Shown: positions 1 through 64,000 of the stretch, in pieces
How positions within the stretch are numbered: the stretch's first letter is position 1
Layout of the letters: the number at the start of each line of letters is the position of its first letter
The notes under the pieces: model-generated
What the model saw: the letters and a program-made list of their open reading frames with translations, nothing else
Database searches by the model: none
Told to the model about the DNA's origin: nothing
Source: Clostridia bacterium
GTDB taxonomy: Bacteria; Bacillota; Clostridia; JAAYHZ01
Direction: 5' to 3'
Assembly: GCA_050950825.1 (NCBI GenBank)
Contig: JBMNIH010000002.1
Coordinates: 448,001 to 512,000 of the forward strand
Length of the DNA stretch: 64,000 nt
Translations under genes and position numbers: made by a program

Positions 1-275
1 TGATTGTAGGAGCCGTAGGAAGCTTGCAATTCGACGTGTTGGAGTTTCGTCTTCTGAACGAATACGGGGTTCAAATCCTTCGGACGACCCTGCCCTATCG
101 TTATTTGCGCTGGATCAAAAAGCTTCCGGTGGAGTACGATCGCTTGAATTTGCCGGGCAGCGCCATGGTAGCTCGCGATCTTGAAGAGCGTTTGGTGATT
201 CTGTTCGAAAACGAGTGGTCCATCAATTGGGCTTTAGAGAAAAACAAAGGCTTGGAATTGACGGATATGATTTAA
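1..275 (+). CDS. prfC: Peptide chain release factor 3, C-terminal part (begins before window)
   Basis: Frame from position 3 reads IVGAVGSLQFDVLEFRLLNEYGV...LFENEWSINW, the RF3 C-terminal signature. Confidence 0.9.
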   Translation, partial: IVGAVGSLQFDVLEFRLLNEYGVQILRTTLPYRYLRWIKKLPVEYDRLNLPGSAMVARDLEERLVILFENEWSINWALEKNKGLELTDMI

Positions 276-281
276 GAACTT

Positions 282-310
282 AAAAAAGGTCCCGCTGCAG
301 GGACCTTTTT
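282..310. terminator. Bidirectional intrinsic terminator
   Basis: AAAAAAGGTCCC-GCTGCA-GGGACCTTTTT hairpin between convergent genes. Confidence 0.85.
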
Positions 311-321
311 CATTTATCAAT

Positions 322-1926
322 CTATTTCTTTTTCTTTATTTTAACCGTACAATCCTTTTCCCGGGTTATATCGATATTCAAAACCGCCGCCCAGTAGCCT
401 TCCGGACTTCTTCCTTCCTTTTCATAGGGATTGAAGGGTTCTACCGGCCATTGCAAGGAAAAACCGGTATTGGCAAAGGCAATATCGTAGCCTTTAAAGC
501 TTACGGTATATCCTCCGTCTTTGTTTGCTACGGAGAAATCGTTTTCCTTCGGAATGACGGAAAACTTCAAAGGCAGTCCGATTTGGACTTGGTCCGGAGC
601 CCGGTCCGCTTTGTATCCGAAGCTTAAAACGACTTCCTCTTCGGTTATGCTTTTGACCTTCACAAAGCAGCAGACATCCTCGTAAGACATGACAATGCTT
701 TTGTTTTCCGGATCCTTCGATCCTTTATCGGGAACATACAAGACACGGTCCTTCTTTTGAATGAAGAAGGTGCCCCATCGAGGATTGTACTTGTTGTTGC
801 CTCCTCCGATCAGCAAGCCTTTGTCTTGATGCCATACGCTTACAAGAAGCTGGCGATCCATGCCCCAACGGCTATCCGTTATCGGTGCCGTATAGGAGCT
901 TAAATTGACTTGCCATCCGTCTTTTCGGAAAATTTGGACGTTTCCGTGGCTGAGATTCAATTCTTCTTTTATTACGTATTCTTTTTCGCTTAAGCTCGAT
1001 TCCGGCAGCCGTTCCAAATAACGGAGCAAGTTGACACACTGGGTGCTTAAGGATTGGTTTTTTCGAATGACTTGGTCCAGCATAAAGTCGATATAGCTTA
1101 AGCCACCTTCCAATTCCAAGTAACCGATTAAGTCCCCGGTACGAATGTTTCCGTCGTATTTGACGCGTCCGTCCGCCGTTTCCGCCAAAGTACCGTCCGG
1201 ATATACCGATACCTGCTGGAATTTGAAGGATCTTTCCAATGCCTGTGTTACGTCCACCGTTCCGCCGTAGAACTTATATACCCCCAATGCGTAGATATAG
1301 ACGGAGTTATAGGACAAGGTGGGTCCTTGATGCTCCGGCCAAAAACCGTCCGGATGCTGGCATTCGATGGTTTTTTCCATCATTCTGTTGGCTATTTCTT
1401 TGTAGTCTTCTCGGTTAAACAAGCAACCGGCCCGATAGGTAGCGGCGGCATTCCATACAGGAATATTGTGGATGTGCATAGACTGAAGTTCTTTACTAAT
1501 TCCGTCGTATGCCAGCTTTAATCCTTCCTCCCAATTCTTTCGGGTTTCTTGATCCAAGTGATCTTTCATCAAATCATAGGCTTGAAGCCAATGGAACATG
1601 GACCACGGCATGTAAATGTAGCCCCATTCCGAACCGTCGGTTTTTACGAACAATACTTGTCCGTCTTCACGTTGTGCAGCCCTTAAAGCGTTTCCTCCCG
1701 CTTTTATGATTTCGAAAGCCTTCGGGTCGTTATAATACGGATTTCCTTCAAAATCATGAAGATAAAGATAGGAAAGTAGAAAGATGTTGTCTTGATTGGT
1801 TACCGCCCAACCGCCGTTTGATTCCAAAAATTTTCCGGTTTTCGGATCGAACTTGACAATCCACCGGTCGCATCCTTGTACCAACAGCTTTCTGATTTTG
1901 TCAGCAACAACCGTTTTCAAAGCCAT
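322..1926 (-). CDS. Hypothetical protein, probable alpha-toroid plus beta-sandwich (heparinase II/III or polysaccharide-lyase-like)
   Basis: 534 aa ORF with GGAGG RBS; helical N-half with HN, DGFWPE..GP...Y and YPDG motifs; beta-rich C-half; no signal peptide. Confidence 0.4.
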   Translation of the reverse strand: MALKTVVADKIRKLLVQGCDRWIVKFDPKTGKFLESNGGWAVTNQDNIFLLSYLYLHDFEGNPYYNDPKAFEIIKAGGNALRAAQREDGQVLFVKTDGSEWGYIYMPWSMFHWLQAYDLMKDHLDQETRKNWEEGLKLAYDGISKELQSMHIHNIPVWNAAATYRAGCLFNREDYKEIANRMMEKTIECQHPDGFWPEHQGPTLSYNSVYIYALGVYKFYGGTVDVTQALERSFKFQQVSVYPDGTLAETADGRVKYDGNIRTGDLIGYLELEGGLSYIDFMLDQVIRKNQSLSTQCVNLLRYLERLPESSLSEKEYVIKEELNLSHGNVQIFRKDGWQVNLSSYTAPITDSRWGMDRQLLVSVWHQDKGLLIGGGNNKYNPRWGTFFIQKKDRVLYVPDKGSKDPENKSIVMSYEDVCCFVKVKSITEEEVVLSFGYKADRAPDQVQIGLPLKFSVIPKENDFSVANKDGGYTVSFKGYDIAFANTGFSLQWPVEPFNPYEKEGRSPEGYWAAVLNIDITREKDCTVKIKKKK

Positions 1927-1980
1927 GTATAATCCTCCCCAAAATTATATACTCACCGGATTTTTCAACCCGGGAAAAAC

Positions 1981-3417
1981 TTAATCCAAGCGTGCATTGA
2001 TTTCGTTGATGCGAGTGATTATCGATTCTCTTAAAGGACTCTCCGGAAAATGATCTCTTACATAGATAAAGATCTCTTTTGCCTTTTGGTATTCTTCTTG
2101 GAATTGGTATGCACGCCCCGTGTAGTAGTAAGCATAATCGATATATTGGTAATCCGAATATTTTTGGGCGATAACATCGAAAAACGGGATGCAGCTTGCG
2201 TAATCTCCTGTTTCATAAATGCAACGTCCTGCACGGTAGTAAAAATCCGCCGTGTATTCGCATTCATACTCGGTTTCGATACCCCGTTCAAAAAATCCCA
2301 GGGCTTCTTCATAGCGCCCGTTGTTGTAGGAGTTCATCCCTTGTTCATATAAATATGTACAAAGTCCGAAATAGGCTTCATCGTAAAGAGCATCATATAT
2401 GCTTTTATTCTCTTGGTTTAAGGTTCCCGCCGCTATGCCTTTTAATGCATCCGTGGCGGCGGTGTATTCGTTATTATCTATCATGGAACGGATTTGGCTA
2501 AGCTGTCCTTTCATAACATGGTTCTGCCATTCTTCTTCCAAAGTGCGCAGCTTTCCTTCCATTTCCGTCTTTTCTCGATTTAAGTCGGCAATAATCTTTT
2601 CCTTGTCTTCAATGTCTTTTTCCAAACGGTCCTCTTTTTGCTGATATTCTTGGATTTGCCGCTGGTATGAAAGTATGCTTTCTTGCGCTTCTTCCACTTT
2701 TTTATCGCTTTTGCCGCTTCCGACAAGATAACCGATTACGCTTCCGATAGCTAAGAAGATCATCAATAGAAAGGCGATACCGGCCACCCTCGTACCGTTA
2801 CCGGGCTCGGAGGGCGTGATTCTTCTTTCTTCAATTTTTCTTTGAATTCGCTCGGAAATGTCCTTGGTCATGTCATGCTGATTCCTTTTGAAAGCTTCGT
2901 CTTCCTTGCCGACAGCCGCAGGCTTCGATTCTTTTTCGGGCGGACGCTTCGAATTTTTGGAGCTTTGATTCTGTTGAGGTTTCGTTTTCTTTTCCGGTTT
3001 TGCTTTTTGAACGATCTTCTGTTTATCGGTACTGACAACGTGAGGACCTACGACTTTTTGAAGGGAAAGCTTTTTCTTCGTACTTTTCTTGCTTGGATTC
3101 GAAAAAAGCCGGTTCATGTAGTACCTCGCCTGCTCGTTCTTGGGATCGATAGACAAAAGAGCCTTTAACACGCTTTTCGCTTCCGATACTTCCTTGTTCT
3201 TATATAAGCTGAGGGCGAGCAAAAGATAGGCTTGCGGAACAAACTCGTCGGATGCAACGGCCTTTTTTAACAGTATAATCGCCATATCATCGCTGCCTTG
3301 TTTTAGCTTCTCTAACGCTTGGTTATAAAACAAATAAGGAGAATCGTAGGAGCCTCCCCCCGGTACCGTCTCGGGGGAAAATTCTTCAAACAGATCAATA
3401 TCGTTTCTTTTTTCCAT
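1981..3417 (-). CDS. Membrane-anchored TPR/coiled-coil protein (CpoB/YbgF-like C-terminus)
   Basis: N-terminal TPRs, one TM segment (IAFLLMIFLAIGSVIGYLV), coiled coil, C-terminal TPRs ending FPESPL. Confidence 0.7.
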   Translation of the reverse strand: MEKRNDIDLFEEFSPETVPGGGSYDSPYLFYNQALEKLKQGSDDMAIILLKKAVASDEFVPQAYLLLALSLYKNKEVSEAKSVLKALLSIDPKNEQARYYMNRLFSNPSKKSTKKKLSLQKVVGPHVVSTDKQKIVQKAKPEKKTKPQQNQSSKNSKRPPEKESKPAAVGKEDEAFKRNQHDMTKDISERIQRKIEERRITPSEPGNGTRVAGIAFLLMIFLAIGSVIGYLVGSGKSDKKVEEAQESILSYQRQIQEYQQKEDRLEKDIEDKEKIIADLNREKTEMEGKLRTLEEEWQNHVMKGQLSQIRSMIDNNEYTAATDALKGIAAGTLNQENKSIYDALYDEAYFGLCTYLYEQGMNSYNNGRYEEALGFFERGIETEYECEYTADFYYRAGRCIYETGDYASCIPFFDVIAQKYSDYQYIDYAYYYTGRAYQFQEEYQKAKEIFIYVRDHFPESPLRESIITRINEINARLD

Positions 3418-3457
3418 TGCACACCCGGCTTACAAGTCGGTAAACCAAAGCCGGTTT

Positions 3458-4753
3458 TCACCGCCCTTCTTTGTATATATCGATGATTTCCTTTCTCGCC
3501 TCGTCTAAAAAAGTCAAAGACCCGAATACAATTACCAAATCATGATCGGATACATAGTTTTTGCAAAACCTCATCGCATCTTTTATTGTATCATGGGGAA
3601 ATACCTGTTTACAATAATTCTTTACCGTTTCTCCCAAATCTTGTGCCGTTAACCCTCTTTCTCCTTTTGTTGACACGGTAATCACGGCTTTTGCATCGGA
3701 AAACAAAATCTCGGATACGGCTTGGTAATCCTTGTCAATTAAAGAACCGTAAATATAGACGGGACGGATGCCGGGAAAGTGCTTGTCGACCATATCCTTC
3801 AAGGCTTGAGCGCACTGGGGATTATGACCTGCATCCACCATATACATGGGCTTTTCCCGTACAATTTCGGCTCGAGCTTGCCATTTGGCATTCATAAAGC
3901 CCTTTCGTATGCTATCCTCCGAGATGACAACCCCTTGCCGGATCAAGCACCGACACGCCGTCAAAGCTACGGAAGCGTTTTTCAGCTGATGCTCCCCTAA
4001 CAAAGAAATGCGAAGTCCTTTAAAAGATCCCTTGTTAAAGGTGTATCCCGAAAGAGAGGATTCGGTAACTTCAATGTCGTCAAAATCGGCGATGTATAAA
4101 TTCGCTTGCCGCTCCCGACATACCTTCCGAATAACCTCCTCCACTTCGTCCGTTTGCCGATACAGCACCACATCGATGCCGTTTTTGATGATCCCGGCTT
4201 TTTCAAAAGCGATTTGCGAAAGGGTATTTCCCAATATGGCGGTATGGTCGTATCCGATGTTGGTTATGACGGCACAAAGAGTCGTTTTTACGATATTGGT
4301 AGCGTCCAGTCTTCCTCCTAAACCGGTTTCCCATACCACGTAATCGCATTTTTCTTTTTGAAAATACAAAAGGGCAACGGCGGTTACCAGTTCAAATATC
4401 GTAGGAGAACGCTTCCCTTCCGCAATAATCTCGTCCGCCTTCTCCTTTACCTTTTCCGTCGCTTTTGCAAGCTCCTCATCCGGAATGTATTGTCGATTAA
4501 TCTGTATTCTTTCGTTAAAAACATCCACATAAGGAGATATATACAACCCCGTCTTATACCCTTGGGCTTGCAAAATGGAAGCGATAAATGCACAGGTGGA
4601 CCCTTTGCCGTTGGTTCCGGCTACATGGATGAATTTTAAATCGTCCTGAGGGTTTCCCAGCTTTTCCATTAAAAGCCCGATGATTTCAAGTCCGGGCTTG
4701 CTTCCGAATCGCGAAGTACCGTTAATATATTCCAATGCCTGTTGTACGTTCAT
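3458..4753 (-). CDS. folC: Bifunctional folylpolyglutamate synthase/dihydrofolate synthase
   Basis: HVAGTNGKGS, ETGLGGRLDATN, DAGHNP motifs. Confidence 0.95.
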   Translation of the reverse strand: MNVQQALEYINGTSRFGSKPGLEIIGLLMEKLGNPQDDLKFIHVAGTNGKGSTCAFIASILQAQGYKTGLYISPYVDVFNERIQINRQYIPDEELAKATEKVKEKADEIIAEGKRSPTIFELVTAVALLYFQKEKCDYVVWETGLGGRLDATNIVKTTLCAVITNIGYDHTAILGNTLSQIAFEKAGIIKNGIDVVLYRQTDEVEEVIRKVCRERQANLYIADFDDIEVTESSLSGYTFNKGSFKGLRISLLGEHQLKNASVALTACRCLIRQGVVISEDSIRKGFMNAKWQARAEIVREKPMYMVDAGHNPQCAQALKDMVDKHFPGIRPVYIYGSLIDKDYQAVSEILFSDAKAVITVSTKGERGLTAQDLGETVKNYCKQVFPHDTIKDAMRFCKNYVSDHDLVIVFGSLTFLDEARKEIIDIYKEGR

Positions 4754-4756
4754 AAA

Positions 4757-7489
<2,733 letters not shown>

Positions 7490-7506
7490 TTCTCACTCCT
7501 TGTTTG

Positions 7507-7800
7507 TCATTCGAGATTCGATAATCTTTGTAAAACGATCATGTAGCCGTCGGCGCCGTAGTTAAGGCTGCGGCTCACCCGGCTGATGGTGGCCGGGGAT
7601 GCTCCCGTTTTTTCCGTTATCTCGGAATATTTATAATTTTTATACAGCATAATGGCAACCTGCAATCTTTGCGCCATGGCCTTAATTTCGGATACGGTGC
7701 AGATATCTTGGAAAAAAGCATAGCACTCGTCGACGGTTTTCAATTGCAAAATTCCTTCAAACAACTTGTCGGTCTCACGATCTCTGATTTTTGAATTCAT
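7507..7800 (-). CDS. YerC/YecD family TrpR-related protein
   Basis: FFQDICTVSEIKAMAQRL...TGASPATISRVSRSLNYG; start placed at MNSKIRD. Confidence 0.9.
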   Translation of the reverse strand: MNSKIRDRETDKLFEGILQLKTVDECYAFFQDICTVSEIKAMAQRLQVAIMLYKNYKYSEITEKTGASPATISRVSRSLNYGADGYMIVLQRLSNLE

Positions 7801-8506
7801 AAGCCACGCCCCACATATTTCCAATGTATTTTTTCAAAGGAAGGATTTTGTCCTTCATTTCTTCCAAAAACTTTCGGACCATAGGATCATCTTCTTTCTC
7901 TGCCGCGGACAATAGATCTTCCGCAATGCAATGAAAGGAAACGGGAATGCCTAATTCAATTGCTGCTTTTTGGATGATTCCGTTGCCTTCCATTATATCA
8001 TCAAATGCCGTATAATGCATTAAATTCGTATTATTTACAAGACCGGTTACTTTCACTCCGGAAACCGATTGAATCTCGTTCACGTAGCGGATGATACCTT
8101 CCGGGTCCGATGTCATGGGACGCTTTACGTTGACGACAAAGTAATGCCTGAAATCCTCCCGAAGGATCTTCTTTTTGTATGTGGCTACCGCCCTTGCGCC
8201 TAAATCGTCACCTCCGATATCGAGAACGGCAACGCTGTCTTTGTCTTCGAAGACTTTGTTGATCTCTGCCGGAAGAGCCGGCACATCGGTATTGGTGTTG
8301 GCGTAAACGGGCGCAATCACGGTGATGCCAAGCTCCTCCAGATACGTTTTGGCATCCGCCGAACGAAAATAGGGATTCACAATATCCATATCCGCCAAAT
8401 AGGTCTTGTATCCTTTGTTGAACAGAGCAACGGCCGTATTTAAAGCCGTTTCGGTTTTTCCGGAACCGAAGTGTCCCGTAAATATGTTAATTCTTCCGAA
8501 ATTCAT
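7775..8506 (-). CDS. P-loop NTPase (CobQ/MinD/ParA-like nucleotide-binding protein)
   Basis: TGHFGSGKTE Walker A, DMDIVNPYFRS, LDIGGD. Confidence 0.75.
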   Translation of the reverse strand: MNFGRINIFTGHFGSGKTETALNTAVALFNKGYKTYLADMDIVNPYFRSADAKTYLEELGITVIAPVYANTNTDVPALPAEINKVFEDKDSVAVLDIGGDDLGARAVATYKKKILREDFRHYFVVNVKRPMTSDPEGIIRYVNEIQSVSGVKVTGLVNNTNLMHYTAFDDIMEGNGIIQKAAIELGIPVSFHCIAEDLLSAAEKEDDPMVRKFLEEMKDKILPLKKYIGNMWGVAYEFKNQRS

Positions 8507-8528
8507 ATCTTCCCTCTTGCAAATTTTC

Positions 8529-9227
8529 TCATTGGATTCCGCACAAGTCCCGAATCACTTCTCCGGCTAACATGTATCCCGCAACAGGAGGTACGAAGGA
8601 GATGCTTGCCGGAGGCCTTTTCCCGGGGCTTGGATTGGGATCGGTTTTCGGCTCTTCTTTCGAATAGAGGACCTTCACTTTTTGAATGTTTCTGCTTCTC
8701 AGCTCTTTTCGAACCGTCTTCGCCAAAGGGCATACGCCGGTTTTCTCGATAAAGTCAATAAACAAGGCGTCCGTTCTTATCTTGTTTCCCATTCCCATGC
8801 AGCTGATGATTCGAATATCGTTCTTTTTGCAGGTTTCGATGATATGCAGCTTTGCCGTCACGTTGTCGATGGCATCCACCACGTAATCGCAGTCCATGAT
8901 GTAATCCAAAGAATCCTCTTTCGTAACGAAAACCGCTAAGGCTTCCACTGTCGCGTCCGGATTGATGTCTAAAATCCGCTCCTTCATTACCTCCACTTTC
9001 TTTTTTCCTAAAGTGGAATGAAGAGCCACAAGCTGCCTGTTGATATTGGATTTCACCACCGAATCGGAGTCGACAATTACCAATTTCCCGATTCCGCCTC
9101 TTGCCAAGGCTTCGATGCAGTGGGATCCGACGCCTCCGACGCCGAACACACAAACCTTGCTGTTTTTCAATTTATTTAAAGCTTCGGTTCCGATGAGTCT
9201 TTCGGTTCTTTCGAAAATATGTTCCAT
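8529..9227 (-). CDS. tcdA: tRNA threonylcarbamoyladenosine dehydratase (ThiF family)
   Basis: GVGGVGS, SNINRQ, DAID, CPLAK, SISFVP motifs. Confidence 0.85.
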   Translation of the reverse strand: MEHIFERTERLIGTEALNKLKNSKVCVFGVGGVGSHCIEALARGGIGKLVIVDSDSVVKSNINRQLVALHSTLGKKKVEVMKERILDINPDATVEALAVFVTKEDSLDYIMDCDYVVDAIDNVTAKLHIIETCKKNDIRIISCMGMGNKIRTDALFIDFIEKTGVCPLAKTVRKELRSRNIQKVKVLYSKEEPKTDPNPSPGKRPPASISFVPPVAGYMLAGEVIRDLCGIQ

Positions 9228-9233
9228 ACCCCT

Positions 9234-10247
9234 CTACCCCTTTTGCCTTTCCTTAATGGTTTCCAACGCGATTTTAAAATATTCCGGCATATCCGTATGA
9301 AACTCCATGTACTTTCCTGTTCTCGGGTGAGCAAAGCCCAACGTTTTTGCATGAAGGATTTGCCCCGGGCCTATATTCAGATTGTCCTTCCCTCCGCCGT
9401 ATACCGGATCTCCCGCTATGGGATGACCGATATAGGCCATGTGGACGCGGATTTGGTGGGTTCGTCCGGTTTCCAGCTCCGCTTCGAAAACCGTAAAGGA
9501 ATCAAAACGTTCAACGGCCCGAAAACGCGTTACGGCTTCCTTGCCCCCGCTTGCCAAAACCGCCATTTTTTTGCGATCCGTAGGATGTCTTCCGATGTTG
9601 GTTTTGATGACGCCCTTGTCCGCAGGCAAAACGCCTTTGCATATACCGATGTATTCTCTTTTTATATCATGAACTTTAAAAAGCTTCGCCAAATTTTGAT
9701 GAGCGGCATTGTTTCTTGCCACTACCAACAGTCCGGAGGTGTCCTTGTCGATTCGGTGGACGATTCCGGGTCTTAAAACACCGTTGATGTCCGACAGCTT
9801 GTCTTTGTATTTAAACATCAACGCATTGACCAACGTTCGGTCTCGGTTGCCGGGTGCAGGATGAACCGTCATTCCGCGCGGCTTGTCCACGATGATAATG
9901 TCCTCGTCCTCGTAAACCACATTCACGGGAATGTCTTGGGGTTCTACGGTAAGAAGCTCCGGTTCTTCCATTAAAACCGTTACGATTCGGCCTTTTTTTA
10001 GGGATAAGCCGGCCTTTTTGGCAACCTCCCCGTCGACCCGAACCTTTCCCTCCGTTATCAATTTTTTGATATAGGAGCGGGAGTATTCGGTTATGCAAGA
10101 CGCTAAAAATACATCCAAGCGAACGGAATCCTCCGTACACTCGATATCAAGTATTTCCGCCTGCTCCGGGTCCCGCCCGGTTTCGTCGATATCCGGATCT
10201 TCTATATTTTTATCGAAAAAATCGTCTTTTTCCGAATAGATTTTCAT
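9234..10247 (-). CDS. RluA/RluD family pseudouridine synthase with S4 domain
   Basis: RLD..L S4 domain, HRIDKDTSG catalytic motif, TGRTHQIRVH. Confidence 0.92.
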   Translation of the reverse strand: MKIYSEKDDFFDKNIEDPDIDETGRDPEQAEILDIECTEDSVRLDVFLASCITEYSRSYIKKLITEGKVRVDGEVAKKAGLSLKKGRIVTVLMEEPELLTVEPQDIPVNVVYEDEDIIIVDKPRGMTVHPAPGNRDRTLVNALMFKYKDKLSDINGVLRPGIVHRIDKDTSGLLVVARNNAAHQNLAKLFKVHDIKREYIGICKGVLPADKGVIKTNIGRHPTDRKKMAVLASGGKEAVTRFRAVERFDSFTVFEAELETGRTHQIRVHMAYIGHPIAGDPVYGGGKDNLNIGPGQILHAKTLGFAHPRTGKYMEFHTDMPEYFKIALETIKERQKG

Positions 10248-10762
10248 AATCCTTCCTTTCCTTTTTTACCCTTACCCGTATTCATGAACGCAAAATCTTC
10301 GTCGTTATAAAAAAAGAACATATAAACCAAAAGAAGAACGCTTCCGATTACGATGGCGCTATCCGCTATGTTAAACACCGGAAAACCGTATCCCCAGTAA
10401 AAGGTAGCGATAAAATCCGTGACCTTCCCCTGTACCAAACGATCGATCTGGTTTCCTACGGCGCCGCCTAAAATCAAGCAAGTAGCCCATTTTAAACATT
10501 TGTTATGAAACCTGGGGATGATAAAAACCAAAGCCAGAGCCATCAAACCGGAAAACACGGTCAAAAAGACGGTAGCGTTGGACAGCATCCCCCAAGCCGC
10601 ACCGGTATTGGTGTGGTAGGTGATGTACAAAAAGTTTCGGATGACGGGGATTTTCTCTCCGTATTCCAAATTGCTTTTGATCACCAGCTTTGTGATTTGA
10701 TCCAAGGCAATCACAATAACCGAAATCATGTACCAAATCATGTTTTTCTCCTTATTCTTCAT
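10244..10762 (-). CDS. lspA: Lipoprotein signal peptidase II
   Basis: DQITK, NTGAAWG, GN.IDR, VTDF, FNIADSAI; start uncertain; usual lspA-rluD order. Confidence 0.95.
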   Translation of the reverse strand: MKNKEKNMIWYMISVIVIALDQITKLVIKSNLEYGEKIPVIRNFLYITYHTNTGAAWGMLSNATVFLTVFSGLMALALVFIIPRFHNKCLKWATCLILGGAVGNQIDRLVQGKVTDFIATFYWGYGFPVFNIADSAIVIGSVLLLVYMFFFYNDEDFAFMNTGKGKKGKEGL

Positions 10763-10815
10763 TATGTCTACCCGTAATCCTCCGTATACATTATATACCA
10801 TCTTTAATCGACAAA

Positions 10816-12462
10816 TCACTTGCAGTCCAAGCCTTCAACATCTCTGAAAAATACGAAAACATCCTTTCCGAAATTTCCGTTAATGGTGCGGGAATATACG
10901 CAGGAAACCTTTTTAAAGCCCAGACCGATATAGGGTACTTCGTTTAGTACAAAGTTCTTCACTTCTTTTAATCCTTCCACGGTTTCGGATAAATTCGATG
11001 CCTTATAGGTCTTCTCGCATATAGCCTTAAGAGGGCTGCCGGAAGGCAAGCTGCATACGTTGGACAATCGGTTCTCCTCTCCTTCCTTGTAAAGCATCCC
11101 GATGATTTCGGGATCCGGAACATAGCTTAAGTCTATGGAAGATACCAAAATGTCGTATTCTCTTCGCTTAATCAGATCTTTTACACGATCCGCCGACGGA
11201 GAATTGATCGCGGTTTGTATACCGCAAGCTTCCAACTGCTTTTTGATCTCCTCGGCCACCGCCAGCTTTTGCCTATCGTAGCCGTTAACCAATATACGTA
11301 AACGTAGCGGCGTGTAGCGATACGTGACAATGGTGTTGCCCTCCGCATCCACGGTGGTGATTTGCTGCACCCTTTGGTAGATGCCTCCGTAAAGAGGAAT
11401 ATTCTCCTGTTTCAAAAGCTCTCTTCCCGCCTCGATATCGAATTCCGTACCGTTTTTTCTCGAATCTCCGAGAAGAAAACTGTCCGGATGAATCGCATAG
11501 AAAGCTCGTACCACGTTATCTCCGTATACGCTTTCAACGATTCCGGCCGTATCCAAAAAGCAAGAAAGAGCTTTTCGGAAGTTCGTCCGATTCATATATT
11601 GGGCGCTGCAATTGAAGGATATAAAGATAAACTCGCTGCCCGTATAGGTATTGGAGAATAAATCCACTCTTTTTTCGTACAACGCTCCTTCGTCCGCCGG
11701 TACCGTGGAAATGCTGTTGTTTCCGGGCTTCAATATATTTCTTAAGTCTTTTTCCGACGTCACAAATTCCAGCTTAAAAAACAGTTTTTCTTTATCCTTC
11801 TTTTTTAACGTGATTCCGGTCTCATCCTCCGAAACAAACTCGAAGGGACCGGTACCGATCCATTTATATTTATCGTCTTCATTAGCCTTATGCGAAATCA
11901 CGGGCAGATTCATTCTCCAAGGCAAAAGGGAATCTTCCGTGTTCAATCTTATCACAAGGGTATTCCCCTCGATTTCCATGCTCTTTATGTTTCGAACGGC
12001 ACCGTAGTACGGAGAATCGGGACCGAGGCTTTTTACGGTCTCCAACGTAAAGAGGACATCGGAAGGCGTCAGCAAGGTTCCGTCATGAAAATAGATGTCT
12101 TGTGCAATGACGAATCGCCATGTCATCAAGTCTTCATCAAGATTCCATTTTAAGGCGACGGAGGGATTTACGTTTTGATTCTTGTCCGGCTCCGTAATAT
12201 TTAAAAACAACAATCGATAAAAAGCTTTTTCCGACTCCCCGGAAGGATTTAAAGGCCCGGAAGCGTCTTTTTTAAGAGCAGTCATCAAAATGACCGCCTC
12301 CTTTTCTTCCGAGGGAATTTCAACCTGCCCCGTGTAATCGGAAGTGTCCATATTATTCGTATACTCCTCGTCCGGGGGCAAGCAGCCGCTTGCCATTGCA
12401 AGCCACAAAGCAATCCCTATGCATAACAGCTTGTGTTTTAACGTCCTTCTTTTTTCTCTCAT
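10816..12462 (-). CDS. ABC transporter substrate-binding lipoprotein (family 5, peptide/nickel type)
   Basis: Lipobox ASGC, FHDGT.LT..DV.FT and IGTGPF motifs; start overlaps pgeF stop. Confidence 0.8.
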   Translation of the reverse strand: MREKRRTLKHKLLCIGIALWLAMASGCLPPDEEYTNNMDTSDYTGQVEIPSEEKEAVILMTALKKDASGPLNPSGESEKAFYRLLFLNITEPDKNQNVNPSVALKWNLDEDLMTWRFVIAQDIYFHDGTLLTPSDVLFTLETVKSLGPDSPYYGAVRNIKSMEIEGNTLVIRLNTEDSLLPWRMNLPVISHKANEDDKYKWIGTGPFEFVSEDETGITLKKKDKEKLFFKLEFVTSEKDLRNILKPGNNSISTVPADEGALYEKRVDLFSNTYTGSEFIFISFNCSAQYMNRTNFRKALSCFLDTAGIVESVYGDNVVRAFYAIHPDSFLLGDSRKNGTEFDIEAGRELLKQENIPLYGGIYQRVQQITTVDAEGNTIVTYRYTPLRLRILVNGYDRQKLAVAEEIKKQLEACGIQTAINSPSADRVKDLIKRREYDILVSSIDLSYVPDPEIIGMLYKEGEENRLSNVCSLPSGSPLKAICEKTYKASNLSETVEGLKEVKNFVLNEVPYIGLGFKKVSCVYSRTINGNFGKDVFVFFRDVEGLDCK

Positions 12463-13247
12463 GCGCGTATCCCCAATACGGCCAAGGATCGTCCGCAATT
12501 TCCGCCGCTTTTTCTGTAAGAATACATCATGGAGGAGTTGCATGCGGTACACAGATCGCAAACATCCGTATTCTTTTCCGACAACCCTTCTCGGATCAAG
12601 GTTTCCTTGATCAGGCCTTTTAAATCCAATCGGTAAGAATCCTTTTTCGGGACGATATATTTTTCGGCAAAAGAATGCTTTTCCGTAAATAAATCGTATA
12701 CATCCTTTCGGATTTCATAACAGCCGGCGCATATGGAGGGTCCGATCACGCAAGAAAGCTTCGATAAATCGGTACCGTAAGCCTCCTTCATAGCCCGGGC
12801 CGTTTTCGGCGCAATGAGGTTCAATGTGCCTTTCCATCCGGAATGAGCCAACCCGACCGCCTTATTTTCGGAATCGATAAAATACACCGGTACGCAATCG
12901 GCATGCTTTGTCGCCAAAACGATTCCTTTGCAGTCGGAGATCATGGCATCGTATACGGGTAATCGATCGTAAGGGATGTTCTGAAGAGAATCCTTGAATG
13001 TCACTTTCTTGATTTTGTCGGTATGCATTTGCATTACCATGGTCATACCCGAAGGATTAAAACCTAATTGCTCCCCCAGTATCTTTATATTCTCAAAAAG
13101 ACGAGGATCGTCTTTTTCGGTTCTTCTTGTAAAATCAAATTCCCTTCCCAAATCGTCGTATCCTCTTGTGTAACAGTGGATGAACTCATCGGAAAATTTT
13201 TCGAATGTATTAAAGAGGATATATCGATTCTTTATTACATAATTCAT
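12459..13247 (-). CDS. pgeF: Peptidoglycan editing factor PgeF / YfiH family
   Basis: Q.H, HADCVPV, AHSGWKG, IGPSIC..CYE, CTAC...YSYR motifs; start uncertain (13247 or 13286). Confidence 0.88.
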   Translation of the reverse strand: MNYVIKNRYILFNTFEKFSDEFIHCYTRGYDDLGREFDFTRRTEKDDPRLFENIKILGEQLGFNPSGMTMVMQMHTDKIKKVTFKDSLQNIPYDRLPVYDAMISDCKGIVLATKHADCVPVYFIDSENKAVGLAHSGWKGTLNLIAPKTARAMKEAYGTDLSKLSCVIGPSICAGCYEIRKDVYDLFTEKHSFAEKYIVPKKDSYRLDLKGLIKETLIREGLSEKNTDVCDLCTACNSSMMYSYRKSGGNCGRSLAVLGIRA

Positions 13248-13278
13248 GAGAAACCTCTTTTCCATATTACAAAAAGAT

Positions 13279-14067
13279 TCAATCATCCAACCGAAGGGTA
13301 AAGTTCAATCGGTTGATACGGAGGGCTTTTCCGGTTTTATCGTCGATTTCAATATGAGCCCCGTTGAAGATCATTTCTCCTTTTTGGGGAGAAAACTTCA
13401 CGGGCATGCCGGTAACGAACCGGCTGATGGAAGAATCTCGGTCCGTTCCTAATATGCCCTCTCCGGGACCGGTCATACCCACATCGGTAATAAAGGCGGT
13501 ACCGAAAGGAAGAATTCTCTCATCGGCGGTTTGCACATGGGTGTGGGTTCCCACCACCGCGCTGACTCTGCCGTCAAAATGCCATGCAAATGCACACTTT
13601 TCGGAAGTGGCTTCTCCGTGAAAATCCACAAGAACCGACTTTGTAATTTCCTTGATCTTCGGCAGCTCTTCTTCGCATGTTTCGAAGGGACAGTTGCAGG
13701 GCTGCATATATACGCGTCCGGAAAGATTGATAACCGCTAAGGGGCCCGCTTTACCGTCTAGAATAAACCGACCTCTTCCGGGACTTTGCTTGCTGTAGTT
13801 AGCGGGACGTGCCATGTAAGGATCGGAATCTATGGAATACAGGATTTCATCTCTTGCCCATACATGATTGCCCAAAGTAATCCCGTCTACGCCCATATCG
13901 TACAGCTCGGATGCAATTCTTCCGTTGATCCCCTTCCCCGCCGCCGCGTTTTCGCCGTTTGCAATACAATAATCCCACCGGATCTCGTTTTTTAATTTGG
14001 ATAAGCCTTTTTGAACCGTTAATACCCCTTGCTTTGCAAATATATCTCCGATAAATAATATTTTCAT
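13279..14067 (-). CDS. ymdB: YmdB-like metallophosphoesterase (TIGR00282)
   Basis: GDI, NGENAA.G.G, TLGNH, DFHGEATSEK, GTHTHVQTAD. Confidence 0.93.
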   Translation of the reverse strand: MKILFIGDIFAKQGVLTVQKGLSKLKNEIRWDYCIANGENAAAGKGINGRIASELYDMGVDGITLGNHVWARDEILYSIDSDPYMARPANYSKQSPGRGRFILDGKAGPLAVINLSGRVYMQPCNCPFETCEEELPKIKEITKSVLVDFHGEATSEKCAFAWHFDGRVSAVVGTHTHVQTADERILPFGTAFITDVGMTGPGEGILGTDRDSSISRFVTGMPVKFSPQKGEMIFNGAHIEIDDKTGKALRINRLNFTLRLDD

Positions 14068-14930
14068 TATTCAATTCCTTTCTAACTTACGCTTATTATA
14101 ACACAGGGTGCCGGGAATGAAAACGACCACAATCGTCACATATATAGAAGATAATGTTTGTTTTTATAAAAATTCTTCACCCCGCATCATATAAACGTTC
14201 TTCAACCTTGATTGAAAAAGTAAAGTCCACTTTGCAAGGTTAAATTCCATCCATCCTAAAAAATTATTGCATAAGGTGGGATAAAATTATTCTAACAAGG
14301 AAGAATTGTTACTATGGAAGGATTTTTTCTGCAAAAAGCAAGTGAATGCTTCATTTATTACCTGTTTTTTTGCATAGCAAACAAACCGTGTTGATTTCTT
14401 CACTTTTTTGCAAAGGTAAAATCCACTACGGTTAAAAGGTAATAATTGGCAGAACGATGCCTTTCGGATAATTATTAATACTTTAATAAATCGGGATTCA
14501 AACAAATATTATTCGGTTCAATGAGTTTGGATCCCAATTTTTTTATTACTTCTTCACCAAACATAAATTTAAACACTTCATGAGGAGTTCTATCATTTAA
14601 AGATAATCCGGAGTAAGAATTTATGTGGTTCATTACAAGATTAATATCTTCCTGCACGAGATTATCGAAGCTTGTTCCTTTCGGTAAGATCTTCCTCAGT
14701 TCCCCGTGATTTTTTTCTTGTGATGCCCTTTGATAAGCTGAATACGAATCGCAATAAAAGACCTTAGTTCTAACTTCTCCGGTTACTCGGTAGTATTCAA
14801 TCGCTTTCGGGTTCGTAAATTCACTGCCCTTGTCAGCCAAAAGTATGGGAAACAGTTTTCTATTTAGCCCCCTAATATAATTGGAGAAACCATACGAATT
14901 TAGTAAAATGAATATAGGGGGTTAATCCAA

Positions 14931-15236
14931 ATGAAACACTATGATGATAAGTTCAAGGAACAAGTAATAAAAGAATGTCAAGAAGTGGGTAATATTTCCC
15001 TTGTTGCTAGACGCCATGATATATCCAAAACTACTATATATGGTTGGATAAAAGCTTATAAGAAGAGAGGTTCAGTCACTCCACTTCCTAAAAATAAAGA
15101 CAATAGAGTAAAAGAATTAGAACATAGGCTTAATGTTGTAAGCACAGAAAATGATAGATTAAAAAAGCTTGTTGCAGAAAAAGAGTTAGAGCTGCTAATA
15201 CTTAGAGAATTAAGGGATAGAGTAAACCCCAAGTAG
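14931..15236 (+). CDS. IS3-family transposase OrfA (HTH plus leucine zipper)
   Basis: KHYDDKFKEQVI...VARRHDISKTTIYGW, ENDRLKKLVAE. Confidence 0.9.
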   Translation: MKHYDDKFKEQVIKECQEVGNISLVARRHDISKTTIYGWIKAYKKRGSVTPLPKNKDNRVKELEHRLNVVSTENDRLKKLVAEKELELLILRELRDRVNPK

Positions 15237-16195
15237 CCGACAAGGTTGCAATTGCATTAAGGTGGATAAATAAAGGTTATGATATATCTTTAGTACTTGG
15301 CTTTGTCGGCATTGCTGCATCCACCTATTATGAATACATAAAAAGGCAATCAAAATCTAATAGAAATCATAATATTGCAGCATCTAATAAAGATAATGGA
15401 AGGCCTAGACCTGGTTATTCATATACAAAGACCGGTAGAAAAGTATCTGATGAACAAATAAAGGAGTGGTTATGCAATTTAATATCAGGAGATGGTTTTC
15501 CCTATGGTTACCGTAAACTAACAATATGTCTTAGAGAAGATTATGATCTAATTATCAATCATAAAAAAGTATATAGGCTGTGTAAAGAATTAGATATACT
15601 AAGACCTCAAAGAAAAATAAAGGAAAAGAGTTCTAAGCATTTAGCTAAGAAAGAAACAATATCAGCTCCCAATGAGCTTTGGGAAATGGATGTAAAATAC
15701 GGATATATAAGCGGAGAAGATAAATTCTTCTTTCAACTATCTCTAATAGATGTATTTGACAGAAGCATTATAGATTATCATATAGGCTTATCCTGTAAAG
15801 CTTCTGATGCTTGCAATGTATTGAGAAATAGTATAAGAAAGCGCAATATATATGGTGGTTTAAGGACACCTAAGATAAGGACAGACAATGGCCCTCAATT
15901 TGTATCTAAAGAATTTGAAGAATTCTGCAACAGCAATAATATAGTTCATCAAAGGATACCAGTAAAAACTCCTAATATGAATGCACACATAGAATCATTC
16001 CATTCAATATTGGAAGATGAATGTTACAGTCGCAATGAATGGAACAATTTTAAGGAGGCATACGAAACAATAACTGAATATATGAATTATTATAATAATC
16101 GCAGAAGGCATGGAAGCATAAAATATATGGCTCCAAATAAATTCTATGAAGCAATTATGAGAAAGAATGTAAAAGCTAAAGCATTTGCTGCATAA
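15230..16195 (+). CDS. IS3-family transposase OrfB (DDE), -1 frame relative to OrfA
   Basis: Frame open from 15230 with YGYRKL, WEMDVKY, TDNGPQF, NAHIESFH; first ATG only at 15686. Confidence 0.88.
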   Translation, partial: QVADKVAIALRWINKGYDISLVLGFVGIAASTYYEYIKRQSKSNRNHNIAASNKDNGRPRPGYSYTKTGRKVSDEQIKEWLCNLISGDGFPYGYRKLTICLREDYDLIINHKKVYRLCKELDILRPQRKIKEKSSKHLAKKETISAPNELWEMDVKYGYISGEDKFFFQLSLIDVFDRSIIDYHIGLSCKASDACNVLRNSIRKRNIYGGLRTPKIRTDNGPQFVSKEFEEFCNSNNIVHQRIPVKTPNMNAHIESFHSILEDECYSRNEWNNFKEAYETITEYMNYYNNRRRHGSIKYMAPNKFYEAIMRKNVKAKAFAA

Positions 16196-17747
16196 TCTCC
16201 ATAATTAGGGGGTCAAACCGTTTTCGAAACGTGTCAAGACCCAAAAGCTCTGTCAGTTTGTCGAAAACATCGATTACCGATTGCGAATCGTTCGAGTCTC
16301 GTAAAAATGCAAGCATAAATTCGGTTTTAACAAAATGCAACGTCATCAGCACTTTACCGCCTTTTGTACCAAGCACCGAATCCATTTCCACGACGAAAGG
16401 AGCATTAACATCTGCCATCACTTTTTTTGTAATCATCATACGTGCGTCCTATTCGGCATTCGCGATCCACTTTATGAGTTACGCCCGGTTTTTTGCGAGA
16501 TCGATATCTTACTTTTCTGGGCATATCAATATTACGAGCCGTGAAGAGGCCGTAGTCAACGTAATTGTATAACGTCCTTTCGCTGTACATAATTTTATCG
16601 GCATTGTTTACGCAAATATGATGAATGGACTGGCCTTTTTTCAGAAGAGGTGATATCACGGTATCCAATTGTTGCAACGATTTTTCATCGATTGCCACAC
16701 CGGAACGTGATTCCGAACGTGTATATTCATATTCTTTGTCTGCAACTTTAGCGTCGTATATCATTTTTTGCAATGAGCACTTGCGTTTTGTCGAGCATCC
16801 GTTACATACGTAAGGCGGTTTTTCGAGAGCATCACACTTCTGTTCTACGAAAGCATCACAGAAGTCATTGCACAGTCTGCATATGCTACAGATCCCTTTT
16901 TCGCAAACTCCGCTTTTTTTACATAGCGAACGTTTATGACAACCGATCCTGTACTTACATGCATTGTACGATTGGCCGAAAGCACCTGTCTTTCGTTCTA
17001 CCCGATGTCGACGAACTTCTTTGGATATTGTCGTGCAATCTTTACCGAGTATTTTACCGATTTCCTTAAAAGATTTTCCCTCCTTCAATAAGTTTTCGAT
17101 ATCTTTCCTGTCTGATAACGTCAAATGAGTTGACATCATTATGGTTCTCCTTTCAAAATCATTTTGAAAGACATCGTTCTTTTTTAATGATTGCACTGAT
17201 ATCGGTAAGTAATACATGTCTTGTTAGTTTTTAGTTTTAGATCATGACAAAAGTCCATCCGGTTAAAAAGACAAGCAATGGCCTTTTGCGGCATAAACGG
17301 CCTCCTTCCCGGCAAAGCCGGGTCCCTTCCATTTATTCCACAGTGCCATGCTTTTCTTTTTTCGCCATGCTTTTGAACATATACCGAGGGATGAAGGGGA
17401 GATGCAAGCGACCAATTTCTCAACATCCCTCGTCTTTTATATCGTAGCATGGCGAACACCGTATTACTTTTATATTTGTTTAGGTAATGATAGTCTCAGG
17501 AATCAGCTAAAAATGCATGCTTTCTTTACTAGTAATTTTTTGTATTTGCGTTTGCATTAGTAAAGTCCACAATATTTTTATTAATATTTTTGCAAAAGTA
17601 AAATCAACTGCAGCTTTCGAAGGGTGGACTTTACTTTTTCAAATGAGCAGAACGTTCTTCAACGACGAATTTGTAAAGGAAAACCTTCAGTATTTTTCGA
17701 TATATGGTATATTAATATGTAAAAAACCGTTTGCTTGGAGGGGAATG

Positions 17748-18803
17748 ATGAAAAGCATGATGACGTCAAGAGAAAGAGTGTTATCGGTTTTTAAAGGAAA
17801 GCTTCCGGACCGAGTTCCGTGGATGGAAGGAATTACGGAGAATAAAATCGCAACCGCCGTTTGCGGAGAACCGATTAATGTTAAATGGGAGGTAAGTCCG
17901 GCAGGGTTTCCCGTTCAATCCGGAAGAGAGCTTGCACAAGAACAGATCAAAGTCAATAAGGTGTTCGGCAAGGACAATATTCAGTTTTCAGCCTTTGCCC
18001 CCATATTTGCTCGAAGAATGACAAAAACCGATGACGGAAGCAATGTTTTGATAGGCGACGGCATGATTCGTACTTTTGAAGACTTTGAGAAAATATTCCG
18101 GCTTCCCTCACCGAAGGACCAAGAATTCGTCGAAAAAGCTCGAGAATTCATCAAGTACAGCGAAAATTATTGTACCGTAGCGTGTATCCGATTAGGTATC
18201 GGAGCGACCCTTTTGTCCATGGGCATCGAAGGGTTTTCTTATGCCATGGCGGACGACCCGGACTTAATCCGTGCCGTCCACGACGCTTACGCTTCATGGA
18301 CGGAAGAAGTCTTAGACGTTATCCATGATTGCGGTTTTGACATTGTATGGGCTTTTGACGACATCGCGTTTAATAACGGTCCGATTTTTTCACCCGCTTT
18401 CTACGAAGAAGAAATTCTCCCCCGAGAAAAAAGAATTATCGATAAAATCAACGTTCCGGTCATTACCCACAGCGACGGCAATATGACGCCGTTATTGGAT
18501 ATATGGTTGAAGCTAGGTCAAGACGGAATTCATCCTATTCAACCGGATGTGATGGACATTGAATACGTGAAAGAAAAATACGGCCGGCAGGTGGTTTTGG
18601 TAGGCAATATATTCATGGATGATTTGGTTCACAAAAATCCCGAGGATATTAAAACACAAGTAAAAGACAGAATCGAACGAATCGGAAAAGACGGCCGCTA
18701 TATCATATCCTCAAGCAACAGCCTAACGGATAACATGAAACCCGAAAACGTAAAAGCAATGATCGAGGCCATCGAAGAATACGGATATTACGAAACGAAA
18801 TAA
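17748..18803 (+). CDS. Uroporphyrinogen decarboxylase / MtaA-CmuA superfamily protein
   Basis: MTSRERV...PDRVP, DDIAF...P.FSP, HSDGN, HPIQP, GYIISSSNSL-like motifs; RBS GGAGGGG. Confidence 0.8.
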   Translation: MKSMMTSRERVLSVFKGKLPDRVPWMEGITENKIATAVCGEPINVKWEVSPAGFPVQSGRELAQEQIKVNKVFGKDNIQFSAFAPIFARRMTKTDDGSNVLIGDGMIRTFEDFEKIFRLPSPKDQEFVEKAREFIKYSENYCTVACIRLGIGATLLSMGIEGFSYAMADDPDLIRAVHDAYASWTEEVLDVIHDCGFDIVWAFDDIAFNNGPIFSPAFYEEEILPREKRIIDKINVPVITHSDGNMTPLLDIWLKLGQDGIHPIQPDVMDIEYVKEKYGRQVVLVGNIFMDDLVHKNPEDIKTQVKDRIERIGKDGRYIISSSNSLTDNMKPENVKAMIEAIEEYGYYETK

Positions 18804-20185
18804 GAAGGGGGCTGTTGCACTAAAAAGAAATAGTGCACAGCCTCTTTTTATTTAATTGATAAAAAATAAATCCCGATGCCCAAGAAGCAAGGGATTTATA
18901 GTAAAATAACAATATGAAAACCTTAAAACTTAATAAGAAGTATACATTTAAACGAAGAAATTATCAACTAAAACTTCCAATAGAATTGGAATATAAAATT
19001 CCTGACGATGATCCGGTTCGCTTGTTGAGTCATTTTGTGGAGGAGATGGATTTAGAAGATTTGTATTCGACTTATTCTCGTATAAAGAGAAACCAAGCAA
19101 GCCCGCGTCAGATGCTTAAAATCTTAATTTACGCATACATGAATCATATTTATTCATCAAGAGACATAGAAAAAGCATGTCGTCGCGATGTAAATTTTAT
19201 GTACCTTTTAGAGGGTATGCCGGTACCTGATCATGCAACGTTTTCCAGGTTTCGAAGCTTGCATTTCACACCTTGTGCCAAAAGAATTTTGAGTGAAATG
19301 TCCGAATTTCTCTATGATATCGGAGAATTATCCGGCGACGCCATATTTATTGACGGCACGAAAATAGAGGCGTGTGCAAACAAATACACTTTTGTCTGGA
19401 AAAGAGCGGTCACAAAAAATCAAGAGAAGTTGCTTGCAAAATTGGCGGATTTCTTCGCGGAATGCGAGGAAAAGTACGGAATCAAAATAGTATACAATAA
19501 TCAAGTCGAAATGAAACACGTTAAAAAGTTACGCAAGAGACTGTATGCCATAAAGAAGGAAGAAAACATCGAGTTCGTACATGGAAAAGGGAAGAGAAAA
19601 ACACCTTTCCAACGATCCATTGAGACTTTGGAGAATTATTTGGATAAGCTGAAGGAATATACGAAAAACATACATGTATGCGGAGACCGCAACAGTTTTT
19701 CAAAAACGGATCACGATGCGACGTTTATGAGAATGAAAGAGGACGCCATGGGCAACGGTCAGCTGAAAGCGGCATATAACATTCAACATGGCGTTGACTC
19801 CGAGTACATAACATGGGTAACGGTGAATCAATGCACAACGGATGCACCGACTCTAATACCTTTCTTGAATGAAATGAGATCCCATTTAAAATTCAAATAC
19901 AAAAAAGTTGTCGCGGACGCAGGATACGAAAGCGAAGAAAACTATATTTACTTGGATAAAAACGGCCAATCGGCGTATATTAAACCGTTAAATTACGAAC
20001 AATCCAAAACCAAGAAATATAAAAATGACATTGGTCTTATGGAAAATATGGAATACCATGCAGAAGGAGATTATTACGTCTGTCATAACAAGAGAAAACT
20101 TGTCGTTAGCGATATAATAAAGAAAAGAAGCAAAAACGGATTTTTGAGCGAGAAAACGGTTTATACATGCGAAGATTGCAGTGAT

Positions 20186-21892
20186 GCTCATTTGAAAAAG
20201 TAAATTCTACCCCCCGAGATACCTAATGTGGAATTTACTTTTTCAAATTCAGAAGTGGAATTTAGTTTTTCAAAAAGGTAAGATGTTTATGGTGGTGCCT
20301 CTTTTGGAGGTACATATGAACAAGAACAAACATTTGACCTTGGAGGATAGGAATACTATTGAACTAAGATTAAAGGAAAGAGAATCCTTCAAAGCTATTG
20401 GACGTGAGCTTGGCAAGGATCCAACTACTATCGCTAAAGAAGTTAAAAACCACCTTCAGTTTAAAAAGACCGGTTGCTATGGAAAAGCCTTTAATGACTG
20501 CCGCATTAGAAAAAACTGTACTGTACGGCATCTTTGTGGCAGCAAAAGGTGCAGACGTTACTGCTGCTTCTGTAACACCCATTTTTGTTCGACACTTTGC
20601 CCTGATTACCGGCAGGAAACATGTCAAAGACTTTCAAAGTCTCCTTATGTCTGCAATGGCTGCGAAGTCAAAACTTCCTGTACGCTGGAAAAAAGAACTT
20701 ACTCTGCACTGCATGCGCAAAGAGAATACGAAGCAGTCCGTTCAGAGTCACGTCAGGGCGTACAACTAACCGAAGAAGATGCGCTGAGACTGGATTCTCT
20801 TATCAGCCCTCTCATTATGAAAGGCCAGTCTCTCCACCACATATGTGTTAGTCATGCAGATGAAATCATGCTCAATGAACGCACTCTCTACAACTATGTG
20901 GACAAAGGCTTCTTTGCAGCCAGAAATATTGATATGCCTCGTGTTGTACGAATGGGAAAACGCAAGAGGAAGAATGAACAGTTCAAGGTGGACAAGAAAT
21001 GCCGGAACGGTCGCGCTTATCAGGATTTCCTTAAATTTATGGAGGAACATCCCGGGCTTCCTGTCGTTGAAATGGATACGGTCGAAGGAAGAAAAGGCGG
21101 CAAAGTGCTGTTGACGCTGCATTTTACCATACCTCAGCTAATGCTCGCATTTATCCGGGATGCCAATACTTCACAGTCCGTTATTGACGTGTTCGATAGG
21201 CTTTACAAAGGACTTAATCCGGATGTATTTCGCAGCTTGTTTCAAGTGCTTCTCGGGGATAATGGTAGTGAATTCTCCAATCCATCTGCCATTGAAATGG
21301 ATTCTCAGGGAAAACAAAGGACCCGAATTTTTTATTGTGACCCTCAGGCGTCATATCAGAAAGGTGCAGCTGAAAACAACCATACGCTGATCAGACGTAT
21401 AATCCCCAAGGGAACATCACTTGACAATTTTACGCAGGAGGACATAACACTTATGATGAATCACATTAATTCCTACAAAAGACTCAATCTCGGTGATAAA
21501 AGCCCTTATGAAGTCTTCTCTTCCCTTTACGGTGAAGAAATCCTAAAAAAGATGGACGTGGAACCTATCGCGTCAGATATGGTCATCCTTCGTCCATCCC
21601 TTCTTAAAAAATAAAACTTTAATAAAGAGGCACCACCTGCCGTAACTTCATAAATACACAATAAACAGGGGTGGAATTTACTCTTGCAAAAAGTGAGCTA
21701 ACATTTCACCCTTTATTTAGTGCACCCTAAAAACGGTTGGTTTTGCGCTCTTTACTCATATTTTATACTATTCATAAGTAAAAGTCACTGAAAATAAACC
21801 TTATTTTATTGCTGGATTAATATTGTTTTCTCCCGGTTTCAGAATCTGTGGAATTTACTTACGCAAAGTGGAATTTAACTTTTCAATTCACC
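20186..21892 (+). mobile_element. IS30-family element (copy E2, apparently intact, 1707 bp)
   Basis: 13-bp direct repeat AGATTGCAGTGAT at 20173-20185 and 21893-21905; ends GCTCATTTGAAAAAGTAAATTC / GTGGAATTTAACTTTTCAATTCACC. Confidence 0.92.
20316..21614 (+). CDS. IS30-family transposase with Cys-rich insertion
   Basis: KHLTLEDR HTH, DDE motifs EMDTVEG / DNGSEF / KGAAENNH; RBS GGAGG at 20306-20310. Confidence 0.92.
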   Translation: MNKNKHLTLEDRNTIELRLKERESFKAIGRELGKDPTTIAKEVKNHLQFKKTGCYGKAFNDCRIRKNCTVRHLCGSKRCRRYCCFCNTHFCSTLCPDYRQETCQRLSKSPYVCNGCEVKTSCTLEKRTYSALHAQREYEAVRSESRQGVQLTEEDALRLDSLISPLIMKGQSLHHICVSHADEIMLNERTLYNYVDKGFFAARNIDMPRVVRMGKRKRKNEQFKVDKKCRNGRAYQDFLKFMEEHPGLPVVEMDTVEGRKGGKVLLTLHFTIPQLMLAFIRDANTSQSVIDVFDRLYKGLNPDVFRSLFQVLLGDNGSEFSNPSAIEMDSQGKQRTRIFYCDPQASYQKGAAENNHTLIRRIIPKGTSLDNFTQEDITLMMNHINSYKRLNLGDKSPYEVFSSLYGEEILKKMDVEPIASDMVILRPSLLKK

Positions 21893-22447
21893 AGATTGCA
21901 GTGATTGCTCCTTCAAAAGTAAATGTATAAAAGGAAATAGCAAGATTCCGTTGACTGAAAGGGTAAAAAGACTTCACGTGGCGAAGGAATTTATCCGACA
22001 ACGAGAAAAAGCCATGGAAAGAATACGGAGCGAAGAAGGCTGCATGCTTAGAATAAACAGAAGCATACAGGCGGAAGGATCTTTCGGAACAATAAAGCAG
22101 GACATGGGATTTCGGAGATTTTTGTGCAGAGGTAAGGCGAATGTACTTGCCGAGAGCATACTACTGGCTATGGCTTTTAACGTAAATAAGCTTCACAGTA
22201 AAATTCAAGCCGGACGAACCGGTACACATCTTTTTCAATTTGAAAATAGTGCTTAAGTGAAAACAAATTAAAGAAAAAGCCGATTATTACAAAAGGTGTA
22301 TTAAGTGCACCCTTTTTTAGTAATCGGCTTCTTTGTTGATTAAAATTAATTAAAATTCTTTAAATTCAAGGTAAAATATTGAAAAAGAGGCAGTGCATCA
22401 GAAGTTTAAAAAACCTCTAATGCAACAGCTCCTTTTATTTATCGCCT

Positions 22448-23698
22448 TTATTTTCGATTCGCCCGGGCAACCTTTTCGATGATGGAAGCGGCCAATTCGC
22501 AGTGTTCTTTTTCATATTTTTCGCTAAAGCTGGACCATCGGATAAAGGTTTTCAAAAAGCGATGAGCGTTAGGGCAAGTATTTTCATCGTATACATAATC
22601 AAAGGACGCCGGAGGCTTGCTGAAAGGATAAATCTTTTTCTCCGCTTTGCGTTGCAGAAATTTTAAGGATTCGGGCATTAAATAGTACTTGCCTAATCCG
22701 GCATCGCCGATACCTTCATCGGCTAATCGCTTCACAAATTCCTCGGGTGTACAGAGAAACTTTTCCGGGTCTATTCGAAAGCCGAACATCCAACAGGAAT
22801 ACAGGTCGACATAATCCGGAATTTCCAAAGGGAGTATCCCGTCAATATTACGAATCAAACTTGTCAAATACCTTGCCATTCGATCGATTTTTTCAACGGC
22901 CGGCTTTATGATTTCCAGCTGTGCCAGTGTCATTGCCGCCGTACAGGAAGGCATACGGTAAGCCAGGCCTTGGTCCTGATGGACTCTTCCGAAGCCCGGT
23001 ACCGTTTTGGCGTCTCGGCTGTGGCCCATATATCGTGCTCGGTCCGCAATTTCATCGTCGTTCGTAATGATGCAGCCCCCTGTATCGGAGCCTAAAGTCT
23101 TTTCGGCATCAAAGGAAAAAGCCGCCGCCTTGCCGAAGGTTCCTGCCAATCTTCCTTTATACTTTCCGAATACGGCTTGGCATACGTCCTCGTAAACAAT
23201 AAGCCGGTGTTTTTCCGCAAGCCGAAGAATAGGGTCCATATCGCAGATAATACCCGTTTTATGAACAACAAGAACGGCACGGGTTCTTTCGGTGATGCAT
23301 TTTTCAATGGTTTCTGCGGAGACGTTCACGCTTCCTTCTTCCGTATCGGCAAACACGGGAATGTAATTCTCGTACAAAAGACCCAAAACGGTACCGTAAT
23401 CGGTAACGGGGCTTACGATGATTTCATCGCCCGGTTCAAAACCAAAGGTTGCGGCTAGAACATGAAGTGCCGGCGTACAACCGGGCGTAGCGATGCAGTG
23501 CTTGACACCGTATTCCTTTGCAAATGTTTTTTCAAACCTTGTCGTCATATCCGAAGCCAAACCCGAGTCCACCACTTCCTGCAAATACTTCATTGCATTG
23601 GGTCCTATAATCCGCGGAAATAAGCCGGGCAGTTTTGTATTGAAATCCTTAAATGCATCCGCTCCGAATTTTGCATTTTCCGGTTTTCCCATATCCAT
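22448..23698 (-). CDS. DegT/DnrJ/EryC1/StrS family PLP aminotransferase
   Basis: GDEIIVS, PVFAD, EDVCQA, FSFDAEK (PLP Lys), GG.I.TND; RBS GGAGG before MDMGK. Confidence 0.88.
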   Translation of the reverse strand: MDMGKPENAKFGADAFKDFNTKLPGLFPRIIGPNAMKYLQEVVDSGLASDMTTRFEKTFAKEYGVKHCIATPGCTPALHVLAATFGFEPGDEIIVSPVTDYGTVLGLLYENYIPVFADTEEGSVNVSAETIEKCITERTRAVLVVHKTGIICDMDPILRLAEKHRLIVYEDVCQAVFGKYKGRLAGTFGKAAAFSFDAEKTLGSDTGGCIITNDDEIADRARYMGHSRDAKTVPGFGRVHQDQGLAYRMPSCTAAMTLAQLEIIKPAVEKIDRMARYLTSLIRNIDGILPLEIPDYVDLYSCWMFGFRIDPEKFLCTPEEFVKRLADEGIGDAGLGKYYLMPESLKFLQRKAEKKIYPFSKPPASFDYVYDENTCPNAHRFLKTFIRWSSFSEKYEKEHCELAASIIEKVARANRK

Positions 23699-23775
23699 CG
23701 GTAATCCTCCTGTCATGTCGTTATGGAAAGTGTACCGGAACACCTTGTGCATTTTTAACAAAATTCAAAGGTTTG

Positions 23776-23878
23776 TTTATACATATGTGATACGTATCTT
23801 TAGAAAACTTGGAAACAGATTATGGCAACGAACTGCAGGATTGGTATTTACTAGTATGAATCATCACATATGTTTAAA
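23776..23878. promoter_or_regulatory. Pair of inverted operator-like sites in divergent promoter region
   Basis: TTTATACATATGTGAT (23776-23791) and reverse-complement copy at 23863-23878, 15/16 identical. Confidence 0.5.
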
Positions 23879-23955
23879 ATTACCTCATTATTTAATTAAA
23901 AATAATCGATACTCTTTGTTACACTTAAGACACAACCGTATTTCGAAAGGAGGTT

Positions 23956-25788
23956 ATGGATATGTTTAAGAAAATAATGGTGTTTATGACTGTCACTTGT
24001 ATTTTGTTCGCATTCTCCTCGTGCGGCATTGCACCTTCGAGTGAAAAGGAGGAGACAACTTCGGTCACAACAACGACACCCGGTACAACAACCAAGTCTT
24101 CGGAAACCACAAAATCCGCAGGAACAACGACGACAACAAGCACGACAACAACGGTTACTACCGAAGCGAATCCTTTAGGCGAGTTTTATGAAATCTCTTG
24201 GCTGGTTCGCTTTACGCAAAATTACGAAGAAGGCCGATGGGACGAGCTGGAGCTGGAGGAATTGTTTAATGTGGACATCAAGGTTTGGAATATCGACGCC
24301 AATAACGACAATGAAATGATGATGATGTATGCCGCAGGTGATGTTCCGGACTTTTACTGGTGTACAGGGAGAGTAAAGGAAAATTACGAGCAAGGACTCA
24401 ATCGGAGCATTCCGAAGAAAATGATCCGAGAATTTGCGCCGGTATTCTACAATATGGTGGATCAATACGAAGGCGGCTGGAGCAAGCTGGCGATTAACGG
24501 CAACGAAGAAGAGCAATACGGTATCAATCGTATGGACGTATACTTTTTAATGCCCTACACGGTTCCCGTATTTCGACTGGATTGGCTGGAAAATTTAGGG
24601 TTTTCTTTGGACAATTTGGCCTCCATTGATTCGAACAACCGATATTTCATTACGGACCGGCAATTCACTTTTTCCGAGATTAATGAAATTTACAGGGCTT
24701 TAACCGAAGACGATCCCGACGGAAACGGAGAAGACGATACGTACGCCTTGGTGTTTACGCCCAGCCATTGGTTCAATGCCTCTTTAATGTCTTCCTTCGG
24801 ATTTGTGGACGACAGCCGTTATTTGTATTACGACAAAGTAACCGGCAACTATGTTCAATATTTCGCATTCGAAGGCTACAAGAGATATTTAAATTGGGTC
24901 ACAGATCTGTTGGAGAAAGGCTATATCCGTGAGCTGCCGGGCCAAGAGGACTGGTTTAACGAATATTTGGCGGCCAGCGGAACGGGTAAAGTCGGCTGCT
25001 TGGCCGGGATGCTGGACGGATTCAACAGGGTGGATTATGATTTCTTCAGCACGTATCCGCCCAATACGGTCCACGACAGCGATCCCGACGCCCTTTTTGT
25101 GGTCACTCCCCCTCATCAAACGGAGGACGGAACCGGCCGGTATAAAGGGTACGGAGATTCTCCTTTTATAGACGGGTACGCGTATACATTCGGTGCCGGT
25201 GTGGATGACGGAAAAGCGGAACGCATATTGCGAATAATCAACTACATCAACGAAAATCCCGATGTCAAGTTTCGGTTCGACAACGGCATTGAGGGCGTAC
25301 ATTACAAATGGTCGGGGAAACCCTTCAAAAGTCCTTTGATTGTAACACCCATTGATAAAGTACCTCGAAAGTATACCCACGGTGCAAACATGCGTATTTT
25401 CGGTACCGCCGATATCTATTTTGACTTGTATCAAAAGTTTAATTACAGCGCAACCCATATCATGATGTTCGATTACTGGAAAGAAAAGGATCTGTATCGG
25501 TATGCGCTGGTGCCGGATAAATGGATCAGCAGTTTGGATGTACCGGATGAAATATACGACGCGTATTCGGATAAAAGTAATGAAGTTATGTCCGGCATCA
25601 ACTCTTTGGTTTCCGATTTTTATAACCGAGCTTTCAGAGGCCAAATCTCCAATATCGACAACGAATGGCAGCAATACATCGACACTTTATACAATGCAGG
25701 ATATGATGATTTGGTTGAATACTTTAACGATGAAAAATGGCCGATGTTTAAAAACTACATTGCGGATTTTACGGCTACACTGCGCTAA
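23956..25788 (+). CDS. Extracellular solute-binding lipoprotein (carbohydrate ABC, LplA-like) with Thr-rich linker
   Basis: Lipobox FSSC, poly-Thr tether, AGD.PD, R.DWLE.LG, DPDGNG..DT, G.EGVHY motifs. Confidence 0.82.
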   Translation: MDMFKKIMVFMTVTCILFAFSSCGIAPSSEKEETTSVTTTTPGTTTKSSETTKSAGTTTTTSTTTTVTTEANPLGEFYEISWLVRFTQNYEEGRWDELELEELFNVDIKVWNIDANNDNEMMMMYAAGDVPDFYWCTGRVKENYEQGLNRSIPKKMIREFAPVFYNMVDQYEGGWSKLAINGNEEEQYGINRMDVYFLMPYTVPVFRLDWLENLGFSLDNLASIDSNNRYFITDRQFTFSEINEIYRALTEDDPDGNGEDDTYALVFTPSHWFNASLMSSFGFVDDSRYLYYDKVTGNYVQYFAFEGYKRYLNWVTDLLEKGYIRELPGQEDWFNEYLAASGTGKVGCLAGMLDGFNRVDYDFFSTYPPNTVHDSDPDALFVVTPPHQTEDGTGRYKGYGDSPFIDGYAYTFGAGVDDGKAERILRIINYINENPDVKFRFDNGIEGVHYKWSGKPFKSPLIVTPIDKVPRKYTHGANMRIFGTADIYFDLYQKFNYSATHIMMFDYWKEKDLYRYALVPDKWISSLDVPDEIYDAYSDKSNEVMSGINSLVSDFYNRAFRGQISNIDNEWQQYIDTLYNAGYDDLVEYFNDEKWPMFKNYIADFTATLR

Positions 25789-25826
25789 TAAACAGGTAAA
25801 AAATCAATTGTTCGGTTCTACTTGCC

Positions 25827-25855
25827 GATGCCCTTGCAAAAGGCATCTTTTTTTA
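25827..25855 (+). terminator. Intrinsic terminator
   Basis: GATGCC-TTGCAAAA-GGCATC-type hairpin followed by T run. Confidence 0.7.
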
Positions 25856-25869
25856 TGCTTTTTTGCGAT

Positions 25870-26721
25870 TTATCCTTTGGTGTTAAGCTCCAGATTGTAG
25901 TTCTTCTTATTTTGGATCCGATACTGCATGGGAGAAATTTTCTCGTACTTTTTAAAGAAGATGCTGAAATATTGGCAGGAATTGAATCCGCACAAGTCGG
26001 ATATATAGCCTACGGAATAATCCGTTTCTCTTAACAACCGCTTCGCTTTGTCGATGGTGGCTTTAATGATGTACTCCTTAGGAGACAAACCGGTAACGGC
26101 TTGAAATTTTCGAGAAAAATACTCCCGGCTATATCCGGCCATTCTCGATAATTGATCGACGGTAAGGGTAGGATTGCCGTGTTCTTGGATATATCGGATA
26201 ATGGCCCCGAAATTTTCTTGCTTTATGCTTTCGGGCAATACCGTATCGTTTTTGCTTAAGCTTTTATGTTCCAGCCGATAACTTCGAATAATCCGCACTA
26301 ATGTTATCAAACCCAATGCATGAATCGTTTCCCGGTAGTAATACTTTTCATTGATTGCCTCTTCCACCATTTTCTCCATATAGATACCGATTTGCTCGTC
26401 TTTACAATCCATTCGGCGGGGAAATGCCATCATAACGGTATTCAGCTCGGGATCGTTTATCCGAAATTTAAAATCCAACGTATGAGCACCCTCTTTGGAT
26501 ACGACGGAAAACTTATGCATCTCCTTCGGTTTAAATACGGCCAGTTGCTTTTTTACCAAATCGTAGCACGCACCGCCATGCTCGATTTTTATTCTTCCGG
26601 CAATACAATACATAATGTGGTAGCTGTCTCTATGGTCATGCTCGGGATCCACATGATTTTTACTGTAAAAGCATTTTTCCACTTTCCATACGGTAATCCA
26701 TTCGTTTTTGCTCGTATGCAT
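25870..26721 (-). CDS. AraC family transcriptional regulator
   Basis: Cupin (H.H..Y.I.Y) plus C-terminal S.EYFSRKF...CGF....YFS.FFKK..SP..YR. Confidence 0.92.
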   Translation of the reverse strand: MHTSKNEWITVWKVEKCFYSKNHVDPEHDHRDSYHIMYCIAGRIKIEHGGACYDLVKKQLAVFKPKEMHKFSVVSKEGAHTLDFKFRINDPELNTVMMAFPRRMDCKDEQIGIYMEKMVEEAINEKYYYRETIHALGLITLVRIIRSYRLEHKSLSKNDTVLPESIKQENFGAIIRYIQEHGNPTLTVDQLSRMAGYSREYFSRKFQAVTGLSPKEYIIKATIDKAKRLLRETDYSVGYISDLCGFNSCQYFSIFFKKYEKISPMQYRIQNKKNYNLELNTKG

Positions 26722-26863
26722 CCTGCATATCACCTCCCGAAAATGAACTCAGGTTCATTATAGCATAAAATTACTTTACAGTATAAAGATTACCGGCGAA
26801 CATAGGGATGCAAAAGAAATGAATGCCCGGACAAAAGCCCGGGCGACGTTCGCTTCGGCTTCG

Positions 26864-27616
26864 CTATAGTTTTTCCATAATGAGCTTGACGTTTTTATCC
26901 AGCAGATCGGCAAAGTATTTAATATTTTCGTCGTTAAATCGAAGAGAGGGACCGGATATGCTGACACCGGCAATCACTTGGCCTTTTCGGTCGAAAATGG
27001 CTTTTCCTACGCATTTTATGCCGTATTCGTTTTCCATGTTATCAACGGCATAACCCCTTGAAGCGGTTATCTTAAGCTCCTCCATGAGTTTGTCTTTGTC
27101 GGTAATGGTATTGCTTGTAATTTTTCTTAATCCTTCAGATACGATCTCCGTTATTCTGTCTTCCGGCAAATGGGCCATGATCGCCTTGCCGATAGCGGTA
27201 CTGTACAGCGGCGCTTTCTCGCCGAGTATGGTTTTCGTAGGTACCGTATTTTTCGGATATACCATATCGAGGTACAAAACTTCGTTTTTGTCCGGTATTC
27301 CCAAATACACGATTTCATTTGCCGCTTTGGAGATTTCCTGGAGGTAGGGCATTGCGACCTTCCGAAAATCCATTCCGGAAGTAATTACGTAAGCCAGCTC
27401 CAATATTTTGTTTCCTGGCCGATATTTGTTGTTTTCATTGTTTTTAATAATATACCCCGCTTCTTCAAAAGTGGAAAGTATATTGAAAACATTGCTTTTG
27501 TAAAGCCCCAGCATTTCGCTTATTTCCGTTATTCCGAGCTCCGGCGTTTTTTCCGTGAAACACTCCAGAATCTTTAACGCTTTGTATAACGATTTTACCT
27601 TAATACGATCTTCCAT
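26864..27616 (-). CDS. IclR family transcriptional regulator
   Basis: SL.KAL.ILE, LG.TEISE.LGL.KS, TAIGKA, RGYAVDN.ENE.GI.C, SISGP..R. Confidence 0.93.
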   Translation of the reverse strand: MEDRIKVKSLYKALKILECFTEKTPELGITEISEMLGLYKSNVFNILSTFEEAGYIIKNNENNKYRPGNKILELAYVITSGMDFRKVAMPYLQEISKAANEIVYLGIPDKNEVLYLDMVYPKNTVPTKTILGEKAPLYSTAIGKAIMAHLPEDRITEIVSEGLRKITSNTITDKDKLMEELKITASRGYAVDNMENEYGIKCVGKAIFDRKGQVIAGVSISGPSLRFNDENIKYFADLLDKNVKLIMEKL

Positions 27617-27632
27617 AACCGTCCTTCCGATT

Positions 27633-28634
27633 TCATGAATGTCTTTCGCATGACAGTATGTCTTCGATTGTACATCTGACGTATGCGATCCTTTCTCTTT
27701 TCCATGTATAGGTAATGGATATTTCGTTTCCTTTGGCAACAATCGAAGGATAGGAGTATTCTCCTTCTTCATCTTCGAGAATACATGTAACGGGCCATGT
27801 CGCTCCGTTATCCCTTGATAAGCTCACTACCAGAGGAGTACGAGGTCCCCAATCCTCGCTTACGGGATTGTATACCAAAGCTACGGTTCCGTCGTCAAGC
27901 TTTACCGCATCGATGCCACTGTTATTATTCGGCAAAGAGGTTTCATATACCTCACCCCACGTCCTTCCTCCGTCCGTCGAATCGCTGCGGCATATCCTTC
28001 CGCAGGTGCTCCTTAGCAGCATATGCACCTTTCCGGGCTCCGATTCCCAAAGCGTGGGCTGGATCACACCCTTGCCGCGAAACTTTTGACGATTGATAGG
28101 AACGAAGGGACTTTTCTCCCATGTATATCCGTCGTCCGCGGAAATATCCGTAAAAGCGTTCCAATCCCCGATTTCGTTGGAGGCCGGGGCAAGCCATACC
28201 CCGTTGTGCAATACGATGGGCTTGTTTTTTACGGGTCCTCTTCCTCCGATATCTCCCGGAACCAACTCCTTCGGTTCGCTCCACCGGATTCCGTTATCCC
28301 GGGAGACCCTATACTTCGTATGCCATAGGCTGTCGTTTTCCCCTACCTTGTAATACAAAATGATTCTTCCGTCGGGGGCCTTAAAAAGAACCGGGTTCCA
28401 ATGGGCAATGCCTTCCTCGTCCGCGAGAACTTGCGGGAAACTCCAATTACCGTCCTTGCGCCTTGCGTACCAAATCGCTGTATCGGGTTTTTTTTCCGCC
28501 GTTCCTCCGAACCAAGCCGCAAGGGTATCTCCGTTGTCCAACTCCACAAGCGTGGAGGCGTGGCAGCTTAAAAACGGTCGGTCGTCCCCAAAAATATATT
28601 CTTTTCTTTCCGTTATTTTACATCCTCTTTTCAT
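27633..28634 (-). CDS. Exo-alpha-sialidase-like BNR/Asp-box glycosidase (GH33-like)
   Basis: Asp boxes S.D.G..W (x4), CHAST, NPVLF, RTPL, YSYP. Confidence 0.85.
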   Translation of the reverse strand: MKRGCKITERKEYIFGDDRPFLSCHASTLVELDNGDTLAAWFGGTAEKKPDTAIWYARRKDGNWSFPQVLADEEGIAHWNPVLFKAPDGRIILYYKVGENDSLWHTKYRVSRDNGIRWSEPKELVPGDIGGRGPVKNKPIVLHNGVWLAPASNEIGDWNAFTDISADDGYTWEKSPFVPINRQKFRGKGVIQPTLWESEPGKVHMLLRSTCGRICRSDSTDGGRTWGEVYETSLPNNNSGIDAVKLDDGTVALVYNPVSEDWGPRTPLVVSLSRDNGATWPVTCILEDEEGEYSYPSIVAKGNEISITYTWKRERIAYVRCTIEDILSCERHS

Positions 28635-28649
28635 GATTCCCTCCTCGTT

Positions 28650-30602
28650 TCACGGATTTCGAAAATCTTTGGACGGTTCCCAATCCCATTTCAATTCCCT
28701 TCTGAACCACATGTACACCTTTCCGTCTTCGGCACCCGATACGATGTCCGGTTCGCCGTCGCCGTCAAGATCCGTACACCAAGGGGAGCACTTGTGACAC
28801 ACAAGATCGATGGGCGTTCCGTCCTTGAACGTAATCAGTCGCGGTCTTTCAAATACGGGTTCCGAATCGGTCCCCGCATTCTTAAGCCAAAATAAGGTGG
28901 CTTTCCGCGGGAAAAATGCATTAATATGTACGTTCAGGTCCCGATGGGTACCTCCTATGATGTCCGTATTGCCGTCTCCGTCCCAATCGCAGGCAAAAAG
29001 CACCGTTCTACCGAGATGACCGCCCGGACCGCAGCATTTGACGGCACATCCGTCCGTGTATCGTAATAGACGGCCTTCACGTACCGCCGTGCAATCCTTC
29101 TCGTCTTTTTCGAAGAACTGCGCCAAGCCGTCTATGTTGACGGCGATCAATCTTCCGTTATTCCATAGAGCAGGTCTTGATCGCCAAGCCGTTGCAAAAT
29201 CCTTACCGTTTAATTGTAAGACAACTCCGGTATCAAATACGGGGTGGGTTCGGGTGCCGATGTTGCGATACCACGTTATTTTCCCCGTTATATCGTTGGT
29301 AAGCAGGTCAACCAGCCCGTCCCCGTCCCAATCGACGGCCAGAGGATTCGTATACCCCCATCTTTTTTCGGCCGGCCCCTGTATCGAACCCGAATCCCCG
29401 GCTTGGTGGCGTATCCGTTTTCCGTCCTTTGTTTTTAAGGGTTTACCGGCGCGATACGAAAACTTGTAGGGCTCATTGGCCGTGTTTTCAAAATACCACA
29501 AATAGCCGGACGAGTCTCCGACCACGAGGTCCAAGTCTTTATCGTTATCCGCATCGATGAAGCACGGTACCGACAACGTTTCCGCCCTTACGTCCCCTCC
29601 TTGCTTTAGAAGAGGAGGCCGTTCTACGAAGCCTTCGTCCGTGTTTTCAAGCCAAAATACCGTCCCCGGATTCCCCGAAACCAAGATGTCCGTTTTTCCG
29701 TCCCTATTGATGTCAAAGGGAAAAAACGACGTAAAGTAATGGGCTCTTTGCAAAGGACTGCATTTCATCTCCGTCGGTGAACCGACGGGCTTTAACGGTT
29801 TGTCCGTCTTTAGCATGTAGAGCCGGTCAATATTCATTCTTACAAGAAGCTCCGGCTTTCCGTCTCCGTCCAAGTCTGCCGGTACGGCGTCTAGTACGTG
29901 ATCCCATGAACGAAAGCGGCAAATCTCCTCGACGTCTTTATATACCGGATTTTCATTGGACCCGGAATTGTAAATAACATAGAGTATCGTATCGCCTTGT
30001 TTTCCTCTCCATTGTCCGTTGTCATCGTAACCTCTTCCGAAACCGGCGGTAGGATGTTCGTTGTCTCTCCAAAGGCTCATCCCGTCCGGCCAATATTTTG
30101 AGCTCCAATCGGAACAAGACATCAAAAGATGAACCGCCTCATTCCCCGGCAGAGTAAAAGAATGCAACGAGGCAAGGGAAGCGCCCTTCGGAGCACGGAG
30201 CTTTTTTAAAAGCTCTTCCATGCACAGCACCTTTTCTTTGCTTGCTTCGAATACGGGGTTGCTTCGCGGTCCGATATTTCGATACAGCATTAAACAATCA
30301 TCCTTCAGCGTCAGCAAATAAAACCCCGTTTTCTCATCCGTCGGCAAAGGGATGCAATATCGGCCTTCGATTCCTTCTAAAAATTCGGCAGGCTTGTAGA
30401 CGGGAATGGTATTTTGAAATCTTTGGTCCTCTCGGTATAAGTAGGTTCCGCCTCCAAAAAAGCGGGGATTGGCGTTGTACAAAATATCACTGCCTCCCGT
30501 ACCCGTCCAATCGACTACGGCGACGGACCCGTCCAAGGCTTCCCCTAACTCGGTAAACTCGTCCGGAGAGGTTTGCATGGCACGCATCAAATACTTGTTC
30601 AT
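28650..30602 (-). CDS. FG-GAP/VCBS repeat beta-propeller protein
   Basis: Repeated D.D.DG..D motifs (DLDGDGKPE, DINRDGKTD, DWDGDGLVD, DWDGDGNTD, DLDGDGEPD); no signal peptide. Confidence 0.8.
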   Translation of the reverse strand: MNKYLMRAMQTSPDEFTELGEALDGSVAVVDWTGTGGSDILYNANPRFFGGGTYLYREDQRFQNTIPVYKPAEFLEGIEGRYCIPLPTDEKTGFYLLTLKDDCLMLYRNIGPRSNPVFEASKEKVLCMEELLKKLRAPKGASLASLHSFTLPGNEAVHLLMSCSDWSSKYWPDGMSLWRDNEHPTAGFGRGYDDNGQWRGKQGDTILYVIYNSGSNENPVYKDVEEICRFRSWDHVLDAVPADLDGDGKPELLVRMNIDRLYMLKTDKPLKPVGSPTEMKCSPLQRAHYFTSFFPFDINRDGKTDILVSGNPGTVFWLENTDEGFVERPPLLKQGGDVRAETLSVPCFIDADNDKDLDLVVGDSSGYLWYFENTANEPYKFSYRAGKPLKTKDGKRIRHQAGDSGSIQGPAEKRWGYTNPLAVDWDGDGLVDLLTNDITGKITWYRNIGTRTHPVFDTGVVLQLNGKDFATAWRSRPALWNNGRLIAVNIDGLAQFFEKDEKDCTAVREGRLLRYTDGCAVKCCGPGGHLGRTVLFACDWDGDGNTDIIGGTHRDLNVHINAFFPRKATLFWLKNAGTDSEPVFERPRLITFKDGTPIDLVCHKCSPWCTDLDGDGEPDIVSGAEDGKVYMWFRRELKWDWEPSKDFRNP

Positions 30603-30633
30603 AACACGTATCTCCTTAAAACCCCTTTTCATT

Positions 30634-31566
30634 TCACGATCTTGTTATCGGTATTCCGAACGCCCGAGCGTATTCCGCCGAAAGGGAATGCAAAAATTCA
30701 ATTTCATATCGGTGAGAGATATCAAAGCCGGAGATCTCCTTGCTTCTGCATTCAAGCCGAATCCCTAATCCCTCCAATTGCATATAATACTTCGCATTGA
30801 CGGGATAGTATTGGTATTCGATGGCCGAAGCAAACCCGAGAAAGCTTTGAAGTCTTTTCGCCTGCTCCGGGTTGCTTGACCGCAACATCATCAACCCTTT
30901 GTAAAGCTCGGGATGAAAATTCGCCATAACTCCGCTGTATCCCGCCGCTCCGTACTCCAAAGTCTCTAATAAAGTCGCCGCATTCGCATTAAAGACCTTC
31001 AAACCTTTCGGCGATGCCTTCCGTATTTTCTCCTTAATGAGCTTAGGATTTCGGCAGGTATCCTTTAAAAAGAAGAATCTTCCGGTGTCGGCAAGCCATT
31101 CCGCAAGCTCGGGCGTTACGATCCGTTTGTAAGGATACGGACACTCATATATTCCCAAAGGGATGTCCGGAATCCATTGAAGCAAGCTTTCGATGTTTTT
31201 CATAAGGACCGAGTCCGGCTCATCCCGTCGGGCCAGCCGGCTGCCGATGAGAACCAAGGCATCAATGCCCGTATCCGCCATGGCCTTTAGCTCCTCCCTT
31301 TGTTCTTTCACGGATTCCGAAATATGCCCGGACGCGATTACGGGAACCCTGCCTCTTGCCAGCTCCTTGACGGTTCGTGCAAGGCGGGTTCTTTCCTCCA
31401 AGGTCAAGAAAAACATTTCGCTTGACTGGCAGACGGCAAACAAACCGTCCACCCCTTTGTCGATATACCACTCCACAATATTTTCCAAAACACCGTAGTC
31501 GATTTTATTGTCTTTAAAAGGCGTTATCATGGTAGGCCAAATCCCGTCCGGAATAACGGCTTTCAT
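30634..31566 (-). CDS. Dihydrodipicolinate synthase / N-acetylneuraminate lyase family aldolase
   Basis: MITPF, GLFAVCQSSEMF.L, YECPYPY, Schiff-base KDT. Confidence 0.88.
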   Translation of the reverse strand: MKAVIPDGIWPTMITPFKDNKIDYGVLENIVEWYIDKGVDGLFAVCQSSEMFFLTLEERTRLARTVKELARGRVPVIASGHISESVKEQREELKAMADTGIDALVLIGSRLARRDEPDSVLMKNIESLLQWIPDIPLGIYECPYPYKRIVTPELAEWLADTGRFFFLKDTCRNPKLIKEKIRKASPKGLKVFNANAATLLETLEYGAAGYSGVMANFHPELYKGLMMLRSSNPEQAKRLQSFLGFASAIEYQYYPVNAKYYMQLEGLGIRLECRSKEISGFDISHRYEIEFLHSLSAEYARAFGIPITRS

Positions 31567-31567
31567 A

Positions 31568-32332
31568 TTATGCACTCCTTTCACTGTCGCGTTGTGTATC
31601 CATTCTTGTCTGCATGATCCTTCGAACTTCCTCAAGGTCCTCCTGCGTATCCACACTCAGCGCGTTGTAGTCGTACCGGGTTTTCACCACCTTGATTTTA
31701 TACCCGTGCTCCAGCACCTTAAGCTGTTCTAAAGATTCGGTCAGAGCCAAGGGTGTATTTTCAAGATCGACGTAAGTTAAGAGAAACTCTTTTCGATATG
31801 CGTATATGCCAATATGTTCATAAACCTCGAGGTACTCCGATTTTCTCGGATATGGAATCAAGGACCGGGAAAAATACAAAGCATTGCCTTGGCGGTCGGT
31901 GACCACCTTCACCGTATTGGGGTCATGGAACATGCTTTCCTTTGCGATTCGGTATGCGCCTGTGGCCATAACGGCATTCTTGTCCTCTAAAAGCGCCGAA
32001 ACGATTTCATCGATGATCTCGGGCAGGATAAGAGGCTCATCCCCTTGAATATTCACCACAATATCGCAATCCGTGTTTCGCGCAACCTCGGAAACCCTGT
32101 CGCTTCCGGTTTGATGGTCTTTGGATGTCATGGCTGCTTCTCCCCCGAAGCCCTCTACCGCTTTGTATATCCGTTCATCGTCGGTGGCAACGATGACCTT
32201 ATCGATCAGTTTCGCTTTGCATGCTTGTTCGTAAACGTGTTGAATCATAGGCTTTCCGCAAATGTCCTTCAACGGCTTTCCTTCCAACCTCGTTGAGCCG
32301 TAACGTGCAGGGATAATGCCGATTGTTTTCAT
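31568..32332 (-). CDS. kdsB: 3-deoxy-manno-octulosonate cytidylyltransferase (CMP-Kdo synthetase)
   Basis: IPARYGSTRLEGKPL, ATDDERI, GSDR, NIQGDEP, YFSRS.IP, HIGIYAY, ESLEQL, VDT.ED. Confidence 0.92.
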   Translation of the reverse strand: MKTIGIIPARYGSTRLEGKPLKDICGKPMIQHVYEQACKAKLIDKVIVATDDERIYKAVEGFGGEAAMTSKDHQTGSDRVSEVARNTDCDIVVNIQGDEPLILPEIIDEIVSALLEDKNAVMATGAYRIAKESMFHDPNTVKVVTDRQGNALYFSRSLIPYPRKSEYLEVYEHIGIYAYRKEFLLTYVDLENTPLALTESLEQLKVLEHGYKIKVVKTRYDYNALSVDTQEDLEEVRRIMQTRMDTQRDSERSA

Positions 32333-32359
32333 GTTGACCCTCCGTAAAATTTCATTTTG

Positions 32360-32812
32360 TTATTCCGTCATTACTTTAACAACAATTTTTACAACACCGC
32401 TTTCTTTTTCGGCATTCCTTCCGGGCATATGGGCATCTTCGGGAAAAAGAATCATAAAGCTTCCTTCATCGACGGTGATAAAGTCCCCTTCCCCCGAATA
32501 CCGGGCAACGTCGTTGTCGGCGTCGTATTCTTTTGTATTACTCAGGCTGTGAATGTTGGCATAGCCGATTCTCTCACGGCCTTTGCAAACATATTGAATG
32601 TCAATATACTTTCCGTGAGCTTCCCATTGGGTATTGTCGACGGGCTTCGTTGTGTATTCGCTGACAACGGCATACAATTTTTTACCGTCAATCTCATGTA
32701 CCCCGATCTCCGGATCGGATTTCGCAATTTTTTGTAAAAAAGCAAGTCCGCGGGCAATTCTTTCGTCGATTCCTTGGTATATACGGGCATTGTAAAGCTT
32801 ATCGGTTATCAT
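32360..32812 (-). CDS. YhcH/YjgK/YiaL (NanQ-like) family protein
   Basis: EAH.KYIDIQY...G.E, FP.DAH.P, KIVVKV. Confidence 0.9.
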   Translation of the reverse strand: MITDKLYNARIYQGIDERIARGLAFLQKIAKSDPEIGVHEIDGKKLYAVVSEYTTKPVDNTQWEAHGKYIDIQYVCKGRERIGYANIHSLSNTKEYDADNDVARYSGEGDFITVDEGSFMILFPEDAHMPGRNAEKESGVVKIVVKVMTE

Positions 32813-32834
32813 ATTCGGAATCCTCCTTGATATA

Positions 32835-34052
32835 TCAATACGTAAATTTTTTTGATTGAATCTTGCTTAGCATTAATGTTTTGTCCAACGGTTTAATTTC
32901 TTTTACGATATACTCCCTCATCGCCTGTCCTTCCGGCGACTGCTGCGGATAACTGATAAAGTCGAGATCGATACCGAGAGCACGGCTGACTTTCAAAGCC
33001 ATTATAGGCCATATAACGCCGATATCGCCGACAATGGGAATGCTGTTTTCCAGTCTAGAGAATGCGGACATCTCCATACGGAACGGGATTTTCGACAGCT
33101 TGGTTTTGGGCAGCCCCTTGTCAATCGCTGATTGAATGGTACCGCTTTTTTTGTCCAGCTCCCAAGCTTTTTTCAGGTTCTCATCCAAATCGATCCTGAT
33201 AATGGTTTTGTCCTTCAGACTGTAGGTGTTGTATCCCATCCGGTGGTGCCATATTCCGTGACCCGTATACGTTTCAAAGGGACCGTCATGGATCTCCTGC
33301 GTTAAGACAACGGCAGACTCAATAATCACATCCGCATCCTGCAGCATTTGAGCGATTCTTGCGCATCTTTGCGTATTCGGTATGCTGTCCGCGATGCACA
33401 TGCCCACCGCTCCGCCGCCTACCAGTTGTGGAACACTGACAAGAACCGGTATCCCCTTCCTTGCTCCCGTACCGATCATGGTGCGTTCATCGGCCCCTAA
33501 GCCGGCTACGCTTTCAAAGGGCATGCCGTAAGTCCTTGCAATGGCACCGATTTCGTAAGCGAGCATTTCCGTGCGTAGTCCCATGGGATAAGCCATATTC
33601 CCCGCCGCCTTGATGATGACCGAGCCTTCGATTTCGGCGCCTCGTTTTAACAGGTTTTCGTCCAAAATCATCTCTTTACTTAAGGTATCCAATTGCTCTT
33701 CCGTCATTTCGGTAAACTCAAATATGTTACCTCTCGGTGTTTTGGAAAGGTCAATGTATCCTTTTAATTTTTCCGCATCCACCCTCTTTACCTTATCAAG
33801 AACGCCGCCCATTTCATGGGCAATTACCGCGGAGCTGGTGGTAACGCCGTCGATGATTCCTTTTTTCATAAGCTCCGCGATCAGCGTCGTAACCCCTTCG
33901 TGGATGTTGGGCCCGCTGCCCGTAGCCACAACCACTTTACCGCCTTTTTTCTTCACCTCGACTATTTTATCCACGGACCGATCCGTGAAGCTTTTTGTCT
34001 CGGCATCCAAAAGGTTATACAAACCGTTTATGACCTCGCAATTTACATTCAT
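32835..34052 (-). CDS. Hypothetical protein, possibly deoxyhypusine-synthase-like NAD-binding fold
   Basis: VVVATGSG...LIAELMKKGIIDGVTTSSAVIAHE, IPVLV and C-terminal IVGD..VIWP segments resemble DHS-like proteins. Confidence 0.45.
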   Translation of the reverse strand: MNVNCEVINGLYNLLDAETKSFTDRSVDKIVEVKKKGGKVVVATGSGPNIHEGVTTLIAELMKKGIIDGVTTSSAVIAHEMGGVLDKVKRVDAEKLKGYIDLSKTPRGNIFEFTEMTEEQLDTLSKEMILDENLLKRGAEIEGSVIIKAAGNMAYPMGLRTEMLAYEIGAIARTYGMPFESVAGLGADERTMIGTGARKGIPVLVSVPQLVGGGAVGMCIADSIPNTQRCARIAQMLQDADVIIESAVVLTQEIHDGPFETYTGHGIWHHRMGYNTYSLKDKTIIRIDLDENLKKAWELDKKSGTIQSAIDKGLPKTKLSKIPFRMEMSAFSRLENSIPIVGDIGVIWPIMALKVSRALGIDLDFISYPQQSPEGQAMREYIVKEIKPLDKTLMLSKIQSKKFTY

Positions 34053-34079
34053 TTCCTACCCCCTCGCTTTGGTATATAT

Positions 34080-34143
34080 TGTTCTATATATTAGAACACT
34101 GTTCTCTAATAAATATATTATGATACATTAAAAAAAATGTCAA
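34080..34143 (-). promoter_or_regulatory. Sigma-A promoter and palindromic IclR-type operator for the kdsB cluster
   Basis: TTGACA (34143-34138), 17 bp, TAATAT; palindrome TGTTCTA-TATAT-TAGAACA at 34080-34098. Confidence 0.6.
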
Positions 34144-34159
34144 CCATGAGGACAAATAT

Positions 34160-35473
34160 TTAATCGTTACGTATTTTCAATCTTGAGACGTAGCCGCCAC
34201 TATGCCGGTCCAAGGAATAGACTTCGAGCCATAGGTCGGAAGCTCTTTGTTCTTGTTTTAAGGGGATTTTTCCTTGTACTTCTTGAAAACCCCTTACCTT
34301 TACAACGGTATGGTCGATTTGTTTTACGGTCATGGAAGGAAGGGCTTTTCCCTTCTCCGCTGCAGGAGGAAGCGCGGGGTTTCCGTTATATACCGTAACC
34401 AAGGTCCGGTTGCTGTTGAACACTCCTTGGTTTTTAAGAGTAAAACAAATCGTTTGGTCGACGATTTTCGCATCGTTAACGTCCACATGATGATGCAATT
34501 GGTCTTCTTTAACGGAAACACAAGCATATGCGTCCACAATTCCGTAGCCTAGCAAGTCGCTTTTGCCATCCTCGTCAACAGGCAATTGTTGGGGCATATA
34601 CGCCGTATTCTGCATGATTTGCTTTATTTGCTCGTTTTTCAACTGCGGAAATCTTGCTCTTACCAACGCGGCTACGCCTCCCGCGAATCCGCACGCCATA
34701 CAACCGCCGGTAAAAAAGATGTAATTTTGATCGCCGCCGTAGCCGTAAATATGGTCCGTTTCCGGCTTTCCCTTTCGTTCCCCTCCGGGAGCGGCCATAT
34801 CCACGTAATCCGCAGAGTCGCATATATCTGCCGGCAAATGATGTCGGTTGGAGGATCCGACGGCAATCACGGCATCCGTTCCGGTGTAATAAGCCACCCT
34901 TCGACCGCGATTGTCACAGGTCCCGGAAAAGATCATACAATCGTTATCGTAGGCATAGTCCAATGCTTCCAACAGCTCCGTATTATCATACGGAAAAGCA
35001 AAGTCGCCACCCAACTCAAACAGGCTTTTCCCGTATTCTCGTTCTCCGTTTAAATATCCGTGGGGCATAACGATAACGGATGCACCGTTATCCACGGCAA
35101 AGCGTACGGCTTTACTCCAGCAGTCCGGATTTCCGTAACCTACTCGGACAATCATAATTTTGCATTCGGGAGCCGTATTTGCAATCTCGCCCGCCACAAA
35201 TACGTGGTGGCCTTTATGATAATCGTTTTGAGGGTTGTCGTATTCCAACGTATAGTCATCGGAAAACGCGTCATAACCGTTGACCGTGCCGATACCGGGA
35301 ATGCTCTTTTCCCAAAGATGCCCCTCCATCATGGGATGGTGACGATACCCTAAGTCGATTACCGCGACAATGATATCGGCGGATGAACGGGTAATCCGGT
35401 GGGCTTGATGAACATTCAAGCATTCCAATGCCCAACCGTAAGGCTTTAAAGAAAAATCGGATAAGTCATTCAT
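34160..35473 (-). CDS. S8 subtilisin-fold protein with Cys in place of the catalytic Ser
   Basis: VAVIDLG (Asp), KGHHVFVAGEI (His), CDN (oxyanion Asn), VIAVG, DMAAPG, GGCMACGFAGGVAALV, GYGIVDA. Confidence 0.8.
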   Translation of the reverse strand: MNDLSDFSLKPYGWALECLNVHQAHRITRSSADIIVAVIDLGYRHHPMMEGHLWEKSIPGIGTVNGYDAFSDDYTLEYDNPQNDYHKGHHVFVAGEIANTAPECKIMIVRVGYGNPDCWSKAVRFAVDNGASVIVMPHGYLNGEREYGKSLFELGGDFAFPYDNTELLEALDYAYDNDCMIFSGTCDNRGRRVAYYTGTDAVIAVGSSNRHHLPADICDSADYVDMAAPGGERKGKPETDHIYGYGGDQNYIFFTGGCMACGFAGGVAALVRARFPQLKNEQIKQIMQNTAYMPQQLPVDEDGKSDLLGYGIVDAYACVSVKEDQLHHHVDVNDAKIVDQTICFTLKNQGVFNSNRTLVTVYNGNPALPPAAEKGKALPSMTVKQIDHTVVKVRGFQEVQGKIPLKQEQRASDLWLEVYSLDRHSGGYVSRLKIRND

Positions 35474-35484
35474 GCTTTATCCTC

Positions 35485-36534
35485 CTACCCAATGGGGTTC
35501 CAAACGATCTCTACCTTTTTTCCGGGTACCGCTTCGATGTTGATCAAGGTGTCGGCGCCCTTTCGTTTTATACTCTCCGTTTTATTATGTCCCGTAAATC
35601 CCCCTGACGTTATTGAAAATGAGGTGTTCACTTTGGCCGTATGAGGATCGATGCTTACACCGGAAATTTTTACGGTCACCATGGAGTTGATAACGCCGAC
35701 AGGCCAGCTTCCGTTCATGTCGAATCGGATTCGGTTTTCTTCGCATTCCACGTTTTCGATACGAATGTTTCTTCTCATCAGCTCGTAATCAATCGCGTCA
35801 TCCGGTTTTACGGCCCAAAAATTCCCTTCGGATATTTCGTACAGCTTTTCGAAGTACCGGGTAAGATACAAGGGGGTGGTGCATTTGTGAGATTGGGGTA
35901 CATCCCACATCACAAGATGGGTGGTCAACAGCACCCAAGAATCCTTAACAAAGTCAAGGGACAAGTTTTCCAACCTCAACTCGTTCGGCCATCCCGGTCT
36001 TTCTTTAAAGCCGCCGGATGCCAGCATGCAATTTCCGATGTTGTAAAAATCGTAGCCTTCTCGGTTCGGGCCTCCTTCTACCGACACGCAAGCCAAGTAA
36101 TGCTGCTTTACCAAATCCAAAACGGATTCGTAGTTATACATATCGTTGCATACGGTAAAGATCCGGACCGGGTAATCAATCTCATCCTCAAGTCTGTATT
36201 TGCTCCATACGATTTCTCGAAACATGTTCAGTCCCGGCGATGCCGGAAAACAATAGTGGCTCCAGCTGTGATTGCCGACTCCCCAGCCTTTGTTCAATAA
36301 AAACTTCAAATCATCGGCGCTCATATGGACATAATCATTCAAAGAGCTTAAATAGCAATTTCGTTTTCGTCCCAATTGGCCGGCTACCACATCCACATGT
36401 CCCGGTATATTGAACCTTTCATGAATTGGCAGGGCATTGGCCAGACAATCCACCGTTCCTTCATCGTAGGTCATGGAAAATGCAAATAACGCATCGTTTT
36501 TGAATCGGCAAATACGAACATCAATGTTGCTCAT
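35485..36534 (-). CDS. Polysaccharide deacetylase (CE4/NodB) family protein
   Basis: SMTYDEG, GNHSWSH metal motifs; no signal peptide. Confidence 0.75.
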   Translation of the reverse strand: MSNIDVRICRFKNDALFAFSMTYDEGTVDCLANALPIHERFNIPGHVDVVAGQLGRKRNCYLSSLNDYVHMSADDLKFLLNKGWGVGNHSWSHYCFPASPGLNMFREIVWSKYRLEDEIDYPVRIFTVCNDMYNYESVLDLVKQHYLACVSVEGGPNREGYDFYNIGNCMLASGGFKERPGWPNELRLENLSLDFVKDSWVLLTTHLVMWDVPQSHKCTTPLYLTRYFEKLYEISEGNFWAVKPDDAIDYELMRRNIRIENVECEENRIRFDMNGSWPVGVINSMVTVKISGVSIDPHTAKVNTSFSITSGGFTGHNKTESIKRKGADTLINIEAVPGKKVEIVWNPIG

Positions 36535-36555
36535 GGCGACCTCCTGCCGTCAATT

Positions 36556-37524
36556 TTAAAATGAATCGTCAATGACTATTTTCTTGCCTGTGATTGCGCT
36601 TTCCGTGGCGATTACGGCGATTCTGTTTGCACGTAAAGAGTGCTCCGTGTTGACGATGGGGCTTCCTTTCAGCCAGGTTTCCACCACACTCATTCGCTCC
36701 GGCAAAGGAACCTTCATGCCGACACTCTCTTGGTTTGTACAGAAAACCGTTCCCGCCGCCATGTCCATATCCAGCACTCCCTGTGTTCCGGCAATCATAA
36801 CCCGATAATCGCTTCCTTTTGTTTGCGGGAGCATGCGTTGGCCTTCAATGACCGCCGTGCCGCCGTTGCTTAATTCGCAGTACATGGATGCATGGTTTCG
36901 CAAATTTACTTCGTTTTCGTATCCGATGTTTCCCGTTCGGGCAAGGATGCTTTGAATTTTCAATCCGGTCATCCACTCCAATGCATCGATTCCGTGTATC
37001 AAAAGGTCCAAGAACATGCCTCCGGACCGATTCACGTCTAAAAACCAAGGCGGACGCTGTTCTTTCTTCAATTGCACCGACATCCGAATGTGGCAGTGCA
37101 CCGGCTCTCCGATCATTTTTTTATCCATGCATTCCTTGACGGCCATGTACGAGGGATTGCCCCTTAGCGTCAAAAGCATGATGATGTCTTTTTTTAGCCG
37201 GGATACCGTTTTCTCGATTTCCGCTTGTTCGTTCCGGGTTATGCATAAAGGCTTATCCACCACAACATCCATCCCGCGGGTCATACACTTTTGAACGGTT
37301 TCAAATTTTAGATCGTTTTCGTTGGCAATGCCTGCAAGGTCAAGGGCGTGGTTTTCCGGCATGGCATCCGCATTTCGGTAATTGGGAATACCGTATTGCT
37401 TAAAATGCTTATTGTAAATATCCTCGTTGACGCTTACGGCAACCAAATCGATTCCTTTACCGATACAACCCGTTATTTCGCTTAAATGGGTTTCCCCGCC
37501 GATAATGCATGCTTTCCTATTCAT
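36556..37524 (-). CDS. Gfo/Idh/MocA family oxidoreductase
   Basis: VDKP, SGG.FLDL.IHGID, GTQG. Confidence 0.85.
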   Translation of the reverse strand: MNRKACIIGGETHLSEITGCIGKGIDLVAVSVNEDIYNKHFKQYGIPNYRNADAMPENHALDLAGIANENDLKFETVQKCMTRGMDVVVDKPLCITRNEQAEIEKTVSRLKKDIIMLLTLRGNPSYMAVKECMDKKMIGEPVHCHIRMSVQLKKEQRPPWFLDVNRSGGMFLDLLIHGIDALEWMTGLKIQSILARTGNIGYENEVNLRNHASMYCELSNGGTAVIEGQRMLPQTKGSDYRVMIAGTQGVLDMDMAAGTVFCTNQESVGMKVPLPERMSVVETWLKGSPIVNTEHSLRANRIAVIATESAITGKKIVIDDSF

Positions 37525-37629
37525 TGCGACTCCTTCTTTTTCGGTTTCATTTGTTTTTATTATACCGAATACCCTGCGGTATTTTTTATGTTCTTTATAC
37601 ATTATTTAAGTTTTTATGCGAAAAAATTA

Positions 37630-37660
37630 AAAACGGCCGTGGGTTATTTCCACAGCCGCT
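37630..37660 (-). terminator. Probable rny terminator
   Basis: CGGCTGTGG...CCACGGCCG hairpin then T run on minus strand. Confidence 0.6.
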
Positions 37661-37673
37661 AAATGTCAATTTC

Positions 37674-39239
37674 CTATTTTGCGTAATCGACCGCTCTTGT
37701 TTCTCGAATGACATTGACCTTGATTTGTCCGGGATATTCCAGTTCGCTTTCAATTCGTTTTACAATATCTCGTGATTTAATAATCAAGTCATCGTCCGAT
37801 ACTTCTTCAGGTTTTACAATAATACGAATTTCTCTGCCGGCCTGAATGGCGTAAACCTTATCTACGCCGTCAAAGGAATCGGCAATTTCTTCAAGTTTTT
37901 CGATCCTCTTAATGTAAGATTCCAGTGTTTCTCTTCTTGCTCCGGGTCGTGCGGCGGAAATGGAGTCTGCCGCTTGAACAAGTATAGCTTCGATGCTGGT
38001 GGGCTCAACGTCTCCGTGGTGAGCTAAGACGGCATTGATGACTCTTTCGCTTTCATTGTATTTTCTCAATATGTCAGCGCCGATAGTAACATGAGAACCT
38101 TCTATTTCATGATCGACGGCTTTTCCAATGTCATGCAACAAGCCCGCTCTTTTTGCAGGCATTACGTCGATACCCAATTCTCCTGCCATAATTCCGGCCA
38201 AGTGCGAAACCTCGATGGAATGGTTGAGTACACTTTGACCGTAGCTTGTTCGATACCTTAACTTCCCGATTAGCTTTACGAGATCAGGGTGAAGTCCGTG
38301 GACTCCCGTTTCAAACGTTGCTCTGTCTCCTTCTTCTTTGATAATCGTTTCAATTTCCTTCTGCGCTTTTGCCACCATTTCTTCAATTCTTGCCGGATGG
38401 ATTCTTCCGTCCAAGATTAATTTTTCCAATGCAATGCGCGCCACTTCTCTTCGAATCGGATCAAATCCGGATAATATAACCGCTTCAGGCGTATCGTCGA
38501 TAATGATATCTATACCGGTGAGGGTTTCCAAGGTACGAATATTTCTTCCTTCTCTTCCGATTATTCGACCCTTCATTTCATCGTTAGGCAACGCTACGAC
38601 CGATACGGTGGTTTCGGATACATGATCTGCTGCGCATTTTTGGATGGCTGTCGCAATAATTTCCTTGGCCTTGCGTTCCGCTTCTTCCTTCGTCTTCTCT
38701 TCGAGCTCTTTTAACAACATTGCTTTTTCATGTTTTACTTCGTTTTCGAGAGAGTTTAGTAAGAATTGTTTTCCTTCTTCGACGGTTAAACCGGAGATTC
38801 TTTCTAGTTCTTTGAGTTGTTGTTCCTCTATCCTTTCAATATTGGCTTTCGCCTCATTAATCTTTTCTTCTCGAAGATCAAGCTCTTTGCTTCTTCCTTC
38901 CAATTCGATGGTTTTCTTGTCGATTGCTTCCTCTTTTTGAATGAGTCGTCTTTCTTGTCTGGCAAGTTCATTTCTTCTTTCCCGAACTTCCTTTTCCAAG
39001 TTGAGCTTTGATTTATGAATTTCTTCTTTCGCCATCAACAAGTATTCTCTTTTTTTGCCTTCGGCTTGGCGTTCCGCTTCAATAATGATTCGTTTCGCTT
39101 CTTCCTCGGCACTGCCGATCGCTTCTTCGGCAACTTTTCTTCGGTGTTCTATCCCTTTCTTAAAAGCTATCAATGAAGCAAAAACTGCAATGATTAAACC
39201 AATAACAAAACCAATTATATATTTAAATATATAAGCCAC
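37674..39239 (-). CDS. rny: Ribonuclease Y
   Basis: N-terminal TM, coiled coil, KH ([13 protein letters not shown]), HD (LLHDIGKA), RPGARRE. Confidence 0.98.
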
Positions 39240-39288
39240 CTCCTATTCAGTTGTCAATTTGCAGACAATCTCTATTGTGTCAATAACA

Positions 39289-39318
39289 ATTGTAATCAAA
39301 TTTAGAATGGTCTGTCAA
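39289..39318 (-). promoter_or_regulatory. Sigma-A promoter of rny
   Basis: TTGACA-18 bp-TACAAT on minus strand. Confidence 0.6.
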
Positions 39319-39379
39319 GCACAAATATGCTTTCGACGGATATTTCTATATCACTTTATCCGGATAGAGTGCTCGTAAG

Positions 39380-40249
39380 TTACGTATTCGCATTTTCCCT
39401 GATTTTTGCAGCCGTTACCGTATTTCTTAACAACATGGTAATGGTCATGGGGCCCACACCGCCGGGAACCGGCGTAATGGCTCCCGCTATATCCTTCACG
39501 TTTTCAAAATCCACGTCTCCGGCCAATTTCCCCGTTTCCAAACGATTGATGCCCACGTCAATGACCACGGCACCGGGTTTCACCATGTCCGCCGTTATAA
39601 AGCGAGGCTTTCCGATGGCCGCCACCAAGATGTCGGCCCTCTTCGTAACCTCCTTCAAATTGGCGGTTCTGCTGTGAGCAACGGTAACCGTGCCGTTTTC
39701 CTTCATCAAAAGCATCGCCATCGGTTTTCCGACGATGTTGCTTCTTCCTACCACAACGCATTCCTTACCTTCCGGCTTCACCCCGGAAAGCTTGATAAGC
39801 TCCATGCATCCTGCAGGAGTACAGGGCAAAAACACCGGATTGCCGGTAAAGAGTTTTCCGGAATTGACGGGATGAAAGCAATCCACATCCTTATTCGGAT
39901 CAATGGCGTCGATGACCTTTTGGGCATTGATGTGGGCCGGTAAAGGCAATTGAACCAATATGCCGTGGACAGCCGAATCCCTATTCAACCGATCAATCAA
40001 ATCCAACAACGTCTTTTCTTCGGTTTTTTCTTCCAAAAAATATTGAAAGGATTGTATCCCAACTTCTTCGCATGCCTTCTTTTTATTATTCACGTAAATC
40101 TTGGATGCCGGATCGTCCCCTACCAGAACCACGGCTAAACCCGGCCGGTTTCCCTCTCGGGTCATTTGCTCAACCTCTTTTTTGATTTCCTCTCGAATAA
40201 CCGTTGACAATTCTTTTCCGCTTAATATTTTTCCGCTCATTTCATACAC
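39380..40249 (-). CDS. folD: Methylenetetrahydrofolate dehydrogenase/cyclohydrolase
   Basis: GILVQLPLP, KDVD, PCTPAG, GRSNIVGKP, TPVPGGVGPMT. Confidence 0.97.
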   Translation of the reverse strand: MYEMSGKILSGKELSTVIREEIKKEVEQMTREGNRPGLAVVLVGDDPASKIYVNNKKKACEEVGIQSFQYFLEEKTEEKTLLDLIDRLNRDSAVHGILVQLPLPAHINAQKVIDAIDPNKDVDCFHPVNSGKLFTGNPVFLPCTPAGCMELIKLSGVKPEGKECVVVGRSNIVGKPMAMLLMKENGTVTVAHSRTANLKEVTKRADILVAAIGKPRFITADMVKPGAVVIDVGINRLETGKLAGDVDFENVKDIAGAITPVPGGVGPMTITMLLRNTVTAAKIRENANT

Positions 40250-40264
40250 TCCAACACTGTCTAT

Positions 40265-42871
40265 TTATTTTTGCTTGCCGAATAACCCCGAATTGACATT
40301 TTTAACGGAGGGCAAGCCGTCTTTCATTTTCATCTCGTTCCATTCTTCCTTGGAGATGAGTACCTGCCTCGGCTTGGAACCTTCGTATCCGCTTATGATA
40401 CCTCTTGCTTCCATTTGGTCGATAATTCGGCCGGCTCTTGCATAGCCGATGGAAAGCTTTCTTTGGATATAGGAAGTGGAGGCTTGGCCGTGAGATACCA
40501 CCAATTCAATGGCCTCGTTCAAAAGCTCATCCGCATCTCCGGCGGAATCTTCCTCGCCGATGGATTCGGAATCGTTTTCTATCTTTTCCATAATATCTTC
40601 GTTGTAGTCCGCCGGTGCGTTGGATTTGACAAAGGATACAATGGATGCCACCTCTTCGTTGCTGACAAAAGTCCCTTGAACGCGAATGGGCACCAATTCT
40701 CCCGCCGGATGGTACAGCATATCCCCTCTTCCTAACAATTTCTCCGCCCCGCCCTTATCCAAAATGGTTCGGGAATCTTGAGGGCTGGATACGGCAAAGG
40801 AGATACGGGAAGGGATGTTGGCCTTTATTACCCCGGTAATAACGTTTACGGAAGGTCTTTGGGTAGCGATGACCAAATGCATACCGGCGGCTCGAGCCAT
40901 TTGCGCCAATCGCTGGATGCTGTCTTCCACCTCGTTTCGGGCTACGGCCATCAAGTCCGCTAACTCGTCGATAATGATAACGATCAAAGGCAGCTTTTCC
41001 GCCGTTCCGGTATTGGCCACCAGCTCGTTGTAGCTGTCGATATCCACCACTTTTTTCTCATAGAACAAATTGTATCGATCCAACATCTCTTGGACCACCC
41101 AGCGTAGAGCTCCCGCCGCCTTCTTCGGATCGGTAACCACCGGTATCAAAAGATGAGGAATACCGTTGTATCGGGATAGCTCCACCATCTTCGGGTCGAT
41201 CATCAAAAGCCTTACGTCCTCCGGAGAAGCTTTGAACAATATGCTCATGATCAAGCTGTTGATGCATACGCTTTTACCGGACCCGGTTGCCCCCGCCACC
41301 AACAGGTGCGGCATTTTGGTAATATCGGCAATAATTACGTTTCCGGAAATATCTTTGCCCAGTACCATGGCCGCTTTGCTCGGATGCTTGATAAACTCCG
41401 TTGATGTGATCATTTCTTTAAAATATACCGGGGTCACCTTGGATTTGGGAATCTCGATTCCAATGGCATCCTTCCCGGGGATAGGCGCTTCCACTCTTAC
41501 CGATCGTGCGGCCAAATTCAATGCGATATCATCGGCCAAATCGGTAAAACGCTTCGCCCTTATACCCGCTTCCGGTTTTAACTCGTAGCGGATGATGGCG
41601 GGACCTTTGGTAATGGTGGAGACGGCAGCTTCCACACCGAAGCTTTTCAAGGTTTCAATCAATTTGGCGGCCTGCAACAAAGTAACGTCCTTTTCGTCCT
41701 TATCCTTTCGAGGAGGAGGCGGATCCTTTAATAAGGAGGCCTTCGGATACTCGTATTGATAAAAAGTACCTTTTAATTCCACCGAATTTTCCGTCGGTTT
41801 TTCCACAGGCTTCTCCGGAAGCTTTTGACGGACCGATTCTTTCGGCTGTTCCTTCTCAGGCAAAAGAATGTTGATGCTTTGCGATTTTATAGGTTTTTCT
41901 TCCTTTACGGGCACAACCGAAGGCTTCGGTTTCGGAAGAATCGGTTCGGCTTTCGGAGCCTCCGGCTCCGGTTCCGAATCCGCTTCCTCGTCCAAAAAAT
42001 CGGAGCTTCGGATGCTGTCTAAAATTCGTATATTAAATGCACCCTTTACCGGTGTTTTCGATTCCTCCGTTTTTTCGAATCCTTCCAATTTCGGAATCGG
42101 TTTTTTCGGCTCTTTCGGTTCTTTATGTTCTTCCGCTTCTTTCATTTGGCGTCGTTCTTTTCGTTTCATTTTCGCACGACGTATCCCTCGCACGATTCCG
42201 ATAATCCCTCGTTTGATCAGTTCGAACACCGTTTGGAAAAACTCGAGAATCGTCATATCCGTAATATAGATCACGGTAATCAATAAAAGTGCGGTCAATA
42301 CCACAATGGTACCGAAGGTTTGGAACACCGATATTAAGGGCATGGCTACCAAGGAGCCTACCGCACCGCCCCCGGCAAGCCTCGTGCCGTTGTTATAGAA
42401 TCTTTCCACTTTGGCACCGAAGGACATCTGGTAGAATTCATCACGGTTGGAAGCGTAATAGGATGTTTGAACCATGGCCGACAACAGGATGAGAAATACC
42501 AGAAAAAGGATTAACCCCTCAAATCCGGCTTCCGGATCCTTTGTGAACAAGGTTCGAAGAGAGTATACGATCAGAAGAATAGGCAAAAAAACGGCAGGCC
42601 ATCCGAACAAGCCGCCCAGCAAATGAGACGTAATGTCGCCGAAAACCCCCACCTTCTCCTGCATGTACAAACCGACAAAAAGCAAGATACCGGTCATCAG
42701 CACCAAAACGGCTATGATATCTCTTTTTACTTTGTGATCTTTCGATTTGCGGACCGAATCGTTTTTCGGTTCGTTTTTCGGCGCAAGCTTCAAATGTCGT
42801 TTTTTGCCTTGGACCTTTTTATTATTTCTGTCGGCCTTGCTTTTGTTTGCCACCTGTACAAAAACCTCCAA
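40265..42871 (-). CDS. ftsK: DNA translocase FtsK/SpoIIIE
   Basis: N-terminal TMs, PHLLVAGATGSGKS, IDELADLM, ATQRPS, gamma domain IGYARAGRIID. Confidence 0.96.
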   Translation of the reverse strand: MEVFVQVANKSKADRNNKKVQGKKRHLKLAPKNEPKNDSVRKSKDHKVKRDIIAVLVLMTGILLFVGLYMQEKVGVFGDITSHLLGGLFGWPAVFLPILLIVYSLRTLFTKDPEAGFEGLILFLVFLILLSAMVQTSYYASNRDEFYQMSFGAKVERFYNNGTRLAGGGAVGSLVAMPLISVFQTFGTIVVLTALLLITVIYITDMTILEFFQTVFELIKRGIIGIVRGIRRAKMKRKERRQMKEAEEHKEPKEPKKPIPKLEGFEKTEESKTPVKGAFNIRILDSIRSSDFLDEEADSEPEPEAPKAEPILPKPKPSVVPVKEEKPIKSQSINILLPEKEQPKESVRQKLPEKPVEKPTENSVELKGTFYQYEYPKASLLKDPPPPRKDKDEKDVTLLQAAKLIETLKSFGVEAAVSTITKGPAIIRYELKPEAGIRAKRFTDLADDIALNLAARSVRVEAPIPGKDAIGIEIPKSKVTPVYFKEMITSTEFIKHPSKAAMVLGKDISGNVIIADITKMPHLLVAGATGSGKSVCINSLIMSILFKASPEDVRLLMIDPKMVELSRYNGIPHLLIPVVTDPKKAAGALRWVVQEMLDRYNLFYEKKVVDIDSYNELVANTGTAEKLPLIVIIIDELADLMAVARNEVEDSIQRLAQMARAAGMHLVIATQRPSVNVITGVIKANIPSRISFAVSSPQDSRTILDKGGAEKLLGRGDMLYHPAGELVPIRVQGTFVSNEEVASIVSFVKSNAPADYNEDIMEKIENDSESIGEEDSAGDADELLNEAIELVVSHGQASTSYIQRKLSIGYARAGRIIDQMEARGIISGYEGSKPRQVLISKEEWNEMKMKDGLPSVKNVNSGLFGKQK

Positions 42872-42875
42872 CTTC

Positions 42876-43808
42876 TTATTTTCCCCAAGTTCGAGGGTCC
42901 GTCACCTCGTCGGGTACCGATTGAAAACAATCCATGATTTCCTCCGTCATTTCCTTTGAAAGAGGAGGCGTATGATAAAGCTCAATGTTTTTCCTTACTT
43001 GCTCTATTGTTTCGCATCCTAAAACCAAACCCGTCACGGCTTCTTGGTCTCGAACGTAAGCCAAAGCCGTTTCCGCTATGCTTCTTTGCTCTTTCGAACA
43101 CAATGCCCGAAGCTTTTCGATATAGGGTTTGGCTTGTGTTAATTTGCCGGAAAGCTCCTCGGGCTCTAAAAACAGCAAGCCTTGTAAGTATATGCTGCGA
43201 ACGAAAACGATCATTCCTTTTTGCCGTAATCTTTCCAAGGCACCGGAGCGGACCAACCGCAGGTCGAAAATATTCACGGGAACCTGAACCGCATCGAATA
43301 CCGGCTCCTCCAAAACCCGGTCCGTATCATCGCTTCCGTATAGCGAAATTCCGGCCAGTTTTATGTATCCTCGGTCTTTTAAATATTCCAAAGCCTCTAC
43401 GGCCGCTTTTCCTCCGTTCTTCCATTCAACGAAGCTGTGGAGCAAAACAATCGGAATCGTGTCCAAGCAAAGGAGACTGCATGAGCGTTCTACCGAACGG
43501 ACCGTGTAATCGAAAATCTCTTTATCCTTCATGCCGGGCTTTATCCCGGACACCTTGGTGACTACAAGAGGCCTTTCCGAATCTTTTTTGCTTTTGTTGT
43601 AAAGCCCGATGATTTTCTCCGATTCTCCGTATGCCGATGCGGTATCGAGAGTATTGACTCCGCCGTTTATCGCTTCTTGAATGATTTCAAGCCCCGTGTT
43701 TACATCCGGCATACCGCTTTTGTTGGCGATACCGTACGGCATCCCCAATTGTACCGTTCCTAACACCAACCCGGAAATAGCCAAATCTTTCATTACGGTT
43801 ATTTTCAT
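42876..43808 (-). CDS. Aldo/keto reductase
   Basis: LGTVQLG, DTASAYG.SE, TK, LLH, RS..LQGLL. Confidence 0.88.
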   Translation of the reverse strand: MKITVMKDLAISGLVLGTVQLGMPYGIANKSGMPDVNTGLEIIQEAINGGVNTLDTASAYGESEKIIGLYNKSKKDSERPLVVTKVSGIKPGMKDKEIFDYTVRSVERSCSLLCLDTIPIVLLHSFVEWKNGGKAAVEALEYLKDRGYIKLAGISLYGSDDTDRVLEEPVFDAVQVPVNIFDLRLVRSGALERLRQKGMIVFVRSIYLQGLLFLEPEELSGKLTQAKPYIEKLRALCSKEQRSIAETALAYVRDQEAVTGLVLGCETIEQVRKNIELYHTPPLSKEMTEEIMDCFQSVPDEVTDPRTWGK

Positions 43809-43924
43809 ACGCTTGCACCTTGCACCTTTTTCCGTAGAGTTTGCTTGACGTTTTCCATTATATCACATAAAGGAATAAGCTGCCAACATAAACGACACCG
43901 GACTTCATCGGTTCGAAAATCGTT

Positions 43925-43960
43925 AAAAACCCCCTTGTCTGTGAAGAACAAAGGGGTGTT
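43925..43960 (-). terminator. Probable intrinsic terminator
   Basis: CCCC(T)TTGT...ACAAGGGG hairpin followed by T run on minus strand. Confidence 0.55.
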
Positions 43961-43986
43961 CGCTTTATTGATTTTACGTTTGTCCC

Positions 43987-44724
43987 TTATCTTCCCTTTA
44001 TTTCCGCAGGCAGCGTTCCTTTAAATACCAATGCGCCGTTTTTTACCGAAAGCTCTTCGATTTCGATACCGTTTTCCTTTGAAGCCGTTTTGTTAATCAG
44101 ATTTCTTAACTCTCCTTCGATGATGCGAACCGCTTCTTCCTTCAAAACGCGATTTCCCAACCTCACCGTTTCCAAACGAATCTCCACGTAATTGGAGGAT
44201 ACAAGTTCAAAAGAGCCCTTCCCGTAAACCGGTTTGTTGTGAAGAATTTTGCCGATCCATTTTACAAGAACGGGATTTTCTTCTTCCGTAAGACCCAAAT
44301 GCTTGTTCATTACGGTCATGATGCTTTTGTTTGTCATGCAATAGAATTCGAATCGGTTTCCTTGGGCGAGCTTGATTTGGATGTTTTTCAAAGGACCGCT
44401 CTCTTTATTGGCCTCGTTCAAAATAGCGTAAATCTCTTCGACGGATAAAGTCGCCTCAACAGGTATGCTTCCGTCGGTTTCGTAGTCCCCGTTATAGATG
44501 TTCAAAAGATGGAGCCGCGAAACATCACCGACGATATCCGTTTTCACTTTCTCCATGCCGGATAGAAAGTCATCATAATCCCCTGAGATTTTAAGATCGT
44601 AGTGATCCGCCTTCAGCTTCTGAATATTGACGCCGATTAATACGGCTACCCCCAGAACGATGAATAAAAGAACGGCCAGTATGGTTTTGAAACACCCGCC
44701 ACGCTTTTCTTTTTCTTTTGCCAT
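43987..44724 (-). CDS. Hypothetical membrane-anchored protein
   Basis: 245 aa; basic N-terminus plus single TM; no recognised catalytic motif. Confidence 0.6.
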   Translation of the reverse strand: MAKEKEKRGGCFKTILAVLLFIVLGVAVLIGVNIQKLKADHYDLKISGDYDDFLSGMEKVKTDIVGDVSRLHLLNIYNGDYETDGSIPVEATLSVEEIYAILNEANKESGPLKNIQIKLAQGNRFEFYCMTNKSIMTVMNKHLGLTEEENPVLVKWIGKILHNKPVYGKGSFELVSSNYVEIRLETVRLGNRVLKEEAVRIIEGELRNLINKTASKENGIEIEELSVKNGALVFKGTLPAEIKGR

Positions 44725-44895
44725 TTTTCCGGCTTTTAAAGCCTGTTCCCCCCTTGATTCTTAATGCTTCAATTATACCACAGCCCATATCGAATTCCAA
44801 CGTTTTAAAATTGCATTTGAATCGGGAATAGAGTAAACTAAGACGTATAAAGGGTCGTATCCTGCGGATGCTTTGATGCAAAATGAAAGGCTTGT

Positions 44896-45771
44896 ATGGA
44901 AGAATCGATGAATATATTGAAAGCGAAGGATCTTTTCACTGCCGAAGATTTTCCGATTGAAATACGGAAGCAAGTCCATAACGGACACACGAAAATCCAT
45001 ATGCACGATTTTTACGAGTTCGTGTTTTTGGAAACGGGAATCTCTTTGCATACCTACGCGGACAAATTCACCGTTTTGCTGCCCGGAGATATGTTCGGAA
45101 TACGACCTATGGAGCCTCACGAGTATACGCGGGCGAAACAAGCGGTCTTGTACAACATTCTTTTCGATATTCCGGCATTAGGAGACGATTACGAAGAAAT
45201 TCGAAGGCTTCCGGGCTTGAAAGAAATATTCGAAGAAAAAGATTCCTTTGAATGGCGCACCATTCACCTGCCCTTAAACAAGCAAATTTCCGCGGTTAAA
45301 ATCATAAAGTCGGCCATGGAGCAGCAAAAAGCAAAGGATGCGGGTTGGAAGCTGGCGGTAAAAAGCTGTCTTGTGGAGCTTTTGGTCTTGTATGCCCAAT
45401 CCTACAAGGAAATGTCCTACACCCCGACGGACGAGCCGGGCGGGCAGGTTTCCTACATTTACGAAGCTCTTGCCTTTATTGAAAAATATTATCAAAATCC
45501 CATTAATGTCAACCAAGTGGCCCGACACTGCGGGATTTCCGCCGACTACTTAACCAAATGCTTTAAAAAATTCACGGGGCTGACCCCCATCGATTATATG
45601 AAGCACTACAAGCTGGCGAAGTCCGTGGAGCTTATAAAAGACCCGAAAATCTCCATTGCCCAAGCGGCATCGGAAACCGGATTCGACGACCATACCTACT
45701 TTTCACGACTTTTTAAACAGGTTTTCGGGATGTCACCTTCGGAGTTCCGAAAACACTCCTTCCCGGAGTAA
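44896..45771 (+). CDS. AraC family transcriptional regulator (RhaS/RhaR-like)
   Basis: HMHDFYE cupin, S.DYL...FKK.TG, TGF.D..YFSRLFK..FG.SP..FR. Confidence 0.92.
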   Translation: MEESMNILKAKDLFTAEDFPIEIRKQVHNGHTKIHMHDFYEFVFLETGISLHTYADKFTVLLPGDMFGIRPMEPHEYTRAKQAVLYNILFDIPALGDDYEEIRRLPGLKEIFEEKDSFEWRTIHLPLNKQISAVKIIKSAMEQQKAKDAGWKLAVKSCLVELLVLYAQSYKEMSYTPTDEPGGQVSYIYEALAFIEKYYQNPINVNQVARHCGISADYLTKCFKKFTGLTPIDYMKHYKLAKSVELIKDPKISIAQAASETGFDDHTYFSRLFKQVFGMSPSEFRKHSFPE

Positions 45772-45793
45772 ATCCTATGGAAAGGTGGAAAAC

Positions 45794-46264
45794 ATGACGG
45801 ACAAAAAGAATTTTTATCGAGTCTTAAACGAAGATTTAAAAGCCTTGATCGAAGATGAAACCGATTGGGTGGCCAATTGCGCCAATTGCTCCGCCCTGCT
45901 ATTTAACCGCATGACGGATATCAACTGGGCCGGTTTTTACATTTTGAAAGAAGGAGTGCTGGTGTTAGGTCCCTTCCAAGGAAAACCGGCATGCGTTCGC
46001 ATCCCTATGGGAAAAGGCGTTTGCGGTACCGCCGCCTTAAAAAGAGAAACCCAAGTAGTGGAAGACGTGCACCGGTTCGAAGGCCACATAGCCTGCGACG
46101 AAGCCTCCCGATCGGAAATCGTGGTCCCCATCATTCGGAACAACCGGGTTATCGGGGTTTTGGATATAGACAGCCCCGTTTTAAAACGCTTCGACCAAGC
46201 CGACGCCGAAGGGCTGTCGGATACGGTAGCGCTTTTAAATCGTTACAACCGTTGGTCCGATTGA
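45794..46264 (+). CDS. msrC: Free methionine-R-sulfoxide reductase (GAF domain)
   Basis: INWAGFY, LGPFQGKPAC, GVCG, GHIACD..SRSEIVVP, LDIDSP. Confidence 0.9.
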   Translation: MTDKKNFYRVLNEDLKALIEDETDWVANCANCSALLFNRMTDINWAGFYILKEGVLVLGPFQGKPACVRIPMGKGVCGTAALKRETQVVEDVHRFEGHIACDEASRSEIVVPIIRNNRVIGVLDIDSPVLKRFDQADAEGLSDTVALLNRYNRWSD

Positions 46265-46289
46265 AACTAAAAAAACATCGTTGGAGAAT

Positions 46290-47324
46290 CTAGGAGAGAA
46301 TTTGTACTTCCAAAAACGAAGGGAATTCTCTTTTTTTCGAGGAAGTGTATTTCAACAATACGCTTTTTTCGTCGTCATCTTCCGTCTCCTCTTCAAAGCC
46401 CATCATTTTGTAGGTGATGTACATGACGCGATTACGGTCCGTATGAAGAAACTCGGCGTAAAGGTCCTTGTTTTCCGATTGAGCCAACCGAATACAATGA
46501 ATCAAAAAGGCCGTACCGATTCCTTTGCTCATAACCCTGCAGGACATGAGAAGAAGCTTGATGATGTATCGGTCCTGTCCTTTCTCCATCAGGCAAATAC
46601 CGATTTTCCCGTAATCTCCGAAACGGTCCTTCAATTCCGCTATTAAAAACACATGATTTTTGGAATCCGTCAAACTCTTTAGTTCTTCATAAGAGTAGGT
46701 GTATCCGGTGGAATTCAACTGGTGGGTCCGTAAAGTCAATTCCTCTACACGCTTTAAATCGTCGTAGGTAACGTTGGATACGGTCAGCTTCAATCCTAAG
46801 GTCTTTAAAAACTCTTCCTTGCTGCCCGTGAAGCTTTCCTCTTCTTTTTTTCGCAGTTCCTCGCTTTGGTACATCAAGCGTCTTTTTTTGGCGTCCTCGG
46901 TGATGGTATCGGGAATGAAGCGGTCCATGTTGACAATGTTCATGTATTCCGCCGCATCGATAACTAGTACCTCGGGATGGGAGAACTTGACCTCTTCCCT
47001 TTCCGTAATGTCATCGTCCACAAAAGCGAAGGTATTTGTTGAAATGTTGAGCTTTTCCGCGACCGTTTTAATGGCTTCGGCTTTCGAGCTCCAGCTGATT
47101 TGAGGGTATAGAAAATAGTGACGGATGCCGTATTCCTCCAGTTTTTTTACGGCATCTTGGTAATTGTTTTTGCTGCTGATGGATTGCAAAATGCCCCTTT
47201 GGTCAAGGGTTTCCAAAACCTCCTTGATTCCGGGCTTTAAGGTAACGCTTCCGCCTTCCGCCATAATGCCCGTCCAAAGTGTATTGTCCAAGTCCCATAC
47301 CACGCATTTGATCTTCTCCGTCAT
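46290..47324 (-). CDS. FkbH-like glyceryl-ACP loading enzyme (HAD-IIIC plus GNAT)
   Basis: WDLDNTLW.G, SSKN, FVDD...ER.EV, RTHQLN.TG, DRFGDYG, LMSCRV. Confidence 0.9.
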   Translation of the reverse strand: MTEKIKCVVWDLDNTLWTGIMAEGGSVTLKPGIKEVLETLDQRGILQSISSKNNYQDAVKKLEEYGIRHYFLYPQISWSSKAEAIKTVAEKLNISTNTFAFVDDDITEREEVKFSHPEVLVIDAAEYMNIVNMDRFIPDTITEDAKKRRLMYQSEELRKKEEESFTGSKEEFLKTLGLKLTVSNVTYDDLKRVEELTLRTHQLNSTGYTYSYEELKSLTDSKNHVFLIAELKDRFGDYGKIGICLMEKGQDRYIIKLLLMSCRVMSKGIGTAFLIHCIRLAQSENKDLYAEFLHTDRNRVMYITYKMMGFEEETEDDDEKSVLLKYTSSKKREFPSFLEVQILS

Positions 47325-47337
47325 CGAAAAGCCTCCC

Positions 47338-47577
47338 TCACTTTTTCATGATTCTTAAAACGGTTTCTGCAATTTTCTCTACGGAACGAAAGTTGTCTTC
47401 CTTAATCTCCTTGTTTTTAATTCGAATCTTAAATTCTTTTTCCAAAAACATAATTAGCTGAAGAGCAAACAAAGAGTCCACATAGCCTTGTTGAAAAAGG
47501 TCGTCTTGGTCTTTGATCCCTTCCATGGATTTGTTTTTATTTAAAAATTCTCTTACCTTCTTTTTTATTTCATCCAT
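47338..47577 (-). CDS. Acyl carrier protein
   Basis: 79 aa with GYVDSL phosphopantetheine site and NFRSV. Confidence 0.9.
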   Translation of the reverse strand: MDEIKKKVREFLNKNKSMEGIKDQDDLFQQGYVDSLFALQLIMFLEKEFKIRIKNKEIKEDNFRSVEKIAETVLRIMKK

Positions 47578-47669
47578 ACGATCCGATATCTCCGTTTCTT
47601 GTTAACGTTAAACCCGAAAATACCTTAACACGTTTAAAGAGCATTTGCAACTTGTCTTAATTTTATACT

Positions 47670-49514
47670 TCACGATTCCTCCAACAGCTTCAGCAAAGCA
47701 TTCGTATCCAAGGAGGCGGGAACGGCGATGCGTTTTAGACCGTAAAGGCTTTGGGGCAAGCCCTTTACCAAGGTGTTGATACCGGGGTTTACGGTTACGG
47801 ATGCCCGGTTTCCCATTTCGCGAAGCAGCGCTTCCGTTAAAATCGTGTATTTCCCAAAGGGATAAAAATATGCCGTCACCTTTGACCCCGTTTGATCTTC
47901 GATTAAGGCTTTGTTATTTAAATAGTCTTCTTTAAAGATACGAATATATTCTTCTTCCCTTTCCCCTTTTTTAGGCAAAACCCCTTCGCGATAAACATCG
48001 GGTAATTCGTAAGGCTCGTTATCGTGCATGCTAAAAGAGTGGGATTGTATCTCCATAACCCCTGCTTTAACCATTTCTCGGCCTTGTTCGCCGCTAAAAT
48101 GAGGAATCATGGAATAATCGGTATCCTTGTATCGGTCCTTTCCTACGGATATACCGATAACCGAGATGACGCCTTTCATGTTCCGTTCCCGCAAAACGGG
48201 ATAGGCGTATGTGTAGTTGCTTTCGTAGCCGTCGTCAAAGGTGATAACAATCGGTTTTTCGGGAAGCTCCTTGCCTTGGTCCACATAAGCAATCAAATCG
48301 GAGAAAAAGACCGTCTCGTACCCCGCCTTTAGCAATGCGTCCATATCTTTTTTGAATTTTTCCGGGGTCACCGTAACGGAGCCGATTTTCGATTCGTCCT
48401 CATCCAGATGATGATACATAAGAATCGGCACTTTTTTTGTATATTCCAAAGGATCCGGTTTTTCTTTGGGCGTGAAGGCTTCCAAGGCCCTTTCTTTTAC
48501 ATTATCGGATTTTGTGTAATGTCCGAAGCCTTCCGGAACATAAACGGAATCGTCGTCGAATAGGACGGCGCACATCATCTCTCCGACGGAATTTCGGTAA
48601 TGCTTGGCGTCGTAAAAATAGCGTTCGTCACGGCTTACGGGTGAGTAGCCGGAAAAGTCCCAAAAGTCCGTTACCTCCGCAATGGCCTCCCAAAAGGCCG
48701 TCAACTCCTCCTCGTCATACATCCTTATCTCTTTTTCATAAACGGGAGATGCGATTACAATCAGGTTAACGTTCTTTTCCTCGCATGCCGTTTTGATGGC
48801 TTTTAAGGATTTTTTAAAATTCTCGATTTGAGACAAGGAAGCCTTCCCAAGGTCTTGGCGAAAGCCTTGGTTGTTCCGCAGGTATTCGTCGTAATCCACG
48901 ATGGATTCCCGGTCTCGCACTCGTTTGTCGTACAGTCCGGTTTCCGGTACGAAAACGTTTTGCGCATCCGGCAAGTATCCTTGCCGGATAACGGATACGA
49001 TTTTATCAAAGGCATATTTCGGATTGGCGAAAAGATGCTTGCCGTAAAAAAGAAGCGAGCTTTTTCCTTCGACTTTGCAGTGGTTAATCCCCTTTAAGGG
49101 ATCCGATTCTTCGTTGTAGAAGGCTCCTTCCTCCAAACCGATATTGACCACCAGATTTTTAACCTCGTAATTTTTCAAAAGATAAAGAGCGGTTTTTTCC
49201 ATGTCGTACATGTCGCCGCCGTAGAAAAACATGTTGTAAAACTTCGCCCCTTCGATGTACGAGTTCAGGATTTCCGGTGACAGTGCTCCGGACTTGGATC
49301 CTCCGATGACGTACGAATTGTAATTTTCATGGTGTTTGTCGATGTATGCGATTTTTGCCGTTCGGGGATTGTTAGTCATATTGTACGAGTAGCGATTGAA
49401 AAAGATGTCTCCGAAAACACCGAAGGGATCCGTCGCCCAATTGAATAAGATCAATAGACACGCGGTGAGAAGACCGAATAAAACGAATTTTTTCAACCAT
49501 TTATCGTAAGTCAT
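47670..49514 (-). CDS. Fusion: membrane-anchored SGNH-like (AlgJ/PatB/DltD-type) domain plus IcaB/PgaB-like polysaccharide deacetylase
   Basis: TM then DP.G, IGGSK (Ser) and YDAKH (DxxH); C-terminal ILMYHH, TFDDGY, SHSFSMH, YPFG. Confidence 0.75.
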   Translation of the reverse strand: MTYDKWLKKFVLFGLLTACLLILFNWATDPFGVFGDIFFNRYSYNMTNNPRTAKIAYIDKHHENYNSYVIGGSKSGALSPEILNSYIEGAKFYNMFFYGGDMYDMEKTALYLLKNYEVKNLVVNIGLEEGAFYNEESDPLKGINHCKVEGKSSLLFYGKHLFANPKYAFDKIVSVIRQGYLPDAQNVFVPETGLYDKRVRDRESIVDYDEYLRNNQGFRQDLGKASLSQIENFKKSLKAIKTACEEKNVNLIVIASPVYEKEIRMYDEEELTAFWEAIAEVTDFWDFSGYSPVSRDERYFYDAKHYRNSVGEMMCAVLFDDDSVYVPEGFGHYTKSDNVKERALEAFTPKEKPDPLEYTKKVPILMYHHLDEDESKIGSVTVTPEKFKKDMDALLKAGYETVFFSDLIAYVDQGKELPEKPIVITFDDGYESNYTYAYPVLRERNMKGVISVIGISVGKDRYKDTDYSMIPHFSGEQGREMVKAGVMEIQSHSFSMHDNEPYELPDVYREGVLPKKGEREEEYIRIFKEDYLNNKALIEDQTGSKVTAYFYPFGKYTILTEALLREMGNRASVTVNPGINTLVKGLPQSLYGLKRIAVPASLDTNALLKLLEES

Positions 49515-49526
49515 AACGATGTACTC

Positions 49527-50948
49527 CTAAAACTGAAAGTATAGAAAGTCGGAAACGTTGCCCATCATAAACAGGGAAAAAGCAAGCAAAACGGCTGCAA
49601 ATACCGCTCCTTTTTGGGTTTTCGCAAACTCCTCGGAGAGCTCCTCGCTGTTTTTTGACCAAAAGCAGATGCCGGCGCCAAGGATGATCAGCAAAACCTC
49701 AAATATATGCTCTTTTACATAGGTTAAGCCGGACAAAAGGAATGTTTTCGGTTGTTGCAGCAAGGGTCGAATATCTACAAGTAATTTGAGCACTTTTACG
49801 GCCTGGTCCGTATTTTGGGCGTCAAACAGCACTCTTGTCAAAAGGATTCCGGCAAAGGTCAAAATCCAAGAGAGAAAAGCCGGAAGCTTTATGTTCTTTA
49901 AAATGGCGATATTTGAAATGCAAACAAAGATGCCGTTTACAAATCCCCATGCGATGAAATGCCAGCCGGCCCCATGCCAAATGCCGGATACGATAAAGGT
50001 TACCATAATGCCGAGAACCAGTTTTCCCAAACGGTCTCCGAACCTGTATATGCTTTTGAAAATGTGGTTGTAAAGAAATTGGGTTACGGTAATATTCCAC
50101 CTTCTCCAAAACTCGGCAAAGTTTTTCGCTTTGTACGGAGATCGGAAGTTAAAGGGAAGCCGGATGTTAAAAAACAGCCCCAACCCCACCGCCATATCGC
50201 CGTATCCCGAAAAATCGAAGTAGTATGCAAAGGTATAGGCGAATACCGCAAACCACCCGTTAAAAAATCCGGCCGGAACGGGGTTTTTGTAGAAGCTTTG
50301 GGCCAAAGCAATGAGAGGGTCTGCAATTAAAACTTTTTTCGCGCAGCCCACGGATAAAAGGAACAAGCCTTTTGCCATATTCTCCTTGTTGATTTGAAAG
50401 GTTTTCTTGTCTGCCAATTGGGAAGCAAAAGGCTCAAAGTGAACCACGGGTCCGACAATCAGCATGGGAAAGAATACGGCATAAACCAAAAAGTCAAGAA
50501 AAGAAATTTTTTTAATCGTTCCTTTATGCACGTCATTGACAAAAGAGATAAAGCGGAAGGTAAAGAAGGAAATCCCCAAGGGTAAAAGAATGTTTTTTAA
50601 GTCGAAGCTTGTCCCTGCAAAGCGGTTTACGTTTTCCAAAAAGAAGTTCATGTATTTAAAATAGGCCAAAAGGCCGATGTTTTCGATCAATCCTATGGCG
50701 AAAAGAAGGTTTTTGATGATTTTATTGTTTTCATAACGCATCATAAAATAGCCTACGGCATAATTGAATACGACGGTAAATAAAAACCAAGGCATAAACG
50801 AAAGGCTTCCTTGGGCATAAAAAAACAAAGATGCGGCTGTCAACCACACTTTTATCCAAACGGATTTTTTCATTTTGCTTAAGATTAAAAAACCGATGAA
50901 TACGATCGGCATAAAGAGGAGCAAAAAAGCGTGGGACGAAAATATCAT
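49527..50948 (-). CDS. MBOAT family O-acyltransferase (AlgI/PatA/DltB-type)
   Basis: LPLGISFFTF, DFSGY.DMA, FWRRW, SGIWHGA (catalytic His), C-terminal FLYFQF. Confidence 0.95.
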   Translation of the reverse strand: MIFSSHAFLLLFMPIVFIGFLILSKMKKSVWIKVWLTAASLFFYAQGSLSFMPWFLFTVVFNYAVGYFMMRYENNKIIKNLLFAIGLIENIGLLAYFKYMNFFLENVNRFAGTSFDLKNILLPLGISFFTFRFISFVNDVHKGTIKKISFLDFLVYAVFFPMLIVGPVVHFEPFASQLADKKTFQINKENMAKGLFLLSVGCAKKVLIADPLIALAQSFYKNPVPAGFFNGWFAVFAYTFAYYFDFSGYGDMAVGLGLFFNIRLPFNFRSPYKAKNFAEFWRRWNITVTQFLYNHIFKSIYRFGDRLGKLVLGIMVTFIVSGIWHGAGWHFIAWGFVNGIFVCISNIAILKNIKLPAFLSWILTFAGILLTRVLFDAQNTDQAVKVLKLLVDIRPLLQQPKTFLLSGLTYVKEHIFEVLLIILGAGICFWSKNSEELSEEFAKTQKGAVFAAVLLAFSLFMMGNVSDFLYFQF

Positions 50949-50986
50949 GATACCTCCAAGATTATTCAGGGATTTCGTTTTGTGAA

Positions 50987-51015
50987 ATTATATCACCCCT
51001 GCCTAATGAAGTCAA
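50987..51015 (-). promoter_or_regulatory. Sigma-A promoter of the MBOAT operon
   Basis: TTGACT-17 bp-TATAAT with extended -10 TG. Confidence 0.75.
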
Positions 51016-51067
51016 TTTACAAGAAGAGGTCTCGCTTACGGGAAGCCGCTAAAGCCTAAAAGGCTTT

Positions 51068-51577
51068 CTAATATACGCGATCCTTTAACAATCGATCTAA
51101 AAATCCGATTTTTATCTTCTTAACCGTATCTTTTTCGAAAGTCAGAACGATGAACAGATCCCCCTTTTCATAATAATTCGATTCCTTTTCTTCAAAATTA
51201 AGTTTGTTTAAGGTCGATACGGCTTTGTCCTTAGAATCCCCCGGCTTCATATCGAAAACATGATGCTCGGGGTTTTCGATCTCAATCGAAGAGACTCGGT
51301 TGTATGCCCTGCTCTCCGGGTCGTTCGAGAAGAACACCTTTATCTTTTCGTTTTTAAATTCATGACCAAAGCCGCCCATACCGTATATATATTCCCCTTC
51401 TCCGCCCATCTTAAGTAATACTTCATCAAGAGGCATCAGCAGCCGGATCCCGGCAATGTCCATGGATCGATTGGCTTTTGCCGTTTGCATAAGGGGATAA
51501 TAACGGTATATGACGAAGATAATTATCGATATGAATAAAAGTGAAATTAGGATACCGAATGTGATTTTTCTTCTCAT
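51068..51577 (-). CDS. Hypothetical membrane-anchored protein
   Basis: RBS GGGGG before MRRKITF; single N-terminal TM. Confidence 0.6.
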   Translation of the reverse strand: MRRKITFGILISLLFISIIIFVIYRYYPLMQTAKANRSMDIAGIRLLMPLDEVLLKMGGEGEYIYGMGGFGHEFKNEKIKVFFSNDPESRAYNRVSSIEIENPEHHVFDMKPGDSKDKAVSTLNKLNFEEKESNYYEKGDLFIVLTFEKDTVKKIKIGFLDRLLKDRVY

Positions 51578-51663
51578 ATTGCCCCCGGCCTTTATTCTTT
51601 CGCTTTCCCGTTTTTTATTCTTAATTATTCGACGGATTTTACCGTCCGTTGTTCCATGCAATC

Positions 51664-52404
51664 TCACAAAGGCTTTTCCAAAACGTACACGATGAAGTTG
51701 GGTACCCGAAGCTCATCCTCCAAATCCGGGTACTCCGTTAATTTGTCCTCCGTCACCGTCGGCTCGATAATTTCATTCAACACAAAGCCTGTATTTATAA
51801 AACAATTGATATATGTGGATAAGGATCGGTGAAAATTGGTGAATTTAACCCCTAACATTTCCCAATGTCTTTCCCCTTCGTCAAAATATTGATCCAACAT
51901 GACATGCAGCTTCCTTCCGCTTTCGTCCTTGTACCATTTCCCCGAAGCGGACCTCATGGGATGCAAATTGGCAATGATGAATCGACCTCCCTTTTTCAAC
52001 ACCCGATACGTTTCCCTTACGTTCGATTCGAAATCCGGCAGATCGCATTGGTTCAGGTATGATATTGCCAAATCAAAGGACTCGCTTTCGAGAAAGCTAA
52101 GGTCCTGCACATCCCTTATACGGTACTCTTCCCGTTCGGATTGTAGGTTTTTTGCCGCTTCGATCATCGGCTCGCAAAGATCCAAACCCAATACGTATTT
52201 TGCACCGCGTTCCGCAAGGAGCCTGCAAAAACGTCCTTCTCCGCACCCGCAATCCAAGATGCGTAAACCTTCAACGTTTCCTAAGGCTTTGAGCATCACG
52301 GGATCGATGAGTCCTTTTCGTACCGAATTTCCGCCTTCTCGGACCTCTTTTATCCACCTCGGCGCAAGGGCTTCCCATTCTTCTTTAAGTCTTCTTGTAT
52401 CCAT
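51664..52404 (-). CDS. Class I SAM-dependent methyltransferase
   Basis: ILDCGCGEG, ESFDL, VLKKGGRF, FHRSLS.Y. Confidence 0.9.
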   Translation of the reverse strand: MDTRRLKEEWEALAPRWIKEVREGGNSVRKGLIDPVMLKALGNVEGLRILDCGCGEGRFCRLLAERGAKYVLGLDLCEPMIEAAKNLQSEREEYRIRDVQDLSFLESESFDLAISYLNQCDLPDFESNVRETYRVLKKGGRFIIANLHPMRSASGKWYKDESGRKLHVMLDQYFDEGERHWEMLGVKFTNFHRSLSTYINCFINTGFVLNEIIEPTVTEDKLTEYPDLEDELRVPNFIVYVLEKPL

Positions 52405-52474
52405 ACAAACCGTCCTCCGAAAACCGTATGATTCATAATTACCGCTACGGAATATCTTTTACTATCATAATACC

Positions 52475-52592
52475 GATCATCACCTTTATGGTTTCATCGA
52501 TATTCCTCCGCAAATTCTACGCCTTCTTGTCAATCCGTTTCCGTACGAAAAGTACGATTTCTGTACTAGTAGTTTTTTTCTCCGTAGTTTAT
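52475..52592. repeat. 118-bp direct repeat, left copy (IS1634 target duplication)
   Basis: Identical to 54631-54748. Confidence 0.92.
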
Positions 52593-52697
52593 CTTGACTT
52601 TAACAGTTACGGAATATAAAAAACCTTTGTAATCCTTGAGAAATGCGGCTTACAAAGGTTCTTTTGATTTCAGAAGATTGTTGTACATTTTTCTTAG

Positions 52698-54467
52698 TTA
52701 TCTTTTAGTGTCGGCAATAAGTTGACGTATTGCTCCGGGTTTTAGAAAACGTTGATTAAGTACAAGATTCAAGGCATTACCGATATCCTTTAGAAGGGGA
52801 TCATAATAAGCTACTCGGTATACGTTATCCTTAACTAAACAAGCCTGATATTTTCTCAAAGACTTAATTATCTGTTCGGGAGCGTACTCCTTATTCAAAC
52901 GCTTTGCCAAAAGTCTTAAAATCAGCAATGCAATGAAGCACGTAAGAAAATGTCCTTCTATCCTTTGTTTCAATGTAACATAAACGGGACGGGTTTCAAG
53001 ATCGCTTTTGGTAATTCGAAAACTATGTTCAATTTCCCAAAGCTCATGATATCTCTTGGCGACTTCGTGATCCGGCATATTGATTTCGCTTGTAATAATT
53101 ACATAATAACCGTCGTACTTTTCGTCTTCCATGATTTTTTCCGTATCCAAATAAGGAATACGTTTCGTATTGATGCATTCGCCGGTTTCGGAATCGTATT
53201 CGATATTTTTAATATAACGCAATGCGCTTTGAGCATCTTGTTTTGTATAGCGTTTGGGATTCGCTATGATTTTTTGGGCCTTTTCAATCAGTTCGGCCCG
53301 CTTATGCTTCCGGCGTCCGGCATATAGTTCGTTGTAACATACAATCTGTTTAACATCTATTGGAATCGGGCGTTTCTTGCCGTCCGCATGGGTAACCCGA
53401 AATTCCTGCGGATACGGTCTGGATTTTAAGCGGAAAACGGGTTCTCGTTTTTCCGTTTTTTCATCCCACAGATCCGCCGACTTTACCACTCCTTTTTTCT
53501 CCACATAACCCGAAGGGTCAAATACAAAAGACTGTAGTTCCTTATTGGCTCCTCGTATTTTTTGCGAGAAGATGAAACCGTCTTTTTCAGCCGTTAAAAA
53601 TGCCACGTTATCACCGCAATTTAACGCTTTATCCGCAACAACGATAATTCTTCCCAATCCGTATTCTTCCCGTACCTTCTCAATAATCGGCATCATTGTT
53701 TGACTGTCATGGGTATTTCCTTCGAAGAGACGATATGTAATGGGAATCGCATCCGAATCCAGCAATAAACCCATTTGTACCAAAGGGTTACCGGTATTAT
53801 CTTTGCAATAACCTTTCTTACGAAACTTGTCTTCTTCGTCAATCTCAAAATAGTAATTGGTAACGTCATAAAAAGTTATGTCGGTCTTGCGATTGTAATG
53901 GATTCTTACCTGCTCATGGAGATGAAGAAGAAGGTCTTCTCGAAAATCGGAAAAGTAATCCAATGCCCGATATACGTCATACCAATCGCAATTGAAAGGT
54001 CTTGCTATTCTTTCTTTCTCTTGAAAACTCGCTATTTTTGATCCCGGTGCGAGTATGCGTGTGTAGACCAAAAGTTGCATGACATCGTTTAGGGAATAGT
54101 CCATAGACTTACTGTGCTGACGGTTAATCAAGAATTGATCAATTTTGAGTTCATGATAAATTCGGCTTAAAGGCAGAAATCCCAAATGGTACATGGCATC
54201 TTCGTTCTCATCCATTACTTCATTTGTACTTACATACCCTAAATAGACATCTTCTTCGGCTTCTTGCTTTTTCTTCTCCAAAGTACGTAAACGTGCTACT
54301 TCTTTAAAGTGAGCAATCGGATCTTCAAAACGATCCAAATATTCGTCAACGTAACCTAAATTTTCGATTACATTATGCTTTACTTTCTTTGTTTTCGGAT
54401 CTCTATAACCTTCGACAAAACTCAAATTTATACGACCGTTTTTTTGCGGAGTAACTTTCAGGTACAT
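52698..54467 (-). CDS. IS1634-family transposase
   Basis: YDVTNYYFE, QMGLL.D...IP, VADKAL, W.IE.SFR..K..L..RP, HFLTCFIAL. Confidence 0.93.
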   Translation of the reverse strand: MYLKVTPQKNGRINLSFVEGYRDPKTKKVKHNVIENLGYVDEYLDRFEDPIAHFKEVARLRTLEKKKQEAEEDVYLGYVSTNEVMDENEDAMYHLGFLPLSRIYHELKIDQFLINRQHSKSMDYSLNDVMQLLVYTRILAPGSKIASFQEKERIARPFNCDWYDVYRALDYFSDFREDLLLHLHEQVRIHYNRKTDITFYDVTNYYFEIDEEDKFRKKGYCKDNTGNPLVQMGLLLDSDAIPITYRLFEGNTHDSQTMMPIIEKVREEYGLGRIIVVADKALNCGDNVAFLTAEKDGFIFSQKIRGANKELQSFVFDPSGYVEKKGVVKSADLWDEKTEKREPVFRLKSRPYPQEFRVTHADGKKRPIPIDVKQIVCYNELYAGRRKHKRAELIEKAQKIIANPKRYTKQDAQSALRYIKNIEYDSETGECINTKRIPYLDTEKIMEDEKYDGYYVIITSEINMPDHEVAKRYHELWEIEHSFRITKSDLETRPVYVTLKQRIEGHFLTCFIALLILRLLAKRLNKEYAPEQIIKSLRKYQACLVKDNVYRVAYYDPLLKDIGNALNLVLNQRFLKPGAIRQLIADTKR

Positions 54468-54499
54468 GACCGTCCTCCAAAGATCTATATTCTTAACTG

Positions 54500-54528
54500 A
54501 TTATATCATAATACACAACTATAGTCAA
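54500..54528 (-). promoter_or_regulatory. Sigma-A promoter of the IS1634 transposase
   Basis: TTGACT-17 bp-TATAAT with extended -10 TG, ~33 bp upstream of ATG. Confidence 0.75.
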
Positions 54529-54630
54529 CAAAATTAAGAAAATAATTTGACATAAAAAAAGCGATCTAACAGCGTCATATCAATGGTTTTCATAATCTTT
54601 TTAGGACTAGTTAACTGTTAAACTCGCGCG

Positions 54631-54748
54631 GATCATCACCTTTATGGTTTCATCGATATTCCTCCGCAAATTCTACGCCTTCTTGTCAATCCGTTTCCGT
54701 ACGAAAAGTACGATTTCTGTACTAGTAGTTTTTTTCTCCGTAGTTTAT
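54631..54748. repeat. 118-bp direct repeat, right copy
   Basis: Identical to 52475-52592. Confidence 0.92.
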
Positions 54749-54750
54749 AC

Positions 54751-54762
54751 TGTACATGTACA
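54751..54762. promoter_or_regulatory. Palindromic GntR-like operator upstream of the sulfotransferase operon
   Basis: Perfect palindrome TGTACATGTACA ~30 bp before the start codon, with further GTAC half-sites nearby. Confidence 0.4.
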
Positions 54763-54792
54763 AGTACAAAACTAGATATTTGAGGTGATGGT

Positions 54793-55593
54793 ATGATAAA
54801 GCTAGGTGTCAACTCGGTTCTATTCGGCGGGTATGATTTTGAGACCGCTTGCAAATATATCTCATTAGCCGGATACGACGGTCTTGAAATCTCCGCAATC
54901 AAAGGAATGTGCGAGCACCTGATGCCGGACGATTGGAAATCGCAAGAAAACATGCTGAAGGAAACAATGGAAAAATACAATTTGGCTTTCTTGGCAACCG
55001 AAGTAGCGTCTTTAGACGAAGATCGCTTGACAAAAACCTTTGAAGCTTGCCAAGCTTTAGGTATCCCTATCGTCAACATCGGTCCGGGAGGAAAAAGCAA
55101 CGTAAAAGAAGATATGCCGATCCTCATCGATAAACTGATTCGTTTGAGTCAAAAAGCAAAAAGCTACGGCGTAACTCTTTGCTGCAAAGCTCATGTAGGC
55201 GCGGTCATGTACAACACCCCGACAACCTTGGAAGTGATGGAAGCGGTAACGGATCCCTCTTTCGGAATCGACATGGATCCTTCTCACATCTACCGTGCGG
55301 GAGAACTGCCCGAAGAAGCGCTGCCCCAAGTTATCGGCAGGGTAAAACATATCCATATTCGAGATTGTAAAGGGCGTCAGCAAGGTCCGGGATCCCCGGC
55401 GAACCAATCTTGCGGCCGCGGAGATATCGATTTGTACGCATATTTGTCCGTTCTTGTTCAAAACGGATATTCGGGACCCATCAACCTGGAGGTTATCGGT
55501 GCTCTTCAAATGGGCCTTCCCGAAGTTTCCATTATCGCTGCGGAAAGCTACGGATATTTAAACGCTTGTCTAAAAAAATTAGGAGCAAGGTAA
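54793..55593 (+). CDS. Sugar phosphate isomerase/epimerase (xylose-isomerase-like TIM barrel)
   Basis: AGYDGLEI, DMDPSH, HIHIRD, G.GDID, GYSGPINLE. Confidence 0.82.
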   Translation: MIKLGVNSVLFGGYDFETACKYISLAGYDGLEISAIKGMCEHLMPDDWKSQENMLKETMEKYNLAFLATEVASLDEDRLTKTFEACQALGIPIVNIGPGGKSNVKEDMPILIDKLIRLSQKAKSYGVTLCCKAHVGAVMYNTPTTLEVMEAVTDPSFGIDMDPSHIYRAGELPEEALPQVIGRVKHIHIRDCKGRQQGPGSPANQSCGRGDIDLYAYLSVLVQNGYSGPINLEVIGALQMGLPEVSIIAAESYGYLNACLKKLGAR

Positions 55594-55603
55594 GGAGATC
55601 AAT

Positions 55604-56971
55604 ATGAGTAAGAAAAAGAATCTAATCATTTTCGGTATTGACAGTTTAAGAAGAGATCATATGAGCTTGTACGGCTATGACCGTTTGACGACTCCCCATA
55701 TTGATAAATATGCCAAAGGCGGAGTCACGTTTAACAACCCCTTCAGTCCGTCCATCCCCACCACTCCGGGATATGCATCCATGCTGACCGGGCTGGACAG
55801 CTTCGGAACCAACACCGTCGCTCTGCGTCATAAGGGAGAAGTTTTAGGGAAAACGTTAGCGGAATTGTTGAGGGAAAACGGATATACCACCACAAATATC
55901 GGATTTCGAAATGCAGCGGGTCGAGGATTTGACAAATACATCGATTTCGCAGGTTGGGGTCCCAATGAAACCGGCCGCTCTCCGAAGGCGCAAAACTTAA
56001 ACGATGTAGCCATCCCCGAACTGAAAAGATTGGCGGCTCAAGATCAGCCCTTCTTCCTTTTCATGCGCCACATGGATCCTCACTCCCCTTATTTACCGCC
56101 TCTTCCTTTTAAGAATATTTTCTACAACAAGAACGAAACCGATCCGAACAACAAATCCATGGAGCCGGTGAAGAACTTTAAACCCTTCGGCGACTACATC
56201 ATGTCGTGGCTTCCCGAAGGATGTACGGACAAGGATTACGTAATCGCCCAATACGACGGCGCCATCGCCTATATGGACGCCTGCATCGCCAATATATTCG
56301 ATGCCATCAAAGCATTGGGGCTTGAAGAAGAAACCCTTGTGGTCATTACCTCCGACCACGGCGAAACCCTGTATGACCACGACTGCTTCTTTGACCACCA
56401 CGGTCTTTACGACTGCACCTTGGTGGTACCCTTGGTCTTCCGCTGCCCGGGAGTGGTTCCCGAAAACATGAGAATCGACGATTACTGCCAGTTGAAGGAC
56501 GTAATGCCTACCATCGTGGATCTGTTGGAAATCGAACACGATCTCAAATTCGACGGCAGAAGCTTGGTTCCCTTAATGCAGGGCAAAGAAAGAACGCCGG
56601 AGCCGGAAATGTACATTACGGAATGTACTTGGATGAGAAAACACGGATGGCGTACTCCGGAATGGAAGCTGATCTGTGCATTGGAGCCGGATTTCCACTT
56701 TAAACCGGAAATCGAATTGTACAATCTGATCATCGATCCGGAAGAAAACAACAACGTTGCCGATCGGTATCCGGAAGTGGTGGCCTTTTTGAAGGATAGA
56801 ATGGAAAAACACATTAAGAAAAGAGAAGCCGAAACCGGCAGAACCGCACCCATCTACACGAATTTGGATTGGGCGGGTAACGGAAAAACACCCTTTAAAT
56901 CCTCTCAAGAAGCGTACGATTCCCTCTATATCGGCAGTATCGACACGGCAGTAAAGCTTCAGAAAAAATAG
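55604..56971 (+). CDS. Sulfatase-like alkaline phosphatase superfamily hydrolase, Thr at the nucleophile position
   Basis: IDSLRRDH, TTPGYASMLTG in place of C/SxPxRxxxxTG, DPHSPY, TSDHGE, DHHGLY, ELYNL..DP.E..N. Confidence 0.8.
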   Translation: MSKKKNLIIFGIDSLRRDHMSLYGYDRLTTPHIDKYAKGGVTFNNPFSPSIPTTPGYASMLTGLDSFGTNTVALRHKGEVLGKTLAELLRENGYTTTNIGFRNAAGRGFDKYIDFAGWGPNETGRSPKAQNLNDVAIPELKRLAAQDQPFFLFMRHMDPHSPYLPPLPFKNIFYNKNETDPNNKSMEPVKNFKPFGDYIMSWLPEGCTDKDYVIAQYDGAIAYMDACIANIFDAIKALGLEEETLVVITSDHGETLYDHDCFFDHHGLYDCTLVVPLVFRCPGVVPENMRIDDYCQLKDVMPTIVDLLEIEHDLKFDGRSLVPLMQGKERTPEPEMYITECTWMRKHGWRTPEWKLICALEPDFHFKPEIELYNLIIDPEENNNVADRYPEVVAFLKDRMEKHIKKREAETGRTAPIYTNLDWAGNGKTPFKSSQEAYDSLYIGSIDTAVKLQKK

Positions 56972-57000
56972 TTCATAAGGCATCAAGGAGTAAAGCATCT

Positions 57001-57732
57001 ATGACAATGATTACGGTTATCGGGCGCGGGCACTCGGGTACCCGCGCCATATCCCATACGTTATCCGCCAGCGGCGTATATATGGGGGCTCAGCTGAATA
57101 AATCCGGTGATATGATTCCTCCTGAAGATATGTACGAAGCTTGCCGGGTTATGGCAAAGTACGTAGAATACAAAGGCAATCTTCAATGGGATTTTTCAAG
57201 ATTGCACACCATGAAAATCGACCCTTTGTTTATCAAACACTTGGAACTGTATTTGGATTCGGTATTAAAAAGCGATGCGGACAAAAAAGGCTGGAAGATA
57301 CCGGAGACCACTTTGATTTATCCTTGGATCATACGATTGTTCCCGGACATTAAGTATATTTTCTGGGTTCGCGATCCGAGAGACAGCATTTTAGGCGCTC
57401 ATTTGACCGATGATTTGGAAGACTTCGGCATTAAATACGACAAATCCGATGATATCTATCATAATCGAGCGATCAGCTGGCTTTACCAGCGTCAAATCGT
57501 GAAAGCCACACCGCCGCCGAAATACGGAATTCATGTCCGATTCGAAGATTTCGTTCTAAAACAAGACGAGACGTTAAAGCGTTTGGAAGAATATTTAGGA
57601 TTTCCCTTGGCGAAGATACCGGTTCGTCCCGAATCGGTGGGGCGTTGGAAAATCCAAGGCTGCCCTGTGAATCCCGTCATTTTCAAGGAAGAATTGATCG
57701 AGTTGGGATATGAACATTCCTTTGATGAATAG
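57001..57732 (+). CDS. PAPS-dependent sulfotransferase
   Basis: GRGHSGT 5'-PSB loop, GWK.P, VRDPRD 3'-PB motif, RFED. Confidence 0.85.
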   Translation: MTMITVIGRGHSGTRAISHTLSASGVYMGAQLNKSGDMIPPEDMYEACRVMAKYVEYKGNLQWDFSRLHTMKIDPLFIKHLELYLDSVLKSDADKKGWKIPETTLIYPWIIRLFPDIKYIFWVRDPRDSILGAHLTDDLEDFGIKYDKSDDIYHNRAISWLYQRQIVKATPPPKYGIHVRFEDFVLKQDETLKRLEEYLGFPLAKIPVRPESVGRWKIQGCPVNPVIFKEELIELGYEHSFDE

Positions 57733-57750
57733 AACAAGAGGTGACCTCAA

Positions 57751-58755
57751 TTGAAAAAATGTTGCGTGATCGGTATGGGACCTATCGGCAATACGCACGC
57801 TCGCGTCTATACCGAACTTGATTTTGTAGAACTGGCAGCCGTTTGCGATATTCGGCCGGACCGTGCCAAAGCCGCCGGTGAAAAATACGGCGTTCCTTGG
57901 TACACCGACGCTCCTACCATGCTGAAGGAAGTAAAGCCGGACTTTTGCAGCGTGGCTACGGGAGGCTACGAATACGGAAGCGATCATGCTTTGCCGGTTT
58001 TACAAGCATTCGAAGCGGGCTGCCACGTATTGTGCGAAAAACCTATATCCAACGAATTGGAGCCTGCAAGAGCCATGGTTCGAAAAGCAATGGAAAAAAA
58101 TCTTTGCTTCGGAATCGATTTCAACCACCGGTTCACTCCCGCCGCATACAAAGCGAAGGAGTGGCAAAACCAAGGCTTGTTAGGCGATTTGCTTTTCGTG
58201 AACATGGCATTATGGATCGGCAAGTTTCAAAAGCTGGAGTCTCCCTTTTACCATTTAAAGGCCTTGAATCCCCACAGCATTGACATGATGCGTCATTACT
58301 GCGGAGACATTGAAAAGGTACAGTGCTTTGCCATGAAAGCTCCCGGAAGAGATATTTGGTCTACCGCCTCCATCAATATGCTGTTTAAAAACGGCGCCGT
58401 AGGACATTTGACCAGCAGCTACGATATTGAGCGGGGACATCCCATGGAAAGGTGCGAAGTCGCCGGAACCAAGGGCCGTATGGTAATTGAAGACATGTGG
58501 AGAGAGGCTACACTGTATCCTGCAGGCAACTACGAAAAACGTGTGTTTACCAATCCGGTATTCGGAGGGTACGAAAGCTTTTACGACACCTTCAAAGCCC
58601 GTATTACGGCATTTGCAAAGCAAATAGCGGAAGGAGCCAAGCCCGACGAAATCGACGGATCCGGATTGGACGGTCTCATGGCGCAAACGGTGATTCAAGC
58701 GGCTATAGACTCGTTAGTGACCGGGAAGGTCGTTGACGTGGAATATATACTGTAA
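57751..58755 (+). CDS. Gfo/Idh/MocA family oxidoreductase
   Basis: GMGPIG, HVLCEKP, FNHRF, H.ID. Confidence 0.9.
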   Translation: MKKCCVIGMGPIGNTHARVYTELDFVELAAVCDIRPDRAKAAGEKYGVPWYTDAPTMLKEVKPDFCSVATGGYEYGSDHALPVLQAFEAGCHVLCEKPISNELEPARAMVRKAMEKNLCFGIDFNHRFTPAAYKAKEWQNQGLLGDLLFVNMALWIGKFQKLESPFYHLKALNPHSIDMMRHYCGDIEKVQCFAMKAPGRDIWSTASINMLFKNGAVGHLTSSYDIERGHPMERCEVAGTKGRMVIEDMWREATLYPAGNYEKRVFTNPVFGGYESFYDTFKARITAFAKQIAEGAKPDEIDGSGLDGLMAQTVIQAAIDSLVTGKVVDVEYIL

Positions 58756-58786
58756 AAAGATAAAAGGTACTAAAGGAAACGATTGC

Positions 58787-59599
58787 ATGAAATATTTAAA
58801 CGAACAGGACATAGCCTACATTGAGAATTTGGCAATGAAAGCTTGCCAAGCCATCATGGAGGTTTACGTTACGGATTTCGATGTGGAAATAAAAAAGGAC
58901 CAAAGTCCTTTGACATTGGCCGATAAAAAATCCAATGAGATTATTACGAAAGGATTGGCTCTTCGTTTTCCCGACTACGCCATTTTGGCCGAGGAATCGA
59001 AGGACGATTTCATTAGGCTTCAAAACGACTATTGCTTTATTGTCGATCCCTTGGACGGTACAAAGGAGTTTATTAAAAGAAACGGAGAATTTACCGTAAA
59101 CATCGCCTTGGCCTACCGTCATAAAGCGGTATTCGGAATGGTTGCGGTTCCCGTGACAAACGAGGTGTATATCGCGCAAAAAGGAGAAGGAGCCTATTAC
59201 AAAAAAGACGGAAGGATGGAAAGGCTTCGGGTATCGAACAGAAGATCCGAGCTGGTGATGGTAGCCAGCCGGTCCCATCCGTCGGAAGAGTTGACCAAGG
59301 TTATGGAGCTTAATCAAGAGAAAATAGGCGGTACCGTCAATGTGGGAAGCTCCTTAAAAGGCTGCATGATTGCTCGAGGAATCGCCGATATTTATTACCG
59401 TTTCGGTCTCACGTCGGAATGGGATACGGCGGCCATGCAGTGTATCGTGGAAGAAGCCGGCGCGATATTTAAAAACATGGACGATACCGATATGACGTAC
59501 AACCGCGAAGACGTCTTAAACCGAAAAGGCTTTTACATCCTCAACGATCCTGCGAATAAGCTGTTGCTTCCGAACAAGGCGAAGGATGGAAATATATAA
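58787..59599 (+). CDS. cysQ: 3'(2'),5'-bisphosphate nucleotidase CysQ
   Basis: K.D.SPLT.AD, VDPLDGTKEF, EFTVNIAL, SRSH, GSSLK, T.EWDTAA. Confidence 0.92.
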   Translation: MKYLNEQDIAYIENLAMKACQAIMEVYVTDFDVEIKKDQSPLTLADKKSNEIITKGLALRFPDYAILAEESKDDFIRLQNDYCFIVDPLDGTKEFIKRNGEFTVNIALAYRHKAVFGMVAVPVTNEVYIAQKGEGAYYKKDGRMERLRVSNRRSELVMVASRSHPSEELTKVMELNQEKIGGTVNVGSSLKGCMIARGIADIYYRFGLTSEWDTAAMQCIVEEAGAIFKNMDDTDMTYNREDVLNRKGFYILNDPANKLLLPNKAKDGNI

Positions 59600-59613
59600 A
59601 ACAAAAAATGTAC

Positions 59614-59651
59614 AAAAAAACATTCGGCTTTTTTATGACCGAATGTTTTTT
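59614..59651. terminator. Bidirectional intrinsic terminator
   Basis: AAAAAAACATTCGG...CCGAATGTTTTTT between convergent genes. Confidence 0.85.
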
Positions 59652-59661
59652 ATTGACCGAT

Positions 59662-60972
59662 TTATTGATTTTTAACGGCTTCTTTAAACAATGTTCGCAT
59701 TTTTTCAAGAACGGTTTGGTAATAAGGGTCCAATGCGTCGTTACACATTTCCCAAGGACTTCTGTTTAAATCATACAGCTGCTCACGGTTTGCTCCGTCA
59801 AAGTACAGAACGTATTTATAATCCGGCGTAACGACGGCATCGCCGATCTCGCTCTCAACTTTAAGATATTCTCTTTTTTCAATGTCTTTTCCGTCAAGAA
59901 GAGGTTTTAAACTCATTCCTTTTAGATTTTTGGGAACCTCCACACCGGCATAGTCACATATGGTAGGATATATATCCAAACCGTTAGACACTAAATCGTT
60001 GCACACACCTACCCTTTTTGCATTGGGATCGGATATGACAAAGGGAATTCTCATGGCTTCTTCGTAAAGCGCCGATTTGTGTTCCATTTTATGAGAGGCA
60101 TCCATATCCCCGTGGTCGCCGGTGAAAAGAATTACGGTATTTTTTTCGATGCCCTTTTCCTGCAAGGCTTTTATTAACACACCGATTTGGCTGTCCACCG
60201 CTTCGGTGAGCTTTGCATAAACGTATCGGTGCATCCGCCACTGTTCGTCGGTATAGGTTGTGCGAGCCATGTATCGGAAATATCTTTGTTTTAAAAGCCT
60301 TTCGATCATTTCCGGCTCGTCGTTTTGAGGCAGGTAATTATCCGGCAGAGGAGGACAAATATCCGTATAGAAGATATCCTCGCCGATTTCGTCCTTATGG
60401 CTTTTGATCTGTTCGATTCGCTCGTATTCTTGCCCCGGAGGAAGGAAAGATTTCTTTTCCTCTCCCATATGATCGATGAAGTCATAGATAGCCATGTAGC
60501 ATATATCGTGGGGATTTAAAAACGATGCAACCATAAAGAAGGGTTTTTCGCTGTTTAGAATGTAGTCACGGCAAGTATCCGCCGTTTTGTCTCGACCCTC
60601 GGAGGAAATGACGTTAAAGCCCAAATCGGTAACGCGGATCCCCCTTAGTCCGTCCTTCCCTGCGTAAACCGTATCATAGCCTCCTTCTTCTCTCAGCTTT
60701 TTCGCAATCCCGTTATCCAAGATGTCGGATGTGATCCGAATATTTCTATCATAATCACTTCTGAAATTGACCTCTCCGGGCATTTTTCCCGTCAGGATTC
60801 CGAATCGAGAAGGCGCGCAAACGGGATTCGAACAGTATGCATTTTGAAAACGCAAACCGTTCTTTGCCAGATAATCCATATGGGGCGTTCTTAAATATTT
60901 ATTACCCGCACAGCTCATCATGTCCCATCGCTGTTGATCGGTGATTATTAATACGATATTCGGCCGTTCCAT
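59662..60972 (-). CDS. Cys-type (formylglycine) sulfatase
   Basis: RPNIVLIITDQQR, CAPSRFGILTG, GK, PHD, GDHGD, EQLYDL. Confidence 0.92.
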   Translation of the reverse strand: MERPNIVLIITDQQRWDMMSCAGNKYLRTPHMDYLAKNGLRFQNAYCSNPVCAPSRFGILTGKMPGEVNFRSDYDRNIRITSDILDNGIAKKLREEGGYDTVYAGKDGLRGIRVTDLGFNVISSEGRDKTADTCRDYILNSEKPFFMVASFLNPHDICYMAIYDFIDHMGEEKKSFLPPGQEYERIEQIKSHKDEIGEDIFYTDICPPLPDNYLPQNDEPEMIERLLKQRYFRYMARTTYTDEQWRMHRYVYAKLTEAVDSQIGVLIKALQEKGIEKNTVILFTGDHGDMDASHKMEHKSALYEEAMRIPFVISDPNAKRVGVCNDLVSNGLDIYPTICDYAGVEVPKNLKGMSLKPLLDGKDIEKREYLKVESEIGDAVVTPDYKYVLYFDGANREQLYDLNRSPWEMCNDALDPYYQTVLEKMRTLFKEAVKNQ

Positions 60973-61115
60973 TCTATACACTCCTTGTATATACACGTAT
61001 TTCCCTCATTCGGTTTATGCTACTCTTTTCCGGGTTCACTCCTATTTATAGAGTGACCGATATTATATCACTCCATACCCTTAATGTAAAGTGAACCCAA
61101 AGCGGCTTTTACGAT

Positions 61116-62306
61116 TTATACCGGCATTTTTTGAAGCCTTCGAATCTCTTCTGTCATGGATAGTCCGACATCCTTTTTGCCGTCGGCAAGCATTTTCAAA
61201 AACACGGTCATCAACTCGTTATGGGCTTCGCAGGTATACAAGTTGCGAAGAGGAAGAAGAGGATGCCCCGTCGGAAACTCGGATTCATCAAAGAACTCCG
61301 GTTTATACTGCAAATGCTTGGCATGGGGGATACCGGATATGATACACCAACCCATGAAGAATCGCATTAGAAGCTCTTCGTCTTTTATCGGTTCGGAGAT
61401 TTTTTGAATATACGAAAGCATGGCTTCCTTCTCTTCGTTCTCAAAGGGCGTTATCAAGGTGCATTCGGGATTAAACCGGTATGGATAAATTTCCAAGCTT
61501 GCCGATTTCCCTTTTTTAAACGTAAGATACGGTAGGTATCCGTAATACCAAGGATCTTGGAGGTCCTTTGAGCTTGATTTGGAAAACAAGAAATTTCCCG
61601 TGCTGTACACAATCGGCACGTTGTTGTAGATTTCATACCCTTGTATGCAGTGGGGATGCATTCCGATGACGGCATCCGCTCCAAGGTCCGCAAAGGTTCG
61701 GTAGCGAGATACAACCCTCGGACTCGGAACGGGATTGTATTCGTTTCCTCCGTGCATGATTGTCAACACAAAGTCGGCTTTCTCCTTCGCTTCTTTTATG
61801 GCTTTATTTACACGAAATATATCAAAACCGGCCGTTCCGGCTTTATCAAGCTCTGCGATGCCGAATTCGTTTTCACATAAGGCTACAATCCCCAATTTAC
61901 ATCCGTTTGCTTCGAGAAACAAAGGCTTGTAGCTTTCGTCGATGTTCTTTCCTGCACCTACGTACTTGATTTTGGCTTCATCCAAGGATCGGAGGGTGGA
62001 ATAAACTCCTTCTTCGCCGTAGTCTCCTACGTGGTTGTTTGCAAGGATCGCACAATCAAAGCGTCCTGCTTTTAAGAATACCAAATTCTTCGGATGCATT
62101 TTCAAAGGCGGTCCGGATTTGTGAATCGGTGTTCCCTCCTCTATTACCGCATTTTCCAGGTTGATCAAACGAAAATCCGCTCGAGCCAAAATTGGCTGCA
62201 CCAAGCGCAAAGCTTCTTTCGAATACGTATCGTCTACAACGTCCGTCAAATTCCGCATGCAAAGGTCTCCCGCAACGGAAACGCGAAGTATCCTTTCCTT
62301 TGTCAT
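61116..62306 (-). CDS. CapA family metallophosphatase
   Basis: GD, NLE, ANNH..DYG, HGG.E, GMHPH, YSTGNF. Confidence 0.88.
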   Translation of the reverse strand: MTKERILRVSVAGDLCMRNLTDVVDDTYSKEALRLVQPILARADFRLINLENAVIEEGTPIHKSGPPLKMHPKNLVFLKAGRFDCAILANNHVGDYGEEGVYSTLRSLDEAKIKYVGAGKNIDESYKPLFLEANGCKLGIVALCENEFGIAELDKAGTAGFDIFRVNKAIKEAKEKADFVLTIMHGGNEYNPVPSPRVVSRYRTFADLGADAVIGMHPHCIQGYEIYNNVPIVYSTGNFLFSKSSSKDLQDPWYYGYLPYLTFKKGKSASLEIYPYRFNPECTLITPFENEEKEAMLSYIQKISEPIKDEELLMRFFMGWCIISGIPHAKHLQYKPEFFDESEFPTGHPLLPLRNLYTCEAHNELMTVFLKMLADGKKDVGLSMTEEIRRLQKMPV

Positions 62307-62358
62307 TCTATCGCCTCCCTTAAAATGTTAAGAAAATGTTAAGAACCGTCCCCTTCAT

Positions 62359-64000
62359 TTATTCGATAATCGGCTGCAGTTTATCCTCCAAATATGATTT
62401 CATTTTATAATAGTCCGTAAGACTCTTTAAATCGGCCTTGATTTCATCGGCGGTAAAACCGGATTCGGGATCGGTAAGCATCCGGCTTATCGCTTCCCTC
62501 AGATACTCTCCTCGATCTTGAAAGCCTGCTTCTTTTAGTATCGAATAATACAGATCCAATTTTTCAAGAGAATGACGGGATTCCAAATACCGGTACAAAG
62601 GAGGCTGTACGGCTTTTTCCGTAAATTTGACATACTCCTCGGTTAAGTCGAAGGTTTTGTTGTCAATATATTTATCGGAGAAGTTGGCAATTAAGTTGCA
62701 AAACGAATACATCGGGAAGCTGTCCGGAAAAAACGAAAGCCTGCCGTTTACATCAAATTGATAGTTCGGAAACGTCCCCTTGTCCGTCCCGTATGTCAGA
62801 TATTCCGCCATAAGCTCATCGGTGAACAGCCAATTGACAAAAACCAACGCCTTCTCCGGCTGTGTGCTTGTATAGGGGACGGGAATCAGTAAAATGCCGT
62901 TAATCGTATCTACAAACACCTGATCGTTATCAAACAAAAACAGGGTATCTTGACGGATGGAATCGGCTTTTCCTTCCAAGCTGTACAAAAGGTTGTAATA
63001 CGTATTGGAGAATACCTCCGCCGTCAATCGAATATTCGCATTGAGCTTCTTTTGCATGTAGTTCAGTCTATGATCCTCCGTATCAATACCTGTTCCCGAT
63101 TCGGAAGTAAAATAGGATCTTTTGAAAAAGGGCTCGAATTTTTCAAAAAAAAGATTGAGAATCTCCGTATCTTCGATGAAGTACGGCTTGCAATCGGGGT
63201 CGTCCGCTTTAAAAACCACCTGCAAGCCGGAAAAAGATTTCAATACCGTTGTCAAAGGATAGTATCCGGCTTCAAACACCGCATATTCCAACAAAGTGTA
63301 CGGTTTAACATGGATACGATTATCCTCGTTCAATCCTCCGTCTTGATCCATTGCTTCCATAAAAGTATACAATTCGTCGAAGCTTCGTATACTTGAGGTA
63401 TTGTAACCGGACAAAAGCTCGGTTTTCACCTGCAGCACCAAAGCGGATACGTCCGGAGCTCCGGCATAGAGGGCATAAACCTTATCGTTTTTTGTAACCA
63501 TGTCCATTATAAAGTCGTACTTTTGCATGTTATGAAATACATCGGGACAATAAGTACGAAGATAAGGTGTCAGATCTTTGTAATAACCTTTTTCAATAAA
63601 TTCTTCGATCCAAAAATGAAAGGAATCGGTACCCCAAAAGGGGTTGATTTTACCGGGGAATATGAGGTCGGCTATTTCACCGGAATCCAAAAACACCCGG
63701 TAATCGTTATGGTCAAATTGACCGGCTTGTCTTTTTATGGAGAAAAATTCAACGGGAAAGCCGAACTTTTTCTCGCACTCCTCGCTGATCTGTTTTTGAA
63801 GATTGGACAATCGAATCTTTATATATACGGAATTATCATTGTAGGTTACATTGTATCCCAAATCGGAGTGAAGAAGGATCTTTAGAGGGATGTTGTCGAA
63901 AAACGTTTCTCCTTCATCGAAGAAGGACTTCGAGGTATCAAAGCTTTCTACCCGACGGTCCGCCTCGCAAGAAGCAAAAGCCGAAAGCAAAGTTACAACG
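62359..64000 (-). CDS. Probable extracellular solute-binding lipoprotein (starts beyond window)
   Basis: Lipobox FASC, SGE.ADL, DLTPYL...P, S.QPEKAL.F.NWL, L.YG motifs. Confidence 0.7.
   Translation of the reverse strand, partial: VVTLLSAFASCEADRRVESFDTSKSFFDEGETFFDNIPLKILLHSDLGYNVTYNDNSVYIKIRLSNLQKQISEECEKKFGFPVEFFSIKRQAGQFDHNDYRVFLDSGEIADLIFPGKINPFWGTDSFHFWIEEFIEKGYYKDLTPYLRTYCPDVFHNMQKYDFIMDMVTKNDKVYALYAGAPDVSALVLQVKTELLSGYNTSSIRSFDELYTFMEAMDQDGGLNEDNRIHVKPYTLLEYAVFEAGYYPLTTVLKSFSGLQVVFKADDPDCKPYFIEDTEILNLFFEKFEPFFKRSYFTSESGTGIDTEDHRLNYMQKKLNANIRLTAEVFSNTYYNLLYSLEGKADSIRQDTLFLFDNDQVFVDTINGILLIPVPYTSTQPEKALVFVNWLFTDELMAEYLTYGTDKGTFPNYQFDVNGRLSFFPDSFPMYSFCNLIANFSDKYIDNKTFDLTEEYVKFTEKAVQPPLYRYLESRHSLEKLDLYYSILKEAGFQDRGEYLREAISRMLTDPESGFTADEIKADLKSLTDYYKMKSYLEDKLQPIIE

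What the first reader, a model, noticed from the sequence alone, without database searches (positions are those of the whole stretch)
14451..21637. Two divergent IS30-family elements share a covarying 5'UTR-3'UTR duplex that would unlock a hairpin-blocked RBS
Seen, element E2: GGTGGTGCCTCTTT (20291-20304, just before the RBS) is exactly complementary to AAAGAGGCACCACC (21624-21637). Seen, element E1 (minus strand): AGAACGAUGUCUUUC (17180-17166) pairs with GAAAGGCAUCGUUCU (14465-14451), 14 Watson-Crick pairs plus one G-U. The two duplexes differ in sequence, yet both 3' arms follow a 9-nt gap after the stop codon and run into CUGCC. In both, the 5' arm also forms a local hairpin over the Shine-Dalgarno (E2 GUGCCUC/GAGGUAC, 20295-20313; E1 UCUUUCAAAA/UUUUGAAAGG, 17171-17149). 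Inference: translation is off by default, and strand displacement by the 3'UTR switches it on only in full-length transcripts. This is the opposite logic to the hok fold-back inhibition element. The G-U pair and covariation point to RNA-level pairing. I do not know of this being described for IS30.
Basis: partly seen in the sequence, partly recalled or inferred. Interest (0 to 1): 0.88.

Follow-up and report, generated by a model that had tools for sequence, protein, structure and literature searches.

The report
Transposase mRNA closed by end-to-end pairing
A subgroup of IS30-type jumping genes keeps a stretch at the start of the transposase message complementary to one just after its stop codon, probably tying translation or stability to an intact message.

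Summary
E2 has an exact 14-bp complementarity (20291-20304 / 21624-21637). E1 has 15 bp with one G-U (17180-17166 / 14465-14451).

The arms are not the IS ends. E2 runs 20186-21892, with 13-bp target duplications and separate, conserved GTGGAATTTA-type end repeats.

I examined 70 distinct relatives, which fall into 15 lineages of under 60% protein identity.
- The arm sequences differ between lineages but stay complementary within each element. Summed score of the true pairs was 177.2 against 95.3±7.3 when partners were permuted; 0 of 100,000 permutations reached it.
- Where an extra ORF2 follows the transposase gene, the 3' arm follows the ORF2 stop by 7-14 nt.
- Internal mismatches are 18 G·U on the sense strand against 2 A·C. 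This points to pairing in the sense RNA.
- A -10-like box lies 3-18 nt upstream of the 5' arm, so the arm is probably at or near the mRNA 5' end.

Folding predicts it for the E2 lineage (Shine-Dalgarno (SD) unpaired 0.03 to 0.71) and four other lineages. It is not a family-wide signal, and it is weak for E1.

The closest known cases are the 5'/3'-UTR interactions of hbs, icaR and RNAIII. My searches found no such case for a transposase. The direction of the effect is untested.

The parts
20186..21892 (+). E2, an intact IS30-family insertion sequence of 1707 bp, inserted into an IS1182-family element
   Evidence: A second identical copy lies at C2:335225-336933, and intact IS1182 copies define the ends. 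The transposase matches NCBIfam NF033563 at 114.5 bits (cut-off 80). Contigs from RNA libraries join 20172 to 21893, the empty site.
20173..20185 (.). Left copy of the 13-bp target-site duplication AGATTGCAGTGAT (right copy at 21893-21905)
   Evidence: family D4
20190..20277 (+). Left-end repeats of the GTGGAATTTA-nn-TTTTCAA type: the terminal inverted copy at 20190-20210 and direct copies starting at 20228 and 20255. These are the presumed transposase-binding sites and are distinct from the arms.
   Evidence: (D1, I1-I4). A related motif lies 13-45 nt after the 3' arm in 45 of 64 relatives.
20279..20284 (+). Predicted -10 box TAAGAT, 6 nt upstream of the 5' arm. The transcription start is predicted at about 20290-20292 and has not been mapped.
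   Evidence: Conserved as TATGAT or TATAAT in the E2 lineage. A -10-like box lies 3-18 nt upstream of the arm in 57 of 62 relatives.
20291..20304 (+). E2 5' arm, GGTGGTGCCTCTTT
   Evidence: It is paired to the 3' arm in both the MFE and the centroid fold of the 1362-nt mRNA.
20295..20313 (+). E2 local alternative hairpin, GUGCCUC/GAGGUAC, covering the SD GGAGG at 20306-20310
   Evidence: RNAfold of the leader alone gives -11.4 kcal/mol and SD P(unpaired) 0.03, rising to 0.71 when the 3' arm is added.
20316..21614 (+). E2 transposase ORF of 432 aa, with an HTH_38 domain, a Cys-rich insert and an IS30-type DDE core
21624..21637 (+). E2 3' arm, AAAGAGGCACCACC, 9 nt after the stop codon
21668..21892 (+). 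Right-end repeats, with copies starting at 21671, 21848 and 21868, up to the right terminus
14206..17640 (-). E1, a divergent element of the same subgroup. It is broken by an IS3-family insertion (14860-16220) and by a frame break near the A-run at about 16425.
   Evidence: Limits come from copies at C2:529999-533432 and C8:120059-123736.
17166..17180 (-). E1 5' arm, AGAACGATGTCTTTC
17149..17171 (-). E1 local hairpin, UCUUUCAAAA/UUUUGAAAGG, overlapping the start of the SD (GAAAGGAG, 17154-17147). The start codon is at 17139.
   Evidence: 9-bp stem, -8.0 kcal/mol; SD P unpaired 0.39
14451..14465 (-). E1 3' arm, GAAAGGCATCGTTCT, 9 nt after the stop codon at 14477-14475

Best explanation
The two arms pair in the sense transposase mRNA. 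They form a long-range helix of 8-20 bp that closes the message from at or near its 5' end to about 10 nt after the last stop codon.

This helix is a conserved trait of one subgroup of IS30-family elements. That subgroup has 13-bp target duplications, several GTGGAATTTA-type end repeats, and often a Cys-rich insert in the transposase.

In the E2 lineage and at least four others, the 5' arm also acts as an anti-Shine-Dalgarno sequence. On its own, the nascent leader would fold into a hairpin that hides the ribosome-binding site. Once the 3' arm has been transcribed, the more stable long-range helix takes over the 5' arm and frees the site.

Translation would then be licensed only on messages that still have an intact 3' end.

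Shown here: the complementarity, its covariation, its sense-strand bias, and its position relative to the last stop codon. Inferred: the transcription start, the switch itself, and the direction of the effect.
For: - Exact arms in E2 and in E1.
- The arms are internal. The true IS ends and the target duplications lie elsewhere.
- Covariation: 37 of 70 true pairs score 10 or more, against 7 of 4152 pairings between lineages.
- Using one representative for each of 15 lineages, the true-pair sum is 177.2 against 95.3±7.3 for permuted partners, with 0 of 100,000 permutations as high. The true partner is the best partner in 14 of 15.
- Within the E2 lineage, 88% of cells are paired against 40-58% for slid controls, and 3 pairs have changes on both sides.
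- In elements that carry ORF2, the 3' arm lies 7-14 nt after the ORF2 stop (9 elements).
- Internal mismatches: G·U 18, A·C 2, other 10. G·U occurs in 9 lineages and A·C in 1.
- There are 60 distinct 5' arm strings among 64 elements, while the nearby end-repeat motif is conserved in 45 of 64.
- A -10-like box lies 3-18 nt upstream of the arm in 57 of 62.
- The full 1362-nt E2 mRNA keeps the helix in both the MFE and the centroid fold.
- Switch: E2 SD P(unpaired) rises from 0.03 to 0.71. The mean rises from 0.38 to 0.62, up in 38 and down in 5 of 64.
- SD-to-arm pairing is seen in 23 of 24 leaders of clusters 0, 1, 8, 9 and 11, against about 10 expected.
- Compensatory changes occur in the local hairpin.
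Against: - The SD-sequestering hairpin is not family-wide. It appears in 29 of 64 leaders against 15.3 expected.
- At lineage level, a lineage's own arm does not pair with its SD region better than arms from other lineages do (Wilcoxon p=0.52).
- In the largest lineage, cluster 5, only 2 of 22 leaders show it.
- In 5 of 64 elements the 3' arm is predicted to lower SD accessibility.
- E1's hairpin covers only part of its SD.
- No transcription start or RNA 3' end was mapped. The RNA-library data were contigs, which cannot show RNA ends.
- No +-strand promoter upstream of the ORF passed the consensus scan in E2.
- The folding tests use two-strand cofolding as a stand-in for a 1.3-kb loop.
- The mismatch counts are not phylogenetically independent.
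Confidence: 0.5

Rival explanations
1. The RNA helix is the same, but its main job is to protect the message from RNases, as in the 14-bp 5'/3'-UTR interaction of B. subtilis hbs mRNA. Pairing the 5' end would shield it from 5'-end-dependent RNases. A block just after the stop codon would hold off 3' exonucleases. This would give an IS with no terminator of its own message ends that do not depend on the insertion site. Any effect on the SD would be secondary or specific to some lineages.
For: - The only family-wide feature is the helix itself. The SD hairpin is not family-wide.
- The 5' arm sits at or near the predicted 5' end.
- No terminator-like site was found on the + strand after the ORF in E2.
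- Precedent: the hbs interaction of 14 nt was shown in vivo by compensatory mutations to limit cleavage in the leader and to slow 3' decay (PMC5737220, abstract and section 16 read).
Against: - A local 5' hairpin and a local 3' hairpin would give the same protection without long-range pairing.
- In 5 lineages the anti-SD lies inside the 5' arm more often than shuffled arms predict.
- Which RNases the hosts carry was not examined.
Confidence: 0.3
2. The helix represses translation, as in icaR. Once the message is complete, the stable helix next to the SD hinders 30S binding. In some lineages it would free the start region to pair with the SD. Translation would then be limited to the period while the message is still being made, which favours action in cis.
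For: - The helix ends 1 nt before the SD in E2 and abuts it in L086/L089.
- In 5 of 64 elements the 3' arm is predicted to lower SD accessibility.
- Transposases are usually kept at low levels (general knowledge).
- icaR is a precedent for repression through a 3'UTR (PMC3868564, search listing and abstract start only; described in passages of PMC7821165).
Against: - The helix never includes the SD or the start codon. The 5' arm ends 12-35 nt before the ATG.
- Adding the 3' arm raises predicted SD accessibility in 38 of 64 elements.
- In the centroid fold of full-length E2 mRNA the SD region is unpaired.
Confidence: 0.1
3. The arms act in DNA rather than RNA. They would be a second pair of inverted protein-binding sites, or relics of ancestral terminal inverted repeats, and they covary because both must bind the same protein.
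For: - Inverted sites that bind one protein also covary between elements.
- In canonical IS30 elements the terminal inverted repeats flank the ORF closely.
Against: - The sense-strand G·U bias (18 against 2) is not expected for double-stranded DNA sites.
- The arms differ in nearly every element (60 strings among 64), while the obvious transposase sites are conserved.
- By eye, those conserved sites resemble the canonical IS30 terminal repeats.
- The arms lie 105 and 255 bp inside the true ends.
- Arm length and spacing vary.
Confidence: 0.07
4. The complementarity is chance, or a neutral by-product with no function.
For: None beyond the short length of some helices. Scores of 8 also occur in 6.3% of pairings between lineages.
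Against: The permutation test gave 0 of 100,000. The complementarity is kept across lineages of under 60% protein identity while the arm sequences turn over completely.
Confidence: 0.01

Closest known systems
B. subtilis hbs mRNA 5'/3'-UTR long-range interaction (Braun, Durand & Condon 2017, PMC5737220; abstract and section 16 read)
   Same: In both, about 14 nt in the 5'UTR pairs with a stretch of the 3'UTR of the same Firmicute mRNA, and this links the fate of the message to its two ends.
   Different: - hbs is a single housekeeping gene, and its 3' partner sits just before a terminator.
- A review states that the hbs 3'UTR is not conserved among orthologues in close relatives (PMC7821165, passage seen).
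- Here the helix is kept by covariation across a whole family of mobile elements, sits about 10 nt after the stop codon, and overlaps an anti-SD in some lineages.
S. aureus icaR 5'-3' UTR pairing (Ruiz de los Mozos et al. 2013, PMC3868564; search listing and abstract start seen, described in passages of PMC7821165)
   Same: A 3'UTR segment pairs with the 5'UTR of the same mRNA and affects translation.
   Different: In icaR the 3'UTR pairs with the SD itself and represses. Here the helix stops upstream of the SD, and in the E2 lineage it is predicted to free the SD.
hok mRNA fold-back inhibition (fbi/tac) of plasmid R1
   Same: The 5' end pairs with the 3' end of the full-length mRNA, and this competes with an alternative local fold that controls translation.
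   Different: In hok the 5'-3' pairing keeps the message inert until 3' processing removes it. Here, for the E2 lineage, the predicted logic is the reverse: pairing opens the ribosome-binding site. The gene class also differs (a toxin against a transposase).
Known controls of transposase translation: RBS sequestration in the IS200 and ISPpu9 leaders (PMC4513863, listing only; PMC8450116, abstract and passages read), and the IS30 antisense RNA (Arini et al. 1997, cited in PMC8450116)
   Same: A leader hairpin hides the transposase ribosome-binding site, and another RNA segment modulates it.
   Different: In those cases the modulator is a separate antisense or small RNA, or upstream read-through sequence. 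Here it is the 3'UTR of the same message. ISPpu9 belongs to the IS110 family.

Membership tests
IS30 family insertion sequence | DDE transposase matching the IS30 family model | tested here: met
   E2 matches NF033563 at 114.5 bits (cut-off 80). The E1 fragments match the same model below the cut-off.
IS30 family insertion sequence | Terminal inverted repeats at the element ends | tested here: met
   Left and right termini share the TTGAAAA-GTAAATTC-type repeat. By eye it resembles the terminal repeats of canonical IS30 loci.
IS30 family insertion sequence | Short (2-3 bp) target duplication. This typical value is recalled, not taken from a call. | tested here: not met
   Both E2 copies have 13-bp duplications. 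This marks an atypical subgroup. Longer duplications in some IS30 members are recalled, not checked.
Bacterial intramolecular 5'UTR-3'UTR interaction (hbs / icaR / RNAIII class) | Complementary segments in the 5'UTR and 3'UTR of one transcript | tested here: inconclusive
   The complementarity and its position relative to the start and stop codons are shown. That both arms lie on one transcript rests on a predicted promoter. Transcript ends were not mapped.
Bacterial intramolecular 5'UTR-3'UTR interaction (hbs / icaR / RNAIII class) | Evidence that the pairing occurs in RNA | tested here: met
   The evidence is comparative only: covariation, sense-strand G·U bias of 18 to 2, and retention of the helix in the full-length fold.
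Bacterial intramolecular 5'UTR-3'UTR interaction (hbs / icaR / RNAIII class) | In vivo effect shown by disruptive and compensatory mutations | not testable with these tools
   This needs reporter and half-life experiments.
icaR-type repression | The 3'UTR pairs directly with the Shine-Dalgarno sequence | tested here: not met
   The 5' arm ends 12-35 nt before the ATG and does not include the SD.
Terminal inverted repeats / transposase-binding sites | Located at the element termini and conserved in sequence among related transposases | tested here: not met
   The arms lie 105 and 255 bp inside the ends. There are 60 distinct arm strings among 64 elements, whereas the end-repeat motif is conserved in 45 of 64.
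Any Rfam cis-regulatory family | Match to a curated covariance model | tested here: not met
   No relevant hit in 14000-22500 at E up to 1. Covariance models cannot span a 1.3-kb loop, so this is weak evidence.

The most novel reading that the evidence does not exclude
These IS30-subgroup transposase messages carry a built-in integrity check. The leader folds shut over the ribosome-binding site as it is made. Only the segment just past the last stop codon can open it. Ribosomes would therefore load only on messages that are complete and not yet degraded from the 3' end. This would be a protein-free, bacterial counterpart of closed-loop licensing of translation, and it has evolved repeatedly within a family of mobile elements.
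Probability: 0.4. Interest if true: 0.8.

Novelty: new variant of a known kind. Interest (0 to 1): 0.7.

Why it matters
Only a few 5'-3' UTR interactions are known in bacteria. The review I read in passages (PMC7821165) lists RNAIII/hld, icaR and hbs, each in a single gene, and it notes that such 3'UTRs are poorly conserved.

Here the same kind of interaction is kept by covariation across at least 15 divergent lineages of one mobile-element family. That gives a natural set of compensatory mutants for a long-range mRNA helix.

If the switch reading holds, it would be a simple way to restrict translation to intact messages, and a new layer of transposase control. If the protective reading holds, it would show how a mobile element makes its message ends independent of where it lands.

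The arms could also serve as a compact, portable module for engineering expression.

Tried and rejected
- Terminal inverted repeats. My first suspicion was that the arms were simply the IS ends. I rejected this: the ends are at 20186 and 21892, with their own repeats and 13-bp duplications.
- Ribosome footprint idea. I asked whether short stop-to-arm gaps go with longer helices. There was no correlation (Spearman rho -0.13, p=0.39), so I dropped it.
- Family-wide anti-SD signal. Comparing each lineage's own arm with arms from other lineages for pairing to the SD region gave no significant difference at lineage level (p=0.52). The switch is therefore claimed only for some lineages.
- RNA-library contigs. 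Four metatranscriptome runs hold E2 in fragments. They are contigs, so they show neither starts, ends, strand nor level. I used them only for the empty-site joint. A 176-nt contig over 21559-21734 with higher depth in one run was not interpreted.
- Consensus promoter and terminator scan. No +-strand promoter upstream of the ORF and no +-strand terminator after it passed the thresholds. The -10 box I cite is weaker than the scan's cut-off.
- Rfam: no relevant hit.
- RNA.duplexfold over wide windows gave uninformative structures full of loops. I replaced it with ungapped scoring.
- Canonical IS30 loci. Fourteen loci were given to the script. Five were too close to a locus end. Of the 9 examined, L102, L103, L104 and L108 show only terminal repeats. 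L109, L110, L122 and L124 show nothing above background. L120 appears to belong to the subgroup, but its start was probably mis-called. This sample is too small to say the arms are absent elsewhere in the family.
- Literature. Searches found no transposase 5'-3' UTR interaction. One search returned nothing. Subscription journals and supplements were not searchable.
- Six of 70 unique elements scored below 8 and were left out of the mismatch and folding counts: L031, L039, L041, L045, L077 and L081. L029, L069 and L087 lacked a start or stop within the locus. L094 had a split match. Loci with too little flank were also dropped.


Full report
**What is there**

The region holds two elements of one IS30-family subgroup.

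E2 is intact. A second identical copy elsewhere on the contig, together with uninterrupted copies of its target (an IS1182-family element), places its ends at 20186 and 21892. It is flanked by the 13-bp duplication AGATTGCAGTGAT; the second copy has a different 13-bp duplication. Contigs from RNA libraries also contain the empty site, joining 20172 to 21893.

The E2 transposase (20316-21614, 432 aa) matches the IS30 model NF033563 at 114.5 bits and has an HTH_38 domain. The ends carry several copies of a GTGGAATTTA-nn-TTTTCAA repeat.

E1 (14206-17640, minus strand) is a divergent relative. It is broken by a 1361-bp IS3-family insertion (14860-16220) and by a frame break near an A-run at about 16425.

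**Check of the observation**

The arms are exactly as reported.
- E2: 20291-20304 and 21624-21637, 14 of 14 Watson-Crick pairs (I5).
- E1: 17180-17166 and 14465-14451, 14 Watson-Crick pairs plus one G-U.
- Both 3' arms start 9 nt after the stop codon.
- Both local hairpins over the SD exist and are predicted by RNAfold.

The arms lie well inside the element, 105 and 255 bp from the E2 ends. They are therefore not the terminal inverted repeats.

**Comparative evidence**

A search of species-representative genomes returned 80 loci encoding relatives at 44-77% identity. Other copies in the window's own genome were added.

I scored ungapped Watson-Crick complementarity between a 5' window (-55 to -6 from the start codon) and the 70 nt after the stop. 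All mismatch types were treated alike.
- 37 of 70 distinct elements scored 10 or more, and 51 of 70 scored 8 or more.
- For 5' and 3' windows taken from different lineages, the figures were 7 of 4152 and 262 of 4152.
- The lineages are single-linkage clusters at 60% protein identity; there are 15.
- With one representative per lineage, the sum of true-pair scores was 177.2, against 95.3±7.3 for permuted partners. None of 100,000 permutations reached it. The true partner was the best partner in 14 of 15.
- The arm strings are nearly all different (60 among 64). A conserved end-repeat motif follows the 3' arm by 13-45 nt in 45 of 64.
- Within the E2 lineage alone, 88% of cells are paired against 40-58% for slid controls, and three pairs changed on both sides.

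**Position follows the coding block, not the DNA distance**

In three lineages a second small ORF follows or overlaps the end of the transposase gene. It has no Pfam match. In nine such elements the 3' arm lies 200-320 nt after the transposase stop, and 7-14 nt after the ORF2 stop. Where there is no ORF2, the gap from the stop to the arm has a median of 11 nt and a range of 4-49.

**RNA or DNA**

I counted single mismatches flanked by at least three Watson-Crick pairs on each side, using a search that is blind to mismatch type.
- 18 are G·U on the sense strand, 2 are A·C (which would be G·U on the antisense strand), and 10 are other types.
- G·U occurs in 9 lineages and A·C in 1 (binomial p=0.0004, though the sequences are not fully independent).

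Taken with the rapid turnover of the arm sequences next to conserved transposase sites, this favours pairing in the sense RNA over a pair of protein-binding sites.

**Where the message probably starts**

A -10-like box, often of the TGnTATAAT type, lies 3-18 nt upstream of the 5' arm in 57 of 62 elements. In E2 it is TAAGAT at 20279-20284. If this box is used, the 5' arm lies at or within about 11 nt of the mRNA 5' end. This is a prediction. The generic promoter scan did not pass it, and the RNA-library contigs cannot show RNA ends.

Folding the whole predicted E2 message (1362 nt) keeps the 14-bp helix in both the MFE and the centroid structures.

**The switch**

For the E2 leader alone, the SD is paired to the 5' arm (P unpaired 0.03). 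Adding the 3' arm raises this to 0.71.

Across 64 elements, the mean rises from 0.38 to 0.62, up in 38 and down in 5. SD-to-arm pairing is seen in 29 of 64 leaders, against 15.3 expected from shuffled arms. It is concentrated in clusters 0, 1, 8, 9 and 11, where 23 of 24 leaders show it.

The local hairpin shows a few compensatory changes: one pair in cluster 8 and two in cluster 9.

At lineage level, a lineage's own arm does not pair with its SD region better than arms from other lineages do (p=0.52). The largest lineage mostly lacks the hairpin. For E1 the effect is modest (0.39 to 0.62).

The anti-SD switch is therefore a plausible reading for E2 and several other lineages. It is not a property of the whole family.

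**Scope**

Of 9 canonical IS30-family loci from other Firmicute genomes that could be examined, four show only their terminal repeats and four show nothing above background near the ORF. One probably belongs to the subgroup. By eye, the subgroup's end repeat resembles those canonical terminal repeats. This argues that the arms are not relic ends.

**What is known**

Rfam has no match. A review of bacterial 3'UTRs lists RNAIII/hld, icaR and hbs as the cases of 5'-3' UTR pairing, and it does not contain the word transposase (PMC7821165, passages). The hbs case is a 14-nt interaction validated in vivo by compensatory mutations (PMC5737220, section 16). Searches for a transposase or IS example found none.

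Described controls of transposase translation use leader hairpins together with antisense or small RNAs, for example ISPpu9 (PMC8450116, abstract). An antisense RNA for IS30 itself is cited in that paper. The hok comparison rests on recall.

**Verdict**

It is a covarying helix in the sense RNA that closes the transposase message from its start to just past the last stop codon, across a subgroup of IS30-family elements.

Activation by freeing the SD is my best reading for the E2 lineage (about 0.5). hbs-like protection of the message ends is the main rival (about 0.3). Repression and DNA-level roles are less likely. The direction of the effect needs experiments.

Noticed in passing
window 18914-20203 and 21893 to about 22443: E2 sits inside an IS1182-family transposase gene (NF033551, 284.6 bits). 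That element has at least five other copies in the genome at 98-99% identity. The result is nested insertion sequences.
   Followed up: partly
window about 16405-16440 (minus strand): The E1 transposase frame breaks at a run of A's (GATTACAAAAAAAGTG). The C8 copy of the same family also changes frame near residue 232. This could be a shared mutation or programmed slippage. All three E1-family copies in the genome are also interrupted by other insertion sequences.
   Followed up: no
L017:1817-2005; L049:2808-3113; L035:2522-2773: Three lineages of the subgroup carry a small conserved second ORF (63-102 aa) that overlaps or follows the transposase stop. It has no Pfam match. There are two unrelated types: one with a ...DEYG..PL.ADE... 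motif and one with a ...HEME..PMT..ER..LR.W...NPW... motif.
   Followed up: partly
L017 (own genome, C7:155900-158400), 5'UTR and about 2006-2040: In the E3 element, two adjacent 5' segments (14 and 11 nt) are each complementary to a segment after ORF2, but the 3' partners are in swapped order. The two helices cannot be nested. They would form either a pseudoknot-like arrangement or two alternative pairings.
   Followed up: no
window 20190-20248: The left terminal repeat and the first subterminal repeat form a 21-nt inverted repeat (95% complementary, 17-nt loop) followed by a T-run. In transcripts reading in from outside the element, this could act as a hairpin or terminator that insulates the transposase gene.
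   Followed up: no
window 20255-20284: The innermost left-end repeat overlaps the -35 position of the predicted transposase promoter. This suggests the transposase could repress its own promoter by binding there.
   Followed up: no
window 17517-18803: An MtaA/CmuA-like (uroporphyrinogen decarboxylase-fold) methyltransferase homologue lies between E1 and the IS1182 element. It matches below the curated cut-offs (73 bits against 244).
   Followed up: no
window 21559-21734: In one RNA-library run, a 176-nt contig covering the E2 3'UTR, including the 3' arm, has a depth of 84. The contigs over the ORF have depths of 7-11. A contig of the same length occurs in a second run. This could reflect a stable RNA fragment or sequence shared between related elements.
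   Followed up: no

Follow-up and report, generated by a model that had tools for sequence, protein, structure and literature searches.

A natural lineage of subtilisin-like proteins with cysteine at the nucleophile position, linked to a putative catabolic gene module

The window analysed here, a stretch of 64,000 nucleotides from a Clostridia bacterium, encodes a subtilisin-like (S8) protein with cysteine at the position of the nucleophilic serine. As judged from alignment and phylogeny, the Cys forms are one monophyletic lineage inside Peptidase_S8, and the thiol-subtilisin that chemists built by hand appears to have a counterpart made by nature. The reading that we consider best, to which we assign roughly even chances, is that the protein is an active, mostly cytoplasmic thiol amidohydrolase that would act on an amide-bearing, amino-sugar-like catabolite. 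Neither a natural Cys-nucleophile subtilase nor its gene module is described in the literature covered by our search, namely the main texts of largely non-subscription journals.

The gene, identified by ORF calling and PF00082, lies at 34160..35473 on the minus strand and encodes 437 amino acids plus stop; it starts with ATG and is preceded by GGAGG 8 nt upstream. The Peptidase_S8 profile PF00082 matches residues 33-311 (E 4.7e-21, 75.8 bits), well above its curated cutoff of 21.8, and is covered from position 3 to 288 of 288. Using PF00082, the AF2 model and Foldseek, we delimited a subtilisin-fold catalytic domain (34499..35446, minus strand, approximately residues 10-325). It is followed by a C-terminal beta-sandwich domain (34163..34486, minus strand, residues 330-437), which comprises AF2 strands 330-433 and contains the invariant residues Q385 and H388. 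ESM Atlas yielded generic S8 clusters and no functional lead; part of the similar clusters carry a CARDB annotation for the C-terminal domain. In the NCBIfam scan, no family scored above its own cutoff. The best match was T7SS mycosin; its 113 bits fall short of the cutoff of 279, and this identity was rejected.

The protein begins with a KPYGW-containing stretch that we take to be like the start of mature subtilisins. Since the stop codon of the upstream CE4-like gene lies 11 nt before the S8 start codon, an N-terminal extension, a prodomain or a signal peptide is impossible. The sequence-only reading had described the protein as lacking the latter two, which holds for the window protein but cannot be extended to the whole family: a hydrophobic N-terminus is missing in 98 of 112 homologues, and the remaining 14 have a signal-peptide-like N-terminus. 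By this measure the family is not uniformly cytoplasmic, and these 14 members look exported.

At the nucleophile site (FFTGGCMACGFAGGV), the motif GGCMACGF holds Cys258 where the nucleophilic Ser is expected. Its TGT codon is at 34700..34702 (minus strand, as are all codons given here), and both the phmmer and the homologue alignment identify the residue as the equivalent of BPN' S221. When aligned to mirolase (8ehe) by phmmer, G257-C258-M259-A260-C261-G262 lies over T-S-A-A-C-P, which places Cys258 on the nucleophile Ser and Gly262 on the Pro; the same columns read GTSMA.PHV in the canonical S8 rows of the profile alignment. The triad Asp is Asp40 (GAC, 35354..35356), which we take to be D32 in BPN' numbering and which is Asp in 115 of 115 non-gap rows. 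The triad His, equivalent to BPN' H64, is His89 (CAC, 35207..35209; His in 117 of 118 non-gap rows); it aligns with the first His of HGTH and is followed by the nearly invariant His90. The oxyanion-hole Asn, equivalent to BPN' N155, is Asn188 (AAT, 34910..34912), present in 120 of 120 rows. Gly262 (GGA, 34688..34690) occupies the position of BPN' P225, where the homologues have Gly in 102, Ala in nine, Ser in seven and Glu in one of 119 cases, i.e., a small residue in 118. The earlier assignment of these four catalytic positions is thereby confirmed, and the substitutions read as S221C, T220G and P225G are present in the protein. The accompanying C258-x-x-C261 pair did not hold up as a family feature: C261 occurs in only 21 of 120 homologues, and a redox or metal motif was rejected on this ground.

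The protein has the Asp-His-nucleophile order and the oxyanion Asn of the S8 family but reads G-G-C-M-A-C-G where the family has its Ser nucleophile in G-T-S-M-A-x-P. Judged by these residues, it is a Peptidase_S8 homologue by descent but no serine peptidase. Directly after Asn188 follows a subfamily-specific stretch, R189-G-R191-R192, in which R189 is found in 110 of 120 homologues, R191 is invariant and R192 nearly so; all three are missing from the sister branches. These arginines suggest that the substrate may be anionic. P137-H138-G139 presumably represents a changed version of the strand that binds the substrate backbone in BPN'; after it comes an insertion, about 22 residues long, that has invariant residues of its own. 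The altered strand and the insertion suggest a remodelled cleft.

The AF2 model (pLDDT 93.1, pTM 0.92) shows a subtilisin fold with the additional C-terminal beta-sandwich. In the model, helix 257-274 has C258 at its N-terminus, strand 35-40 ends with D40, and H89 is located in helix 84-100. The best Foldseek matches are subtilisins and peptiligases, the latter including the structures 7am3 and 7am7, with E-values of about 1e-19, TM-scores by target of 0.82-0.87 and a probability of 1.00; identity to the subtilisin matches is about 21%. A predicted complex of the S8 protein with its CE4-like neighbour scored 0.01 (mark 0.32), a value that bears neither way on binding.

Cys occupies the nucleophile position in 119 of 119 non-gap rows among 120 aligned homologues, the 120th row having a gap. 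These homologues come from many phyla and share 39-78% identity, and in the conservation analysis Asp40, His89, Asn188 and Cys258 all scored as invariant. Clustered at 90% identity, the proteins that match the Cys-S8 family or have the motif make up at least 120 clusters. Searching 1.84 billion representatives with the profile and without filters gave 63,215 matches with E <= 0.001, of which the best 150 were examined; within these, GGCM is found in every core-family row that covers the motif, six full-length core representatives, all with GGCM, scored 539-671 bits, and the nearest Ser-bearing protein scored 245 bits. In a tree of 63 S8-domain tips, all 13 Cys tips fall into one clade of 15 (support 0.996). 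Across this clade the residue before Cys (position 220) is Gly and rarely Gln or His. Relatives of the sister-branch member P0133 contain one more Cys protein (P0265), with Ser in 115 of 118 motif-covering rows; this branch is small and adds little. The Cys codon is TGC in 39 and TGT in nine of 48 loci, a count biased by the fact that one of the three fetching patterns contained GGCMA. It had been proposed that the paired changes at 221 and 225 reflect selection and not decay. Selection is supported by the conserved residues, the use of both codons and the single clade, whereas a coupling of P225G to the Cys across the wider clade is not: Gly, Ala or Ser at 225 is subfamily-specific, and Pro is kept in 10 of 13 Cys-bearing sister representatives.

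The protein has the fold of the S8A serine peptidases subtilisin BPN', Savinase and thermitase, and its Asp, His, oxyanion Asn and nucleophile are ordered and placed as in these enzymes. It differs from them by Cys for Ser, Gly for Thr220 and Gly for Pro225, by the missing prodomain and signal peptide, and by the insertion after the PHG strand, the RGRR stretch and the C-terminal beta-sandwich. The intracellular subtilisin proteases (ISPs) of Bacillus are cytoplasmic S8 enzymes that likewise have no signal peptide or classical I9 prodomain; unlike the Cys-S8 proteins, ISPs keep Ser, and as general proteases they are under the control of a short extension at the N-terminus. The chemical preparation of thiol-subtilisin dates back more than 50 years, and engineered subtiligase, as the earlier reading had it, is S221C/P225A, in which P225A (or P225N) relieves crowding and makes room for Cys221 (available part of PMC7921005). 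The Cys-S8 proteins share the Cys at 221 and the small size of residue 225 with engineered thiol-subtilisin, subtiligase, peptiligase and omniligase (S221C, alone or with P225A/N), while the companion change of the Cys-S8 proteins, T220G, lies outside the engineered set given in that part of PMC7921005. The engineered ligases are laboratory mutants of secreted proteases, whereas Cys-S8 is a natural and anciently conserved lineage. The same kind of Ser/Cys exchange on a conserved triad, in different folds, is described for the chymotrypsin-fold viral 3C and TEV proteases and for alpha/beta-hydrolases with Cys-His-Asp (accessible parts of PMC4576821, PMC6642262 and PMC9647873).

In the window, the S8 gene is the last of a three-gene unit on the minus strand. 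The unit starts with a Gfo/Idh/MocA oxidoreductase gene (36556..37602) and continues with a gene for a CE4-like metallo-deacylase (35485..36534); its upstream edge is marked by a terminator-like hairpin (37632..37660, minus strand, 11 pairs and a T run) between the RNase Y and Gfo genes. The CE4-like protein matches PF01522 with 28.3 bits (cutoff 23.1) and has an Asp and a His-His metal site (HSxxH) as well as the catalytic His, with D24, E25, H89, H93 and H206 invariant in 18 orthologues. Its motif 1 is DE and not DD, and its profile match to the polysaccharide deacetylase 6dq3 reaches an E-value of only 0.0025, which marks it as a divergent CE4 member. The tight linkage to CE4 and Gfo/Idh/MocA genes noted from the window alone recurs elsewhere. 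Of 48 sources, 28 have the CE4-like gene, and in the other 20 it was not found; where a locus holds both called genes, it lies within 750 nt on the same strand in 24 of 27 cases, with three in flipped order. Loci with this linkage carry at least six phylum labels.

Comparison of neighbourhoods revealed a recurrent module that consists of an AraC regulator, a DegT aminotransferase, a Gfo/Idh/MocA dehydrogenase, Cys-S8, the CE4-like deacylase and a URO-D-like protein. Among 46 loci, Gfo occurs in 13 and DegT, AraC and URO-D-like partners in 10 each, and at locus L008 starts and stops overlap; AraC or IclR regulators are found in module loci, and solute-binding proteins in some. The window also contains the DegT/DnrJ/EryC1 aminotransferase (22448..23761, minus strand), the AraC-family regulator (25870..26733, minus strand) and the URO-D-like protein (17517..18803, plus strand, neighbour cluster 9), the last separated from the rest by a transposase. 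Directly downstream in the window are BNR_2 sialidase-like, DHDPS/NAL-like, cytidylyltransferase and YhcH genes. In 19 of 46 loci the S8 gene has an M24 creatinase/prolidase-like gene as its direct neighbour, and two Chloroflexota locus types have it on either side; at locus L015 the start of the S8 gene is overlapped by an M14 carboxypeptidase-like gene. These M24 and M14 neighbours point equally to a peptide substrate and to an N-acyl sugar. MR/MLE enolase-superfamily, aminotransferase and Asp/Glu-racemase-like genes are found nearby in Chloroflexota loci. The gene context is not uniform, and many of the Chloroflexota loci are close relatives and not independent.

In the reading that we favour, C258, H89 and D40 would form a Cys-His-Asp triad that, together with the Asn188 oxyanion hole, is predicted to make a catalytically competent hydrolase with a thioester instead of an ester as acyl-enzyme. 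The Gly before the nucleophile would give room for the sulphur, and the Gly, Ala or Ser that replaces Pro225 in the subfamily may be the natural counterpart of P225A in subtiligase. Because prodomain and signal peptide are absent here, the enzyme would work in the reducing cytoplasm of an anaerobe. We infer that the protein is active, that it hydrolyses instead of transferring, and what class of substrate it acts on: it would be a substrate-specific amidohydrolase of a catabolic module and not a general protease, probably acting on an imported compound of the amino-sugar type by taking off an acyl or aminoacyl group or by cleaving an amide. Transamination of the amine set free and reduction of the keto sugar would follow. 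In the window the substrate is perhaps a nonulosonic-acid-type sugar, as suggested by the window's own neighbours only. Gene context favours a catabolic amidase and provides no support for a ligase. The activity of engineered thiol-subtilisin is drastically reduced (available part of PMC7921005), so that Cys on a subtilisin scaffold is not automatically a good amidase.

Several other explanations of the Cys were weighed. TGT is one base away from AGT, and the Cys could in principle be an artefact of sequencing or assembly, or else result from an AGT>TGT mutation private to this genome. This explanation, whose probability we regard as negligible, is refuted by the invariance of the Cys among the homologues, by the unchanged codon 34700-34702 in contigs of three RNA libraries (X15, X16 and X18) and one DNA run from different studies, and by the 100%-identity cluster of the protein, which has 14 member sequences on four contigs. 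The RNA-library contigs are no proof of transcription because DNA may be present in such libraries. It is very improbable that the protein is a catalytically dead pseudo-subtilase which, like CspA or CspC, binds a ligand or partner. S8 pseudoenzymes are usually recognised by a lost Ser nucleophile (available part of PMC7200643), and P0139, a member of the Cys clade, has a degenerate motif and Glu at the triad Asp position. However, the replacement in the homologues is always Cys and never mixed, and the degenerate, variable triad of the S8 pseudoproteases is not found. A Cys that always stands with invariant Asp, His and oxyanion Asn is the pattern expected of a working triad and not of a relic. 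A broken or decaying protease was rejected on the same conserved residues.

Two further alternatives assume an active enzyme with another reaction or substrate. A thiol endo- or exopeptidase could act with the neighbouring metallopeptidases on peptides or glycopeptides, such as imported or recycled peptides, muropeptides or D-amino-acid peptides, and not on N-acyl sugars. We consider this unlikely, though the least improbable of the alternatives, as S8 enzymes are peptidases by default, peptidoglycan deacetylases are found among CE4 enzymes, and the M24, M14, MR/MLE, aminotransferase and racemase-like neighbours would fit. The M24, MR/MLE and aminotransferase genes, however, come almost only from closely related genomes of one phylum, whereas outside Chloroflexota the partners are sugar-type DegT, Gfo/Idh/MocA and CE4 proteins plus the AraC regulator; the signs of a remodelled cleft also speak against a peptidase. 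A natural subtiligase appears less probable still; here an amine instead of water would resolve the thioester, and the enzyme, a transacylase or ligase, might for example re-acylate the amine freed by the CE4-like enzyme. Both engineered changes, Cys221 and the small residue in place of Pro225, are present, and thioester acyl-enzymes favour aminolysis (available part of PMC7921005). Peptiligases are among the best structural matches, yet their scores are indistinguishable from those of ordinary subtilisins. A ligase would require an activated acyl donor, and none is evident; the loci compared show no recurrent precursor-peptide, ATP-grasp, carrier-protein or ester-forming neighbour. Further points against it are the Pro225 kept in the sister Cys branches and the catabolic hallmarks of the loci, namely AraC/IclR regulators, solute-binding proteins in some, and the dehydrogenase with the aminotransferase.

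A joint reading, which we hold tentatively and at somewhat less than even chances, is that of a natural, ancient Cys-His-Asp lineage in the subtilisin fold, which would make clan SB mixed Ser/Cys. Its main branch would be no protease but a thioester-forming acyl-transfer enzyme of sugar metabolism, a small-molecule amidase or, most boldly, a natural subtiligase, that moves acyl or aminoacyl groups between amino-sugar amines together with the CE4-like deacylase.

Thiol-subtilisin has become a standard case of nucleophile identity limiting catalysis, and from it descend subtiligase, peptiligase and omniligase, which work as peptide ligases. With a natural lineage conserved in phyla that include Bacillota, Chloroflexota and Planctomycetota, a thiol nucleophile would prove to be both tolerated and put to use by the subtilisin scaffold. 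Such a lineage would also reveal the compensating changes made in nature: Gly (rarely Gln or His) at position 220, small residues at 225 in one of the branches, and Ser next to Cys forms in one sub-branch. For ligase engineering it would offer fresh starting points, and the annotation "S8 family serine peptidase" would be corrected in the at least 120 clusters concerned. It also flags a widely spread catabolic module of anaerobes.

The Cys-S8 gene (34160..35473, minus strand) starts with an ATG preceded by GGAGG and encodes 437 residues, of which 33-311 match Peptidase_S8 in Pfam (E 4.7e-21, 75.8 bits against a cutoff of 21.8); no NCBIfam model reached its cutoff with this protein. Codon 258 is TGT at 34702-34700, surrounded by FFTGGCMACGFAGGV. 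In a phmmer alignment, T-S-A-A-C-P of mirolase, a solved subtilase, lies under G257-C258-M259-A260-C261-G262, and ordinary subtilases read GTSMA.PHV at these columns of the profile alignment. Together, the two alignments place Cys258 at the nucleophile position and Gly262 at that of Pro225, bearing out the S221C and P225G assignment of the sequence-only reading, whose ORF coordinates and motif were also correct according to our ORF call and codon check. The Asp, His, and oxyanion Asn that it considered kept are all there as Asp40, His89, and Asn188. We take 32, 64, 155, and 220 to be the BPN' numbers of the equivalent Cys-S8 positions. The numbers 221 and 225 follow the usage in PMC7921005.

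To place this motif, we used the best 120 of 608 matches from a word-indexed search of 5.8 billion proteins. These homologues are about 450 residues long, are 38-100% identical, and carry source labels that include Armatimonadota, Planctomycetota, Verrucomicrobiota, Kiritimatiellae, and Anaerolineae. Counting non-gap rows of their MAFFT alignment, position 258 is Cys in 119/119 (one row gapped), with Gly257 and Met259 likewise in 119/119; Asp40 is found in 115/115, His89 in 117/118, and Asn188 in 120/120. Position 262 is Gly in 102 rows, Ala in 9, Ser in 7, and Glu in 1, and position 263 is Phe in 117. The proposed C221-x-x-C224 pair exists in the window protein through C261, but this second Cys is not a family feature, since only 21 of the best 120 homologues have it (Ser 61, Ala 34). 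A profile search covering every one of 1.84 billion representatives gave a core family with six full-length 50%-identity representatives (539-671 bits), and GGCM stands in all core-family rows spanning the motif, also in fragments. In 48 DNA sources, namely the window and 47 fetched loci (L001-L047), the Cys is encoded by TGC in 39 and by TGT in 9; as GGCMA was in one of three fetch patterns, the 48/48 count of Cys is biased and only the codon mix is informative. Positions 34700-34702 are without difference in contigs of one DNA run and of metatranscriptome libraries from three studies, one library each; these latter contigs indicate presence in an RNA library rather than proving transcription. 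With Cys in all 119 homologues, GGCM throughout the core, and unchanged contigs, the objection that the codon reflects a one-off change or read error fails, and we regard a sequencing or assembly artefact as excluded. The putative Cys nucleophile is a family trait of Cys-S8 relatives and not an accident.

Close to the core family but not part of it, the profile search gave 13 more representatives with a Cys in the nucleophile's place (P0130, P0131, P0133, P0134, P0137, P0140, P0143, P0146, P0148, P0153, P0155, P0185, and P0186), several of them with signal peptides and lengths of 572-1210 aa. In a FastTree phylogeny of 63 S8-domain rows (from the best 150 matches, column cover at least 75%), all 13 Cys tips of the tree fall inside one clade of 15 with support 0.996, the other two members being P0129 (Ser) and P0139 (degenerate motif). 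The idea that S221C and P225G are paired changes needs correcting for the wider lineage: the constant companion is T220G, the residue before Cys being Gly in the sisters save for one Gln and one His, whereas position 225 remains Pro in 10 of the 13 (GGCMA[TA]PHV and similar) and is Ala in 3. In our reading of these sequences, the Ser-to-Cys exchange would be old and accompanied by T220G throughout, with P225G/A/S added later in the window's subfamily. With P0133 as the query, a single further Cys protein turned up, and 115/118 motif-covering rows had Ser; within S8, the Cys lineage thus makes up a small part, and no larger branch of it is known than the window's subfamily. P0129 and the Cys-bearing fragment P0130 share the context YASGQ[S/C]AA.PHAA at 38% identity; their sub-branch is sister to the window's subfamily and offers a natural Ser/Cys pair on one scaffold. 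P0131, P0134, P0137, and P0140 combine signal peptides, a retained Pro225 (GGCMATPHV), lengths of 572-1210 aa, and repeated C-terminal beta-sandwich-like matches. They are predicted to be thiol-subtilases that are exported, a surprise given that their nucleophile is prone to oxidation.

AlphaFold2, run with a 66-row alignment (A1), predicts a subtilisin-type domain that reaches about residue 325, followed by a beta-sandwich (330-437), with pLDDT 93.1 and pTM 0.92. The top Foldseek matches in the PDB are subtilisins, savinase, thermitase, and engineered peptiligases (E about 1e-19, TM by target 0.82-0.87, identity about 21%). In the model, helix 257-274 has Cys258 at its N-terminus, strand 35-40 ends in Asp40, helix 84-100 contains His89, and Asn188 comes after strand 180-184. 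Given subtilisin topology, this secondary-structure placement puts the predicted catalytic residues on the elements expected of a subtilase. Further invariant or nearly invariant residues in A1, specific to this family, are His90, which adjoins the triad His89; P137-H138-G139, which presumably take the place of the substrate-binding S-L-G strand of subtilisins; G155, D157, F158, and P161 in an insertion at about 140-165; and Q385 and H388 in the C-terminal domain. The same holds for R189-G-R191-R192 directly after the oxyanion Asn188, where sister branches have other residues. This Arg cluster, located at what we assume to be the S1 rim of subtilisins, suggests an anionic substrate.

We found no hydrophobic N-terminus in the window protein, and the upstream gene ends 11 nt before its start, which makes a longer N-terminus impossible; the protein thus has neither signal peptide nor prodomain, as the sequence-only reading held. 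Its N-terminal ..KPYGW.. presumably corresponds to the start of mature subtilisins. In the 112 homologues whose sequence covers the W14 column, no more than 57 residues precede it (median 19), so that none carries a prodomain; a signal-peptide-like hydrophobic segment is present in 14/112 and absent from 98/112. The family is predicted to be mostly, not always, cytoplasmic.

In the window, the cluster is flanked by RNase Y and FolD. A strong terminator-like hairpin (37660-37632, minus strand; 11 pairs, 7 of them G-C, and a T run) right after RNase Y is followed by the Gfo/Idh/MocA (36556..37602), CE4-like (35485..36534), and Cys-S8 genes with gaps of 21 and 11 nt. A promoter-like site (34143-34115) lies just after the S8 stop, before the adjoining gene of a 405-aa protein (32835-34052, minus strand) with weak sub-threshold matches to deoxyhypusine synthase, the GSU2086 family, and the Rossmann domain of nickel-pincer-dependent ornithine cyclodeaminase/ArgZ. 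Beyond this deoxyhypusine-synthase-like protein, downstream genes on the same strand comprise a run at 27633-32812 (minus strand) for YhcH/DUF386, a CTP_transf_3 cytidylyltransferase, a DHDPS/N-acetylneuraminate-lyase-family protein, FG-GAP (660 aa), and BNR_2 sialidase-like (333 aa) proteins, and also those for IclR and AraC regulators and a DegT aminotransferase. Judged by these families, the run resembles a gene set for utilisation of sialic- or nonulosonic-acid-type compounds, adjoining the S8 unit. The DHDPS-like ORF as listed, with a GTG start at 31656, extends 89 nt into the cytidylyltransferase gene; its true start may lie further downstream. The DegT and AraC genes enclose an ORF of 610 aa (23956-25788, plus strand) that has no Pfam match at E <= 0.001. 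The gene for a URO-D-like protein is parted from the other module genes by a DDE transposase (DUF772 + DDE_Tnp_1; 18914-20203) and two HTH_38 proteins (16405-17217 and 20226-21614).

The distribution of Cys-S8 is patchy. It is single-copy in the window's genome (3.55 Mb, 97% complete) and, among 41 genomes comprising this one and its relatives, occurs elsewhere only in one same-family genome (68% identity); it was not found in the same-genus genome searched. Together with the transposase genes at 16405-21614, this distribution (2/41 genomes) points to an accessory region that is mobile or was rearranged recently. Of the named relatives, L001, a Clostridiaceae-labelled MAG, is nearest (67% identity). 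The stretch is present in runs from sludge, anaerobic-digester, bioreactor, and biogas metagenomes, many of which are possibly this DNA's own source.

Calling and clustering ORFs in the 48 sources grouped the S8 ORF in 46 (L022 and L033 dropped out) and revealed a CE4-like gene in 28/48, L033 included. Where both were clustered, they are on the same strand in 27/27 and at most 750 nt apart in 24/27, the CE4-like gene being mostly downstream of S8 and upstream in the window, L001, and L040. By their labels, the adjacent pairs are of Bacillota, Chloroflexota, Gemmatimonadota, Verrucomicrobiota, Kiritimatiellota, and Armatimonadota type, although MAG labels can be wrong. Gfo/Idh/MocA genes occur in 13 sources and DegT, AraC, and URO-D-like genes in 10 each; outside Chloroflexota, AraC, DegT, Gfo, S8, CE4, and URO-D form the recurring set, and in L008 starts and stops of module genes overlap. 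The linkage to CE4 and Gfo/Idh/MocA genes first seen in the window is therefore tight there and recurs elsewhere. M24 creatinase/prolidase-like (19 sources), DUF3604 (19), MR/MLE (14), and class I/II aminotransferase (12) partners weigh less because their sources are for the most part Chloroflexota genomes, numerous but closely related. Five Chloroflexota loci (L037, L039, L041, L043, and L045) represent a second, paralogous type in genomes that also have a CE4-linked copy; here S8 lies among genes for solute-binding proteins, SelA/class-V aminotransferase-like, M24-like, and homocysteine S-methyltransferase-domain proteins, and an ABC ATPase, and no CE4-like gene was found. The CE4-like partner matches solved polysaccharide deacetylases weakly (E 0.0025) and keeps D24, E25, H89, H93 (HSxxH), and H206 in 18/18 aligned orthologues; it is probably an active, divergent metallo-deacylase.

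Cys-S8 thus unites a complete, invariant Cys-His-Asp and Asn set, a confidently predicted subtilisin fold, long-term conservation, and linkage to sugar-type catabolic genes. The invariant triad makes a pseudoenzyme very improbable, and we have good confidence that Cys258 is the working nucleophile. The M24 neighbours, and an M14-like gene overlapping the S8 start in L015, would fit a thiol peptidase acting on peptides or glycopeptides, which we consider unlikely. A natural ligase or transacylase, which the subtiligase-like residues would fit, is more doubtful still, as no neighbour such as an activating enzyme or precursor supports it.

With moderate confidence, we favor a thiol amidohydrolase of an amino-sugar-like catabolite. 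The Cys258 thiol would attack an amide or ester carbonyl and form a thioester that water resolves, with Gly257 and Gly262 giving space for the larger sulphur. Room for Cys is the rationale of P225A/N in PMC7921005. The enzyme would be active in the anaerobe cytoplasm, in which a thiol nucleophile should be stable, and its task would be to deacylate an amino-sugar-like compound bearing an amide, or to split that amide. Removal of an acetyl group would fall to the CE4-like enzyme, DegT would turn the freed amine into a ketone, and the Gfo/Idh/MocA enzyme would then reduce it. The weakest step is the substrate type: the functions of the sialidase-like, lyase-like, YhcH, and cytidylyltransferase families encoded in the window hint at a nonulosonic-acid-type compound.

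Our full-text literature search for natural Cys-subtilases brought up nothing beyond thiol-subtilisins made by engineering and nucleophile swaps on other folds; most subscription journals lay outside its scope, so a prior description is possible. A term search of the main text of PMC11593635 gave 0 matches for cysteine, Cys, or thiol. Cys-S8, a natural protein, is predicted to work most like thiol-subtilisin or subtiligase, both of them engineered. By descent and fold it belongs to Peptidase_S8, yet it lacks the serine nucleophile that defines this family, and "S8 family serine peptidase", the name its relatives carry in their sources, is therefore wrong in chemistry.
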